Notes under the pieces: model-generated
The model's database searches: none
What the model was told of the DNA's origin: nothing
The model's input: only the letters and a program-made list of their open reading frames with translations
Part shown: positions 1 to 64,000 of the stretch, one piece after another
Layout: the number at the start of each line of letters is the position of its first letter
Position numbering within the stretch: position 1 is the stretch's first letter
Program-made: the position numbers and the translations under genes
Assembly: GCF_040938485.1 (NCBI RefSeq)
Contig: NW_027271016.1
Location: 1,908,436 to 1,972,435 of the forward strand
Origin: Diadema antillarum
Lineage: Eukaryota
DNA: 64,000 bases
Reading direction: 5' to 3'

Positions 1-18
1 GATTATTCATCTGGTCAG

Positions 19-3000
19 ATGTCAAATAATCCTGCCAGTCAGAGTGAGGCTGCAGGCTGGACCACTAGTAGAGTTGAGGAACACATAAATGATATTGACA
101 AAGAAATGCGGTCTGAGACAGATATTTGTGAAGACGAGCCCCTGGCATTAAAAACAGTAGTAGAGAATGTGAGTAATCAAACTGGAGATGAGCATGGTGA
201 AGAGCTGGATTCCTCATCCAATCAGTTTTCAAAGCATCCTGTTAGTCAGAATGATGTTGCAGGCTTGACGAGTGTAAGAGTTGAGGAACAGCACAATGAT
301 ATGGACAAAGAAATGCAGTCTGGGACAGAACATTTGCAGCCAACAGAAACCAGCCATGAATGCAGTGAAAACCAAGAGATGACTGAACATACTGATGCTA
401 TGGTAGCACCTGATACAAACATTGACATGCAGCAAGATTCAACAGAGAATTCAGTGGTGTCTGACCCTGTATGTGTGGATGAAGCACCCCGTCAGGTTCT
501 ATCTGCAGAAGAAACACTTCCACCACCAAATCTCACCCCTTGGCAGCAAGAATCTGAAGTCAGCACATCTGTGTCTCCTCGAGACAACATGGAGAATGTT
601 GAACATGAACTGGATCCAGGTGCACCACTCTTGACACCAATGGAAATTGATGAGTCTCCTTTGCACAGTACAACCTGTATGGGACAGTCAAGGGAAACAG
701 ATACTATCCTCGAATCAACTGTGTCAGAATCAAGAGAGTCTGCAGAGTTGCCTGAGGGAAATATTGATGATTGCTGTAGCACATCGGGGAGTGAGACCCT
801 AATGATTGATGAAGTGCCTTCCATGCCAGCAGCAAGTGAGACGAATGTATCACAAAACACAGTGCAGAGGAGTGAACGAGCTATGACAGCGTCAGAGGAT
901 CGGGATTCGACCAGTATGGGTCATGATGTGGCTGACAGCTGTGATCCAGAGTCCATGCAGGCACACACGAGTCCAGCTGTGCCCTCCCGTACCTTCACCA
1001 CATCAGACACTCATCAGTCAGCTGAAGTCATCCGTGAACAAGCAACAAAAGGTGTGTGTCATGTTTCAGAAGCTTGGGATGAAGCTCACAACAAAAGCGA
1101 AAAATCTGCACAAAGTGACTCGGACAGAGTGACTCCAGATGCTTCAGGTGCGTCTTCCAGGACCAATATGTCAGAGCCAGATGATGCCAGTTCTTCCACC
1201 CCAAAGCAACAAGAGTGTGCCATTAACTCTGATTTGTCCATTGTCGAAGTTGATGCTGCTGAGGCATCAAGTTTAGTCGGCTCCAAGCATGTGAAGGAAG
1301 GAAAGGTTGACAATGCCTTCAACATAGTGATGGACACTGCTGTCGGGGATTTAACTGTTTCTGGTAGAGACCAACAAACTGCCCAAAAAGAAACAGACAC
1401 ACCCAAAGTGGATACATTGGCAGAGGTAGTACAGACACCTGAGAATGTAAAAGTATGTGTAGGAGATAATATTAATGAATGTAAAACTGCTGAGATGGAT
1501 GTCGAAGGTGAAATAGATGTGGCAAGTGATGCTGTTTCAGAGAAAGGGAGGGAACAAAAAAAATTAGGCAGCTCTTCTGAAGGAGTGGTAATCTCTGAGA
1601 GGAGGAATGCAGATGATCAAAACAGGAATGCATGCACATCATCAGTGTCTGCTGATGAGTCTGTAGGGTCTGTTGACAGGGAAGTTGCATCAAAGGAAGC
1701 ATTTTGTAGCAGTTCTCAAGAAGTACCATGTCAAGTTGATACCGTTAGTACTGCACCTTTTAGAAATAAATCTGATGCAGGAGGGACTACATCCCTTTAT
1801 GAGGAGGGTAATTTTGGTAAAGCCTCAGAGATGCAAGATAGTACATTGAACAGTTGCCATAAAACAACAGCTCCTGTGGGCATAGATGATGCACATTCAA
1901 AATCGCCACATGAAAACATTTCAACAGTGTTGCCATCTCAGCCAGCACAGTCAGAAGATGAAACATGTGGTGGGAATGATACATCAGAAGAAGTGAACTT
2001 AGGTAGAGCAGACGAAACTGTCGTGCTAACTGAAATAAATTCAGAAACAAGAGCACCACTGGATCCAGAAGGCAAAGATATGCCCCTTGAGGAGAGAGCT
2101 CAGAAGGTCAGAAGAGAGCTGATGAACGTTTCAAAAATCATTGAGCAGGTTAGCGGAAATCTTGCAGAGAAGATAGCAGAAGATGTCATTCAGTTCCCTG
2201 AGTTGTTGGGGCAAGAAAATACATCAGCGATGCAGCAGGTGGTCAGTTGTGCTGGAGACAGTCCTACTGATGGTAAAGCAGCTAATCCCTCAATAATGCC
2301 CAAGGCTGACAGTAAACTGAGTGAACTTCAACGTGGTATGGATCAGACAGAAGTCAAGAAACTCGCTTCTGGAGGGGATATTGCCATTCATAAAACAGGG
2401 CAAGAGAGTCAAATTGCTAGCTTGACAGAAATGCAGGATGATGGAGGGATCCAATCTGTTGGTGGTGCAGCAGTGCCTTTGACTTGTCATGCTTGTGAAG
2501 AACCAGAGCCAATGGAGACAGATGCAGATGGTGGTAATCTCTTGATTGCCGAAAATACCTCAGAAACTGTAGATGTGAGGTCCTCTGAAGGAGAATCGTT
2601 AGATTCCAGAATGTCCATCAAGGTCCCAGTCCAAGCTGGACAAACAGTACAGAATAATGAAAGTGGCATTCAAACTGCTAGTGAAATTGCCAGGGTCGAA
2701 GTCCCCACCCAGGTGGATGTGCAGAGTGAGGAAAACAGGGCAAAGCCCACAGTTGTGAGTGACCCACTGTCTGGTCAAAACATTACTGATTCGATTCCCC
2801 AGGCAAGTGAAGATACAGCAACCATCATCTTAGGAGAAATTCTCAAGATGTCGGAGAGCATGAGCAAAGGTGGAGTGACTGTTGCTCCTCTAACCGAAGC
2901 TGGCGTTCCTCAAGAACCTCAGGAGATCTCACAAGTAATGCAGGAGGCAGTAGAGATTGATGATCGAAGTGCATCCAAGAAGGTAGAGCAGAGTATGGTG

Positions 3001-3874
3001 AAGGTAGAGCCGAGCTTGGGGGCATCTGCTTCCGATCAAGTTGTCATCTCATGTGAATTTCTTTCCAAAAGTGATGATGTCATTGAACATTTGCATTATG
3101 AGTCTGCAAGCCAAGAGGTTGTGGACAAAGTTTATGAAATGGAGGTCTCGTCGGTTTGCCGCCAAGCTGATGCTCAATCTGTAACTGGGAAACCCATGCC
3201 GGCAAACCAACTCAAGAAAATGGAGGTCCCGTCGGTTTGCAGTCAAGCTGATGCTCAATCTGTAACTAGGAAGCCCAGGAAGCGATTACTTGCCAAAACA
3301 TGCCGCACAGGGAACTGCTCTTGCAAATACTGTACCAAGGCAAAGAGAGCCAAGCTGGCTGAGGCAGAGAGGGAAGCAGAGGACAATCGCATCAAGAGGA
3401 AACCCATGCCGGCAAACCGATTCAAGAAGCTCTCAATCTCCTTCACCCCAACTGCTGAGACTGTGAAGTGCACCATGTGTACGAAGCAGTTTGAGAATGA
3501 AAAGAGCATGCAGGAGCACTTTGCGTCTGCCCACACCAACCTCACAAAGCTCTGCCCGATGTGTAAGGTGAACTTTGAGAGTGATGTAACCCTGCAAGAG
3601 CACGAGGCAGAACATATGCACAATGGTCTGTTTGTGTGCCTTGTGTGCGGCAGGACTTACAAACAGAAAGCAAATCTTGCCAGGCACTGCGAGACTCACT
3701 CCAAAGACATCAGGGCAAAGGCTACATGTACCAAGGGAGAGGCGTCTCCCACTAATACTGCCAAGCAAGAAGGATTGGGGATGAAGGTGAAGAAGGAACG
3801 GTTTCCGTGCACCCGTTGTGGCAAAGAATTTGTTGACGAAAAGCTGCTGGAAAATCACAAGAGGATTCATACTG
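19..3874 (+). CDS. Large exon of a C2H2 zinc-finger protein gene: a long acidic Ser/Thr-rich disordered region followed by about four C2H2 fingers. The reading frame is open back to position 1, so this exon and the gene 5' end probably lie partly upstream of the window.
   Basis: Uninterrupted 1297-codon ORF with no stop. C-terminal C2H2 motifs (CTMCTKQF...H..H, CPMCKVNF...H..H, CLVCGRTY...H..H, CTRCGKEF...HKRIH). The exon ends ...RIHTG with a GTAAGT donor at 3875..3880. Internal ~81-bp tandem coding duplication at about 3138..3290. Confidence 0.8.
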
Positions 3875-4099
3875 GTAAGTCCTGGGCTTTAAAAAAAGAG
3901 AAAAGAAAATGAGAGTACCAGAGGTGCATCTTAGAGACTTGCCTACAGTGTCAAATTGAGCTGCCAAGGTGAATGTATGATGTGCTGGATGTGATCTAGA
4001 CAATGGGAAACTCACCTCATGCACACAAAGTCTCCACACTTTAAAGGCATAATTTAACATAAATTGCAGATGAAACAAACACCCAGCAGTAGTGCTTCA

Positions 4100-4870
4100 G
4101 AATATATTTGCAGGTCATAAATGTGTGTTAGGGAGAGAAACAACCAATGTAAAAATTTGAACCACTATAATCAGTGTTAAAAGTATTGTTAAATATGCAA
4201 AATGCAGGCAACGTGAACATAGTTTGATAGAAATGTTTCCAGACTAAACCGTTTACACTTATGGTTTAATGAGAAAAAATAATGATATCTCCTTTGTATA
4301 TTTTAGGCTTTATTGCAAAAAAAAAAAAAATATATATATATATATATATATGGTAGGATGTTTTGTGATACAACTGACCTACACATACAATGTATGCATC
4401 AGAAGTGATATGTTGAACATTTTTTAAATCCCTCTTCCCAATGGTAAACAGGACCTTTAAAGGGATGGTACATTATTAGTGGCGATGAGGATTAGGCTTT
4501 TAACTTTGTGCAATATACCAAGAAACCACTTATGAAATAGCATAGAGCTTGCCATTTTAAGAGGAATTATAAGTTCATTTGTTGAAAATCAGTTTTGGAA
4601 TGGCTGAGACATCCAAAAACAAAGTAAAACAAAGCAACCATAATAAAAGTGGGTCCCACCTTTTTTTAGGATTTTTCTGTTTTGGATATCTTAGCCATTT
4701 CAAAATCAATTTTCATCAAATAATTATTGAATCCCTCTTGGAATTACATGCTCTTTCACAATTCATAAGATGTTTCTCATTATCTCACCAAAACCTGAAG
4801 TTAGGTCTCAACCAAAACCATACGATCCCTTTAAAAGTTCCGACATGGCAGATCACAGTTCTTTCACAAA
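4100..4870 (+). repeat. Interspersed repeat family, copy A (~770 bp, non-coding, with an internal hairpin). The two other copies are 37740..38050 and 16150..16580.
   Basis: Long matches between 4110..4470 and 37760..38050, and between 4440..4870 and 16150..16580, for example gaaacaaccaatgtaaaaa...ttttaggctttattgcaaa...ccaatggtaaacag and ttggaatggctgagacatccaaaaa...gccatttcaaaatcaattttcatcaaataa. Confidence 0.75.
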
Positions 4871-5051
4871 ATTCTGAGTCGGACAGATCAAGATTTGGAA
4901 ACAGAATTTCATGTCATGGCAGGTTTGGGTGAGTAATGGCATGTATCTGATGTCTTGGTGTTTACATAGTGTGAGGATGCCATTGTGCTGCCACTCAGTT
5001 GAATGTTTAAGTAACAGTGTTTTGGTCTTCCCACCACCCCTTTCTTTACAG

Positions 5052-5332
5052 GGGAGCTACCCTACCCATGCACAATGTGTAACAAAGCCTTCAAGCTGCC
5101 CAACCAGCTGCGCCTGCACGAGCGGGTGCACACGGGCGAGAAACCGTTTGTCTGCAAATACTGCAACAAGACTTTCCAAAGCAGCAGCAACATGAAGCGG
5201 CACGAGCGCACCCACACCGGCTACAAGCCCTACATCTGTCGCATATGCGACAAGCCACTCAGCGAGAAGTGGATCCTACGCAAGCATGAAAAGACCCACC
5301 TGCACATCGCCGGAATCTCTTTTGACGACTAA
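5052..5332 (+). CDS. Terminal coding exon of the same C2H2 zinc-finger gene, with three more fingers and a TAA stop at 5330..5332.
   Basis: Acceptor tttctttacag|gg at 5050/5051. Phase-1 join gives ...RIHTG-GELPYPCTMCNKAF..., a canonical finger linker. Fingers CTMCNKAF..HERVH, CKYCNKTF..HERTH, CRICDKPL..HEKTH. Confidence 0.8.
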
Positions 5333-6479
5333 GTGGATCCCAGTGTTGGGGATGCTATGTGGAAACCCCCGGCGCAGGTGCCACTCTTAGACCATAGATC
5401 GACAATAACTCTAGAACAAAAACAACTTGCCAACGAGGACGGATGTTGCCAAATCAATTATCATCAAGCAAAATGTAAATTTGTGCGGAAGACTACCAGC
5501 CGTGTCATCATGAAAAATATGTTCAGATACAAGCTTTTGAGCCCTATGCAATATTTTTCATGCACAGTTGAATGATTGCTGAATGGAGGAGCCTGTTTGA
5601 ATCACTCAAGACTTTCAGGGAAAGGATGACTTATGCTGATAACAGAAATCTTTCAGTCACATGCTTTCTGCATTCAAATTCTTAGCCATTTATAAGATGA
5701 ATAATGACATTTTCAAACCTCTGATATTTCAGTCCAGCATCTTTAATTCTACAGTGTATCTATACATTGTATCTTTGAAGACAGCAGAAATAGATTTTTT
5801 TTTTCTGTACTACATATTTAGTATGTCAATGATGTTAGAGTCTGTTTACACCATGTATATTGGAAAAGGCAGTCAAGGTCATACACATTCTATGATGTTC
5901 TGGCTTGTAAATGATGATATGTAAGTCTTGATGGAGTGCTTTTTATTTTATCGTTGTTGATATCAAATCGTAGCAGAGATACAGCGTTGAGGGGCATCAT
6001 GTTTTTCTTTTTCTTCAAAATCTTATAAAACAAATAGACACATCACTAGCAGGAGATTTTGAAGAATATCTTTGTAGGCAAGCTGATTTTTTTTTTAGTG
6101 GGACTGGTGCTGCTTTGACTTTAAGAAACAAAGACATAGGTTTAGCAGCAATTAAAGCACCCCTAGTTGATAAAAGTACCTACACACAGAAATTGCATAC
6201 ATTTGAAAAGGTTCCTTCTCAAGTTTGTTTCCCCTTTGTAAGATTTTCAGTGTGCGAGTCCTAGTCCCCGCCCACCCATTCCATCAAACTTCCTATGGAG
6301 GTTCGAAAGCATGTTTTTTGTACCCCTGCATACACAAAGTGTACCAGGGGATATATAGGAATCAACGTGTAGTTTGTGTGTTCGGACGGTCGGATGGTCC
6401 ATTGCAAATCTTGTGTGGAAAACTCCCTGTACAGTTTTGAATCAATTTAGATGAAATTTAGTGTTCATGATGAAATTGA

Positions 6480-7030
6480 GGTGTAGATGTGGTTGTGTTT
6501 GTCGGAGAAAGCGTTGTCATGGTAACCACAACGATCTAACTACTTCCACAGTATATAAGCAATTTATTTCAAATTGGTGGACATTATGGCATTGAGGTAC
6601 AGACGTGGAAGACCTGATTTTTGTGTTTGCCAAACAAAATGTTGCCATGGTAACTGTATACCAGATGAAGTGTTGCTATGGTAACCACAATTTTACCAAA
6701 ACTTTGTGGAGCGAACTAAATGCACAGTATTTGAGCAATTTATTTCAAAATTGGTGTGTATGATATCAGTTGTAGTTATGCAAGACACTCCATATGTTTG
6801 TACCTGACAAGGAATTGCCATGGAAACTGCATATTTTCTTTAAAATCTTGTGGAATGAACTACTTCCACAATTGTGAAGTTATTGAAACCAAATTTGGTT
6901 GACATTATGGCTTTGAGGTTTAGGTGTGGAGACCTGGTTTTTGTGTTTGCCAGACAAAGCATTACCATGGTAACCACAATTTTACCAAGACTTTGTAAAT
7001 CATATTACTTCCACAGCATTCAAGCATACC
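6480..7030 (+). repeat. Tandem satellite, about 4-5 units of ~120 bp (ttgccatggtaaccacaa...acttccacag...ggtggacattatggc.ttgaggt..ag..gtggaagacctgatttttgtgtttgcca.acaaa). The same unit recurs inverted at 37440..37680 and 38050..38190.
   Basis: Periodicity and shared motifs read directly. Confidence 0.75.
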
Positions 7031-8559
7031 TGTGTATGTACACAGGTGTAGATACATGCAAGACACCATAGGAGTGTGAGCTGCCGGAGCGGTTGTATTA
7101 AATAATCACCTTCAGTGATAGTTCTAGTTTTAATTGCATCACTTTTCAGATTTGTCTGTATGAAGAAAACATTTTGGCATTCTAGACCAGAGAATGTCTC
7201 TCTGGTTGTCCGAGTGAATGGAAGGTCCTCTATATTGTGAAAGTTGAGGATCGTATTCGTAAAAAAGTATTCCATTATTGTGCAAAAACTGCACGCAGTA
7301 CATCTAAATATTTGTTCTGGCAGTCAGGAATGAGTGAATTACACCAGAACACAGGGGACACCTTTTTGCTGGCCATTCTATGCTATCAAGCAGAGTCTTC
7401 ACTTTAATAGTGTTCCACGTAAGTCTTTTCTGGTAGGAATACAAGTGTAAATCTGATGTAACCTGCAAAGTGGGATTACGGCTGACATGCCCCATTTGCC
7501 ACGTGGCAATAATTAATTGAGTTTCAGTCAGTCTTTTTGAGCAAGAAACAAGGAAATCTGTAGGCCAGACTAAATGAGCGTTTTGGCTTTCCCCCACCAT
7601 GTTCAGCATCATGGTTGATGTTGCCATGTGTAGGAGCGTAATCGTTACATGACGACTTACTACAACTTCAGCAGAGTTGTTGTCCATCTCTGTGGGCACA
7701 TAGCAGTAATAGGTGGTCTGGCTTGAGCATTTTGAAGGCTGCCCCTTATGGTGGTTTTCATATTTCCAAGGGTGTAGGATGCCTTCATCATGGCATGAAG
7801 AATCATGTTTCATCTTTAGCTTGGGCCTTCTTGTTTTGTTGAGTGAATAGAAGTGAACAGGTTGAATGAGTTCAGTGAGGAACATCAATGTTTCAACAGA
7901 CATTGCATCTTTTATTTGCAGTCAACATGTACATACATGTAGAAATTGACACAGTATATGTATTCCAGAGTCATCTGTTTTCATGTAAATATGAGTGCTT
8001 GTATTTTTCTCCAAACTCTACAAAGTGGCAGAGTGACCAAGTCAAGAAAGCGTTTGTGGTGCACAGGTTGTTTTCACTATCTAAAGGCAGGAAATGTACA
8101 GCACGCACTGTTTATTGAAAACGAGACTTTGCAGTTGTAAAGTTGATAGTCAAAATTGCTCCCGCTTCCCCGCCCCCTCCCGAAATGTAGATGGAATGAA
8201 TGGAAGGTACAGCAGTCATAGCATTTACACATTGCCTTCCAATGAAGGAAACCTTCGCTATTTAAGTGGATGGAGAACTGCACTTAAAACCTGAGCACCT
8301 GCATGAGGAAGTGATTACATAGTTAATGCTCTCCCCTGAATAGGAATTGTTAATTCTCAGTAAGAACTATGCATGCATCTCTCAAAGGCATTTCCTTCTC
8401 CCACTGTTTATTTGCACTGCTTGAAAGAAATTATAGTTCCTGCTTATGTGACAAGGTAGAGCAAGAAAGATATAAGATGTACAATGATTTTTGTGTTTAA
8501 TTTGGCTATCAATGTGATTGTGTAAGAACATGTGCATTGTTGTCATACAGGGGACTAGG

Positions 8560-8700
8560 GCAGTTATGCCCTGGGCAATTGCCCTAGACCCTTCCCCGGA
8601 CCCTAACCCAAATCCCAATCCTGAACTTAATCCTAACCCTAACCCAAACTCCATACCCTAAACCTAAACCTATCCCTAATCTTTACTCTGACCGTTAATA
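8560..8700 (+). repeat. Degenerate telomere-like (CCCTAA-like) array inside a repeat element. An inverted homologous copy lies at 11290..11420.
   Basis: ccctaacccaaatcccaatcctgaacttaatcctaaccctaacccaaactccataccctaaacctaaacctatccctaatc. The flank gcagttatgccctgggcaattgccc is similar to 11270..11300 in reverse complement. Confidence 0.7.
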
Positions 8701-10962
8701 TTACTTGCCAGTATTATGCCGGGGGTAATTGCCCTCGGGGGTACAATGTATTTGCCCAGACACGGTTACACAGTATTATATTTACTGCACTTGTAATACT
8801 TGTGATATCTCTGAATCATATGTTTGTTTTTTTTTTTAAATAAAGTGTGGAGTCACTCTCAGAGGGTAGAATTAGATTTTGGTAAATTTTCCAGTGTTTG
8901 TAGGTTTGTCCAAGAATGAAGGCCATATTACATACAGCCTGTGATTTGCCAGTTGAAACGAATGCCCAGTGTTCTATTTTTTTCTTTAAATGCCATTTGC
9001 TGGCAGCAAAAGGCAAATTTAATCATTACTCAAAGTCCCATTTCAGAAAAGAATTGATAAATGTAGAAAGGTGGGTTATTTTGAGTGCTCTTTTGAAGCA
9101 TTTGGAGGCAAGTAATTAATGCATCAACATGAATGTTATAAGAATATGGGTGTCAAGAAAACAGACACTAAACAAACGAGTGAGGGGATAAAGAAAATTG
9201 GATGGTGATGTCACTTCTGAGTGAAAAAAAAATGGAATATATGTATATGTGTGACAAAAATATCAGCTGTGCATACAATCGTCCCCACATCTTTGCTTTA
9301 CATGTATTAGAAAACTTGCCTGAGTCGACCCTCTCATTACGTATTATGACATTTCTTTTTTCTTTTTTTGGGGTGAGGAAAGCAGTACGTTGCATTTGAC
9401 TAATGCAAGAGTGGGAGTGGTGGAAGGGACCTTCTTTCATCCAAGGTGCAACATAACTGAGGTTTACAACAAATGAAAGAGTGTGAAGTGTCCCTTTAAA
9501 TCTCTTTTGCAGCCGCTCACACCGTCTCCCCTGGATAGATGTGCTTTGCATGGATTCCTGGATTTGGAGGAAACATCTTATATATTCATGTATGTATTTG
9601 CAAGGGATGCTAGCATTTGTACATTTTTTGTATTGGCATCTGAATAAGAGCAGAATTCATCCTCCAGTCACCAAAGCAGTGAAGAAGAGATTTATCACAA
9701 TTTTCTTTTAATGTTAGCATTATGCTTGTGAAATGCTGAATGTGCAAATAATTTGTGATTTTTTTTAAATCAAAATTTTGAGTTTACCATCTCACCAATT
9801 ATATTTAAAGTGATACAATGTGATTTTTTTAATTGTAAAACTGTGATTGCATGATGCCTGTGAGGTTTGTGATAGGTGTATACATTTGTATACGCACATC
9901 CTTGTCTCGTGTCTGTGTATCCCAAGCAGTAGTGTGAAGGGAATATTGTAATTATTAAACTGTAAAGCAGGAGTTGGGAAATGTTTACAACTGAAAAACA
10001 ATGTTGCAATTTTTGCTCTGAATTGTGACTAGTGTTAAGTCATTCGCCTTGCCAATTCATTAACTGTTTACTTTTTGTGGTCGTTTTCATGCACTGTAAG
10101 TTTGAATCGTCCCCCATCGCTTTTTTTTTCTTAAATCTTGATTTGTGTGCAAAAAGGGCAGTAAAAATGTTATAGCTGCAGCCGTATGATGATCATGCAG
10201 TTTGCAAATTGAGAAAATGTAGAGAAATGGACTTGGTCACAACTCACCCTCTATATATTTTGGACTGTGTGTCATTGTGATGTAGATTTAGAGATGGAAG
10301 AAGAAGAAGCGATGTCAGTTTTGCGTCTATAAATAAAAAAATACCATGTTTAACTTACTTTACTGGTTCTTCTACTCTTGCCTTCTATATCTTTCTTGTC
10401 TGTATGTGTTGCTTGGCTGTACTTTGTGCACATTGTTGTCATGTGTTAGTAGAATACACATACATACATATATCAAATACTTATCTTCTGTTTCTGTAAC
10501 TTGATTTGGTCGATTTGGCACCTTTTGGCATTTATTTTGTTTACATGTAGTTGTACAGTGTACTCCTGTTATAACGAACACGGTTACAGCGAAATGAAAA
10601 TTCAGGCCGCAACATTATCCGCTCTATATGTTTTTTAATTATTTATTTGTTCGGGTATAACAAAATTTTGATGCGATGAAAGAAAACTGCCGGTCCCGAT
10701 GACTTCGTTATATCGGGAGTCCGCTGTACTGTGCAAGTAATACATAAGCCTACATATACATGGTTGTGCACTATAACCAGAAATCTGTTATCAAAGGTAC
10801 ACACACTATCTTAGTCTACCATAACAAATCAAATGATGCATGCTCTGTCGTGGCATATCTAAAATGTGATGCACACCTTGTGCATGTAATTACAAATGAC
10901 TCAGTTTGCGGTCGAGTTGGTCGTTTGCATTTGCACGAGGTAATTAGTCGGAAGGCTCTTAG

Positions 10963-11200
10963 GCCCGAATTCACGAAGGTGGTACAATTGAAACCATGGT
11001 TTAAACCATGGACAGTTTGTATGGAGCGCCAAGTGTTGCATGGCCTATTTCATTATGAAATAAGTCATTTTGTCGTTTGTCATTTTGTCGACAAAATGAC
11101 TGATTTCGTAGTGAAATAGGCCATGCAACACTTGGCGCTCCATACAAATTGTCCATGGTTTAAACCATGGTTTCAATTGTACCACCTTCGTGACTTCAGG
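10963..11200. repeat. ~240-bp almost perfect palindrome (hairpin or foldback MITE-like element) centred on a GTCGAC site.
   Basis: cccgaattcacgaaggtggtacaattgaaaccatggtttaaaccatggacag...gtcgac...ctgtccatggtttaaaccatggtttcaattgtaccaccttcgtga. The two arms are reverse complements with a few mismatches near the centre. Confidence 0.85.
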
Positions 11201-11289
11201 CCTAAAAGTTTGCTTGTCATTGCAGTGAAGTAGACAATTAACTGATCATTGTGTCTTCAACATATCAGGACAGTTATCCCCCAGGGAAA

Positions 11290-11420
11290 ATTACCCCTGG
11301 CTAAAATTACCTACTTAGTTATAGTAAAGATTATGGTTAGGGTTATAGAGTTAGAATTTGAGTTAGAGTTAGGATTAGGATAAGGACTAAGTTTAGGGTC
11401 AGGTGAAGGGTCTGGAGTAA
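11290..11420 (-). repeat. Inverted copy of the telomere-like degenerate (TTAGGG-like) repeat element.
   Basis: ggttagggttatagagttagaatttgagttagagttaggattaggataaggactaagtttagggtcagg. Confidence 0.7.
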
Positions 11421-12315
11421 TTGTCCTAAAACAGTCTTCAATAACACTTTTTGCTACATCTCGTTGCATAGTCTTGCTATTGACAACTCTGCTGGTGAGA
11501 AGTACCCTGTACAACTGTGTGTGTGTGTATTATTATTATGTAATAAATGTTTTTTTGTTTTTTACACAACGCATAGAGAGAAAACTCTTGGAGTGCAACT
11601 TTAGTGATAGTAAAGATCTGTTTTTATTGTACAGTGTACTTTGTCCACAAGTACTGAAAATCACACTTTCGACAACATATACACAATCAATACAGCAATA
11701 AATAAAAACCAAGCATACAATTCTACATTGAAGTCCAACTATAATACATGTACATGTATATAATGTAGGCCATGTGATGGGCATATAAAACTCAATTTCC
11801 ACAATATAAGGCAAGTTATTCAAGAAAAGTTACCTTTCAGTAATTATTGACAGACACCTATGTACAATGCACTGTGACAATTGATCATGATAATATGTTG
11901 CCGGGGGAAGGGGGGATGAGTGGTAAAACTAATTCCGTTGTGACTAGAGCACGGATAATTGCACTTTGAAACTTGTATCTACAACAAGAGTTTATGTTAC
12001 CATCACATTACTGTACTGGGCATCAGCGAATACAAGAGAGAGAGAGAGAGAGAGATCTATCCTGTTTTAGAACTTGCAAAAACTTCAAAGAACGTAGAAG
12101 GAACTATCATATATGTAAGGTATTCTAGTGATGCATTAAAAAGGTATACATCAGTGTATTTTTGTCTGCTTGATTCGCATATACAATGTCTGAGAATGTT
12201 CAATGCAACTTAAACTTCCCAACAGGCTATCGTACTAAACTGGCCGTGTAATAAAACACAGTTTTGTCTCTACTGTTGCGCATGCACAAAGCATACACCT
12301 GGGCATCATTTCATA

Positions 12316-12462
12316 AAAGTTGTCAGCTTGACAAGTTGTCAGTCTCTGATAATTACTGTTTTCAGTAAAATCATAGGTTTTGATTGGCTGAGAAGCTCTG
12401 CATGGTCACTGACTGTAACTAAATGGTAATTGTCAGAGACAACTTGTCAGGGCTGACGAGTG
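12316..12462. repeat. Small hairpin element: ~32-bp inverted repeats (cagcttgacaagttgtcagtctctgataattac / gtaattgtcagagacaacttgtcagggctgac) flanking an ~80-bp spacer.
   Basis: Inverted repeat read directly. Confidence 0.5.
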
Positions 12463-13584
12463 CAATGGTATCATCTGTTTCAAGCTCTGAGTGGGATCAG
12501 CACTGTTGCAGAAATCCTATAAGCTCTCATGTTAAATATGCAGAGTAACTGGTTTTCACAATTTATGCTTCATGTAGGTTCTAGATATCGATTATAGATA
12601 CATGTACATAATAATTATACTGAATGGCTTTATTTCATGGAATACCAGGGAAAAATTTCACTTGTTAGGGTCAATATCCCCTCTTATCCCATTCATTGCT
12701 GACCAATATCATATGATTATTCATACCTTATGTTTTTAAAGCATTTCAGTGCTTTGTTCGCCAGGTGGCACAGACGCTGGAGTCCTCTATCACTGTAATA
12801 TATGCCATATGTTTAGTGAGTCTAAATTTTTGCGAATCGGGACTTCCCGACAATTTCTCGAGTGGTTAAATTTGCGATCGTGGAGTACTGTACTGAACAG
12901 AGAAATGTATACATGTGTGTCACATTCATATCGGGATCAGAGTCATTATTTTCGCATGTGTTTAATTTTGCGAAAAGTACCTAACTCGCAAAATTCGCGA
13001 AAATAAAAACCTTGCAAAATATTCGGCGTATACAGTATTCGGCACAGGTGCCTGGAAACTTATTGTCAATAAATAAAGATCATCGCACCTATTTATCTGT
13101 TGCTTGAGGCCAATAAAGAATTTAAAAATATATATACAAAACAAAACTAAGCATTATTACTGCAGGAATACATATGTCGGGACAGGATCCAAAAATATTT
13201 CACACATTTACAAATTTTATGGGCGCAATTAGTTTCAAAGTTTGAAATCTTTTCTGGTGACCACCTTTCTTACCTTTCCTGTGACACGTTTTTGAATACA
13301 AAGCAAAGCAAAGTAAATCATAATTTTTGGACAGCCTTTGTGATGACTGGTCACATACTTCGGAGAAGAGTTGATAAGGACACTTATGATTACTACGTGA
13401 TCGCAAAATTTGGGCTCCTAAGGTACATTTCCTTGTAGCATAACCCCCTCCCCCCTCCCCTACTTGATAAAGCAATATTTAGCTTAAATCCTTATATGCC
13501 AAGGCACTTATCTTGAACTTGAAAAGCTTTTTCAACACAATCCATTAATCTATCCAAACTTGACCTAGTTGTAAAGTTAGCTAG

Positions 13585-14100
13585 CCTACTCGGGCATAGC
13601 CTTTTGACAAGACCTCGTGGCTGAAAAAGAGACTAACTGCGAGGGAATGAGTGAACGCGAGGCCCAATGGCGCAGTCAGGAGGCCTTTTTGAACCGGACA
13701 TGAATTTCTTATCTTGAGACCTGTTTCTCGCTGATTCTACTGCCAAAAAAGTAATGGCCAATCAGCAATCGCATTGCTCATAGTGACGTTGCATATAATG
13801 AATACACATAAATTTGCATGTCAGCGGCTTGCTCATTCATATCCCACTTGCGCTGCCTGTGGTAGCTGCCTGCGTTGCCAGCGCTGAAACATGATTCATT
13901 AGCATACCAACTGCAGGTTAACTCATAAATACATGAATAACTCATGTTTGTATACATCATGAAGTGGCAGGGAAAAAAAAAGGGTTTCAAAAGACCTCCC
14001 AGCTTTGCCCCGTTCATCCGTTACTCGCACAGCTCAATGTGGCGAGTTAGTTTCATTCCTCAGCCAAACGGCCTTGTCAAAAGGCTAACTCAGGCATAGC
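13585..14100. mobile_element. MITE-like element (~520 bp) with imperfect ~60-bp terminal inverted repeats, just downstream of the ULK4 3' end.
   Basis: Left end gcctactcgggcatagccttttgacaagacctcgtggctga...actaactcg versus the reverse complement of right end ...cgagttagtttcattcctcagccaaacggccttgtcaaaaggctaactcaggcatagc. Confidence 0.5.
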
Positions 14101-14362
14101 AATGTCCCTGTGAGTTAAACAGGAAGACCATGTTGACACAATACAGATTAAGAGGATTAGATAATCTCAATTCATTGACAACTAGTTTCAAGACCGATGT
14201 GCCAATCTGCTAGGAAAGGACAATAAGGATTTAACGAAGCAATTCTCATACGTCCAGAAGTGCCACAAGTTCACAGTTGAATAATGCCAGAAGGTCACTA
14301 TGCAAGTTACTATAGGGGTCTGTCACATTTTACATGTGTGGGATCACATAATGACAGTTCTC

Positions 14363-14515
14363 TCAACCATCAACGATGCGCAAGATGTCAGCGGCGAGTG
14401 AGGAGACGGCGACATCGGCGTGTGAGCTCGCCGTCTGCATCATGACCCGCAGTGCATCGACTAGAACAGCGCCCTCTGCATTCAATCTCTCTGTGTGCTG
14501 GACCTCCGTGGACAC
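14363..14515 (-). CDS. ULK4: ULK4 terminal coding exon; TGA stop at 14363..14365.
   Basis: VSTEVQHTERLNAEGAVLVDALRVMMQTASSHADVAVSSLAADILRIVDG* (human C-terminus: ...LLRALERLAPGSGSFADSAVAPLALEILQAVGH). Acceptor catgcag|. With this exon, total CDS length is 3933 nt, which is in frame. Confidence 0.75.
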   Translation of the reverse strand: MSTEVQHTERLNAEGAVLVDALRVMMQTASSHADVAVSSLAADILRIVDG

Positions 14516-14618
14516 CTGCATGCATATAGAAAGTGGACTAAGTGTTTACGCCATCAGATGCATAATCTCCATTTACCGGGCCTAGATTCTACCTTCCATA
14601 AACTGATCACTGTTTTTT

Positions 14619-14659
<41 letters not shown>

Positions 14660-15039
14660 AACTGTATTCTATTTACAAATTCAAGATGGCTATCATACTT
14701 TATTCTACTTCATCTACATTCAGCAAGGGTATGCATTCTTCACTGAGAAATAGGAAATACGTTGAATATGAAATTGAAGTATAGTCAGTTCGTATCTCGA
14801 AACAGGGAAATCAACCATTGCCTTAGTCACTTAATGAGTGTGGATGGCCACTAGTATCAACTGTGTCATTCCAATATTCGCCATCAGTAGGCCTAAATAC
14901 ATTTCCTTTTTCAGTGATATTCATTCACTTCAATCAAATGATACCACAGATGGCAATTCAATCTGGTATTACTGTACAATGTAACAAATATTCATCATGA
15001 GTCACAGTAACCAGAAAATGTTCTCTTTAGAGTGTAGTA

Positions 15040-15300
15040 TTTTTGCACAGTACATGTACATGCTCAAACTCTACACTAAATCACAAGAACAAATGCATTA
15101 CACAAAACATATATCCATACACAAACATACACACAACCACACTACACCACACACATATCCATACACACACAGACATACACAAACACACTACACCACACAC
15201 ATCTATTGTATACACACACACAAACGAATGCATTACACCACACACTTGGCCATACACACACACACACATACACACACACACACACACAAACTGTACTCAG
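15040..15300. repeat. Imperfect CA-rich microsatellite (~260 bp) immediately 3' of ULK4 exon 25. (GT)n lies at 14618..14660.
   Basis: acacacaaccacactacaccacacacatatccatacacacacagacatacac.... Overlapping ORFs on both strands (poly-HT / poly-CV peptides) are artefacts. Confidence 0.9.
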
Positions 15301-15312
15301 TAGTGCAATCAC

Positions 15313-15519
15313 GGTGTCAGAATGGTCGACACTTGCCACTCTCTTGATGTATCTCAGGATGAGTTTCTGCCGCTTGGCCTCAAAGGTCTTGAGGGCGTGG
15401 GCCAGGGAGGCGCTATTGGAGGAGGAGAAGGAGTTGGGGTATTCCCCTCCGTACAGCTGGCCAATGAGGGACAAGCACTCACAGGCAGACGTGTGTATGT
15501 CCCGGTCTCGGTGACACAG
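15313..15519 (-). CDS. ULK4: ULK4 exon 25. The 3' (low-coordinate) boundary is uncertain.
   Basis: LCHRDRDIHTSACECLSLIGQLYGGEYPNSFSSSNSASLAHALKTFEAKRQKLILRYIKRVASVDHSDT (human: ...SSKCLSILVQLYGGENPDSLSPENVEIFAHLL...KLLLRILRRMITS). Acceptor cacctag|. Donor chosen as acc|gtgatt because it is the only nearby GT that keeps frame; it is a weak site. Confidence 0.6.
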
Positions 15520-16149
15520 CTAGGTGGGAGGAAAACCAAAGGAAGCATGACAGACTAAGTACAGTCAACATCATCTAAAGCCCGCCGCACACTATACGAC
15601 TCACAACTATACGAGTGACAGCCTTTGGATCTGAAATAAAGAAGCATGTTTGTTCTGAGGCTATTGTGAATTATTTCGGATCCAAAGGCTGTCAGTCGCA
15701 TAGTCACGAGTTGTATAGTGTGCGGCAGGCTTATGTCTACCTCATGCAAGTCAAAAAATTGGTGAAGTTGAGGTAAAATTGTACCTCAGATGGATATGAA
15801 TGTGTTAATTCTGTTGTGTAAGTTGACAGATTTTAACCCCTAGTCCTTTTGGACTCGACTTTAGGCAAAGTTGATTGTACATTGTATACCTTGTCAGAAG
15901 GTATCGTACGTCTCATTCCACTATTAGTAACTCAATGTTTTATTGAGTTGCTGTTTATTCACCAGGATGTATACTTCTTTGTTAACCATTTGCGTCTTAA
16001 TGCACTTTGTTGTAACTTGCAAAGCTCTTCTATCTTTTGTCACCATTTGTTTTATTGTTCGTTGACATAGCCATGACATAAGCAAGACAGGCTGACTACT
16101 GTGTAACAACATGAAATTTTCATACATAAAAGATTGCGATGCAGAGGGG

Positions 16150-16580
16150 TTAGGGGATAAGATAGACTTAAAGGGACTGTACAGTACTGGTTGAGGTGGG
16201 GATTCATGTTTTGAACATTCTTAAGTGAGATAATGAGAAACTTCTTATGAAATATGCAAGAGCATGTACAAACATGTAATTTTAAGAAGGATTCAACGTT
16301 TATTTGATGAAAATTGGTTTTCAAATGGCTGAGATATCCGAAAAAGTGATAATAATAAAAGGCGACATGCCACAACTTTATTAGGATCTCTTTGTTTCAC
16401 CTTGTTTTTGGATATCTCAGCCATTTCAAAACCAATTTTCATCAAATAAACTTTTGATACCCCTTAGAATCGCATGCTCTTTGACATCTCATAGAGTGGT
16501 TTCTGAATATCTCGCAAAACGTAAAAAGCTAAATCCTCACCTCGACCAGAACTGTACACACCCTTTAAGTAATTCTTCTT
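16150..16580 (+). repeat. Copy C (3' part) of the same interspersed repeat family as 4100..4870, in the ULK4 intron between exons 24 and 25.
   Basis: gtactggttgaggtgggg...aaatggctgagatatccgaaaaag...ccatttcaaaaccaattttcatcaaataaact is homologous to 4440..4870. Confidence 0.7.
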
Positions 16581-16861
16581 AATGAATAGTTAAATGGGGT
16601 TCATGCTGATTGGCAATGAAAGCATATTGTATAAGCTATCACTTTCATGTACAGATATTTTCGGAAATGAGGAGGTCATGGACATTTTCACTAAATGTTG
16701 TTTACGCGAATCGACAACGAAGCTATGGTAAGTGCACTATTACCCTGGCACATGGTGACATTTTTGTGTATTGTTAAATTTTGCGGTCCAACAGCAATTC
16801 ACAAAATTGCAAAAAATAACTATATCTATTCTTCTGTACAAGTGCCGTCTCCTTCACCTAC

Positions 16862-16960
16862 CAGACGGATGATGATGGACGTATTGTTCACCAGAGTTTT
16901 GTTCATCATCAGCATCTTCTCAGCACCCTGAGTGTCTGCACTTCCCCCTGACTTTTTGGC
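16862..16960 (-). CDS. ULK4: ULK4 exon 24.
   Basis: AKKSGGSADTQGAEKMLMMNKTLVNNTSIIIRL (human: AQKSGSGEDPQAAEDLLLLNRPLTDLISLLIPL). Anchored to ORF 16826..17047(-). Acceptor tttcag|, donor ctg|gtaggt. Confidence 0.85.
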
Positions 16961-17807
16961 CTGAAAGTAAGAAATATTGGGGGAATATTTGTCTACATGC
17001 CATGGAGGAAACAACATAAAAAAGTCACATGTACAGTAATGCAGCATGATGGAAATAGTTTATGGGCAAATGTAAGCTTGTGAAAGATCGCAACTGCTGA
17101 TCTGTAATTTAACAATCATGTTGGAAAAAAGGATTTAAAATTTAATTTGTAGAGGGAGACAAATTGAAGAAACTCACACCTGAACCTTCAACCCTCTGAA
17201 TAAAATCTTTCTTTCAAATGAAATGTCCTAAAACATCTTCATATAAACAAAGGAACATAAGACTCTTCTTTGGTGTTCAGGCAGAATATTACCTTATGGT
17301 TATCAATTTAGCTAAAGGGGATAGGCTGTACCCAAAACTCATATCCAGATACCTTATTTCTAAATCTTAATCAGGTCATCACCTCAATGCAAATTTCTTG
17401 AAACTGAGCAAAATTCTAAAATTGAAACACAAACTTTACAAGGGGGGAATGAAAATGATCAATAGACACATGTTATCATCCTCAATCATGTGGTAAATGC
17501 CAATTCAAATCAAAAGTTTAAACCTTCAAATTATGCACAGCCCTGTGAAGAACGTGATACGACAGAAAAAGAATAAGTGACTATTAACAGACCAATCATT
17601 GAATCATGAATGAAGATTTCTGCAAACTTGTGTGAAATTTTCCATAAATTCCCAGAACAAGCTCTAAATATGCACTGGTTACACAATCTTACATCATCTT
17701 TAAAGCAATGATTTAAAGTGACTAGATAAAAAATGAAAAAAAAAATTGTCCTCAATCTTGCCCAAGACAAGCCCCTCCCCCCCAATCTTCTTCCCATCTC
17801 CTCTAAG

Positions 17808-18350
17808 GGTGTGTTTATGCTCAATTTGCGAAGGCAGAATCAGCGTTTTGAAAGGCTGATTCAAAATGCTGATTCAAAACGCCGTTCATGGGAGGACTGT
17901 TTATGCTCACTTTCTTCGAGCCTTGGAAAGAGCGTTTGCGATTGCTTCGCTGACCTTAGCAGAGGCAGGTCAAATTGGGGCGTGCGCTGCGATCGGTGGC
18001 CTGGCCTGGGAGAGCAGCTGGGAAAGACATGCGTATGCACAGTACATGGGAAAACTGCACAGGCCAGGGTAGCTGGCTGGCCGGGCACGCTATTTTTTCA
18101 CATGAACCGGAAAGGCGTTTAGATGCCGTCACTCTAAACGTGTTTAGAAACGCTGTTGCGTTCATGCTTCCCCGTCAAACGTGATTAGTCAGAAACGCTG
18201 ATCGTAAACGTACCTTTTTTGTGCATTTTGGATCGGCGTTTTGAATCAGCGTTTCTATCGAAATGAGCATGAACGTAACAGCGTTTTGCACTAATCACGT
18301 TTCAAAAGCCTGAATTTGGCCCCCAAAATGGAAGCATAAACGCACCCTAA
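17808..18350. mobile_element. Candidate MITE or DNA-transposon remnant (~540 bp) with imperfect terminal inverted repeats (gtttatgct...gattcaaaacgcc motifs at both ends), in a ULK4 intron next to exon 23.
   Basis: 17808..17885 is partially reverse-complementary to 18230..18350. It contains internal short inverted repeats of cgctgattcaaaacg. Confidence 0.4.
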
Positions 18351-18393
18351 ATCCTCCTCCCCCCAAATAAAAAACATTTCAATTGAGTCTTAC

Positions 18394-18563
18394 ATGGAGC
18401 ACGTTCCTGACGATGCTGGCAAGGTGCTTGAGGAGGCAGTGGAGGAGGTCCAAGAGTCCAGTGATGAGGAGGTTCAGGGCCTTGGAGTCCACCTTACCCT
18501 CCTCGGCACCAGGGTACATCCGTTGGATGTCTTCAAATAGGATGCTCACGTGGTCCTGGATGC
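18394..18563 (-). CDS. ULK4: ULK4 exon 23.
   Basis: (G)IQDHVSILFEDIQRMYPGAEEGKVDSKALNLLITGLLDLLHCLLKHLASIVRNVLH. Anchored to ORF 18379..18585(-). Acceptor gtgcag|, donor cat|gtaaga. Confidence 0.85.
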
Positions 18564-18936
18564 CTGCACAGTGATGCATGATCATCCAACAAAATTAAGA
18601 AATTCCAATAAAAAGGTTTTGCAAATGGAATACATATCACTTTTATTTCATTATAAAGCAGGAGAAATTGCTAATTTTCTTTAAATTTACATTTATTGAA
18701 ATTTCATCCTCCAGTAAGTAGAATTGGACAAAGAGTTTTATCTTGTACCCAATAATTGACTAAAATGAGTTTTGCTTGACCAATGTTTTGTCCGATTTTA
18801 TCAGTAACAGTAAAGTGTTTTGAAAGTATTGTTATCATTGCATCAAAAGACTCAAAGAGGCATTCCAAAAATGGTGGCTGTGTATTGTAATGATTTTTAA
18901 GTTCACCACGAGAAACTGCATACATGTGGGTCTTAC

Positions 18937-19091
18937 CTTGGTTATACAACTCCTGTAAATCAGTGTCGGCATCCGCTATGACGCAGTTGAGAATAGAGAT
19001 GACATAACGTACGGTGCTACACGTGGGACTATTACGGTGGTCAATCAACACCTGGAATAGCACAGCAACCAGCTCCAGCTCCTCGAGTTTT
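18937..19091 (-). CDS. ULK4: ULK4 exon 22. The acceptor choice is less certain.
   Basis: (R)KLEELELVAVLFQVLIDHRNSPTCSTVRYVISILNCVIADADTDLQELYNQ (human: ...LIPLIFEVTLEHQES...ELLYEQG). Acceptor taken as tgctgaag| (AAG); an alternative is cgag| 9 nt downstream. Donor g|gtaaga. Confidence 0.7.
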
Positions 19092-19592
19092 CTTCAGCAT
19101 GAAAGAAAAGAATACGATCAAACATACAAAAGGGCTTCAGTATGGAAGAAATAAATAGATAAGATACATATTGACATCCTGTTTTCAACAATAAAACAAA
19201 TCTTAACTTAACCAGTTAAAGATGAGTTTCGAGAATACTTGGGCAAGTGTCTATGGGAAATGCGTGTCATAGCAAACTCAGTCCGTCCTCAACAGGTTAA
19301 TATATGTTACAATGCAAAAATGCTTTGTTTCTATGAAACCAGAACTCGTAGGCCACTAACTCCCATTCACTGGGATGTGCAGTTGTTGTTGTTTTTTGTT
19401 TGTTTTTTGTCACTTCACTATCAAAAACACTGTTGAAGTAAGGTCTAACAGATTTGGTGCACTGGTATCATAGGTACAGTATCACAATTTCCAAATGGCT
19501 AGTGCAATGGTTTAATGGCAAACATTCTATAAAGGTCCTAGGCAAGCACTCGTGATGAGTGATAGGTCTGCCCCGCCCTGACCTCCCCTCAC

Positions 19593-19821
19593 CTGATGAA
19601 GGCTGGACTGGTCTCGATGAGGGCCAGCATGAGCTTGAGGCCGTAGAGTGGCAGCGGGTCGGCGTCCAGCAGCAGCCGACTCAGGTGGGGCAGGGTCTGT
19701 GCCGTCACCTCGGCCAGCAGCTGGGGGTTGGTGACGGCCCCGTCCTCCGTCAGGTTGTCGTGGTTCAGGAACAGGCACATGATCTCGGCGAACAGGCGCA
19801 CGCAGAACATGCGGGTCTCAT
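19593..19821 (-). CDS. ULK4: ULK4 exon 21 (GC-rich).
   Basis: (D)ETRMFCVRLFAEIMCLFLNHDNLTEDGAVTNPQLLAEVTAQTLPHLSRLLLDADPLPLYGLKLMLALIETSPAFI(R). Anchored to ORF 19589..19810(-). Donor ag|gtgagg. Confidence 0.85.
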
Positions 19822-20467
19822 CTACGCACCCGTGAGAGGAAGAGCATGAGAGAAGAGGGGGAAATGAAAATGAAGAAAAGTCATATTAAAGACATGTTAA
19901 CTCCTTGTATCCCAAATCTCTTGGCAAATAAATACATGTTTGATGCTAATCCTTTATCAGTATGTGTGAATTCAGATTGTGAGTTCCTACGAACCGTAAA
20001 CATATTGCAAACAGTACACCACAGTGGCAAGTTTTGTAAGTACTCGTCAGAGAAAATGTACATCAAAGCTGTTTGCTCTCCTAAACTGACTCACAATCCT
20101 CCTTTTTTTCATCAGTGTACAGCATGAGCTAAACAGGTTCAAGTGAGCAATGGGAATTGTAGATAGATTTATATTCTTTTTGTACCACATCACAGATTTG
20201 AACTGCAATCTGGGAAAGCACTTTATGAACACAGTAATCATGAAATGTTTTTGATTTTACTCAGTTTTACCACTGACTTGCTACCCATCATTCCTGCTGG
20301 TCACCAGTGCACCAAGGGGGTTGAGGATGATATACCAAAGACCCTATTGAAGAAGAAATAGGCCTTATTAATCCATTCCACACTAAATTCTGAAATCCAC
20401 ATATACTTAATACACAGGCCACCAGGTTCCCGTATGGAACTGGTTAAAAAGATGACTTGCTACCCAC

Positions 20468-20614
20468 CATTCCTGCTGGCCACCAGTGCAGCCAGGGGGT
20501 TGAGGATGCTGTCAATGACCTCCACATGATGGTCCATGAGGAGGGCTGGGTGCTGGGCCACCGCCTCTAGGATGGACAGGATGACGTTGTTGAACTCCAC
20601 GATGGCCAGCATGC
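20468..20614 (-). CDS. ULK4: ULK4 exon 20.
   Basis: (G)MLAIVEFNNVILSILEAVAQHPALLMDHHVEVIDSILNPLAALVASRN. Anchored to ORF 20460..20669(-). Acceptor ccgcag|, donor g|gtgggt. Confidence 0.85.
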
Positions 20615-21630
20615 CTGCGGGTGAATGGGTGGGTGTGGTCGATGACGTGCAAGGCGGGTTTAAATACAAGGTAGGTTACAACTCTCAGCAAGTTACAGCT
20701 CATCATATGAACGGCAGACCTCCCCATCCATCATTAATGTCACACTTGCACGACTTAGTAAATATCATGATAAACATGGAAGGGGGGGGCATTGTTAAAT
20801 TTCAAGTTCATCATTCTCTCCTCTTTCATTGTATTACTCTTTCTCTCTGGTTGATAGCATCATGTGAGTAGTTGTGCAATTCTGATGTTACCCTCAGATA
20901 TAAACTGTAATGCCTTTGATCAATTATCAACTGACGAGTGACGTTTATACCATGGTATTTACATTACAGAAGTATATTGTGTGTAATGAACATTACTGAA
21001 TTTGTAAAAAATAACCATTATGTGTCATACCACATATGTATATGCCACACACACAGAACAAATAAATCATATCAAATCAAAGCAAATTCATATCCATAGC
21101 TCACGTGGCCTTTCAAATCCTAAATCTCTATGAAAACACCATCAATGCCTCATCTCAACCCTTAGCCCATCAAGTTCTGGGAGAATTTTATGGCTCAAAT
21201 TATTTTCATGTTATCATTAAACTGGCATCACTGAATTTCATGGCATATCTTACACTGAAGGCAGATCATACAGAACTTGCTAAATTGGTAAACTGTGCAC
21301 AAAGTTATAAAGATATTGACGAGAATTTGCCAACTTAAGAGAGAAACCTGAACTCTAAGATTCTACAGTGTTGCCAATTTAAGAGTAACTTAAAAAAAAG
21401 AAATGGAATTAAAGATGGTTTTGAAAATTGTGCAACAGAAGCAAATAATTACCTATCAACAAGAAAGGGTTCAGCAAATTTATTTTGCACTCCCTCCTGA
21501 AACACTAGCAATAAATAACAAAGATTACAATAAACAGACACAGTACTAAACTACAGAAATGTTTGTTTGGTGTTTTTTTTTGGATCGATTGATGAATTGA
21601 ATCATGATGTGTTCCTAAAGTTTAACTCAC

Positions 21631-21739
21631 CTACAGCAGGCTCAATATTTGTCTCGCCACTGTCCATGGACTGGACATGTTTTAGAAGGGCTCCAATGTT
21701 TGCTAGGAACTTCTCCCCAACCACCCTTGGTCGGAACAC
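21631..21739 (-). CDS. ULK4: ULK4 exon 19.
   Basis: VFRPRVVGEKFLANIGALLKHVQSMDSGETNIEPAV (human: VFRPQVVTEEFLFSYGTILSHIKSVDSGETNIDGAIG). Acceptor atcag|, donor g|gtgagt. Confidence 0.85.
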
Positions 21740-22159
21740 CTGATGGTCACAGAGAGAGAGAGAGAAAACAAAAACAAAAACATGTTAAGAATTCAAGTCA
21801 TGAGGTATTACCTCTATTAGTATGTGTTAGGCTAATGGATGTTTAAATGAATGTGTGCTGCATCTGCATTGTGGAGTACACTCATTCATGAATATTCATG
21901 GCTTGTTTTACATGCCTATGGTCAGAATCATGTGTGAGTGGTAGTTTAAAAGTGAGCAGTTCCACTAAAATTCTGACCTCATGCACGGAGTACCGGTGCA
22001 GTAGTGTACACTCATAAAGGAATATTCATGGCTGCTGTTTTACACAGCTTCGGTCAGAATAAAACTTATCATTACCACCAAAAAATGGAACCACTACCAC
22101 TACCAAACCTACTACCACTGCCATTATTCTCCTTACCACTCCTGCCAAACCTACCACAT

Positions 22160-23387
22160 ACCTGATTGGTGATCAGATGGACAGCAAGAGGTACATGGAG
22201 CACGCCGTGTCTCATTACCACCATTAACTATCACAACAACCACTACTAACACTACTACCACAGTCTACTATCAACACAGCCACAGTAACAAGGAGCAGGC
22301 TACATCTCTATGTCACCACCATTAACCATCACAACAACCACTACCACTACTAACACAACTACCACAGTACTATCATCCCCCTACCACCACTATCATACAA
22401 CACCTAAAAAGAATGTAGCTATCCGATTGGTCGCTTGCCCATCACATGACATTTAGATAAAAGTACCATCGCACACTGTGGCCTGTGCAATTTTGTTTGA
22501 GCAAAAATGGATAGTGCAAGGCTGATGACACCAATTTCCATTGACTCCTGTGCTTAAATCACAATTAACTTGAAGTTTTTGTTCGAATGCACGGCTCAGG
22601 TTACGTATCGTTACCATCATTATCATCATATTAACCACTACCTCTACCAACACCACTACCACTACTATCATCCTTCCACCATCACTACTAACACTCTCCT
22701 ATGTACATCCCCTGCCACACTCACTACATACCTGACTGGTGATGAGATGGAGAGCCACAGAAACAAGGAGAAAGCTACGTCTCTATGTCATCACCATAAA
22801 CCATCACAACAACCATTACCACTACTATCATCCTTCCACCACCACTACTATCCCCCTCCTACCACCCCTGCCAAAACCTCCACATACCTGACTGGTGATC
22901 AGATAGATAGCTAGAGAAATAGCAAGGAGCAGGCTATCTCTCTATGGCACCACTATCAACCATCACAACAACCACTACCACTACCAACACGACTACCACT
23001 ACTATCCTCCTCCTACCACCACTACAATCCCCCTCTTACCACCCCTGCCACACTCATCACATACCTGACTAGAGATCAAATGGAGAGCCAGAGAAACAAA
23101 GGGCAAGCTACATCTCATCACCAACATTACCACTGCAACAATGCAAAAGCCACTACCACTATTATCATCCTCCCACCACCATTACTATCCCCCTCCTACC
23201 ACCCCTGCTACCACACCTCCACATACTGTACCTGACTGGTGATCAGATAGACAGCTAGAGAAACAAGGAGCAGGCTATCTCTCTGTGGCACCACCATTAA
23301 CCATCACAACAACTACTACCACTACTATCAGCCTCCCACCACCACTACTATCACCCTCCTACATCCCCTACCACACCCACTACATAC
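22160..23387 (-). repeat. Tandem array of about five units (~170 bp each, plus one more distant copy at about 22160). Every unit begins, on the gene strand, with a degenerate copy of the 3' end of ULK4 exon 18 together with its GT donor. The rest of each unit is ACCACTACC-type low complexity.
   Basis: tacctgactggtgat(c/g)agat(a/g)ga(c/g)agc... recurs at about 22168, 22728, 22888, 23057, 23230 and 23388. The last is the real exon-18 3' end (reverse complement ...HLITSQ|gtatg). Confidence 0.8.
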
Positions 23388-23509
23388 CTGACTGGTGATG
23401 AGATGGAGAGCCAGAGACACGAGAGGCAGGCTGCTTTTCAGCTGCTTGGCCTGCACGGTGGAGGGATGTTTGCGGCCGGAGACGGCTGCCAGGCTGCTCT
23501 CCGCATCAC
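23388..23509 (-). CDS. ULK4: ULK4 exon 18.
   Basis: (G)DAESSLAAVSGRKHPSTVQAKQLKSSLPLVSLALHLITSQ (human: DILNSLANVSGRKHPSTVQVKQLKLCLPLMPVVLHLVTSQ). Anchored to ORF 23328..23564(-). Donor cag|gtatgt. Confidence 0.9.
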
Positions 23510-23567
23510 CTGCCATGAATAGGAAAAACACTGTACCTAAGACACTGTCTGCAAAGGCCTGCAATTA

Positions 23568-23946
23568 TAAAGCCCCAGTCACATAGACATGCCGGATCAA
23601 CTCGGATCTGATCCGGAGTGATCCGGGGAGAGATCCGTGTTGACGCCTTGGGCATCCTTGGACATCCGGGAGGCCAACAAGGCAACTTTTGGAGGTCAAA
23701 AACATCCGGCATCATTCCGGGACTGCTACGTTGACAGAGAAATCCAGGATGGTCTATGTGGCCGCGATGTAGATGCCATGTAAATGCCATGCTGTTCCGG
23801 CAGTATCCTTGTAGCTGCCATGTTGATACCGTGTGTACAGTCATCAATGCTCCTCGATGCTCCATCCAGGGTGAAACTATCATGGAACTCCCCGGATCAT
23901 CGTGTAGATCCTTGAGGATCCATGTTTATATGTGACTGGGGCTTTA
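23568..23946. mobile_element. MITE-like element (~380 bp) with 17-bp terminal inverted repeats aaagccccagtcacata ... tatgtgactggggcttt, in the ULK4 intron between exons 17 and 18.
   Basis: Perfect 17-bp TIRs read directly. The internal sequence is non-coding; ORF 23506..23883 is spurious. Confidence 0.6.
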
Positions 23947-24294
23947 GGTGATCAAAAGTTGTTTTACCTTCACACATTCGATTATTGCTGTTCAGGATTC
24001 ATTCCTACCTGGCTGCATGTCAGTTGTTTTTGTTTTTTTTTCACTCACGGTCACCAGTGTCTCTAGTTGGTGTTCATTTCTCAAGTGACTGGACATCAAT
24101 AAAACCTTATCTACACATTCATTTTGTTCCTTAGGATAAAAAAAAATCTCCCCCCCCCCTTCTCCATCCCCATTATCAGAATCTACAGCTAGATATTTTA
24201 AAATCAGCAGGTATTTCATATCACTGTTTTGAATGCATAACCCTTGCACAGATGAGCAAAACTAACAGAGTAAGCAAAGAGAGTGGCCACATAC

Positions 24295-24434
24295 CTAGGA
24301 TTTGTGGCAGCAAGTTGACCAGGTGGTCAGAGAGGACGGTCAGGCACTGGTCCATGTACTTCCACTGGGCGCGGCCCTCCCCCTTGCCCTGGGAGATCTG
24401 CTGCCGGATGTCACGCTCCATGTACGTGATGAGT
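24295..24434 (-). CDS. ULK4: ULK4 exon 17.
   Basis: (R)LITYMERDIRQQISQGKGEGRAQWKYMDQCLTVLSDHLVNLLPQIL(G). Anchored to ORF 24221..24724(-). Acceptor ggcag|, donor g|gtatgt. Confidence 0.85.
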
Positions 24435-24463
24435 CTGCCATGGGAGGTGTGGATGCAATGTAG

Positions 24464-24960
24464 ATGGTTAAGAATCCATTTTCTGTAATAAGTACTACCA
24501 CTAATGCCATCATAAACAATACTTCTGCTCCTGTTATTGCTACTTCTTTCACTACAGCAAAGCCAACAGCAACAACTACTATTACTGACTACTGCTACCA
24601 CTACTACTATAATCAATATCACTACAACTACCTCTACTCTAACTACTACCACAACAACCATACTACTACCACTACAACGTAACCACTTGTGACTGCTACT
24701 ACTATTTGCTACTATTACTACCACTACTTCTACTACTACTAAAGTTTTACTACCACTACTACTACTACTACTTCTACTACTACTACTACTACTACTACTA
24801 CTATTTTACAGCTACTACTAGTACTACAAACTTCTACTACTACTACTACTATACTACTGCTACTACTATTTAACTACTACTACTACTATTACTACTACCA
24901 TTAACACTATCATTATCAAAACTAATGCCTCTACTTTTATCACTTCTACAATCATCACTA
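24464..24960. repeat. (ACTACT)/(ACTACC)n-rich low-complexity tract (~500 bp) next to ULK4 exon 17.
   Basis: Runs of actactactactac. ORFs 24221..24724 and 24464..24682 are partly artefacts of this tract. Confidence 0.8.
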
Positions 24961-25189
24961 TTACCACTACTTCTCCGTCTACTACTACAATCATACAATG
25001 CTGTTTTGTATGCCTATTCTTGACAATTGAATAAAACTGTCTCCTTTCTCCATGACTGAATGTACAATGACATCTAAAAACTAGAAATGTCGCTATGGCA
25101 ACTGGTATGCCTCCGCCATAATGCATGATTCTCCCAATAAGTGTATAGTAAAATGTCTTCACAATGTGTGATGACAGTTTCACATAAAA

Positions 25190-25790
25190 GTGAAATTGTA
25201 ACATTTTCACCTGGCCTTTGACCTTTTGACCTTTGACCTTATGACATGAAACTCTCTCTGGAGAAATCTTTACGCAGTAGTACATGTCTACACTAAGTTT
25301 CAAAAAAATACCTTTGGGCATTGCATAGATATGGGGGAAAATGCAACATTTTTAGCATTTGACCTTGACCTTTTGACATTTAACCTCTGCCAATTTCACT
25401 AAAAAAACTAATTGCCCCATCATACTTCATCCTTGGAACAAGTTTGGTGAAAGTTGCTTCATCCAGTTTTGAGTTATCACGTAAACAGATAAATTTTAGG
25501 ATTTGACCTTGATCTTTGACCTTTGACCTCTCTCTGATTTCACTCAGAAAACTAATCAAGTAATTGTCCCATCATACATCATCCTTGGACAAAGTTTGGT
25601 GAAATTTGCTGGATCTATTCTTGAGTTATCGCATAAACGGACACAATTTCATGATTTGACCTTGACCTTTGACCTTGGCCTTCAGCTGATTTCACCCATC
25701 GCATAAACGAATGCGGACGGATGTACGGACGGACGGACAACCCGAAAACATAATGCCTCCGGCACCACTTCGTGGCAGAGGCATAAAAAA
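25190..25790 (+). repeat. Tandem repeats (~130-bp unit, about 4 units), each containing clustered TGACCT direct repeats (tttgaccttgaccttttgac / gaccttgatctttgacctttgacct). A homologous array lies inverted at about 60640..61150.
   Basis: Repeated unit ...atttgaccttgaccttttgacatttaacctct...aattgccccatcatacttcatccttggaacaagtttggtgaaa...gttatcacgtaaacag... Adjacent shared flank gtcgctatggcaactggtatgcctccgccataatgcat (25090..25130) matches the reverse complement of 61310..61345. Confidence 0.7.
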
Positions 25791-28700
25791 ATAATTTTGC
25801 ATCCAAAGATTACAGTTCAAAACTTGTTGAATATATATTCAATGCAGTGGTGTTGCAATAATGTTAGCTCCAGGAAGGAAGTTTTACTTCTCCTGGCAAG
25901 CTGCTCATGTCAGCTCAGAGTCAGTTATTCCACAAAAGTTGAAGGAAAGAAAGAAAGAAAGCAAGAGAAGGACAGAGAGGGAGGGATACAGAGAGAGGAA
26001 AGTGAAAGAGAGGAAGGGATGAAGAGACTCCACTTTTGTGTATGTATGGTTTCTTTGACTTAAAGGCAATCGCTCGTCGCAGGCGATTCGCAGCTCAGTA
26101 GAAAAGCACGACAAGCTGCTCCTCCCGGTATTGTACCCCCGTACGTACCGAATGCCGAACACGACGCTACGCAGCGCACCAGCGAAAACCAGATGGGGCA
26201 TGAGAGCCGTGCGAGCCGTCCACTGTAATTTCAACATGGACGCCCGAATACCTACCGAATGGGGCCGAATGGGTGCACGCACAAAACCGCACAACAGCCA
26301 TGTGCATGAAAATCTCTCCTACGGGTCCCCGTCGCGACACAACAGTAGAGCTGTGTGGTGTACATATGTACGTATCTGGCTGCAGTCTCTGTTTATTTGC
26401 ACTATGGTGCCAATTTCAGCAATCTAAGCAATAATATTTTAAAATGTCTGAAAATATTATATAACAATATTTTAAATCATTCATATATTATGTTCTTTAA
26501 TATTTGGTATTTATAAATATGCTTTGATGAAGAAATATTAAAACTCTAAACTTCATGTATAGCAAGTTGCAATGCTCATGGCCATATGGCGGGTTGTTTT
26601 GATCTCATTGGCAATTGTCTGCTGCGTCAGCTGTGTTACAGTATGTTGGGCCGGATCGGAACATAACAAAGTTGGTATAAAGTCGTCGGTACCGGTATGT
26701 CAATATCAATAATGTGTGTGGTATGCGTGTACTGTTTCGGATTAGCCTTGGCTTTGGTTTAGTAATGAAACCTCACAATGGAGATCAAAACAGCCGTCCA
26801 ACTCGAGTAAAACGTATCTACTTGTTTGACGCTATCGACGAGTGGAGAACGCAGAGAGACGTGTTCTTAGCATGCTTAGGACAGGGAGGTTTCCTCTCAC
26901 CTCCCTGCTTAGGACAAGTAAGAGACCAGTGGCAGAGGGGGAAGCTTCAGCGTCAGCGTGCCGATGAAAAATTTGCTTTCCACTTGCTGGAGTTGCATGA
27001 ACAGTTTTGCAGGAATTTAGAATGTGCAAATTCGTGTTACGGCATGCACGGTGGAATTGTAATGCCACAGCTTACGCCAATCAAGCAACCCCAGCTGACC
27101 AAGTCAACAACTTCAAGGAATCCAGATCCAGATGATGTGTAAGTAACGTTAGAAGTCTATTACATGAATCAATGATTGAAGTGGAATGACTTTTTCTAAT
27201 ATATCTTTAACTGCTAGGGCCTTTGCGTTTCATCGACAAGTAGGCCTATTTTTCTATGTATAATTCCGCGAAAAACTTCTCTAAGTTCTCATTTATGTCA
27301 AATTATGATAACGCCGTAATCGAAATGACATTTGCTGGGTCAGTTTATCGCTTCTTAAAAACTGACCCAGCAGTAGGCAGCAAATGTCATTAGTCAGGGA
27401 ATCGCAAGTAGTGGTAAGATTTTTGTCATCACAGTATTGAGAATTTAAAGTATTTCATGTGCAAATGTAGAATCTAGATAGATACAGAGAGGTCACTTTC
27501 CTGAGCAGCTAGCGTCAACAATCCAGGTTAAATTTGCATAGCCAGATTTCATGGCTACGATTCAAATACAGTTTGTCCCCATTGATTTAACTGTATAGCA
27601 AAGTCTCCTCTTTCATATTTAGGGGCCCTACATTTTAAGTTTGGTTAAGGAATTTTGATAAAGATTGTAATTTTCATAAGCTTGGCAAAAGTTTCAGGCA
27701 TCTATGTTGCATTTATAGTCAAACTTCCAATGCATTTGGTCCAATAATTTGAAACCAAATTCAAGTGATCCAGTGAAGTGTACATCTTTTCATGTGAATT
27801 TCTACAAGTATGTTGAAATGTAAATTCTGAAGAAAAAAAAATTGATCCTTTACAGTTGAAATTCGTTAAAGTTTGGTTACACCGACAGTGTCAGGTCAGT
27901 GGTAGTAACTACAGAGTTACAGTAGTGTACGTACAATACCCTTGTACGTGAAAGTTACAGTTTTATTTACCTTCACATCTTCATATAGGAGTGTCTAATA
28001 GGGATGTTGATTGGTGTGGAAGTTGTTGATGAACAACAGTTCATAAGAATCCATTGTTTTAATTCTAATACAGATATTGGTCATATGAACCTATCAGTTT
28101 GTAACATGCTAATATGTACAGGTATGAGCTTCATCAAGTACGATTAATTGGTATCCGTGGCACATCCCTTATTTGTTGATCAAAGGTACGCCTCTGATTG
28201 GTATTTTAATCAGTGTTTGGTAGAAAGCTAACCCATTACAATGGCTTTGCGATGTTACACTGAGTTGACTATGGACAAAGGTCTACTGTCCGCGATTTTC
28301 ATTAATTTGTAGGGCATTTTTCACACATAACCTCAAATACTGATACCTGTGATAGGTTTATTTATAATGGTTATCCTTCACACTGTTTGTTGCTAGACAA
28401 TAGTGTTCTGTTTGTTTGTGTAAGAGGGAGATAGACAATAATTTCTTTATGCTCCTGTCTGAAGAAGGCATTACATCTTATTTGTCATGTACTTATCTAT
28501 GAGTTTTAATGTTCACTTTGTGTGTGTGTGTGTCTTTTTTTTAAAGATTATTCACACCAGGCTAAGCTGACAGAACTATAACTGTGAGTTTACAAACTGT
28601 ACCTAGTCAAATGAAAGGGTTTCGGCATTGCTTCTTGCATATAGTATATTCCAGGCAGGTGATACAACGCTCACCTTCTTCATATCAGTTAGTAAAACAA

Positions 28701-29758
28701 TGAAGAGTGCAAAAATACTGCATAAATGTGCAGTGCAACTGTGGCCGTTGGCCGTTGGCCCTGCACGGGCACAGTCGCTTCCCCGTCCTGAATTTATGTA
28801 CACACGCCAGGGCAAGTACATGATACAGGCAGGGTCTCCGACCCAATCGTCCGCGTTCAGAATAGACAACTCGGCGGTAATATCCGCTACCCATGACGAT
28901 GTGTCATCGTCCATGATGGCCACCCTATCTATTATAATGTGGTCTGCACTCACTAATCTGATCTGATCTGATGATTACAGTATAGTTGACGAGTGACGAC
29001 GATCGACGATGCGATGAAGAGAATGCGTAGTCGTACGAAGTATACGCAGCTAGCTACTAGCTCATGCGAACATCACTCACATTACACAAAACGTACTGTC
29101 CCGCGCTCAGCAAGCGATCGCGAGCAATCGAGATACTATAGCGCGATACATTGCTTTAGGGATGTCTTGCGCACACACATATTTCGCTTCGTAGCAACTT
29201 CGGAAGCGAGTTTACGTGCTGCCGCCCGCGGCTGAAATATGTCCATGTATCCTCGCGACTGGGTGTCTTTAATTATTCATATGAATATCTTTTGAAGTGT
29301 CTATTTTGTCAGGACCCCATGGCAGAATGGCAGTATCATTGTTGATTCAGCTGAATGGGCAATTCCTCTGTATTCATGTATACTGTAAAAGTGGAAATTT
29401 TCACGCATTTCGCGCAACCAGAAACTAGCGTGAAAATAAAAGCACGCGAATATTTTTGCTTGCTATATGTTCCTGTGTGTGATGTCTTTATTCCGCAGAA
29501 TTAAAAACACGCGAATCTCTTCTTATCCAGCCAAGCGCGAAAAATTAGTCGCGCGAAAATATCCACTTTCACAGTATTTTGTTCTCTTTTCATACAATGC
29601 CTTTGCACATATTCTATCTCAGGATTATTTGTTTGTTTGTTTGTTTGTTTGTTTGTTTATACTACTATTCTTTGTATTACTCTGCTTTCCATTTATGGAA
29701 AATGGAAATTACTAAATAGTAATAATGATAAAAAAACAAAACAAAACTTTTGTCTTAC

Positions 29759-29886
29759 CTGGCCTGACAGCAGGTCATGATCATCTCTGGGCTGCTCTTG
29801 ATGATCTCGAGGACGACCAGGAGTGCCTTGGCACGGATGAGGACAGACGGGCTCTCCACCAGCTTCATAATGTGGAGACAGAACTC
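29759..29886 (-). CDS. ULK4: ULK4 exon 16.
   Basis: EFCLHIMKLVESPSVLIRAKALLVVLEIIKSSPEMIMTCCQA(R) (human: FVSTIIRLLDSPSTCIRAKAFLVLLYIL...LLSCQAR). Acceptor cacacag|, donor ag|gtaaga. Confidence 0.85.
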
Positions 29887-30780
29887 CTGTGTGTGTGAGA
29901 CAGGGAAAGGTGGTATTCCTGGTGTCTTGAGAATTCATGTGAACTAACTGCAGTAGGCTCCTTTAGGGATTCTTCACTTTACTGTGCAAACTCTGGACAA
30001 ATTTTGCAAATGGTAGTATGCTCTTCTGTACAATGTGCACAGGAAACCTCAATTATGTACTCAAAATGTACTCAAATGCAACCCCCCCCCCTCCAAAAAA
30101 AAGAAAAAGTTGACACAAACTTCAAAGGGACCACATAATCTTTACTGAAAAGTGTGGCAAGAACTCTATAGAATTTGCATGTGTGTGTCAATTTGATTAA
30201 TAAACTGATGTGTCACAAAGGTTACATCACATTTGAGCATACATAAAGTTATAAGACAAAGGAACAATTTTGCATGTGTTTTCCACGTAGGTCTCAGAAT
30301 TAAGCATTTCACAAATTCATATGTACATGAGTAATTGTCTTTAATGCCGATTCTCATACATGCATCGTTTGTTCTCCCGACAGTACGTGTGGCCCAATCT
30401 TGATCATCAAAACGCACAACATAGAGCAGCCCCTAGTGAAAACTCAACACCTTTGTCATCACAAAGAATAAAGAGCAAGCCAAAACAGGAATTTTATCCA
30501 AAGAAGGGGCTTGAAATATGCAGTACCACTTGTGGACTCAACACTAAAACCAAGACACAAAGTCAGCTCTGAGTGTCTTGTACGGATATGATGCAATATT
30601 ACACTGTCTCTACTTCTCTATCTCTGTGCATGTGAACATGAATGCATTTTTCTGTAGCTTAACACTCTGTGTGCTCTGAGTGCTGATTGGCACAGAAGAC
30701 CCAAAAGTATTGGACACACCGTCAAAAGTCCCCAGCACAGACAGGGTTAAACCATTGCGGAAGGAATTTGTTCATTTTAC

Positions 30781-30963
30781 CCTGTCCTGAGTGATGCGCT
30801 GAATGTGCGAGCCTTCGGTCAAGAGGTGGGCAAACATGGTGACTAGGGCCTGCAGGACACGGCTGATGTTGACCGCAAGCCCCTCCAGGACCTTGGGCAG
30901 GCCCACCTTGTCGATGATGCTCTGGAAGATGGTAACGGAATGCCGGCAGATTCTCGACAGAGC
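30781..30963 (-). CDS. ULK4: ULK4 exon 15.
   Basis: ALSRICRHSVTIFQSIIDKVGLPKVLEGLAVNISRVLQALVTMFAHLLTEGSHIQRITQDR (human: ALCRITRHSPTAFQNVIEKVGL...LQRLIQEK). Donor agg|gtaaaa. Confidence 0.85.
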
Positions 30964-31537
30964 CTGTCAAGTTTTAAACAAAAAAGAGAGAACAGTTGGT
31001 GTCTCAATGTCCGTAGAGTCTCAATTTCAGTTTTATCTATAGTGTGAACTAGATACAAATCCAAGCCTTCATTTGTCTTCATCTAGGTGCCAACATCTTA
31101 TTTCCTGTGACGGCATCATTTCATGATTTCTCCTGTATGAGCAACACCTACAGGTACCCATTCTCAAATATTCTACTCATAGTCTGCTTCTCAAAAATTC
31201 CCTTTGCATACTATATTGTTTACAGTCATAGCCTAGCTAAGAAAAAATTATGGTAACACTACATATGCAGTTGTAGTACATGTAGTTGTCCTCTGGGCAA
31301 CCTACTCCACTAGAAAAAAGTAAATATTTGTACAGTGCAAACAAAATTATCGCGCTTAATGAAAGTACACCCCTCTCAACAATGTATAAAAATGCTCTAA
31401 TAACACAAAAGATTCACAATCTTTCATGTCAAGAAGATTCAAATGAGATCATATTGACTTTCTGAATGTCTCCAAAGACAAAATAGATTGATAAATTGTC
31501 ACTCTGTGTGTAAATTAAGAGGCAGGAAACCACTCAC

Positions 31538-31699
31538 CGAGATGGAGCAGATCTTGGGAGTGTCCGCCATGGAGTGAGTGAAGAGATGCCAGAGCTGGTG
31601 TCCGACCTCCCCGGTGGCCAGCTTCTCACCATGGGCACTGTTTGTGGCTGCCACGTTCTCCACCACCTTGGCAGCAAAGTGCTGAACAAAGGCATCCTC
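31538..31699 (-). CDS. ULK4: ULK4 exon 14.
   Basis: EDAFVQHFAAKVVENVAATNSAHGEKLATGEVGHQLWHLFTHSMADTPKICSIS (human: EERVVNHMAAKIIENVCTTFS...GEIGPILWYLFRHSTADS...). Acceptor cccag|, donor tcg|gtgagt. Confidence 0.85.
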
Positions 31700-32148
31700 C
31701 TGGGTAACAAAAAAATGATAAGAAGATCATTTCTCCACAAATGCTGCATAGTAAATTCTACATGAGATACTCCCTACATACTGTGTTAAACTTCAACTTG
31801 TACTCATCAGTGATGACTCAGTTCAGTAAATCATGTACTTTCACTTTGCACAATGTCTTCGCCCATTTGACGTACTTTCACCGAGTACTTAACCAACTGC
31901 TCACTAACTTGTGCATAATTTGCAATTTGCACAAAAAGCCCCCAAATTAGATAATACTTCTTGCGTTGAACTGCAAAAATGTCAGTTGCTTTGAATGCCT
32001 TCATATACACAATAATTATATTGGATAAGCTGACTAAACTGCTTTGGGATTCAACAAACACCTGCTTTAGCATGGTTGTACTTTACCATCATGTTGGGTA
32101 CACACAAATGAAAATGAGAATAGATAATTGTGCAAATAATTTGCTCAC

Positions 32149-32334
32149 CCCTTCTCGCAGACAGCGCGATATCATGGTGTAGGTGAGGGTGGGCACCACG
32201 GTCGGCTCCGATGTTCCATCCTGGTCGTGGGTGGCCGCCAGGAAGAGTAGTTCACCAACTGCGGGGACAACGCTCTGCTTCAGCTTGGAGTTGCGGTTGT
32301 TGTCCCTGAGGACCTCTGTTAGAGCTGTGATCAC
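32149..32334 (-). CDS. ULK4: ULK4 exon 13 (HEAT/ARM region).
   Basis: VITALTEVLRDNNRNSKLKQSVVPAVGELLFLAATHDQDG...TYTMISRCLREG (human: AIVLLTELIRENFRNSKLKQCLLPTLGELIYLVATQ...VLMRCLREG). Anchored to ORF 32089..32358(-). Confidence 0.9.
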
Positions 32335-33149
32335 CTGTGGTAGAAAAAGAAAAACCATACACCCTTACATACATGCACACAGAATCATTATAATTAACTA
32401 TAATATATATATGAATATACTTTGCCTTGAGAGTTTCTGGTTAAAACTATCAGCACTGAGGACCAAAGTGTTAACAAGAAGCTCGCAATTACGCAGAGTA
32501 CACTGTACATTTGCTTTATATTTTGGATTTAAAAAAAAATTAAATAAAAGAAGGAAAAAGATGAGGTAAGAAGTCACACGGCAAATGCAGTATAGTGGAG
32601 GGATCCTACAGTGATGATACGAAGCAGGGAGCAATACCACAATTGCTTGTGACATTTCACAAAGTGATGGTATAAAGCAGCATGTGATGCCAGAACTGCT
32701 TTGTGACATCTTTTCACAAATAGTGTACTATTTGAAAATATATGTCTGTTAATGTAGGTATCTGTGTTAGAAAGGTGTCACTCATATGCTACTAACATCT
32801 ACTGAAATCAGAGGCTAACTATTCCATGGTCTATTCATCATGAACACCAGTCACATACCCATTATTTTTCATAACAAAGTGTCCTTGAAAGGATTTTGCT
32901 CACATGAAAATATGAAGACTGCTAAAAGCATTCGTTTGTACATGAATTCCCTTATCTAAGTGCTTGAAAAAAGAAAGAAAGCATCCTGACAATATGACAC
33001 TATGATTTATGAGCAGTCACACCCAAGTTTGCTGGTTTTTCTTTGTCAGATGCATGTTATTTCATAACTTATGTGTATTCCTGACATAAACAACACAAAC
33101 AACAAATGAAAATAGCCCAAATTTGAGGAGAAACCAACACATTCGCTAC

Positions 33150-33228
33150 CTCAGTAAATGGCAGGTCTTGAGGAAGTTCGTCCAGGCTCTGCGCCATCAG
33201 TCCCAATACTCTGGCAGAGCGGCATCGG
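33150..33228 (-). CDS. ULK4: ULK4 exon 12.
   Basis: (I)RCRSARVLGLMAQSLDELPQDLPFTE (human: IRAKVAHVIGLLASHTAELQENTPVVE). Acceptor gtttgcag|, donor gag|gtagcg. Confidence 0.7.
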
Positions 33229-34159
33229 CTGCAAACAAACGGACACTCGAAAAGTGATTTTATGTACGTGATAACCTACAAATGTACATGTACAAAGTAA
33301 AATCTTATGAGTTCAATGGCAAAAACTTGACTGAAATTGGATGAAAAATACGGAAGTTGTGAAATTTTGAAGAATGATAAAAATTCAATGTCCCCCATCC
33401 CCGGCCTGATTAGGGTTTAAATATGTATATGGCAAACAGAGCGCACAGAGGTATTAAGCCACAGTTAAAGCTGTATGGTTCTAAAAGCGCCAATCATCTT
33501 TTCCTTCATGGCTTCTTGGTTCTGCAGATGTAGTTTGCAGGATGGCAAGTGGTCTTATTTCACAACGAAAAAATGTTGAATGACGTGTTGTTTCATTACT
33601 AAACTTTCCTTTCTTTCTTCTCTCTCCCTCTCCCCCGTCTCTTCTGATGGGATATGACAAGACTATGCTTGATATCTACCTGTTTATGTACTAAATATAA
33701 ATTAATCACTGCTATCAGAATACTAGACTTGAAATGGGCAAGCCAATTGTGAGCAGGGCTGAGGCACACGCACACACACACACATTACAAACTCGAAGGA
33801 TGTAAATCAACTTGGGGATAAATGCAAGGGATCTCTGAAGTGATGTAGCTTTTTAAACATGTTATAAATGCAAACAAAGGGAAAACTGACCAGACTGACT
33901 GTTTCCAAAGTGGAACATTTTTCTCTGTCTTTCCAATAATCTTTATTTTCTTTCCACTTTTATTTCTTCTTTTTCGAATCTACTATATTTCTCCTCCATG
34001 GCTACGTAGAAATGGTCCGGGTTTATAGGCCCACCATCTGAGTATGAAAATACCGCGGGTAGGCATCTGGCAAGATACATCAGTTCATAAGAAGAAATCA
34101 ATACTTTAAAAAACTCTGAAATCTCAGAGTGTGCCACATTACATCCAAACAATGCTCAC

Positions 34160-34206
34160 ATTTCAAGTGGCTGAGATGGTTTCAGGAGCTGTAGCAGGCA
34201 CGGTAT
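34160..34206 (-). CDS. ULK4: ULK4 exon 11 (a small 47-nt exon).
   Basis: IPCLLQLLKPSQPLE(I) (human: SPLFQLLIQHLRIAPNWD). Acceptor ttggcag|, donor at|gtgagc. Needed to keep phase between exons 10 and 12. Confidence 0.6.
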
Positions 34207-34889
34207 CTGCCAAAGAGAAGAAAGACAAATGTAACATGGATGAACAAGTGTAACACGTGACAACAGTTGTAAGTTGTGGAAAGAAGTAACACGGTGTTAC
34301 CTCATCACAAATTTTAAGGAATACCTGGTGTTACCTCATCACAAATTTTAAGGAATACCCTTTTTCATCTAAACCCACAATACAGTTCACCTGTACTGAA
34401 TATCAATTGAAAATATCACTTGAAAATCAAATATCAGACTGGATCTACAGTAAGATTCTATAAAAGGAAGTGGACTACACAAAAATTAACTAATTCTTTT
34501 GCAGCAATGGGTCTAGTGATTGGTGACATATCTTAATGTAGCATATGTTCACCACACAAGAAGTGTGGTTAGAATTTGACTTAAAACTTTGAGTGAAAAT
34601 GAAACACAAAATAATATCCCTTATGGCACGAAGAGCAATAGTTGCAGCTTTTACACTAACATTCGTATGTAAAGCGCTCCAACAACCCTGATATCAGTGT
34701 ATGTTTCTGCGAAGGTCACCTCAAAGATGGTCTTGCCTTACAAAAGGTCAACATAAAAATCCTAGAGGCAACATCTAAAAGATTAAAGTCCCATGAATAT
34801 GATCAGCCAATCAGTTAAGTATGCATACCATGTATCCTAGTAAGGCTTACATCATGGCACTTGCATACCTACAAGCTCCTAATGCTTCA

Positions 34890-35110
34890 CACACACAAAC
34901 ACTATTGGCAAGAATTTTTGGCATGGAAGGAGGGAGATGAAGAAGGAAACTGAAAGAAGAAAGATACAAAGAAGAAGATGATGATGATAAAGAAGAACCA
35001 AGAGAAGAAGATAAAGAGAAGAATAATAGGAAGAGGAGAAAGAAGAAGCGAGAGAATAAAATGAGGAAGATGAAGAGAAGGAAGAAGAAGAAGAGAAAGA
35101 AGAAGAGGAG
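34890..35110 (+). repeat. ~220-bp homopurine (GA-rich) tract in a ULK4 intron, about 150 bp from exon 10.
   Basis: ggaaggagggagatgaagaaggaaactgaaagaagaaagatacaaagaagaagatgatg...gaagaagaagaagagaaagaagaagaggag. The + strand is almost pure purine. Confidence 0.85.
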
Positions 35111-35253
35111 TAAAGAAAGGAGAAGACAGCCAATTTCCAAATTATTCAACTATTGTATATGCATGGCATGGAAAGATGGCAAAAGAAAGTTACTTACTAT
35201 GCATGATCAATACCGACAAATAAGCTGAATGATTCTCCACTACTAACACCTAC

Positions 35254-35502
35254 CAGCTTGGAGGTTGCCACAGCCCGTGCGAGGGCGCCGTTGCTGCAGA
35301 TCGTGCCCACGTAGTTCAGCAGCTGCAGCTTGGTGCGCTGGGCGCCGGCCGACTTGTCCCCGCCCTTGCTGCCGAGAGAGTCGCCCACGTTGCCAAAAAA
35401 GATCTGGACGGCAGATTCACTCATCTTGTGCAGCTTCTCCATACTGTGCACCGGGATGCCCAGGGTTCGGGTGTCAAACTTGAGTGAGGCTGGCTTCTGG
35501 AT
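35254..35502 (-). CDS. ULK4: ULK4 exon 10.
   Basis: IQKPASLKFDTRTLGIPVHSMEKLHKMSES...NYVGTICSNGALARAVATSKL. Acceptor ttggcag|, donor ctg|gtaggt. 249 nt, phase 0 at both ends. Confidence 0.8.
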
Positions 35503-36522
35503 CTGCCAACCGGTATAAGGGTGAAAGCATCTTTAAAATGCGGTAGCTCTTTCACAGTTATATCCAGGGTCATCATTCCTTATGACATATCATCATTGTC
35601 ATCATTCCTTATAACCTAAACTACCCAAGGATGGAAAAGAGACATATAGCAATATTTCACAACTGATATGCAGAATAGAGGAACCAATGAATGATTCTAT
35701 GTCTGACTGGAAGAGGGAGCCATACCAAGCAAAGATGGTGTTACCAGAAATCAAATCACTTTTTGTTTGGTTGTTTTGTTTTGACATTTGACTCTTGAAA
35801 TAAAATTGATAGGTTAGTATCAAAGCAAAAAAAAAAAAATAATAATACATCACGGCATGGGAAAGGTATAATCCACCTCACGAAAAAAAAAAAGAGACAG
35901 ATATTCAAAAATTAAATATCCTACGAGCTGATGTGTTACCTCCGTAAGATACCAAACTACAATGTACTACTCTGGTATTTGGCTGATATCCAGCTAAATT
36001 TGACCACTATGCAAGTTTTTCATGGTTACTCTGGTGCAATAATCCAACCATTTGTAACAAAGGCCCTTGGGATAATCTAATCAGGACTAATAGGATTAGA
36101 GGATTCAATCCCAGGCTGGTTTCCACCTCTCTCACCTGGTCTCTTAAGATAAGGTCAGACATCAGTCCTTACTTATGGAGGAGAGAAATAACACAGATCA
36201 TCTATTCATTCATCCTGATTCAAAATCATTCCTTCCTTCAAAATATTGGCTCCATGACCATTAAACTCTTCTATAATCTATGCAGGCATGCCAACCTTGT
36301 AAACACCAGTGCAGTATTCTGAGGGTTCTAAAGGCATATTTTTGGTGGAACTACAAAACTGCATTTTTACCTTTCCTACCATAGACATGGGTAATAATAC
36401 AATTTAGGAAAAACATTATTTTCCGTGAATCCTTGCAGTATTTTTGGCAAAAGACCAGAACAAAATACTGCAAAAAAAGTAACTGCTGGCATCTTTGACA
36501 TCGGTCCTGGAAAGACACCCAC

Positions 36523-36778
36523 CTTTGGGTTGTCGACGATCGGACTGACCCCAAGGTCCCACTGGGTGAAGATGGTCACGTCCACATCCAGCGAGTCCTC
36601 GTGGGAGATCTTCCTCTCCTGCTGGTAGCGGGTCTGGCTCCGGATCCCACCGCCGGTGCCACGCCCACCGCCATCACTCTTCTTCCGCTTTCCCGCCGTC
36701 TTCTTCTTCATGGAGGATGGTGGCAGGTCCTCGATGGGGTCCTCGGGGGGTACCGCTGGAGACGTCCTTGGACGGGAG
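36523..36778 (-). CDS. ULK4: ULK4 exon 9.
   Basis: SRPRTSPAVPPEDPIEDLPPSSMKKKTAGKRKKSDGGGRGTGGG...EDSLDVDVTIFTQWDLGVSPIVDNPK (human: ...IYTDSDLVVTPIIDNPK). Acceptor ttttcag|, donor aag|gtgggt. Confidence 0.8.
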
Positions 36779-37229
36779 CTGAAAATGTCAATTTCAATTT
36801 AATTTCAATTTCAATTCATTTTCATATTTCTCGAAAAAATACATCAAATATAACAAACTTACATTGTAAATGATACATGATATCCAGCTTGGAGGAGAAT
36901 ATTGCAAACATATAGAACATAGTGGTCGATCTAGATTCCAAATACTGCAAAATAGTTAGAATAAACAGGTGAAATGAAAAACTTGTCTAGCTCCTCATTA
37001 AAGAAAGATAAAAGAAAGAAAATTAGTGAAATCGGATACATTAAACGACAGGCTCATTCAGTCAGTCTGTATTTATTCATCTCATCACAATGCGCTAAGG
37101 ACAAGAAGGGTGCTAGTACTGAACAAAGTCTATGACATTAGTGCCTTTCTGCTTCTCAGCTCGATGCAAGACATTACATTCTTCTCTATCTCTTCCTGTG
37201 TCAGATCAGTGGGGAAACTCAATCTGTAC

Positions 37230-37387
37230 CTTAATAAGAACTGCGGCTCTTTTCTAGCTGCATCCGGCGAGCTCTGAGGCCTCGACTCTGGCCTGTTCGA
37301 GTGGAGCGAAGTCCTCATCAGGTGGTCTGGAATCGGGGCAGATGACACTGGTCTTCCTTCTGTGGACAACGTCACCAGGGTCACATT
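37230..37387 (-). CDS. ULK4: ULK4 exon 8 (Ser/Pro-rich linker).
   Basis: NVTLVTLSTEGRPVSSAPIPDHLMRTSLHSNRPESRPQSSPDAARKEPQFLL. Acceptor cacag|, donor ag|gtacag. Phase matches exon 9. Confidence 0.7.
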
Positions 37388-37739
37388 CTGTGTGGAACCC
37401 GATACAGGAGTATATATATGATTAGCTTCATCCATCCAAGTAAAAATTGTAAAGTATTATGCATGGTTACCATGGCAACACTATGTCTGGCAAACACAAA
37501 AATCAGGTCTTCCACATCTATACCTCAATGTCATAATGTCCACCAAATTTGATTTCAACTGCTTCAAAATTGTTGGGGTAGCTCTCTCTGCAGTTACCAT
37601 GGCAATACCTTGTCGGGTACAAACCACAAAGAGTGTCTTTCATAACTACACCTATAGATCATTATATTTATCAAATTTGAAGTGAATTGTTTTAAGCCAT
37701 TATTTACCCCTTTAGATGAAACAAAAACCCAGGTTTAGT

Positions 37740-38050
37740 GCTTCAAAATGGTTCTAAAATGTGAGTTAGGGATAGAAACAACCAATGTAAAAACTTGAAT
37801 TAGTATATTTAATGTTAAGTATTGTTAAATATACAGAAAGTGGACAAATGTTTTTAGACTAAACTGTCTACAGTTATGGATTAGTGAGAAAAACAGTGAT
37901 ATCTCCTTATATTTTAGGCTTTATTGCAAAATGTTTATTTGGTACAATGTTTTGTGATACACCTGATCTACACATATGCATCAAATGTGATATCTTGAAC
38001 ACTTTTTAAATCACTGCTCCCCATGGTAAACAGTACCTTTAAATACTGTG
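37740..38050 (+). repeat. Copy B (5' part) of the same interspersed repeat family, flanked on both sides by inverted copies of the ~120-bp satellite, in the ULK4 intron between exons 7 and 8.
   Basis: Homologous to 4110..4470. Flanking 37440..37680 and 38050..38190 are reverse-complement copies of the 6480..7030 satellite unit. Confidence 0.7.
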
Positions 38051-38367
38051 GAAGTAGTTCGCTCCACAAGGATTTTGGGAAATTGTGGTTAGCATGGCAA
38101 CGCTTTCTCTGACAAACACAAAAACATGACTTGCACATCTACACCTCAATGTCATCATTTACCCTGAGTTTCATCTAAATTGCTTCAAAACTGTAGAAGG
38201 CGCTTGCGACACAAGATTTGCAATGCACACTCTGATTCGTATGTATATCATACGCTCTTCTGCACTTCAAGTATGGGGGGGGGGGGTATGAATATAGATG
38301 ACAGTTTTATACATCAGAATGGCAAAAACTTCTACAGGACTCCCTTAGAATTGCCCAAAAGCCTGAC

Positions 38368-38515
38368 CTTCATTTCCTCCGGAGTCTTGGCACTAAGACT
38401 CATACTACTCTTGTCAACGTCCCCGTCGGTGGCACTCAGCGATTTCTTCTGATCATCGCTCACTTGAAGCTTCCCCTGCCAGAACGGGTGTGCTACAAGA
38501 TCATGCCATGTCGCC
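38368..38515 (-). CDS. ULK4: ULK4 exon 7 (end of kinase domain plus acidic linker). The donor position is less certain.
   Basis: (R)ATWHDLVAHPFWQGKLQVSDDQKKSLSATDGDVDKSSMSLSAKTPEEMK. Acceptor gttgttaag|. Donor taken as aag|gtcagg; an alternative strong donor caa|gtgagc lies upstream. Anchored to ORF 38332..38691(-). Confidence 0.65.
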
Positions 38516-38689
38516 CTTAACAACAAACCAAAAAGAAGAAGATGAAGAAGAAAAAAAGATGAAAACGAAGATGATAATGATGATGATGAAGAAGGAGAAG
38601 AAGGAAGAAGTAAATGTATTTTTTGGTGACTCAGAGTCCGATAAGATGAAGGAGACATCATACAATCTGTTGACCAAGCATTTCTTCTC

Positions 38690-38692
38690 AAA

Positions 38693-38734
<42 letters not shown>

Positions 38735-38800
38735 AATTATTATTATTACTATTATTATTATCATTATTATTATCATTATCATTATCATTATTATTAACAT
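38690..38800 (+). repeat. (ATG)n then (ATT)n microsatellite immediately 5' of the CR1/L2 fragment.
   Basis: atgatgatgatg... then attattattatt.... Poly-M/I/H ORFs here are artefacts. Confidence 0.9.
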
Positions 38801-38844
38801 GTTTGTTGTTATCACTATTATCGCTGTTTATTCTGTACACGAAC

Positions 38845-40185
38845 GATTGTAAATCAGCAAGGGAAAATGTATTCATTTTGAAATATGCAGATGACACTGT
38901 TATTTTAGGACTTATTGATGAGGATGAATCTAGCTACCGGGCCGAGGTTGGACGTTTTACCTCTTGGTGTGACAAGAACTGTCTGCAGTTAAATCTCACC
39001 AAAACTAAGGAGATTGTGTTTGATTTTCGGAAAATGCCCCCACAGCCAAAATTTATAAATATTGGTGGTACAGATATTGAGATAGTCAAGAGTTACAAAT
39101 ACCTAGGGACAACAGCGGACAGTGAACTTTCTTGGACTGAAGAGTGTAGATCTGTTATCTCAAAAGGCTGGACTCGTATGTACTTTTTTAGAAAACTGAG
39201 ATCACTACACATTGATAGAACTATTCTCAATCTTTTCTATAAATCACTTGTTGAAAGTATTGTATTGTTTAACTGTGTCATCTGGTTCGGGGTCTGCAGG
39301 AAACAAGACTTCAAGAGAATGGAAGCTATAGTGAGACAGGCTAGCAAAATCACTGGGGAAAGTTACGACCTTACAAAGGAATGTACAGATCGGATCGCCA
39401 ATATGGCAGATGGTATTATGTTAAACGAGAATCACCCGCTACATGATTATTTTGAATTCCTACGATCAGGCAGAAGACTACGGTCTCTGAAATGTCGTAC
39501 AAATCGATATGCAGACTCCTTACGCAATCAGGATGTGTAATAACAACCGCTGATTTTTGTATAAAGTGAAGGGAGAGCTGTAGCTGGTTTGGTGTATGAC
39601 GGCAGGGGGGGGGGGGTATTTTGAGCATTATCAAAAACACACAAGAATTTTATGGTTTGCAATTATTTGAATAGAATAACTTCTAAGTGAATTAAGATTA
39701 ATGTGCAATAGTTGTCTGATTGTGCACATCGGGCGTGTCAGGGATTCAGTGAAACGAAGCAGATTTTAGCTGTGTGTATGGGGGGGGGGGGGTGTAAGGA
39801 ATATGTGCAATATGTGTTATAATTTATGGATTATGATATTTGGAGTGGTCTGTGTAAAGTAAGGTGTTTCAGAATTTGTGGTTATACAACTTTTTGCGGC
39901 AATTGATTTTTCCATAATTTTCTGTGTATGTACACAAATATATTTATTTTTCCCCCTTTGCACGTTAAACACATGATGCCAGTCAATGTTTTGATGTATG
40001 TTTGGTTCCCTGTATTTTTTGAGTATTCACTTGATGTTTTATATGTAATGTAATATTATTTGCTATTTATCTGTTGTCAATATGTGTTTATGAATGTGTG
40101 ACAAAATCAAATTTCCATGCCATGTTTTTATACATAATTTGGACAATAAAGAAATAAAGAAATGAAATGAAATGAAATTATTTGC
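38845..40185 (+). mobile_element. 5'-truncated CR1/L2-clade LINE fragment (RT C-terminal half plus 3'UTR) ending in an (AAATG)n microsatellite tail. It lies antisense within the ULK4 intron between exons 6 and 7.
   Basis: ORF 38803..39540 encodes ...FILKYADDTVILG...KYLG...RTNRYADSLRNQ. That matches the YADD motif, the KYLG motif and a CR1/L2-like C-terminal RTNR-type motif. aaatgaaatgaaatgaaat lies at about 40160..40183. Confidence 0.7.
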
Positions 40186-40590
40186 ATTTGCAACAGAAAC
40201 TTGTTAAACAAGTGAAATCGTAGTCAAGTATGTGGGTAGGCACAATGAAGCAAAAGTCAGACAAGTTCTTAATTTTTCATATAAAACTTGTTCTTGTGTA
40301 AGGTCCATGTATTGGTAAATTGCTGCCTGAAATGAATTGGATGATGTCTTCAGATTTATAGTTTAACCATTATCATGTTCTTGAATATGTTGGGTTTATT
40401 AGTTTTTCCCCCTTTTTTTATGTAAGGAGCATTGACAGCAGACATAACAATATTTCATTGTAAAGTGTACACATAGACATTTATACAAAGAACACATACA
40501 TTGTACATCCAATTCCATTTTGCAAGTGAGATATTTCTAAACATATGTGTTGATGCTGTGTGTAAAGATATCTTCCTGGGGTTAACAAAC

Positions 40591-40669
40591 CTCTTGGATG
40601 GATCCTTCCGTAAGAGAATTTGAATAAGACTGCAAAAGTCTGGTGTTGGCTTGGTGGCTAATCTTGGTC
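40591..40669 (-). CDS. ULK4: ULK4 exon 6.
   Basis: (G)PRLATKPTPDFCSLIQILLRKDPSK(R) (human: ...SSDFINLLDGLLQRDPQKR). Anchored to ORF 40455..40706(-). Confidence 0.8.
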
Positions 40670-41384
40670 CTGCAACAAATGCACAGACACATACAAATAT
40701 ATACAAATATTATGGAAATCACAGCCCATTTCTTTTTTTTTAATATATACCTCATAAAGTAAGGTACATGTTGGAGCTCTGAGACATTGGCCTACAGCTT
40801 CAATTATGAACTTTAGACACAGACCTCTTAAATATCATTCTGGAGAATTGATTATCAAACTCAAGTTCCTTAGATGACTTTTTCAAAAGCTTTGCCAAAA
40901 ACACACATAGAATTCACAAGCTCCTTTTGCTTATCTGAACCCTACATATAACCACAATATTTTCATATAAATGATAAGGGCACATAATTCAATAAGGGTA
41001 AAGCTTCTTCATGCTTGTTGTTTTCTATTGCTGTGCCAAAACTATACTTCATTTATGAAATATTGTCCCAATCATATTGCTGCAAAGCTAATGGATTCAT
41101 GAAGCACATGCTTGGATGAAACACACACACACACACAAAAATATATAAATAAGTAACCAAGCATGTTATCAAGGATATCGATGGGTCTTGTCATGGATCA
41201 TGTGCTAATTCTAAAGAGCAATAGTTTTTCAAGATCCTGAGAGTTGCTGAAATGTGATGGATAACTACTTTTTTTTTCTGCACATATATAGCGGCCAATT
41301 TTTGTTTTCCTTCAATTTAAAGGTTAATGAAATAGACACCTTACAAAGATTGTCTGATTGTTTTCAGATCACAAGCACACAAAC

Positions 41385-41468
41385 CTTTGACCTTTGGCAC
41401 CGGGTAGTCTTTGGTGATGATCTGCTCGACAAGCTTGGAAAAGTCATCATCGTGGAAAGGGGGTTGTC
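41385..41468 (-). CDS. ULK4: ULK4 exon 5.
   Basis: (G)QPPFHDDDFSKLVEQIITKDYPVPKVK. Anchored to ORF 41341..41529(-). Acceptor ctcag|, donor g|gtttgt. Confidence 0.8.
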
Positions 41469-42572
41469 CTGAGGGGGTGATTAACAGGAATTGGGGGGAA
41501 AAGGGACAGAGACAAACAAAAATAACCATCTGTCAAAATATGACATTATTTGAATGGCATTATTGTATGAATACAAACTTAAAATTACATAAAAACATAA
41601 ATTTAAGTTTTTTTTAGAATCTCATTATACTCCATGGTGAGCATCCATTCACTACAGGAAATTGGGAACATTTTTAAAAGTAAAATGAGGGAAAATGACA
41701 ACAAATCAACAAAATCATTTCAGAGTTTTGAATATCAACATGTTTTAACAGATGTCTTGAAATACTATGTTGTATTCCCTCTTTATTGTGATGGAAGAAA
41801 AGCTACTTCCTGTCTTTAGATAAAAAAAAAGAAAAGAAATGAAAACGTCTTCTGGAAAGTCCAGTCTAAAGTTTGCACAAAAGTAAAATAAAGAAATATT
41901 GACACATGCATTACATGCACCATTTTTTTAGATGCAAAAATAACATTGTCTCTTGCTGTTACTGTATGCACTTGTTACTAGTCAAATGAACTTTCTTTCA
42001 GTGATTTTGAAATATCTAAAAAAATATACTTCTAAGAAATTGGCCTGGACCACTTACCCCTATGTTCAAATGCATCAAACTCAAGATTTGATGAATAACT
42101 GCTTTGTCATAGTTGCAATTCTATTAAATCCCTATCAGAGTCAATCATATACTATTTCTACTGATGCATATTTTCCAACATTGCTTGATCTGTATTGCTT
42201 TTTTATTGTTTTTTTTACTTAAGATTTTACAACTCTAAATCCAATCATTTTGCTTTGTCCATCTACGTACATACAATTCCATGATGCTAATCAAATTGTT
42301 CTCAAGATATCAAGGTAAACAGACAGATGTATAGATAGATGAACTACTGCAAGACTGCCAGATTTGTCATATTTACTTTTGGTGCATTTGACATTATATC
42401 AATCTAGAAGTTCAAAACCTATGACCAAATTTGAGCAACATGATATCTATGTCTGCATCACTGCAATGAAAGCTGCTAGAGAAAATGAACACTGCAAGGA
42501 GAAAATGGCAACAGAGTAGGAAATGTTTGAAAGTAATCAAAAAATTCTCATTAAGTATGAAATCATGCATTA

Positions 42573-42788
<216 letters not shown>

Positions 42789-43336
42789 TCAAGCAAAGCC
42801 CCCCATTGCGCGCATGTATTCTCCACTTATTTTACACACTTGTGATCTCATTTATGCAAAGATGTCATTCCCTGGCAGTCTGAGGGGCAGAAATTTGAAG
42901 TGTGAAAGTTTAACTCCTTCTATCCTATATCTAAAATTCATGGATCAAGAAAGTTATCCCACCCATTTTTTTTTTTTTTTCATACAAGGAAGAAGACAAG
43001 GACAAACATATCAAACATTAACCTTGACAAATTTTGAATTGGGAAAAAAAAAAGAGAGAGAAAAACAGCTTCTGAACATTTTCTTTCTGAGCCCACTTTG
43101 ACATGATCATACCTGAAAGGGATTCGATATTACCATGACACTTGACATTCACGGCAAAGTCATTAACCTTTGAATTCCACAAATAGTCTCATACAACTGA
43201 GATATCAGTGTGCAGTTGAGCAGCACTTCATCAAAGTTCACGTGGAGCCTCTAAAAGACTCTAAAAGTCTGAGGTATAAAGGAGCACGATAGCATCCACA
43301 AGGAGGCAGTTCCCAATAACATTCTGCATGGCTTAC

Positions 43337-43499
43337 CATGGGTGGCTTTGTTGATACTGTCGTCTGTCTGCTTGGCCTGCTCTGAGGGCTGGGCACCATC
43401 TGCCAGGGTCATCTCGAACAGCTCTTCGAGGTTCTCCCCTTCCAGGCGCGCCAGACTGAAGTCGTCGTACTTCAGGGTCCCCGAGCTATCAACCAGGAT
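43337..43499 (-). CDS. ULK4: ULK4 exon 3.
   Basis: ILVDSSGTLKYDDFSLARLEGENLEELFE... (human: [28 protein letters not shown]). Acceptor ctag|, donor g|gtaagc. Confidence 0.85.
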
Positions 43500-44107
43500 C
43501 TAGAAACCAACACTTACAGAGTTTAGAAGCCATCCATGACAGACCACTCCCTGGATGATGATAGTGCGTCATTTCTCATTGACCACTAATCATGGTCACA
43601 TTATACATGGTGAGAGAAATCAAATCCTACAAATGCAGCTACACAGCACATCTAGTATCATTCATTCTTTTGCTTTATCTTCAATACTACATATGTACAT
43701 TCATAATTGCTTATGAAACAATATTTGGCTGCACAAGAAAATGTGAAAATAAAAACCAATTAAAAAACATTTAACACTAAGCATATTATTTACTTGTAGT
43801 TTGAAGATATATATGATTCCAAAGATGATATTGGACATCATTAACTATGTGTACATGTATCACATCTTGTTCCAATTCTGAGTTGGCAAGAACTAAACAT
43901 TCACTGGAAATAAACTTGATACCAAACTTTGATAAATGCAGTCAACCTCACAAACACATACAATACAGCCATGAGGTTCTCTATCAATGCACAAACTACA
44001 TGTTAACTCTGACAGCAATTTCAGGTATTCAAAGAATGCATTAATTAGAATATAAAATGTGTTTCATATTTAATGGAATGCATTAAGATATCATAATGTC
44101 TTCTTTA

Positions 44108-44247
44108 CTTTGCTTGGCTTGAAGTCAGAAAAGAGCATTCCCACAGAGTGGATATAATGGAGTCCCCTGACAAGGTCCAGGCCAAACTCGCGAACAGCCG
44201 TTTCAGGGAAGTGGCCATCCTGGGACAGAATTAGCTCCAAACTCCCA
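44108..44247 (-). CDS. ULK4: ULK4 exon 2 (kinase hinge and C-lobe).
   Basis: GSLELILSQDGHFPETAVREFGLDLVRGLHYIHSVGMLFSDFKPSK. Acceptor gcag|, donor aaa|gtaaag. Phase continuity with exon 1. Confidence 0.8.
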
Positions 44248-45256
44248 CCTGCATAAATACAAAATATGCATGTGGTCCAATTTATATAACATGATCACTT
44301 ATCCACTGCTAAACATTTCATCATGATTAAAATGAATTATATCTCCTGCACCCTCGGCAAATTTATCAAGTGAATTGTTACTGGGATTGGATGATCTTCA
44401 AATAAATGTAGTAAAAAAAAGAGAAGCTGCTGAAAACGGCTTTCCCAACAGCGGCAAGCCTGAAAAGTGAAGTGGAGTCAAAAAGGGGCCTGAGCTTTTG
44501 ATCCCAGCAGAATCTTTGCAAGAGGGGAAATGACAAACATACAGGGTAAGAAGACACATTGTGGATTACACACAACATACACTGTCTGGGAGGGGCTAGG
44601 AACACAGAACAAAGGAAACAAAAGGGGTAGGTAAGGTGTCTATAGGCAGGGAGTCAAACTGGTAAGGAGGGATAATCAAAGCAAAGGGGTGAGCAAACAA
44701 AGGGAGAGGTAGGGCCAGTGGAGATCCCAAGGATCACTGAGGGCAACCTGTAAAGGATAGAAATTGACAGGGAGGTGACATCACACAAGATCAGGAACAA
44801 AACAAAGGTAAAGGATAGAAAACAGGTGAAATAAAAACAGCATGAGTGAAGGGGGTTTATGCAAAAAGTCCTAAAACTGGTGTACATGTCATCTTCAAAT
44901 GAGTTGAAAGGAGATAGATTCAGCAGATGATAAATTGTACAAATTTGTATTTCACCTTTTTTCAAAACAAACCAATGAATACATGGTGGAATTGGCAAAG
45001 TTGGAAGTTTTAAGGGAAGGTAATTGTGGACTTTTAAGAGAATGTTAACATCAAAATTCTACAATGAGAAGTCGAGTGTGCCATTGGCACATACATATAT
45101 TTGATTAACTGGGGTAAACTTAACTTGTAAAATGTTTCAAGAATCACAACACATTACAAAAGCAGTATTTCAAGAAAAAAAAAAAGAAAGAAAGAAAGAA
45201 AAAGGAGCAGGCCGTTGCATTTGTATACTAAAGAGGAGAAAAAAAATAACTGATTA

Positions 45257-46284
<1,028 letters not shown>

Positions 46285-46300
<16 letters not shown>

Positions 46301-46762
46301 GCTCATGAGGACCGCTCCCGCGTACGAGGACTGCCCCGCCTCATGAGGACCGCCCCCACGCCTCATGAGGGCCGCCCCCATGCCTCATGAGGGCCGGGGG
46401 GGAACGCCTCATGAGGCCCCCTATTCACTTCTATTCATCTCACATCTGACGTATAAATTGTCGCAACTTTGCACGGTGATTTTTTGTTACACACACATGT
46501 CCACTATCCATGATGAAAAGAAGAAAAAATCTTATCTGTTTTTTTTTTTTCAAAAATCGAGTTTTAATCAATCGATGCAGAGCGCCCATTAAAACACACG
46601 TGTTTTAATGGGCGCTCTACATCGGTTGATCAAAATTCGATAAGTGAATAGGGGGCCTCATGAGGCGTTCCCCCCCGGGCCTCATGAGGCATGGGGGCGG
46701 TCCTCATGAGGCGGGGCAGTCCTCGTACGCGGGAGCGGTCCTCATGAGCGGGTTTCCCGGAC
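46285..46762. repeat. ~480-bp near-perfect foldback (long inverted repeat) built from palindromic CCTCATGAGG subrepeats in GC-rich context. The left arm has 5 copies and the right arm 4. A ~190-bp spacer contains its own smaller palindrome centred on CACGTG.
   Basis: The arm at about 46285..46437 is the reverse complement of the arm at about 46632..46762, with one extra subunit on the left. The mirrored ORFs 46106..46381(-) and 46660..46908(+) share identical peptide starts, which is a by-product of the inverted repeat. It sits about 0.75 kb upstream of the ULK4 ATG. Confidence 0.85.
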
Positions 46763-47698
46763 TGACTCCATTCACCGCCATTCATTTCGTCACAGCTAGC
46801 CGGGGACTTCTTTCAACATCCATAGACTTTGCACATAGTGGAGACACACACGCAGAACGAGAGGGGGTCGATATCACGATTTGGCCGAGAAATTGCACGC
46901 ACAGATAAAGAATGCAATGATTGCACCTTCATAACCACATAGACCCTACCTCCTACACAGATTTATACATGTCGGACTACAACGACGTTTCTCGTTTATT
47001 GTTTTAGAACAATTCTAATTACGAAGTGCCGTTGTACAAGTAATCAATATGCGCTTGTGGTTACTTATCAATTCATAATAATATTGATTAAGATAGACAT
47101 ATTTTATGTACCTAACCAAATGTATAAGTTACACATTTCATACGACTCTAGAACATTTGAAATGAGTGCGAGCTTACCGTTGCCTTAGAGCTGAGAGACG
47201 CCACATTCCGATCCATTTGGTGGCAGGACAAGTCGACCCTAGCAAGCACGGTTGTAGGTGAGCATAGGTTACAAGCTCGGCCCGGCCCAGTGTGAAGCTC
47301 GGCACGATCGAGAGACAATTAATTTTGTTCTAATATCCTACGGTGTGCAGAAGAAATCATATTCAAATTGGTTTAGACATAATTTGTGGTTAGCCGTGCT
47401 TGTAGGATTCACAGAATCACGGAACCCTCCATAAAAACGTTATGAAATACATTTCATATGAAATATGTTGATTTAAAGTGCAGGAACATCAGGAAGACCC
47501 ACTGAATCCTAGCAGCTAGCTTCACTTTCAGAATAATAACAGGGAGCCAAATAATAATAAAAAAAGAAGAAGAAAACAAACAAACATAATGTATAAAAGT
47601 TATGTTAGTGATAGGGCAATTCATTTACCTTCTTCAGAAGCCAAAGGAAATAATATTGCCCCAGAATATATCCCCAACAAGTCGAGGAAATGTCTACT

Positions 47699-47761
47699 TT
47701 AAAACACAAACAAACAAACAAACAAACAAACAAACAAACAAACAAACAAACAAACAAACAG
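47699..47761 (+). repeat. (CAAA)n microsatellite.
   Basis: aaacaaacaaacaaacaaacaaacaaacaaac. Confidence 0.9.
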
Positions 47762-50658
47762 ACAACAAATTTGTGGATTTCTGCTGAGTTTCTCCATCTG
47801 CAGGGCTATTAGTCTTATCATTTTACATAATATAATAGACCAGCTGTTTGAGTATCTATGATGATAGCAAATGGATTTTACCAAAAATCTAAACAAAATA
47901 AAAGGTCATACATGACTGTGCACAGAGTGTAGGCCTAAGATTTTCCTCAACTTCTTCAAGTAATGAGTTCTAATTTTTCTGCATTGACCAAATTGAATTG
48001 AAATAATTCAATCTATTTTATTTCCATCAAGAGAATTCATATTTATAGGCCTAAGCATATATATGTATAACAAAATAATTTTATACAAAAAAGACAACCA
48101 AATTTAGGACCTACAGTATTTTCTCATGAAGTGAAAATGAAATAAATACTGATAGGTCCTCCTAGTACATTATAATAGTACCGGTAGTGTAATAGTTCAA
48201 GTGGATAATGATGATAAAAAATTTGTGATCTAGCTTAAAGAGCTATAGAAACCTGTCATAGAACATGGAAGATTTAGAATGATTGGACAACAAAGCTTAT
48301 GCAACAAACAAATACCAATTATCATTCTGAATACAGCAGATTATAAACAGAACTACTGCTCTCGAATAGACTATCTTTAATGAATGTGTGAGTCAGTGGG
48401 GATTGAACTATTAGGTCTATGTATACATTGGACAAGTAGGCTATACTAGAGTAAATTCCTCTACAATCCTCTGATTTTCATTTCGTATATTTGGTGACTC
48501 TTTTGATTTAGGGTAAATGTTCGATACTCAAAGGCACCAGACAGATCTATTATTTGATTACTGTTGTATCCATTTAATTATCATTAAAAAAAATTAAAAT
48601 ATAACAGTAGCATAATTATCACATTATCCATGATAACAACATGACATTGTTTATTTTACCTTTAAATCCACAACATGAGCAGAACATTGTTCTCAAGAAT
48701 GATAAATGATGATTTTGTGACTGATTTTTATTTTATTATGTTTTTTTCATTATTCATTATCAAGAGCCATTTGTTGCTGTTATTGTTTGTTTGTTTGTTT
48801 TCTCTTTTTATAAGCAGCTTGTAATGAACACAGATGAAAATCGAAGATTATCGCAAAAGAAACCAATAGGTGGCGCGCTGGTAGTTCTTCGGTTTTTATC
48901 GCAACACAGCATGTCTCCGCTGCGTGCTCCGCTGTCGGCTGCCCTGGGATTGCGTAAGTGATTGTTTACTTTTATTCTCTAGTTTATTTTACTATCTCTG
49001 CATAACATTGTCTTGTCATTTATCCAGGCCAAAATCTGAATGACTGTGGGTATGATTCAGTACACACCATATCATATACCAACGTGATTTTTGATCCTGT
49101 CGCTAGCAACTAGCATTTTTGTCGATTCACGGAAACATCTTTGTTGTGTAGTCCCATATATCGCTTTTCGTGTATGTTTACAGAATGTACATTAATTATT
49201 CCTCATTTTCGGTAGCAGAGTACAGTTGGCCGATTGGTAAAAGGTGTGTGAAAAAAAGAAATCCGTGAGGGAAAGAATTGTATGGCTTTTAGTTAGTCAG
49301 AGTAACCGATCAGTGAAGCCAAGGGCAAGGAGTTTGCTTTGCCATGCTAGCCAGTGCTGTCCAGAGCCTCCAAGGCCCTATATGACGGCTATGTACTGTG
49401 ACACTGCACTCTGTGGATAGTATGGTGTATCGGTGGCAGTGGCGATCGGTCACTCTAAATTTACTCTATCCTCTCCAATCCTTTTTCCTTCATAATTTTG
49501 TGAACTTTGGTGTCTCTACCAATAGTTCTCTGTTCTTGTGGCCGTTTTTGTATTAATGCTGTCAGAAAACCAGCGAAACTCTCGCCATCTTTAGGGGTCT
49601 TACTGGATAAACCGCCATCTAACCAGGCCCTCTCCAGTGGCGCCAAACCAATACGTAGTCCCATACACTGCACTCAGCGTCAGTGTAAGCCTGACGGCAA
49701 GGTTCTTCATCATCATCACTCATCTGCGCGCTGCTGCAAAAGACCGACTGTGTATGGTAGGCCTACCAGCGATACACAAACGGTGACACGGCATTGATTC
49801 TTCACAGCTACAGCTAAATTGCACCCGCAACTGCCTGCAAGTCAACCTCATCCCCCACTTTAGTCAACAAACCAATACTATATTGGTGAAAAGGTATGAA
49901 TGTTGCATGTTGGCTGGCTGTAAAATTTACTGTGACCAGTGCAGTGGTGCTTGTGTCGTGGTGCTGAATGTTTCACCTAAGCTGCAAGTCAACCTAAGTG
50001 CTGCCGTGTGTCGTCAATTTCTGTTCCTACCGCCAATTTTCGTTCATGGTGCTACATTAACTACTAATTCAATCAGTGCTCCATGTTGCATGTTGCTGTG
50101 ACAAGTCAAGTGCAGTACGTCCTACCCGTTTGTGCATGCTCAACCCAGGCCAGTGACAGTCAGTGACAGTGACTAGCCGCCGGTATTGCATGCACACCGT
50201 GCCATGCCAAGTATCGTTTACCGTCTGTTTTCGCAATTGTCTGTATAACTGTTGCATGCATCACCAAGTGTCATCTGCATCCGTTATATTTCTGTTGCTT
50301 GCTTCACCCAGTGACTGTTGCATGCTTCTCCCAGTGTCTGTTGCATGTCAAGTGCTGTCTGTACAAGTTATACTGTCTGTATTCCTTAACCGTACGTCGC
50401 ATGCCTCACCCAGTGCCGTCTGTATCTGCAGTCTTCTTCATTACTGCCTCATCCATTGACTTATGACTGTTCCTTGCATGCTGTATTTATGACCTGCTTT
50501 GTCAGCTCCACGTTACCATACACCTTATAAATACACACCTGGGAAATACAGAATTCATAAGCCTGCTCTTTTCCCTGGCCATCTAATTTACAGTGTGTAC
50601 CTTTATACATAGCTTTACTGCCTCAATTTTATAGCAATTGTCTGTAATTTAAAGGACC

Positions 50659-53511
50659 ATGACTTCTGCTGTAGGTAATGGTTCACAGAGAAAACGTAAC
50701 AGCCTAGATGGTAAGACATTTTCAAACTTTGCCCTCAAAGATGTCTCCTCAAAGAAAGGTGACAAAAAGATTGTAGCCATGTTCCCCCTCAGAGTCTTTA
50801 ATGCTCTCAAGGACATAGTACTTTCTCTCCTGAGAGATCACAGTAGGCTGTACAACTCAAATCTAACCTCCAGCTTAAGCACGACAGGAGCATCCCCAAA
50901 TGAACAACTCGAGATCGCTTTTCTCAATAAGTCAACCAAGACAGGGAGAGCAGGAAGACAAAGACAATTCGAGATAATTCTCCTGTGTACATCTGGCGAG
51001 ATCCAATTTAAAGGGAGATACCTTACCTACCTTGCTGACCCTATCTTTCCATGGATATGTAACCAACTGAAGGAAGCACACCCCAAGCTCTTCCACTCTG
51101 AGGAGCTCCCTACTCTTCTCAAGGATATCAGCAATCACATCAAATCACAACCATCATCAAAACACAATACATCTGGCTCATGCAAGTGCTCCATGGCTGA
51201 TAAGGAAATCACCTGTACCTCATGCGGCACCCATGCATGTGTCAACGCAGTACAGTGCTCTGACTGCAAAAGCTGGCTCCATTACACTTGTACTGGGTTA
51301 CCAAATGAAGAGGTCAAGGAACTCCCTAATCCAGAGTACATCTTCACCTGCTCACCCTGCCAAGATCAAACTCAGAAGTCACTTCCCAGCCCTCCAGAGC
51401 CTCTTGAGTTGCTATGTATCTGCCCTTTTTGTAACCAATTGGCAGATACTGATTCTATGGAATGCAACCTGTGTGAAACATGGTACCACATAACCTGCCT
51501 CCCTCCATCGCTCAACACTCAAAGGGATGTGCTTGACACATGTCCGACATGCTGGTCCTTGGACATGAACACTCCTACATCCACCTCAGTCGGGACGCAA
51601 ACCACACTATCATGGCCCTCAGTACACACATGTATATCACACGCCACTCAGACAAGTCCAAGCAGAGTGCATCGAGCCGTACTGTCGAAGCCCTCCCAAA
51701 CAAAGCTTATTACAATCCCCCTAGATCAGCCTAAAATCTCTAAGGCTTCACAAACCTCAGAGCAGCCTTCGCACTGTCAAGCCTGTCAACCAAGCCAGCC
51801 TAAACAAGATGCTGCGTGTGATCCCCCTGAGGAACATGTACCAATTCCATCTGCATGTAAGTGTGACAGCCTCTCCAAAAAACTCAAGGAAACAAAAGAC
51901 CAACTTGCCGCAAGCAATCTCTCAAAAGATGTACTCTTAGTGCAACACGAACAAGTGACATCCAACCTACAGCAGGCAAGATATGAAATTGAGACCCTCA
52001 AAAGGCTACGCACTTCTGAATCCAACCACAAGAGGGAAGCTCAAAAGCTTGTTGCAGACCTCAGGTCACAACTAGAGGCTAAAGAGAAAGAAATTGTCTC
52101 ACTCCTATCTGCCAATGACCACCTTGTTGCTATCTGTCTGAACCATGACATCGATGAAAATGAACTCCCCACTCCTCCAGAGGAAAGGTACCCAGAGAAG
52201 CAACCCAAGGCGTCAAAGGAACATCATATCCCCCCTGATCATTCTGGACACTTAAGCTCTCTGACTACACACAGAGGATCCTACAAACACTCCCTCACCA
52301 TCTCTAACCGTTTTAGTGTCCTAAGGGACCACGTGACTGATAACCAGTACGCTTCCAAGGACACAAAGGATGATGCCCTAAACCCCAGAAGGCAAAGCAC
52401 TCGCCGTGAACACACACAAGCAGGAGGAGGTCGCAGCAACACTGGTGGGAAGCATCTACACAGAAGCCAGAGCGACCCATGCCTATCCTCCAAGAAATTG
52501 AGTCAGGCAGCGGACACGAGCTGTCGTAATGTGGCTGCAATCGGTAAGAGGACGCACTACCACCAACCCGTCAAACATGATATGCGTGGACACCTTGGAA
52601 CTACTCAACTTGATCGCATCTCCAATGACAGTTACCGTGAGAAAAGCAACAGGACTGCAGATGTTCTGCCTCGACCCATGAGAGAGCCCTCAAAGAGACC
52701 CATATCTCCAGATCCCTGTGGACATAGGTCACCAAACAAAGTAACTGGTCACCCCAACAAAGCTCCCACATCTATGCAAGCAACACTTCCAGCAGGTGGA
52801 TCTGCAAACCCTCATACCTCGGGAAAGACCGCCAAAATAAATGAGAACAGAACTCTCTTCTCAGCAGGACAGATCCAAAGACAAGTAAACCCTACTGGCA
52901 AAACCAACAGTCATCAGCAAACCAGACACTCAGACCCCATGATATCCGGACAGAGACCCTCAGTCACTCAGCCGGATTTCCAAACCAAGCCTGCAAGAAA
53001 CTCGTCAGGACAGGAAACTACTCAAAGCAAACTACATCGACCCAGCAATATCCCATACCAGGCCTCCCTGCATACCTTACATCCTGTGAGCAGGACCAAC
53101 ACCCCAAGGCTACCAAATCCTAATCCTGTCACCCTGCAGAATCCTTCACAAGCTCCTCCCACCCAGTACTCAGCAGGACACACTGATACACGAGCTCATC
53201 ACAGTCAGGGGCTTACACAGCCTCAACAGCCGTACTCCCATCATGGAAATCCCCCCACTGCAGCTAGCTATCCATATCACTTCACTCCAATCCCCTCGGG
53301 TTTTCACCAGGGCAGAGCCTCGGCACTAACACACATATCGCTCTTGGAATCACTCCAGCAGACCGCAGCATGGACCATCCACCTCCTCATGCATCCAGCC
53401 TTTCCCACGGATCAGATGATCCTGTCCAACCTGCACCACCTTCACCAGCAAATATCTCACCTGGCTCGAAGCAGCCTAAGTCTTCTGCCACCCCTGACAC
53501 AGTTAAATTAA
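50659..53511 (+). CDS. LINE ORF1 protein (950 aa): two PHD-type zinc fingers, a coiled-coil segment, and a long basic/Ser/Pro-rich tail.
   Basis: PHD-like C4HC3 patterns: CTSCGTHACVNAVQCSDCKSWLHYTCTGL...FTCSPC and CICPFCNQ...CNLCETWYHITCL...CPTCW. Heptad-like LKETKDQLAASNLSKD...LKRLRTSESNHKREAQKLVADLRSQLEAKEKEIVSLL. Confidence 0.8.
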   Translation: MTSAVGNGSQRKRNSLDGKTFSNFALKDVSSKKGDKKIVAMFPLRVFNALKDIVLSLLRDHSRLYNSNLTSSLSTTGASPNEQLEIAFLNKSTKTGRAGRQRQFEIILLCTSGEIQFKGRYLTYLADPIFPWICNQLKEAHPKLFHSEELPTLLKDISNHIKSQPSSKHNTSGSCKCSMADKEITCTSCGTHACVNAVQCSDCKSWLHYTCTGLPNEEVKELPNPEYIFTCSPCQDQTQKSLPSPPEPLELLCICPFCNQLADTDSMECNLCETWYHITCLPPSLNTQRDVLDTCPTCWSLDMNTPTSTSVGTQTTLSWPSVHTCISHATQTSPSRVHRAVLSKPSQTKLITIPLDQPKISKASQTSEQPSHCQACQPSQPKQDAACDPPEEHVPIPSACKCDSLSKKLKETKDQLAASNLSKDVLLVQHEQVTSNLQQARYEIETLKRLRTSESNHKREAQKLVADLRSQLEAKEKEIVSLLSANDHLVAICLNHDIDENELPTPPEERYPEKQPKASKEHHIPPDHSGHLSSLTTHRGSYKHSLTISNRFSVLRDHVTDNQYASKDTKDDALNPRRQSTRREHTQAGGGRSNTGGKHLHRSQSDPCLSSKKLSQAADTSCRNVAAIGKRTHYHQPVKHDMRGHLGTTQLDRISNDSYREKSNRTADVLPRPMREPSKRPISPDPCGHRSPNKVTGHPNKAPTSMQATLPAGGSANPHTSGKTAKINENRTLFSAGQIQRQVNPTGKTNSHQQTRHSDPMISGQRPSVTQPDFQTKPARNSSGQETTQSKLHRPSNIPYQASLHTLHPVSRTNTPRLPNPNPVTLQNPSQAPPTQYSAGHTDTRAHHSQGLTQPQQPYSHHGNPPTAASYPYHFTPIPSGFHQGRASALTHISLLESLQQTAAWTIHLLMHPAFPTDQMILSNLHHLHQQISHLARSSLSLLPPLTQLN

Positions 53512-56500
53512 GCACATTCAACTCACGAGGCACCACCAGTAGCTCCCTTTTCATACAGCACCTTCTACGCACCTCAGATGTCACATGTATTCAAGAACAC
53601 TGGTCAAATCAACACGGGCTCCAGTCCCTTTCAAACATGGACACCCAATTCCTCACGTTCGCCAAAGCACACGCCGAAGATTCTTACCCAGGCATTCCCA
53701 AGATCGGCAGAGGCAAGGGAGGTCTCGCTACATTCCTTCGCAAAGCAAAATTCATGGACACAAAAGAACTCAGGTGTAACACTACTCGAGTTCTTGCCAT
53801 CTCAACTCGACATGTCTCCACATCTAAGAAGATTCTCATCATTAACTGCTACCTCCCCAGTGGCACCTCACTTGATGAAGTCAACGAGTACCACTTCTGC
53901 TTGTCTACCATCTTGTCACTCCTTAACACCACCGACACAAAGTTTAGTCTGAAAATCGTTGCAGGTGATTTTAATGCAGATATCTCCCGCACTCCACTGA
54001 GAAAGTGCACAGCAGAGATTCTCAAGAGTACCATCATGTCAGAAGACCTTTGTAGTTTGACAGCTCTGAGATGCTCCTCATCTCACTACACCTTCATGTC
54101 CGATGATGGCTCCAGGAAGTCCAACATCGATGGTTTCATCATCCCAAGACGAGATGCAGGGCTATTCCATCACCTCAAAATCATCCTGGAACACCCACTA
54201 AACACTTCAGACCACCGCCCAGTGCTAGTTACTGCACACCTCTCGTCAGATGACCCTGCTACAATTCGGGGATGTGAATCTCATGCAGTGCTGAAGCCAA
54301 AGCCAAATCCAGTCTACCCAGCCCAGAGATACACAGTCCTATGGCCCTCAGACCCCAACAACATTGCAGAACTCTACACTGACCCACTGGAATCCATAGC
54401 GACCTCTCTATTCCGAGACCTACACTCTCTGACACTTGATCCGGATGGCATAGAATGTCTGTCAGCACGTCTTCAGGAGCACATGATGAAACAGTCACTT
54501 AAACTCCCCCACAGAGTTCACAAAGACAGGAAGCAAGGTAAACCACAGTGGACCCAGGAGGTGAAGAGTGCCTACTCACACTCCCTATCAAGCTGGAAAA
54601 AATGGAAACATGCAGGCAAACCAAAAGATGGGCACCCTCTGTGGACGTCATATTTGGAGGCCAAGCGCTCCTTCAGAAGATCCCTCAGGCAAGCAGAAGC
54701 ATCCAAAAGGCTAGCTACACAAGGGAAGTTAGAGCTTGCCAATGAAAGGAATGACACCCTATTCTATAAGCTGATAAAGCTAAATAGGGGCGGTAACTCC
54801 CTAACACAGGACCTCCCCCTCCTGACTTACAAGGACATCACCTTCCATGGTAAGAAGGTCATGGAGGGCTGGCATGCCTATTTCCAAGACCTCTCAGCCG
54901 ATGCCGATAGAGATGATCCACACCCTCCACCTACACGCCACCAAGAGGGTACAGATACTCGACCACCATCCTCTTCTCAGCTCTTCAATGCAACACTTCA
55001 CAATAACAACATGCAAGGCACAGGGGACAACACTCTCACTCTCACTTCACGCCATATCGATGATGCCATCCTGAAGCTCAAGACAGGCAAAGCTCCTGGC
55101 CTCGACAACATCACCACTGAGCACCTGGTCCACTCAGGTCCTATCCTCCGTAGGCTGCTTCTCCTTTTGCTCCAGAACTCCATCAGACTAGGACATATTC
55201 CTGTACCTCTGAAAGAGGCTCTCATCATCCCACTACACAAAGGAGGAAACAAACCGGTTAATGACCCATCCAGCTACAGAGGAATCTCGCTGACCCCAAC
55301 ACTGTCTAAGCTTCTGGAAACAACTCTGAAGCCGAAGATAGAAGACTCTTTAACAGGAGTCAGTATCCCAGACGAACTCCAGTTTGGATTCCAAGCAACC
55401 AGATCCTGTGTGCTTACATCAATCACCCTTCAGCTGATCCTAGAACTCAACTCTGTCCGAAAAAACCCAACATACCTAGCCCTCCTAGATGCAGCCAAAG
55501 CCTTTGACTGTGTATGGCATTCTGGCTTATTCCAGAAGCTCTCCACCACACCAATCCCATCTGAAGTCCAACGCACTCTTGCCGAAATGTACAAAGGAGC
55601 AGCTAGTCGGGTCCTGTGGAAAGGTGAAGTCAGCTCCACTTTCCCACTCCAGAAAGGAGTTCGACAAGGAGGAATCCTCTCCCCCCTTCTATACAACGTC
55701 TTCATAGATGGGCTCATAAAGGTGCTGAGAGCTGAAGACCTGGGCTGCCACTTCCATAATTTGTACGCTGGGGTAGTTGTCTTGGCAGATGACGTTGCTC
55801 TGATTGCCTCGTCAGCAGAAGAGCTGCAAAGGATGCTCGACACTACCCAAACCTATGCCAACACCTGGAAATACAAGATTAACCCTACGAAGAGTGCCAT
55901 CTTAGTCTTCAGCCACAAATGCAACAATACTCACACCTGGCATCTGAACAACGAGCAAATCCAGGAAGTCAACCAGCACCCCCACCTAGGCATCACCAAA
56001 TCAACACAACCTGTAGACCCAATTCCCAACATCATCACCAAGGGATATAATACACTGTTCTCCCTCATTGGAGGATCAGCCTCGCGGAACAACTTCTGGC
56101 CACCCATCATTGCAAAGCTCTGGTCCGCTTACTGTATCCCCAGGATGTTGTATGGGATTGCCGTTGTGAGGCTCAACAAACGTTCTCGGGAGAAGCTTGA
56201 CTCCGCACAGGCTCTCCTCTTCAAGAAACTCCTTGGCCTCCCCAAAAGTGCTGTTAATGAAGCTGTGTTCCTTCTGACAGGCATCCTTCCTCTCTCCCTT
56301 CATGCTGATCTCTTCACTATCCTCTCCCTCGGACAACTAGTCACACTGCCTTCAGACAGGTTCGAGCACAGGATCCTTCTCCATGCACTTGCAAGCAACA
56401 CCCCCTCCATCCCCTACTGGAAGCAGCTTCTTACCAAGCTGAATTTACCCCCTCTCCTCTCAGACACCCCCAACATCGACTACCAAAGCTGGAGAAGGCT

Positions 56501-57035
56501 GTGTCGTCAAGCTGTCCACAATTACCACATTGCACGGATTCGCCTTGCCGTAGATACTAGGCACTCCCTTGTTCTATGGAAACAGTGCAGAAGCCTGCCA
56601 ACCCCTACTAGTCTGTTTCCAGCTTCCCTGCCTCCACACCTCCGCAATGCCTCAAGACTCCGCTCCCAGCTCACAACTGGCACCTACCCAACACAGTACC
56701 GCCTGATGTCCATAGGCAAGTCCTCCACCCCCATCTGCAGACTCTGTGGAGAGGAGGAGGAGAACACAACCCACTTTGTTGCTTCCTGTCCAACCCTTCA
56801 GACCCATAGAGCTGCTTTGATTCAGCACATCAGTGCACTCAACCCTCCAGACCAAGTCATCCAGGATTTCACAGCAAATGACATCTTCATCTTCACCACT
56901 AGCACTCTGTTTCCCTGTCTCTCATTACCTACCTCTCTCTCTGCTGATATTACGACCCACTGCCTCCGATACATTCTCAAAATTCACCTTGCACGCCTGA
57001 ACCTTATATCACAGCTCAACGCGGATAACCGCTGA
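53370..57035 (+). CDS. LINE ORF2 protein (1221 aa): apurinic-like endonuclease, then reverse transcriptase, then a C-terminal Cys/His motif.
   Basis: Endonuclease: TCIQEHW, IINCYLPSG, IVAGDFNADI, SDHRPV. RT: ...LLDAAKAFDCVWHSGL (motif A) and LADDVALIA (motif C, YADD-like). C-terminal CRLCGEEEENTTHFVASCP (CX2CX8HX4C). The frame is open throughout. Confidence 0.85.
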   Translation: MDHPPPHASSLSHGSDDPVQPAPPSPANISPGSKQPKSSATPDTVKLSTFNSRGTTSSSLFIQHLLRTSDVTCIQEHWSNQHGLQSLSNMDTQFLTFAKAHAEDSYPGIPKIGRGKGGLATFLRKAKFMDTKELRCNTTRVLAISTRHVSTSKKILIINCYLPSGTSLDEVNEYHFCLSTILSLLNTTDTKFSLKIVAGDFNADISRTPLRKCTAEILKSTIMSEDLCSLTALRCSSSHYTFMSDDGSRKSNIDGFIIPRRDAGLFHHLKIILEHPLNTSDHRPVLVTAHLSSDDPATIRGCESHAVLKPKPNPVYPAQRYTVLWPSDPNNIAELYTDPLESIATSLFRDLHSLTLDPDGIECLSARLQEHMMKQSLKLPHRVHKDRKQGKPQWTQEVKSAYSHSLSSWKKWKHAGKPKDGHPLWTSYLEAKRSFRRSLRQAEASKRLATQGKLELANERNDTLFYKLIKLNRGGNSLTQDLPLLTYKDITFHGKKVMEGWHAYFQDLSADADRDDPHPPPTRHQEGTDTRPPSSSQLFNATLHNNNMQGTGDNTLTLTSRHIDDAILKLKTGKAPGLDNITTEHLVHSGPILRRLLLLLLQNSIRLGHIPVPLKEALIIPLHKGGNKPVNDPSSYRGISLTPTLSKLLETTLKPKIEDSLTGVSIPDELQFGFQATRSCVLTSITLQLILELNSVRKNPTYLALLDAAKAFDCVWHSGLFQKLSTTPIPSEVQRTLAEMYKGAASRVLWKGEVSSTFPLQKGVRQGGILSPLLYNVFIDGLIKVLRAEDLGCHFHNLYAGVVVLADDVALIASSAEELQRMLDTTQTYANTWKYKINPTKSAILVFSHKCNNTHTWHLNNEQIQEVNQHPHLGITKSTQPVDPIPNIITKGYNTLFSLIGGSASRNNFWPPIIAKLWSAYCIPRMLYGIAVVRLNKRSREKLDSAQALLFKKLLGLPKSAVNEAVFLLTGILPLSLHADLFTILSLGQLVTLPSDRFEHRILLHALASNTPSIPYWKQLLTKLNLPPLLSDTPNIDYQSWRRLCRQAVHNYHIARIRLAVDTRHSLVLWKQCRSLPTPTSLFPASLPPHLRNASRLRSQLTTGTYPTQYRLMSIGKSSTPICRLCGEEEENTTHFVASCPTLQTHRAALIQHISALNPPDQVIQDFTANDIFIFTTSTLFPCLSLPTSLSADITTHCLRYILKIHLARLNLISQLNADNR

Positions 57036-58539
57036 TCTCCGAATACCGGAGGAAGAACAAGCAAGAAGAAGAAGTACTGTGCGTGCCCTGCGCATTGCAT
57101 TGGTAGAGCCCAGAGCAGAGGTCTGCTCCAGCTCCTCCAGCTATGAATTTATGATGATTGTATGCGCACCCTGCGCAATGCATTAGTAAATGCTTCTCCG
57201 GCTATGAATTATGATTGTTGCTCGTCTAGAAAATCTCTACAGTCTTGCATCGCAGATTGAATGGCATGAAGACACGACCTGTTCTTAGCTCTTCAGTTTT
57301 GCAACTGTAAGTTCATCTTCATTGAGAATGTAAAGATGATGTAGTACTAGGATTCGTTAGCATTCTAGTGTGTCAAAAAATTTTCCCCAGCGATATTCAG
57401 ATCATACTTTCAATAAGTTTCATTCAGTGGTCTACCACTACTAGTAATAGCTTACAGGATTAAATATTACACTCTACAGAAAGTTTCTCTTGGCTCTAGT
57501 TTGAAAGTAAAAACACATCTTGTTGTTGTTTTTGTTTTGTATTGTTTTGTTTTTTGTTTTTGCATACAATTCATGCGCTGACTTTTGATGACATCTACAT
57601 GTACGTTTTTGTATCTTTTTGGTTTTGTTTGTTTTAACCTGTTGAGGACGAGACCCGAGTATACTCAGGCAGGTGTTTATATGGGATATGCATGTTGTAG
57701 CAAAATCAGTCCGTCCTCAACAGGTTAATTTTCATGAGGGGTGTCTGGGTCCGGCATCAGTGAAATGTTCCTCCCACCTGATTGTTTATTCATTTATTTT
57801 TATTATTATTATTATTATCTTTTTTTGGGGAGGGGGGGGGGGGGGAGGGTTGCATCTTCTCGACAATCTGGCTCTGTGTATTAAGCATATTTCTCAGTCT
57901 CAAGAGACTTTACCCACTCCCCTAAATGGGGTCAGCAAAGTCAAATATCTACTGAGCTCAGCCCTGTTCACTGTGTATATCTACATATAGAGTTTTACAG
58001 CAAAACTGTTACAGTCATTTTTGTAGGCAACACAGCACAAATTTATATGAACTAAGGCTATAAAGAATGCAGGCACTTCTGTCTACATTTTGGGAACCCT
58101 GTAAACCAGGTTCCCGTATATCAGTTAATGCCACAGGGACCTGGTATATGGTACGTACTTGGTTCCCGTAAGGAACGGGTTAATTGATAAACAAACTTTC
58201 AGTCACAGTTGATGCAATGTCGATCATGGGGGTCAATGTTGATTGCAAACTGTAAAGTCAGAAAACATGAGATTTTTCATTGTGTTCCATTTTGATTTTC
58301 AGACTCCAAGATTAAATTTCCAGTGACATATAAATCTGCCCCACTTTATTTCGTAATAACCTACCACAAAAGTAGCAAGAAACTCTGCTACCAGACAAAC
58401 AAAGCTAGAAACATCAATATTTCAAATTTCAAACAAGGTAGCTAGCTCCCATTGTGTCAAATGTTTGATGATGGATGACAGTGAAATTTCTCATTTTTCA
58501 GCTAAGTCACTTAAATCCATATGCATAACCTTTTGCTTG

Positions 58540-59280
58540 TGCCCATACCTTTTGCTTGTCCCGCACAAGCAATTGCTTGCGTTTTCAACAAAAGGGATGT
58601 CACGCCTGTGCGAACACAAGAACAAAGGCGAGTGTGACAGCATGTATTTGAAAGGGTGTGTGTGTGCGAAACAATTCCTGACATAGCAATAGAGCTATGA
58701 AATGGCACTCATAAATGCGCACACAGACGCACACACACATGCATCTATACACACACATGTACTGGCTGATTCCCATCACAAATAGAGATAGCCTGGATCC
58801 GCCAGATCTCACATGGAGAGAGGTCTCCTTGCTCTCCACCGAAGTCAGACATCTACCTGTTTTTCATCACATTTTGCGTGCTGACCACTGGACTTTCCCG
58901 TTGTTGAAATGAAAAAGTTTCTAACACTGCTAAAGAGTAATTTCTTGTAAATTTATACCACTCCTGCACAAGTGTGGTCTTTCTTATATGAATGTGAAAA
59001 TGAAACTTAAAAGGGAACGTCCAAGTTAAGCAAAAGCTCAAGTTCATTTTGCAGAGCTTGGAAAACCGTAAGCAATTGCTAGCAAGAACAAGCAGAAGGT
59101 ATGCTTTATGCATGACACGTTTTTAAGCAAACGCTTGGTCTCTAAGCAATTGCTTGCGGGCAGCAAGCAATTGTTTGTGCTTGCTAGCAAAAGCTTCTGC
59201 TTGCAAGCAATTGCTTGTTTTTATGCATATGGATTCGAGTAAAAGGCTAGAACAAGCAATTGCTAGCGTTTATGCATCCG
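58540..59280. repeat. Cluster of at least 9 copies of the palindromic motif (A)GCAATTGC(T)(TG) within ~740 bp.
   Basis: gcacaagcaattgcttgcg, gtaagcaattgctagcaag, taagcaattgcttgcgggcagcaagcaattgtttgtgcttgctagcaaaagcttctgcttgcaagcaattgcttg, acaagcaattgctagcg. Confidence 0.7.
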
Positions 59281-60639
59281 GCCCAATGACACTGTCTGTA
59301 TTTACTTATCATACACTCAGCCCTTCATATGTATGCCTGTGGACACATTGTAACTCTAACTTGCCAAGTAATTTTAGTTGGCATTCATTGTATGCCCCTG
59401 AAGCTTGCCTGATGAAGTGAGCTTTTGAAGACAAACCACTCAAGTGAAGTGATTCTTCAGAAAAGGCCTTGGTGATACAATGGGACTGAGTGGGATTACA
59501 GAATTCCTTTTCATTGTTTCCCATAATAATTGCCTGTGAATACGTGCACATCTAGGGCCTATATATACTGTATAAATATGAGCTCTTTCAGATCATAGAT
59601 AAGTCTCTCCTTTAATCATGTTTTTGAATCATGATTGTAATTTATGCAACATTCAGACACTTGAATGTAATCATGTTTATGAATCGTGATTGTAATCTTC
59701 ATGAGTTGTGGAGGTACATGTTTCATGACCTGTCAATCAAACCCACAATGTGTGCAGTAGCTAGTGTAGTGCAAGCAGATTACGTACATTTTGGGGAAAG
59801 TAAATAATACAATTGAGCTAAGCTCTTCCTCCTCAATCATATTTTGGAGGTCATAGTGTAGTAGACGGGAAGTGTGCACCACAAATCTAGCAAGTCAAGA
59901 TTTGAAAGCACTTGCAGACCTTGATTTGCAAATCAAGAGTCTAAAATCAAAGTTACAATTATTTGCTCTCAGATGCCAAAAATATCTCAATCAAGGATCT
60001 TCTTTAATAGAGTCATATTATAATCATGATTACAAAAGTTATTTTTTAGTGTCTGTAAGGGGGTATAATGAATGCAAACAAGGGAGAATAAGGGTTAACC
60101 TTACAGTACGATTGTCATAGAGCCTACATTAAAAAGGTAATACTGGTGATAAGAATTATTCAGAATATCAGATTTCTTCAAATCCCATCAGGGCAATAAA
60201 ACATCCACTCTTTGCATGTCATGGTTGTAATGCATTAATTATCAATTTAGGCCTATGTGACAAGTACAGGTACAGAAAACATCTTATGAAAACAATTAAT
60301 AGGGGTATTGATGCAACAGATGCACACTGATAGACAGAGTAACTCAGACAGCAATGTTATCTGTTCGTATGCGTTAAAGCGATGACAAGACATAAAAGTC
60401 TCTGTGGTAGGTACAGTTACCATGAAACAAAACAAGATTTGGAAGTACATGTATGTTTGTCTCAATCGATTGTAGACTTCTGCCGCATTTTTGTTCCATT
60501 CTTAAAAGCTGATATTTAAACTTGCAAAAAGAAGTGGATATAGGTTATTGACAAGACTACCCAATGACTATAGGCCTATTGTAAGAGTGTCTCCAAGAAG
60601 TTTTTTTTCCCACTTTTTTTTCCCGTATCTCAGTGTATT

Positions 60640-61150
60640 TCATGAAACTTAATAGTACATGTGCATGTACTGATTGGCAGTGATTATCTAGGGAATTTTG
60701 GGGTCATAGGTCAAAGGCCAGGGGGTCAAAGGTCTAGGTCAACTCCTCAAAAATTTCACTTTTCCCTCATATTTATGCAATGCCTGCAAGCTTTTTCTTG
60801 AAACTTAGTGTATATGTACATGTATTATCGAATGGAGATTCTCTGGGAAGTTTTTTGCCAAAAAGGTCAAAGGTCAAGTGAAAGTGCTAAATTTCACTTC
60901 TTCCACCATATCTCTGAAGTGGCTCAAGATATCATCATGAAACTTAGTACACATGTGTGCATGTTCTGCCTGACAGTGATTCTCTTGGGAATTTGGGGGT
61001 CATAAGTTCAAAGGTCAAGGGTCAGAGGCCAGGTTAAAATGCTAACAATTTACTATTCAATGCTGAAAGTGCATTTTTTCTCCACACCTTGAAAATTAAT
61101 CAATGCATAAACTTATAAAAGGGTCCAAAGTCAAGTAAAAATCGTCAAAT
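60640..61150 (-). repeat. Inverted-orientation copy of the TGACCT-containing tandem-repeat family (aggtcaaaggccaggggtcaaaggtctaggtcaa...).
   Basis: Units ...gaaacttagtacacatgtgcatgt...gggtcataggtcaaaggcca... repeat about three times. Homologous to 25190..25790 on the opposite strand. Confidence 0.65.
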
Positions 61151-62237
61151 TCCCAAATACATGCTCTTGTTGAAAAAATAGCCGTTCATCCAATTATACC
61201 TAGTTCAAAAAGTGAACATTCAACACATTTGTGACAGACATGTCGTTCTAATATTTTGTCTTTTATGTGAAACTGTGATCACAGCTCAATTTATAGAGCT
61301 TTTAGGAGAATCGTGCATTATGGCGGAGGCACATCTGTCGCCATAGTCACATTTCTAGTTCAGTCTACACTTGTTAATTCTATTTCCTCTAAAACATGAT
61401 GGGTGCATACACACGTAATTGATATCATATGCTCTTCCATGTAAGCCTATCAAGAGTTGGGAGTATTTGATTGACAAGCTGGGAGTTTGTGACACAGCTG
61501 AATGTATCGATGGAATAATGCTCGCTGCCAGCCACAGGCGAGGAGTCTCATTTCAGTGTCAACAATGGCTCGTGTCCTTGGATACGATAAGATAAATGCA
61601 TTTTAGAAATGCGATTACAAACGAGAAATTGTCGTAGTCTGAAATCCCTCTGAGACTCAGAGAATGTCTGGAGGCCAGGTTTTGTTGTCGTTATAAATTG
61701 CTCTACGCAAACCATCCATCTGCACTAGCGCTGTGCAGAGACCGCAGGTTGGCTGTGTTTGGGCGTCGTTGCCTGTAATAAACAGATCTCCTCCCACGCT
61801 GAGGAGTGGTCGGTGATACCTGTCTCTTCCATTGTTGTTATTGCGCGACATTCCAATATGAGATTCATTCCTTCAGGCCACGCCAGTGACTGGAAATGTA
61901 TGCTAGCAATTTGCGGAAAGGTGATATACTTGATTAGAGACATCCAAGGTTGAAATGGTTCATTCCTGTGACAAGATTAATGTCTTAGTCGAGTATATAT
62001 TACTGTGCAGTAACAATATTATGCAGGTCAGATGAGCCATTTACCCATCTTTAGTAGAGCATAAAATATAAATAACTAAAATACTCTGCTGGACAAGTTT
62101 AGAATGGATTTGCCAAATAACAGGCCCTACATTTCATTTTAGGTCTTTATTAACATATTAACTGTATTGAGCAATAGTGTAGGCTCTATTCAGATTTGAA
62201 AGAAAAAGTTTCAAGGTTTTGTTTTGCTGCAATATTA

Positions 62238-62885
62238 GCCATGTTCAGACGTATTTCTAATTGGAGTAAAAATTTATGGCACGGCAATTAAAATTCAAAT
62301 TAATGCATATCTTATATGACCCTTGTGTCCACACGACGGTCGTGGGAAGAAACTCCGACCAATTCATGTGCGAGGGTCAGTGTAACTTCCGGAAGTGGTA
62401 GTGCCACGCACGTCGACCATGCGATTGTTATGGGTTTTTTTTTTGTTTTTACCAGTGGCACTTGTTTTCTTCATTCTTGTTGATGGAAATTTCTGCATGA
62501 GCGCTAGCTTCTTCGTCGCGATCGACTATGTTAGAATTGCACTACACGCGCACGTGTAGTCGCAAAATGTCAACATTGCGATTTGACCCAGGAAGTTTTA
62601 CCTAGGTAGTAAGGTATGTATGTTCATAGATACTCCGAGGGCTTGTCCGCACGGGCAATTTACTCCGACTGGCTAGTCGTGGTAGCGAGATACTCCTGAC
62701 AAAACTCAGGAGTATCTCGTTCGGAGGAAGAGGTCGTGGTAAGTTCCTCCAATCGGAGGAAGTTACCACGACCATGTTCAGACGGGCACTACTCCGACCT
62801 ATCCTCCAAAGTCACTCCGACCAAGCTTCTTCCGACCCTTCCTCCTAAGTTACTCCGACCAAAACTGCCTCCGTCTGAACACAGC
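62238..62885. mobile_element. Candidate MITE (~650 bp) with terminal inverted repeats (ccatgttcagacg ... cgtctgaacacagc) and an internal hairpin (ggaagaggtcgtggtaagttcctcc / ggaggaagttaccacgacc).
   Basis: Terminal and internal inverted repeats read directly. The element is non-coding. Confidence 0.4.
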
Positions 62886-64000
62886 TATAATGTAGATACA
62901 GGCATGTGCAAGACTCTATTCAAGTATCATTTCATTTTCATGCAAAAATGCTGACAACATTTCCACAGGTGTCTTTCAGATGCATTCTAACTTTGATGTT
63001 GATTGATATGTAGTTTCCACGGCCAGCAGAAGGCTTCTCATACATTGTACCTCTGGCTACATTTCACATTTATGAAATTCTCTTCCCAGGGCGAGATGAA
63101 TATCATACAATTTTTTTCATTTTGTCCAAATGCTGTCTGATGAACAATATGTTCTGTTTAAACTTTGTCTTTTTGTGTTTTAAGCAAGAAAGTAATTACG
63201 TGCGTGGGAATGAAATTTACTGCGATGTTGTCTCATTTATAATGCTTTCCAATCTATTTGAGTAGATAATGGGCACTGTAATTGCTCTTTATAAAGTGCA
63301 AATGCCTAATTAGATTTGCTTGTTAAGTAATGCTTTCTACTGTGTTGGAATGCATAGAATATTTAAAAACATATAATCTGGTGTTTGAAATTAAGAAATT
63401 TACATTGCACTTATTCAATTGCTGACAAAGCATTCTAGCCAGGCGGCCACTTTATTATGAACTCGTGCTGTAGTCTGGTTTCATTTGCATTCAGGTTTGT
63501 GTAAGTATCATCCATTATACACCTTGATAGAGAGAGGAGTGTAAAGGACAGAATATTTTGATCAGGGTCACAGGGGTTGTGGCTAAGCTTCAATCCTCGA
63601 CCTTCCCATCATAGGCAAAGCGTGCTGTCCACTCAAACACAGTGATCGCAACACAACCCCTTCATTTTGTCTTTTGTTTTGTTTTGATGTTATACACCTG
63701 CTTTGTATCTCATTATGATGAAGAAAATGTCAGCTGACATCATGAAGTGTAATCTGAACCCAGTTGTGTAATTTTGGAATGCATTTCTGCATATCTCTTT
63801 TCCCCCACTCATTAGCTGTCTTCCCATCAATGACAAGGTAAACTCAACCCTATGGTGATCCACTTTAAAGGAAATTCTATTTTTAATCTGCCAGATATTG
63901 TGGATCATAGACTGATCAGTTACAAATGTTTCAAGTGATATGTGGAAACGAAAAAAGGATCTAGTTCATAAAAAGAAGAAAAAGAAGAAGAAGAAGAAGA

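Follow-up and report, generated by a model that had tools for sequence, protein, structure and literature searches.

A tandem array that repeats the exon end and splice donor of ULK4 within the adjoining intron

Introduction

Intron 7 of human F7 contains a variable number tandem repeat, a minisatellite with a 37-bp unit that begins with a monomer across the boundary between exon 7 and IVS7 (Borensztajn et al. 2006, PMC1557585). In total, five to nine donors face a single acceptor in this intron. The F7 pseudo-sites are identical and functional, yet experiments demonstrated that they go unused as long as the upstream site is intact (PMC1557585). The authentic donor is also reported to be the only one used in LMNB2 (100-bp monomer, 10-15 repeats) and in intron 4 of PDGF (81-bp monomer, 16-18 repeats); in intron 2 of IFI6 (6-16) and intron 13 of CBS, two proximal pseudo-sites are used in addition (PMC1557585). 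A different outcome of local duplication has been described in Drosophila, where introns were gained when an exonic segment with a proto-splice site was duplicated in tandem (Lehmann et al. 2010, PMC2891723).

Here, we describe a tandem array in an intron of ULK4 as a further case of the phenomenon already known from human F7, IFI6, CBS, LMNB2 and PDGF. The array is located in a 64-kb window, which is the whole stretch of DNA that was analyzed, and its host organism is probably an echinoderm. Our search of the literature on ULK4 intronic tandem repeats found nothing relevant. The study follows up an original prediction that a ULK4 exon end and its splice donor had been amplified as about five to six copies in the downstream intron. 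Positions are those of the window, array features are on the minus strand unless otherwise stated, and a slash marks a splice junction.

Results

Host gene and intron

The minus strand of the window carries the host gene ULK4, and the array adjoins a HEAT-domain exon of this gene. The peptide of the exon, (G)DAESSLAAVSGRKHPSTVQAKQLKSSLPLVSLALHLITSQ, matches the Pfam family PF23606 (HEAT_ULK4) at positions 8-47 with an E-value of 4e-10 and a score of 39.9 bits, above the curated cut-off of 27 bits. Using Mustela ULK4 and Antedon ULK4-like as tblastn queries, the gene was mapped as a collinear series on the minus strand (45526..14369), with Met1 at 45526 and the C-terminus near 14369. ULK4 exon 1 shares 86% identity with Lytechinus pictus ULK4-like, which makes an echinoderm the probable host and a relative of the sea urchins a possible one. 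A two-exon peptide obtained 102 matches among 1.84 billion representative proteins; its full-length matches include an NCBI-named ULK4 from Mustela lutreola, and NCBI-named ULK4-like proteins were matched in Antedon mediterranea, Tubulanus and Symsagittifera. The representative-protein search also recovered P0014, the closest relative found, which was missed by a word-index protein search with the 41-residue exon; the latter search has incomplete recall and returned two distant single-exon calls. The gene, its strand and the exon end ITSQ/GT had all been read correctly in the original prediction. In the tblastn map, the focal exon ranks 16th among the coding exons; two gaps in this map may conceal one to three more, and the number "exon 18" that had been assigned to the exon is plausible.

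The authentic exon (23388..23509, minus strand), which is supported by the Pfam match and by tblastn with Mustela and Antedon ULK4, consists of 122 nt, begins in phase 1 and ends in phase 0. It is preceded by the acceptor ...TTCATGGCAG/ at 23510 and terminates on the gene strand with ...ATCACCAGTCAG/GTATGT, such that the intron opens with /GTATGTAGTGGG. The authentic 5' splice site, CAG/GTATGT, occupies 23382..23390 with the G of GT at 23387, and the junction is common to the orthologous exons of three relatives, the contigs L001, L002 and L003. The host intron spans 1,648 nt (23387..21740) and ends with the acceptor ...CCATCAG/, and the next exon starts at 21739. This next ULK4 exon (21631..21739, minus strand; 109 nt, VFRPRVVGEKFLANIGALLKHVQSMDSGETNIEPAV) has the donor TAG/GTGAGT and was located in tblastn searches that used the corresponding L002 exon, P0004 and P0007 as queries. 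The last ~320 nt of the intron (21740..22059) do not belong to the array; a ~130-bp local duplication and a (CT)n polypyrimidine tract are found here, and CATCAG/ at 21740 is the acceptor.

Detection of the tandem repeat

The repeat is evident from short motifs of the exon end. On the plus strand, the motif TACCTGACTGGTGAT occurs exactly at 22729, 22885, 23229 and 23385, with one mismatch at 22159 and with two mismatches at 23062; its reverse complement, the 15-mer ATCACCAGTCAGGTA, accordingly has four exact sites and two sites with one or two mismatches. When up to three mismatches were allowed, the 18-mer ATCACCAGTCAGGTATGT produced six minus-strand matches in the 64-kb window, and all of them lie within 22156..23399. 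Dinucleotide shuffles contained a mean of 0.07 such matches, and none reached six. Five of the six matches are intronic and downstream of the real exon end. Matches of the 18-mer in metagenomes, at nine loci that share only 18-23 nt with the window, were dismissed as chance.

The repeat periods identified by TRF are 159, 160 and 177 bp (scores 411-549, 2.4-3.0 copies per row), and the units of the array are the strongest tandem repeats of the window. A separate repeat search resolved families D1-D6 with a start-to-start spacing of 156-177 in the same register as TRF. The units are thus arranged head to tail within the intron, and their length of 156-177 bp is at or above the top of the classical minisatellite range. 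A blastn search of the unit against the window found no copy outside the intron/exon locus; an (ACT)n tract at 24749-24804 resembles the unit weakly, through low-complexity sequence. Similar (AGT)n sequence is also present in the neighbouring intron at 24575-24898. These results place the repeats within a few bases of the positions proposed by the original prediction and confirm the tandem amplification of the exon end and donor directly after the true donor. The tandem-repeat and self-comparison analyses reveal both a clear periodicity and a sharing between units that extends beyond their low-complexity part.

Anatomy of the array

The whole array extends over 22060..23440 and consists, in the direction of the gene, of the real exon end (E), four pseudo-exon ends (U1-U4), a 221-nt interruption, a partial unit (P), a distal pseudo-exon end (U5) and a GGT-rich tail. 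The array and its interruption span ~80% of the 1,648-nt intron, and the repeat units alone amount to ~1,100 nt. As judged from alignment of the best-kept copies (U1-U3), a unit starts with the final 45-53 nt of the exon, continues through the donor and includes ~105-120 nt of GGT/AGT-rich intron. Local alignment to the exon indicates that the exon portion common to the units corresponds to ~15-17 codons, ...SLPLVSLALHLITSQ, and that the intronic copies cover exon positions 71/79-123; the alignments of U4 and U5 cover the last 36 and 29 nt of the exon, respectively. The shared exon part is therefore considerably longer than the ITSQ codons to which it had been ascribed. The low-complexity remainder of the units is ACC/ACT-rich on the plus strand, as had been proposed, which corresponds to GGT/AGT-rich sequence on the gene strand.

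The first unit holds the exon 3' end, with 23388 as the last exon base, and the authentic 5' splice site. U1 (23226..23276, exon-like at 23232-23276) aligns to exon positions 79-123 and has a weakened donor, CAG/GTACAG. U2 (23059..23117, exon-like at 23065-23117) reads ATCTCTAGTCAG/GTATGT, and U3 (22882..22935, exon-like at 22888-22935) contains CTCTAG/ at 22911; the donor 9-mer of both units is identical to the real one. In U4 (22726..22767, exon-like at 22732-22767), no base of the last 26 nt or of the donor differs from the real exon end. The array is then interrupted at 22395..22615 by a unique 221-nt segment (strand unassigned), which has no second copy in the window. P (22278..22392) is a partial unit that retains the upstream exon-like part and the GGT-rich part, with 88.8% identity to U3 over 107 nt, and a ~60-nt internal deletion has removed its pseudo-donor. 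U5 (22156..22190, exon-like at 22162-22190), located 421 nt upstream of the acceptor, reads ATCACCAATCAG/GTATGT and carries the same donor 9-mer as the real site, and the GGT-rich tail on the minus strand ends the array at ~22060.

The expected copy number requires revision: five intronic donor-bearing copies are present, but the copy assigned to 23385-23388 is the real exon end, and the donor-less P is an additional partial copy. Likewise, the proposal that every copy starts with the exon end and GTA(T/C) does not hold for all units: U2 and U5 deviate in the sequence that precedes GTATGT and U1 has the weakened CAG/GTACAG. A search of Rfam families returned no match at E<=1 in the intron or in the 221-nt insert. 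With respect to coding potential, neither strand of the array contains an ORF longer than 114 aa, and those present are low-complexity. Exact look-ups of the exon read-through ORF in its 62-aa and 78-aa versions matched no record.

Divergence and decay

The pairwise identity of whole units is 57-79%, and the units differ in length. The best segment pairs are 86-91% identical, and the array lacks the near-identical monomers of a recently homogenised repeat. The similarity between units is mosaic: the exon-like parts of U1 and U3 share 91% identity, the intron-like parts of E and U3 share 86% identity, and the donor window of U4 is identical to that of E. No clean multi-unit period emerged from the unit comparisons, and the mosaic relationships suggest that duplication or conversion took place repeatedly, instead of producing a single clean higher-order repeat. 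Signs of decay include one weakened donor, one deleted donor, two donors with adjacent point changes and the 221-nt interruption. The low unit identity, combined with the differences in length, is the signature of an old, decaying array. Thus, the array is probably old and decayed, and the description "unstable minisatellite" in the original prediction is not supported.

Conservation of the junction and direction of duplication

The exon end ...LHL(I or V)TSQ and its phase-0 junction are conserved in Mustela ULK4, Antedon ULK4-like and the single-exon contigs L001-L003, and the sequence across the junction, TSQ/(V or I)FR, is common to the mammalian and crinoid ULK4 proteins and these contigs. 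The exon of L003, the closest relative found, is 79% identical to that of the window at the nucleotide level; L003 aligns to the window in the two exons only, its intron being not alignable. The L003 intron opens with GTAAGTCATACAG... and continues as pyrimidine-rich sequence, and its first 315 nt, which is all that is visible, contain no copy of the exon end. The comparison with related species agrees with a lineage-specific repeat. In L002, the next exon is only ~320 nt downstream.

Given that mammals, a crinoid and further animals share both the exon end and the position of the intron, and that the array is not seen in the closest relative found (315 nt of intron visible), sequence comparison establishes the exon end as ancestral and the array as derived. 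The junction was duplicated into its own intron, and not the other way round. The available relatives are too distant to date the array. Moreover, the junction position is ancestral and the intron does not occupy a novel position, which excludes an intron gain of the Rogers or Drosophila type via a proto-splice site; the array is not an intron-gain event.

Pseudo-donors and their predicted products

The donor 9-mer CAGGTATGT is identical at the real site (23387) and at 23064, 22887, 22731 and 22161, which represent four of the five intronic copies, and the authentic donor is thus followed downstream by repeated 5' pseudo-sites. The remaining copy, U1, has the donor CAGGTACAG with a score of 4.8, compared to 9.8 for the real donor CAGGTATGT in a crude 5' splice site position weight matrix (PWM). 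The PWMs for 5' and 3' splice sites are approximate and are not trained models, the former being based on published vertebrate frequencies.

U1 and U3 have acquired an acceptor-like site through a G-to-A change that converts CTCTGG to CTCTAG, 23 nt upstream of the pseudo-donor. In the crude PWM, CTCTAG/ of U1 at 23255 has the highest 3' splice site-like score of the exon-to-exon region (11.5) and that of U3 reaches 9.3, compared to 10.3 and 9.7 for the two real acceptors. U3 is therefore by sequence a complete 23-nt pseudo-microexon, with an acceptor-like CTCTAG/ and a donor like the real one. Its inclusion would shift the frame and introduce a stop after three codons. The use of a pseudo-donor would lengthen the exon by 156, 323, 500, 656 or 1,226 nt, and all of these extensions run into the same stop, which is codon 61 of the lengthened exon and lies 20 codons past the start of the intron. 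Because of this early stop, transcripts spliced at any pseudo-donor would be unproductive.

The best-conserved 18-column window among the five intronic copies is located around the pseudo-donor (0.89 versus a mean of 0.75), but a column permutation detected no significant excess of conservation in these copies (p=0.27). There is no statistical case for constraint on the pseudo-donors. No stabilising RNA structure that masks the pseudo-donors was found, as the folding stability of the array is below that of the shuffled sequences (z=+2.46).

Discussion

The ULK4 intron contains a tandem array in which the exon end and its donor are repeatedly embedded. How did the array arise, and what is the fate of the repeated donors? 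We propose, with a probability of roughly three in four, that the array is an old minisatellite, specific to its lineage and by now partly decayed, which starts with a unit across the ULK4 exon-intron boundary and whose pseudo-donors are silent or nearly so. We have high confidence in the structural part of this proposal, namely an origin by tandem duplication, re-duplication and decay. As to the mechanism, we infer that an initial tandem duplication had its breakpoints ~50 nt to the exon side and ~110 nt to the intron side of the junction and that the GGT/AGT microsatellite-like sequence within the unit may have aided it. Re-duplication by unequal exchange or slippage would then have generated one real and at least six intronic copies, and an intron of a few hundred nucleotides would thereby have grown to 1,648 nt. 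Since the first copy is still attached to the rest of the exon and retains the authentic donor, the coding sequence is untouched. During a long subsequent decay, the units would have accumulated substitutions and indels, one donor would have been lost, and the 221-nt segment would have come to interrupt the array.

In terms of splicing, the spliceosome would take the most upstream donor after the acceptor of the exon, and the downstream pseudo-donors would be silent or nearly so. We attribute this silence, with moderate confidence and by analogy to human F7, to a 5'-to-3' choice of donors combined with exon definition. The rules of splice-site pairing in echinoderms may differ from those in mammalian cells, and some leakage from the pseudo-donors is possible, by analogy to IFI6 and CBS. 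Some use of the copies would also agree with the acquired acceptor-like sites and with the donor region being nominally the best conserved of the unit. Nothing points to an effect on the ULK4 protein or to a new mechanism.

The original prediction went further and regarded each copy as a potential cryptic or competing site and possibly as a decoy. By sequence, the copies are indeed potential cryptic donors, given that four of them share the real 9-mer, but the conservation of the pseudo-donors lends no significant support to a competing or decoy function. In its broadest form, this reading holds that the copies serve as competing 5' splice sites, as U1 snRNP decoys or as 23-nt poison microexons (in U1 and U3) and thereby tune ULK4 expression, with a share of the pre-mRNA being channelled into transcripts that contain a stop and are degraded. 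It draws on the retention of the real 9-mer in four pseudo-donors, on the top rank of the donor-proximal window in unit conservation (0.89 versus 0.75) and on the CTCTAG/ scores of 11.5 and 9.3, which are comparable to those of the real acceptors; furthermore, every alternative product stops early, as do those of unproductive-splicing elements, and proximal pseudo-sites are used in the human IFI6 and CBS arrays (PMC1557585). However, the excess of conservation is not significant (p=0.27), and it is also expected because the part of the unit that is not low-complexity aligns better. U1, which has the strongest acceptor-like site, has the weakened donor (4.8), and one copy has no donor. The array is not seen in the 315 nt of intron visible in L003, and the splice-site scores themselves come from approximate, untrained matrices. 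We thus consider a function in splicing unlikely. Its most specific version, a regulated unproductive-splicing module for ULK4 in which U3 functions as a poison microexon or contributes to a U1 snRNP-decoy cluster and the number of units sets the mRNA level, is more doubtful still, and we would be surprised to see it borne out. If it were true, a boundary-spanning repeat would constitute a heritable, copy-number-dependent expression dial in an invertebrate.

The other readings have very little in their favor. Recursive splicing, which had also been suggested, would use the CAG/GTATGT copies as ratchet points to remove the intron stepwise, and AG indeed directly adjoins GT in each copy, downstream of a fairly pyrimidine-rich exon-like segment. 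Described recursive sites are found in introns of tens to hundreds of kilobases, but the ULK4 intron has only 1,648 nt, the CAG/GT copies score 4.5-7.7 as 3' splice sites against 9.7-10.3 for the real acceptors in the crude, approximate PWM, and the sites are not present in the nearest relative L003 (315 nt visible); such a role is highly improbable. The duplication could conversely have run from intron to exon, with a pre-existing intronic or dispersed repeat, either satellite or transposon-borne, supplying the exon 3' end and donor. The unit consists mostly of low-complexity GGT/AGT sequence and resembles the (AGT)n sequence of the neighbouring intron at 24575-24898, in line with this origin. 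However, mammals, a crinoid and L001-L003 have the exon-end peptide and the same exact junction in common but lack the repeat, and the exon-like part of the unit occurs nowhere else in the 64 kb, leaving this direction scarcely credible. Tandem repeats are also error-prone in assembly, and a mis-assembled or inflated repeat might in principle mimic an array. Read duplication would not yield copies that differ by 21-43%, in length and by unit-specific indels, and an array of ~1.3 kb can be spanned by long reads; we assign an assembly artefact a negligible probability.

As an old, decayed minisatellite that begins at its own exon-intron boundary, the ULK4 array fits, by its sequence, the structural definition of a boundary-spanning intronic minisatellite of the F7 IVS7 type. 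As in F7, the first ULK4 unit carries the exon end with the authentic donor, and the pseudo-sites match the real site. The array departs from the classic human cases in four respects: the length of the unit, the amount of exon that it carries, its advanced divergence and its invertebrate host. The F7 unit is 37 bp long with 4 nt of exon, whereas the ULK4 unit is 156-177 bp long with 45-53 nt of exon. The F7 copies are strictly identical and polymorphic in number, whereas the ULK4 copies are 57-79% identical, with one donor weakened and another deleted. In addition, F7 is a mammalian gene in which the choice of donor was tested by experiment, whereas the ULK4 array is known from sequence alone and its host is probably an echinoderm. 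The long monomers of LMNB2 and PDGF are nearer in size to the ULK4 unit, and there too the authentic donor is repeated in the intron. As compared by description, these two arrays have more copies than that of ULK4, and decay and interruption are not described for them in PMC1557585. IFI6 and CBS resemble ULK4 in that the donor is repeated via a boundary-spanning minisatellite, but if their use of pseudo-sites applied to ULK4, the products would be truncated. The Drosophila intron gains (PMC2891723) share with ULK4 a local duplication that includes coding sequence and AG/GT and an exon copy that turned intronic. Unlike those introns, the ULK4 intron is ancestral and was merely lengthened, and the duplicated segment already had a working junction.

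A specialist in splicing or repeats would not be surprised by the ULK4 array. Its value lies in providing a clear natural case outside mammals in which one acceptor faces one real donor and four identical pseudo-donors, in long units with ~50 nt of exon context. It also exemplifies one route to a roughly fivefold growth of an intron, the duplication of the intron's own boundary. In addition, the array could offer a natural test, in echinoderm-type splicing, of the rule derived from F7 that the most upstream donor wins.

Tandem repeats around the array

A long, degenerate (ACT)n microsatellite at 24575-24898 comprises approximately 107 copies with 69% matches and reads (AGT)n on the gene strand. 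Its composition and strand bias are those of the low-complexity sequence in the array (the tandem repeat at 22060..23440 whose units copy the end and splice donor of the focal ULK4 exon, 23509..23388 on the minus strand). The tract sits in the large intron that precedes 24442..24293, the ULK4 exon before the focal one. When a unit was searched against the window with blastn, the sole match outside the array, at 24749-24804, fell inside the tract. The same large intron contains a 152-bp tandem duplication at 25409-25695 (1.9 copies, 83% matches, TRF score of 409), and a perfect 34-bp tandem duplication is located at 34293-34359 (2.0 copies, 100% matches). In the intron directly upstream of the focal exon, TRF identified small tandem repeats with periods of 10-12 at 23615-23667 and 23767-23791, and several short motifs of the GATCCGG/CCGGATC type are observed at 23590-23900.

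The array itself is interrupted between the fourth intronic unit with a donor and the partial, donorless unit at 22278..22392 by a unique 221-nt segment (22395-22615) that is not of low complexity. The segment has no second copy anywhere in the window, no match in Rfam and no obvious target-site duplication. Directly 3' of the array, the same intron carries a second local duplication of approximately 130 bp (21871-21928 and 22001-22060; 80-85% identity), whose sequence is unrelated to the exon-end units.

Protein search and gene affinity

The word-index protein search with the 41-residue focal exon peptide as the query missed P0014, the protein of the closest relative found, which is a cluster representative in the collection searched and differs from the query at just 2 of the 41 exon residues. 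The recall of this search is thus incomplete, which bears on its negative results. An echinoderm source is suggested by exon 1 of ULK4, which exhibits 86% identity to the ULK4-like sequence of Lytechinus pictus. In tblastn, the whole gene extends over 14369-45526 on the minus strand, occupying approximately 31 kb of the window.

Follow-up and report, generated by a model that had tools for sequence, protein, structure and literature searches.

Foldback transposons are defined by the tandem subrepeats that they carry inside their long TIRs (PMC4079207). Subrepeat TIRs of this kind, with a variable number of subrepeats, a small or absent unique middle and copies that are mostly non-coding, are found in FB, Tetris, Galileo and Tc4. 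Among sea urchins, the TU elements of Strongylocentrotus purpuratus are foldback transposons with tandem short repeats in the outer domains of their TIRs (Liebermann et al. 1983, Nature 306:342; cited in PMC4079207); these TIRs are reportedly several hundred bp long, with a repeat unit of ~15 bp and a target-site duplication longer than the one described below. MITEs, in the accepted definition (PMC5199201), are non-coding elements of less than 800 bp with TIRs and a target-site duplication, and lie close to genes. Here we describe a 479-bp GC-rich inverted repeat that occupies positions 46286-46764 of the 64-kb stretch of DNA that was analysed as a whole (the window). We consider it likely that this is a recent non-autonomous foldback/MITE-type class II transposon, with a 4-bp target duplication (ACTC), in an unmethylated promoter-proximal domain of ULK4. 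An earlier, sequence-only reading of the locus had named a foldback-type transposon insertion as the alternative to a regulatory or fragile element; in view of the sharp ends, the flanking ACTC/ACTC, the jump in GC content, the non-coding sequence and the TE-rich region upstream, that alternative emerges as the better supported reading.

The left arm has a length of 145 nt (46286-46430) and the right arm one of 123 nt (46642-46764). When the former is aligned, with gaps allowed, to the reverse-complemented right arm, the two are identical at 122/123 positions, and the sole gap in the alignment is one of 22 nt, which corresponds to one extra subrepeat in the left arm. When folded as single-stranded DNA, the element reaches -226 kcal/mol, compared to -71.5 +/- 4.7 kcal/mol in dinucleotide shuffles (z = -33). 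Both results bear out the foldback of near reverse-complement arms in the sequence-only reading, including the careful arm alignment (122/123 with the 22-nt gap) on which that reading had staked its claim. Its finer measurements need revision: the arms, given as ~150 and ~130 bp, measure 145 and 123 nt, with their unequal copy number upheld; they hold 6 (left) and 5 (right) motif units placed 19-24 nt apart rather than 5 and 4 copies of a ~22-bp unit; and the loop between them spans 211 nt rather than ~190 bp. Tandem Repeats Finder describes the left arm as 4.9 copies of a 22-nt period and the right arm as 3.9 copies of a 19-nt period. The decamer CCTCATGAGG is found seven times in the 64-kb window, with all seven occurrences falling within the element; its expected count in 64 kb is 0.05, and none of 100 shuffles attained seven.

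The composition of the element sets it off from its surroundings, with 68-69% GC in the arms vs 39-42% in the 1-kb flanks. As a whole, it has 53.7% GC, a CpG o/e of 0.93, three CCGCCCC/GGGGCGG boxes and one CACGTG. Its ORFs do not exceed 91 aa, and the peptides from these (spurious ORFs of the arms and loop) had no homologue in protein sets of 5.8 billion and 1.84 billion sequences. The locus displays features of a class II element with TIRs, namely defined inverted termini in a non-coding sequence of 479 bp (<800 bp), together with the FB-like combination of tandem-subrepeat TIRs and a unit number that differs between the arms (6 vs 5).

The left terminus is a non-repeated sequence of 15 nt, CAGTCCGGGAAACCC (46286..46300, plus strand). 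It is part of a 25-nt end that is copied exactly, as the reverse complement, at 46740-46764 and does not recur in the window, even at a tolerance of 3 mismatches. It is followed by the left-arm array of six subrepeat units of 19-24 nt (46301..46430, plus strand), which combine a palindromic core, (C/G)CTCATGAGG or, in one unit, the degenerate GCGTACGAGG, with a C-rich spacer; the units are spaced by 19, 19, 22, 22 and 24 nt in the left arm and by 19, 19, 22 and 24 nt in the right arm. The outermost two units are degenerate (GCTCATGAGG; GCGTACGAGG) and the remaining ones perfect, which accounts for the four perfect decamers on the left and three on the right. All spacers are C-rich (ACCGCCCCCAYG) except the penultimate one, which is a G-run, i.e., an inverted unit, so that small local palindromes are present within each arm too. 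The 22-nt unit found only on the left is the single alignment gap; we place it at 46350..46371 (plus strand), a position that is ambiguous within the tandem array.

Inward of the left array lies a 125-nt AT-rich unique segment with a T12 run (46431..46555, plus strand). When the left half was globally aligned to the reverse-complemented right half, this segment had no right-side counterpart, and elsewhere in the window it gave only poly-T matches. Next comes the 42-nt left strand of an inner stem (46556..46597, plus strand), which is complementary at 38/42 positions to the right strand (46600..46641, plus strand) and includes a perfect 18-nt core, GAGCGCCCATTAAAACAC; the two strands flank the symmetry centre of the whole element (AC, 46598..46599, inside ACACGTGT). 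The right strand runs directly into the right arm (46642..46764, minus strand), which comprises 5 subrepeat units and the 15-nt terminus and matches the left arm minus its 22-nt unit at the 122/123 positions noted above. In other words, the right 42-49 nt of the 211-nt loop correspond to 46556-46597 in reverse complement and pass into the right arm without a break; consequently, the entire right half (46600-46764, 165 nt) mirrors the left half. Overall, the element forms an almost complete palindrome around 46598/46599, which is broken by the left-only 22-nt unit and the 125-nt segment alone. The loop palindrome of the sequence-only reading is therefore present, but in place of 60 bp it measures 2 x 42 nt (up to 2 x 49 when ungapped), and the CACGTG (46597-46602) on which it was said to be centred has its own centre 1 nt off that of the palindrome.

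The two parts of this palindrome differ in their conservation, with mismatches at 1/123 positions in the outer arms vs 4/42 in the inner stem (Fisher p = 0.015). The better conservation of the outer arms would be expected of a symmetry kept up at family level at transposase-bound sites, but not of a single local duplication. The long hairpin could form in single-stranded intermediates. The length of the spacer affects the instability of inverted repeats and, going by what is generally known of such spacer effects, the one realistic cruciform would be that of the inner palindrome (2 x 42 nt, with a centre of 2 nt). Extrusion of a full cruciform from the duplex should be disfavoured by the one-sided 22-nt and 125-nt segments. 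Likewise, the asymmetric halves and the 211 nt between the outer arms weaken the idea of a cruciform or fragile site.

The inverted repeat stops abruptly at CAG.../...CTG, and these ends abut a candidate 4-bp target-site duplication, with ACTC at 46282..46285 on the left (...GCACTC/CAGTCC..., with the slash marking the junction) and ACTC at 46765..46768 on the right (...GGACTG/ACTCCA...). Flanks that match by chance over 4 nt are encountered at 0.54% of positions in this window, and over any length of 4-10 nt at 0.71%. A candidate for the flanking target-site duplication that the sequence-only reading had advised looking for is this direct match at the ends, seen at a single insertion, with a chance expectation of ~0.7%. 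The duplication of 4 nt is read from this one insertion, and another register gives an imperfect 8-bp repeat: the ends would then begin with GTCC..., and the repeat, GCACTCCA/TGACTCCA, would match at 6/8 positions. This register requires 2 substitutions in 16 flanking bases of an element that is otherwise 99% symmetric. Family copies would be expected to have the end sequence CAGTCCGGG, and the precise empty site expected from an insertion would read GGTCCCCACTGCACTC joined to CATTCACCGCC (...GCACTC/CATTCA...). A comparison with shuffled sequences showed that neither flank resembles the interior above chance; a potential likeness of the right flank (CCATTCACCGCCATTCA) to the interior (CTATTCACTTCTATTCA) was rejected, since its score was no better than those of the shuffles.

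We then searched for other copies of the element in the window, the JGI metagenomes, GTDB, IMG/VR and the protein sets; no echinoid genome is among these, which makes for a weak negative. The 64-kb window contains neither a second copy nor a transposase or autonomous partner. The 31-nt two-unit pattern had no match in the JGI metagenome contigs and the terminus and inner-palindrome core had none in IMG/VR, both being collections without the source animal. A three-decamer pattern recovered 8 metagenome and 5 GTDB matches, all of which are unrelated tandem arrays of 21-25 nt with other spacers. A two-decamer pattern recovered 43 contigs from IMG/VR, nearly all GC-rich, with an unrelated pair that is nearly always TTCCTCATGAGGAA-N6-TTCCTCATGAGGAA. 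A literature search with sequence strings from the element returned primers only.

Two of these sets of unrelated matches deserve a brief description in their own right. About 40 phage contigs from IMG/VR (L001-L043; e.g., L001:4994-5023) with 60-68% GC share the TTCCTCATGAGGAA-N6-TTCCTCATGAGGAA pair beside GGTTCCCGAGGCAACTGCGG; this pair has the look of a binding site for a repressor, or of a tandem operator, and bears no relation to the element from the sea urchin. The metagenome contig L048 (Ga0063142_1039144; 42% GC) carries, at 449-1064, a tandem array of 21-nt units with 15 CCTCATGAGG cores, which may code for a 7-aa repeat and has spacers unlike those of the urchin unit.

The competing explanation that survives best, albeit an unlikely one, is a local palindrome: a GC-rich 22-bp minisatellite upstream of ULK4 would have undergone an inverted duplication by template switching or by replication of a hairpin-capped break, and then been homogenised by intrastrand pairing and gene conversion. 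Such an origin would account for the almost complete palindromic symmetry of the whole element about a centre of 2 nt, for the 99% identity of its arms and for the lack of another copy in the window, JGI or GTDB, none of which holds the source genome. However, it sits poorly with the inclusion of the non-repeated 15-nt terminus, the abrupt ends and the 4-bp flanking direct repeat. Moreover, the flanks are unlike the interior, which indicates that there is no source array nearby, and the higher divergence of the inner stem relative to the outer arms (p = 0.015) would not be predicted from a single duplication.

The element lies upstream of ULK4, which is encoded on the minus strand. By ORF and splice reading, the coding part of ULK4 exon 1 extends over 45289..45526 (minus strand), from an ATG at 45526 to a peptide ending in ELCTG and a GT donor; exon 2 follows at about 44100-44240 (minus strand). 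The 126-aa peptide from these two exons matches the Pkinase families; its best match, at 89% identity, is a ULK4-like protein of Lytechinus pictus, and it is 60-66% identical to vertebrate ULK4. The window therefore stems from a sea urchin other than L. pictus. The element is 759 bp from the ATG, in agreement with the ~0.75 kb of the sequence-only reading. Its location in the presumptive ULK4 promoter is likewise corroborated, as it falls within a promoter-like CpG-undepleted domain at about 45.6-47.5 kb. CpG o/e is 0.46 in the window overall, 0.7-1.1 across this ~1.9-kb domain (45600-47500) and 0.0-0.3 in the flanks of the domain. The domain takes in both the element (0.93) and the AT-rich sequence on either side of it; hence, the high CpG o/e of the element (0.93 vs 0.46) was not taken as a sign of youth, since the non-element flanks within 45.6-47.5 kb share it. 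Invertebrate genomes tend to have methylated gene bodies and unmethylated promoters, and our analysis suggests that the domain is probably the unmethylated promoter domain of ULK4, with the element in its middle. CpG-undepleted promoter-like regions are a common landing zone of DNA transposons. The ULK4 strand has matches to two further motifs, TATAAAAG (45744-45751) and CCAAT (45811-45815), which are 218 and 285 nt upstream of the ATG. An (ACAA)16 microsatellite is found at 47706-47769, about 1 kb upstream of the foldback.

This setting raises the question of whether the element, perhaps as an exapted transposon, serves ULK4 as a cis-regulatory module, in which 9-11 CCTCATGAGG-type sites for a dimeric factor, GC boxes and a CACGTG E-box act together, or else as a CpG-island-like promoter patch. 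The short distance to the ATG (759 bp), the position ~535 bp upstream of the TATAAAAG and CCAAT motifs, the residence in the CpG-undepleted domain and the composition of the element (53.7% GC, CpG o/e of 0.93, three CCGCCCC/GGGGCGG boxes and one CACGTG) would all be in keeping with such a role. We nevertheless hold it to be improbable. The high CpG o/e is common to the 1-kb non-element flanks and is hence a property of the domain, not of the element, and the near-identical arms favour youth over long-term selection. In two echinoderm contigs that carry ULK4 (L044 and L058, from distant species), the exons alone align, at 76-77%, with no alignment of the promoter regions and no recovery of an empty site. 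No factor with CCTCATGAGG as its binding site is known to us; the literature search with this string gave primers only.

The very stable fold also brings to mind a hairpin-RNA locus, i.e., an miRNA or endo-siRNA precursor transcribed across the inverted repeat. A search with Rfam returned no family at or above its gathering threshold in the element; the matches below threshold were to MITE-derived plant miRNA families, MIR5048 with 32.7 bits (gathering threshold 160) and MIR7502 with 41.5 bits (71). These scores are far under the thresholds and reflect a generic hairpin shape only, and a perfect stem of 145 bp is un-miRNA-like, which makes this explanation very unlikely. Least credible of all is an assembly artefact, in which a foldback chimeric read was collapsed into the assembly: chimeras from library preparation or long reads can yield palindromes with tiny centres, but this palindrome is unlike its flanks in sequence, has one-sided segments of 22 and 125 nt, measures 479 bp only and has a direct repeat at its two borders, beyond which the sequence is normal and unique on both sides.

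The wider neighbourhood is TE-rich, with a LINE 3.9 kb further upstream and several unrelated MITE-like hairpin repeats in the window. The former is an apparently intact non-LTR retrotransposon (50659-57035, plus strand). Its ORF1 (50659-53511, plus strand) codes for a 950-aa protein with a PHD finger and is overlapped by ORF2 (53370-57035, plus strand), which codes for a 1221-aa protein with an Exo_endo_phos endonuclease, RVT_1 and zf-RVT domains. A 253-bp near-perfect palindrome of 41% GC at 10956-11208 has 120-nt arms (94% complementary) and a 13-nt centre; its sequence is not related to that of the ULK4 foldback and no duplication is evident at its flanks, and it may represent a further hairpin-type MITE. 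Within the ULK4 gene body there are further inverted repeats at 15578-15732, 16236-16504 and 17850-18255, with arms of 33-72 nt that are 85-87% complementary and with differing sequences. Two other ORFs were noted in the window. One of 1297 aa (19-3912, plus strand), on the opposite strand to ULK4 and downstream of its exons 1-2, has C2H2 zinc fingers near the C-terminus and could be either a host gene or TE-encoded. The other, of 245 aa (38803-39540, plus strand), combines a partial reverse-transcriptase domain with an ALKBH8_N match and is probably a retroelement fragment. Look-ups for records of the exact products of ULK4 exon 1, the LINE ORF1 and the zinc-finger ORF returned none.

Taken together, the sharp TIR ends, the flanking direct repeat, the foreign composition, the subrepeats within the TIRs and the non-coding sequence lead us to favour a foldback/MITE-type transposon, and it is from these features that we infer its mobility. 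The allelic diversity of sea urchins is 4-5%; the 1/123 mismatch between the arms is far under this value, which argues for a recent date of the insertion or of the latest homogenisation between the arms. The insertion may well be polymorphic among individuals.

As a mechanism, we propose that the 15-nt termini would be the cleavage ends and that a transposase encoded elsewhere in the genome, presumably dimeric, would bind the phased palindromic units as multimeric sites; with the units about two helical turns apart, these sites would lie on the same face of the helix. The transposase would cut at the CAG termini, in the manner of other elements that carry arrays of subterminal repeats, and integration with a 4-nt stagger would give rise to the ACTC duplication. 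The 22-nt difference between the arms could have resulted from slippage or unequal exchange in the tandem array. The palindromic layout may be the product of an internal deletion, or of a foldback of one end, in a longer progenitor, of whose interior the 125-nt unique segment may be a remnant. Any effect on ULK4, be it via the GC-rich sites, the E-box or a hairpin RNA formed upon transcription, would be a by-product of the insertion. A more ambitious version, namely an undescribed echinoid foldback family whose arms are arrays of the 10-bp perfect palindrome CCTCATGAGG, phased at two helical turns and recognised by a host factor or a dimeric transposase, and a recent insertion that brought a block rich in GC and CpG, with an E-box, into the unmethylated promoter domain of ULK4 and now modulates ULK4 transcription or yields a hairpin RNA, strikes us as a long shot.

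If the transposon reading is correct, the element adds one more young gene-proximal DNA-transposon insertion to those in unmethylated sea-urchin sequence and would help in repeat annotation; it might also provide a presence/absence marker or a natural variant of the ULK4 promoter. It opens no new question, and would acquire greater weight only if the subrepeat represented a new mode of DNA recognition by a transposase, or if the expression of ULK4 were measurably altered.

Comparison with the known superfamilies of class II elements allowed us to set aside several of them on the basis of their ends and target sites. Tc1/mariner elements are marked by a TA target-site duplication (PMC10741241); although the terminus begins with CAGT, a frequent start in this group, Tc1/mariner/pogo does not fit, since the flanking dinucleotides are TC on the left and AC on the right, not TA. 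For hAT (8-bp duplication, YARNG termini), the 8-nt flanks under the CAG ends, CTGCACTC vs ACTCCATT, mismatch, with 6/8 matching in the shifted register; similarly, the perfect 8-bp duplication of P is absent at the CAG/CTG ends. The TTAA duplication of piggyBac/Kolobok does not agree with 4-nt flanks of ACTC, and the 5-bp duplication of Transib is excluded by the flanks at the CAG/CTG ends. The flanking 3 nt, CTC on the left vs ACT on the right, speak against CACTA, PIF/Harbinger, Zator and the 3-bp form of Academ, which has a 3-bp duplication (PMC5199201). Ginger elements have 5'-TG...CA-3' termini and a duplication of 4-6 bp (PMC10741241), whereas the termini here are CA...TG. A 4-bp non-TTAA duplication is also compatible, in general, with other families, such as Chapaev or the 4-bp form of Academ, and with Sola; families other than Sola are less likely. 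Sola elements have 4-bp duplications, TIRs of 11-1124 bp and very variable termini (PMC10741241; PMC3627910), and Repbase bases a Sola-type assignment on terminal positions 1-11 with at most one mismatch (PMC4455052). The element, with its ACTC/ACTC, has a candidate duplication of 4 bp as in Sola, and it resembles the non-autonomous Sola members in that this candidate duplication is not TTAA and in its compatible TIR length; the agreement proper is in duplication length only, at one insertion.

In its architecture, the element is closest to the Drosophila FB and FB-like elements and to the S. purpuratus TU foldback transposons. The FB/FB-like elements are likened to it by architecture alone, with TIRs at the kb scale vs 123-145 nt in the element. 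Their subrepeats likewise differ, being 10, 20 and 31 bp in FB and ~220 bp in Tetris, whereas the element has subrepeats of 19-24 bp that contain a palindromic core of 10 bp. FB elements make duplications of 9 bp. The duplications of Tetris are 8-10 bp (PMC4079207) vs 4 bp for the element. With the TU elements, which we compared by description, it has in common the sea-urchin host and the foldback TIRs with tandem short repeats in their outer domains. With MITEs it shares a size under 800 bp, the non-coding sequence, the TIRs with a candidate target-site duplication and the proximity to a gene; however, MITEs are typically AT-rich and high-copy, whereas the arms here have 69% GC and the TIRs are unusually long, covering most of the element. 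In all likelihood, the element belongs to a well-known kind, of which it would be a new or so far unrecognised member.
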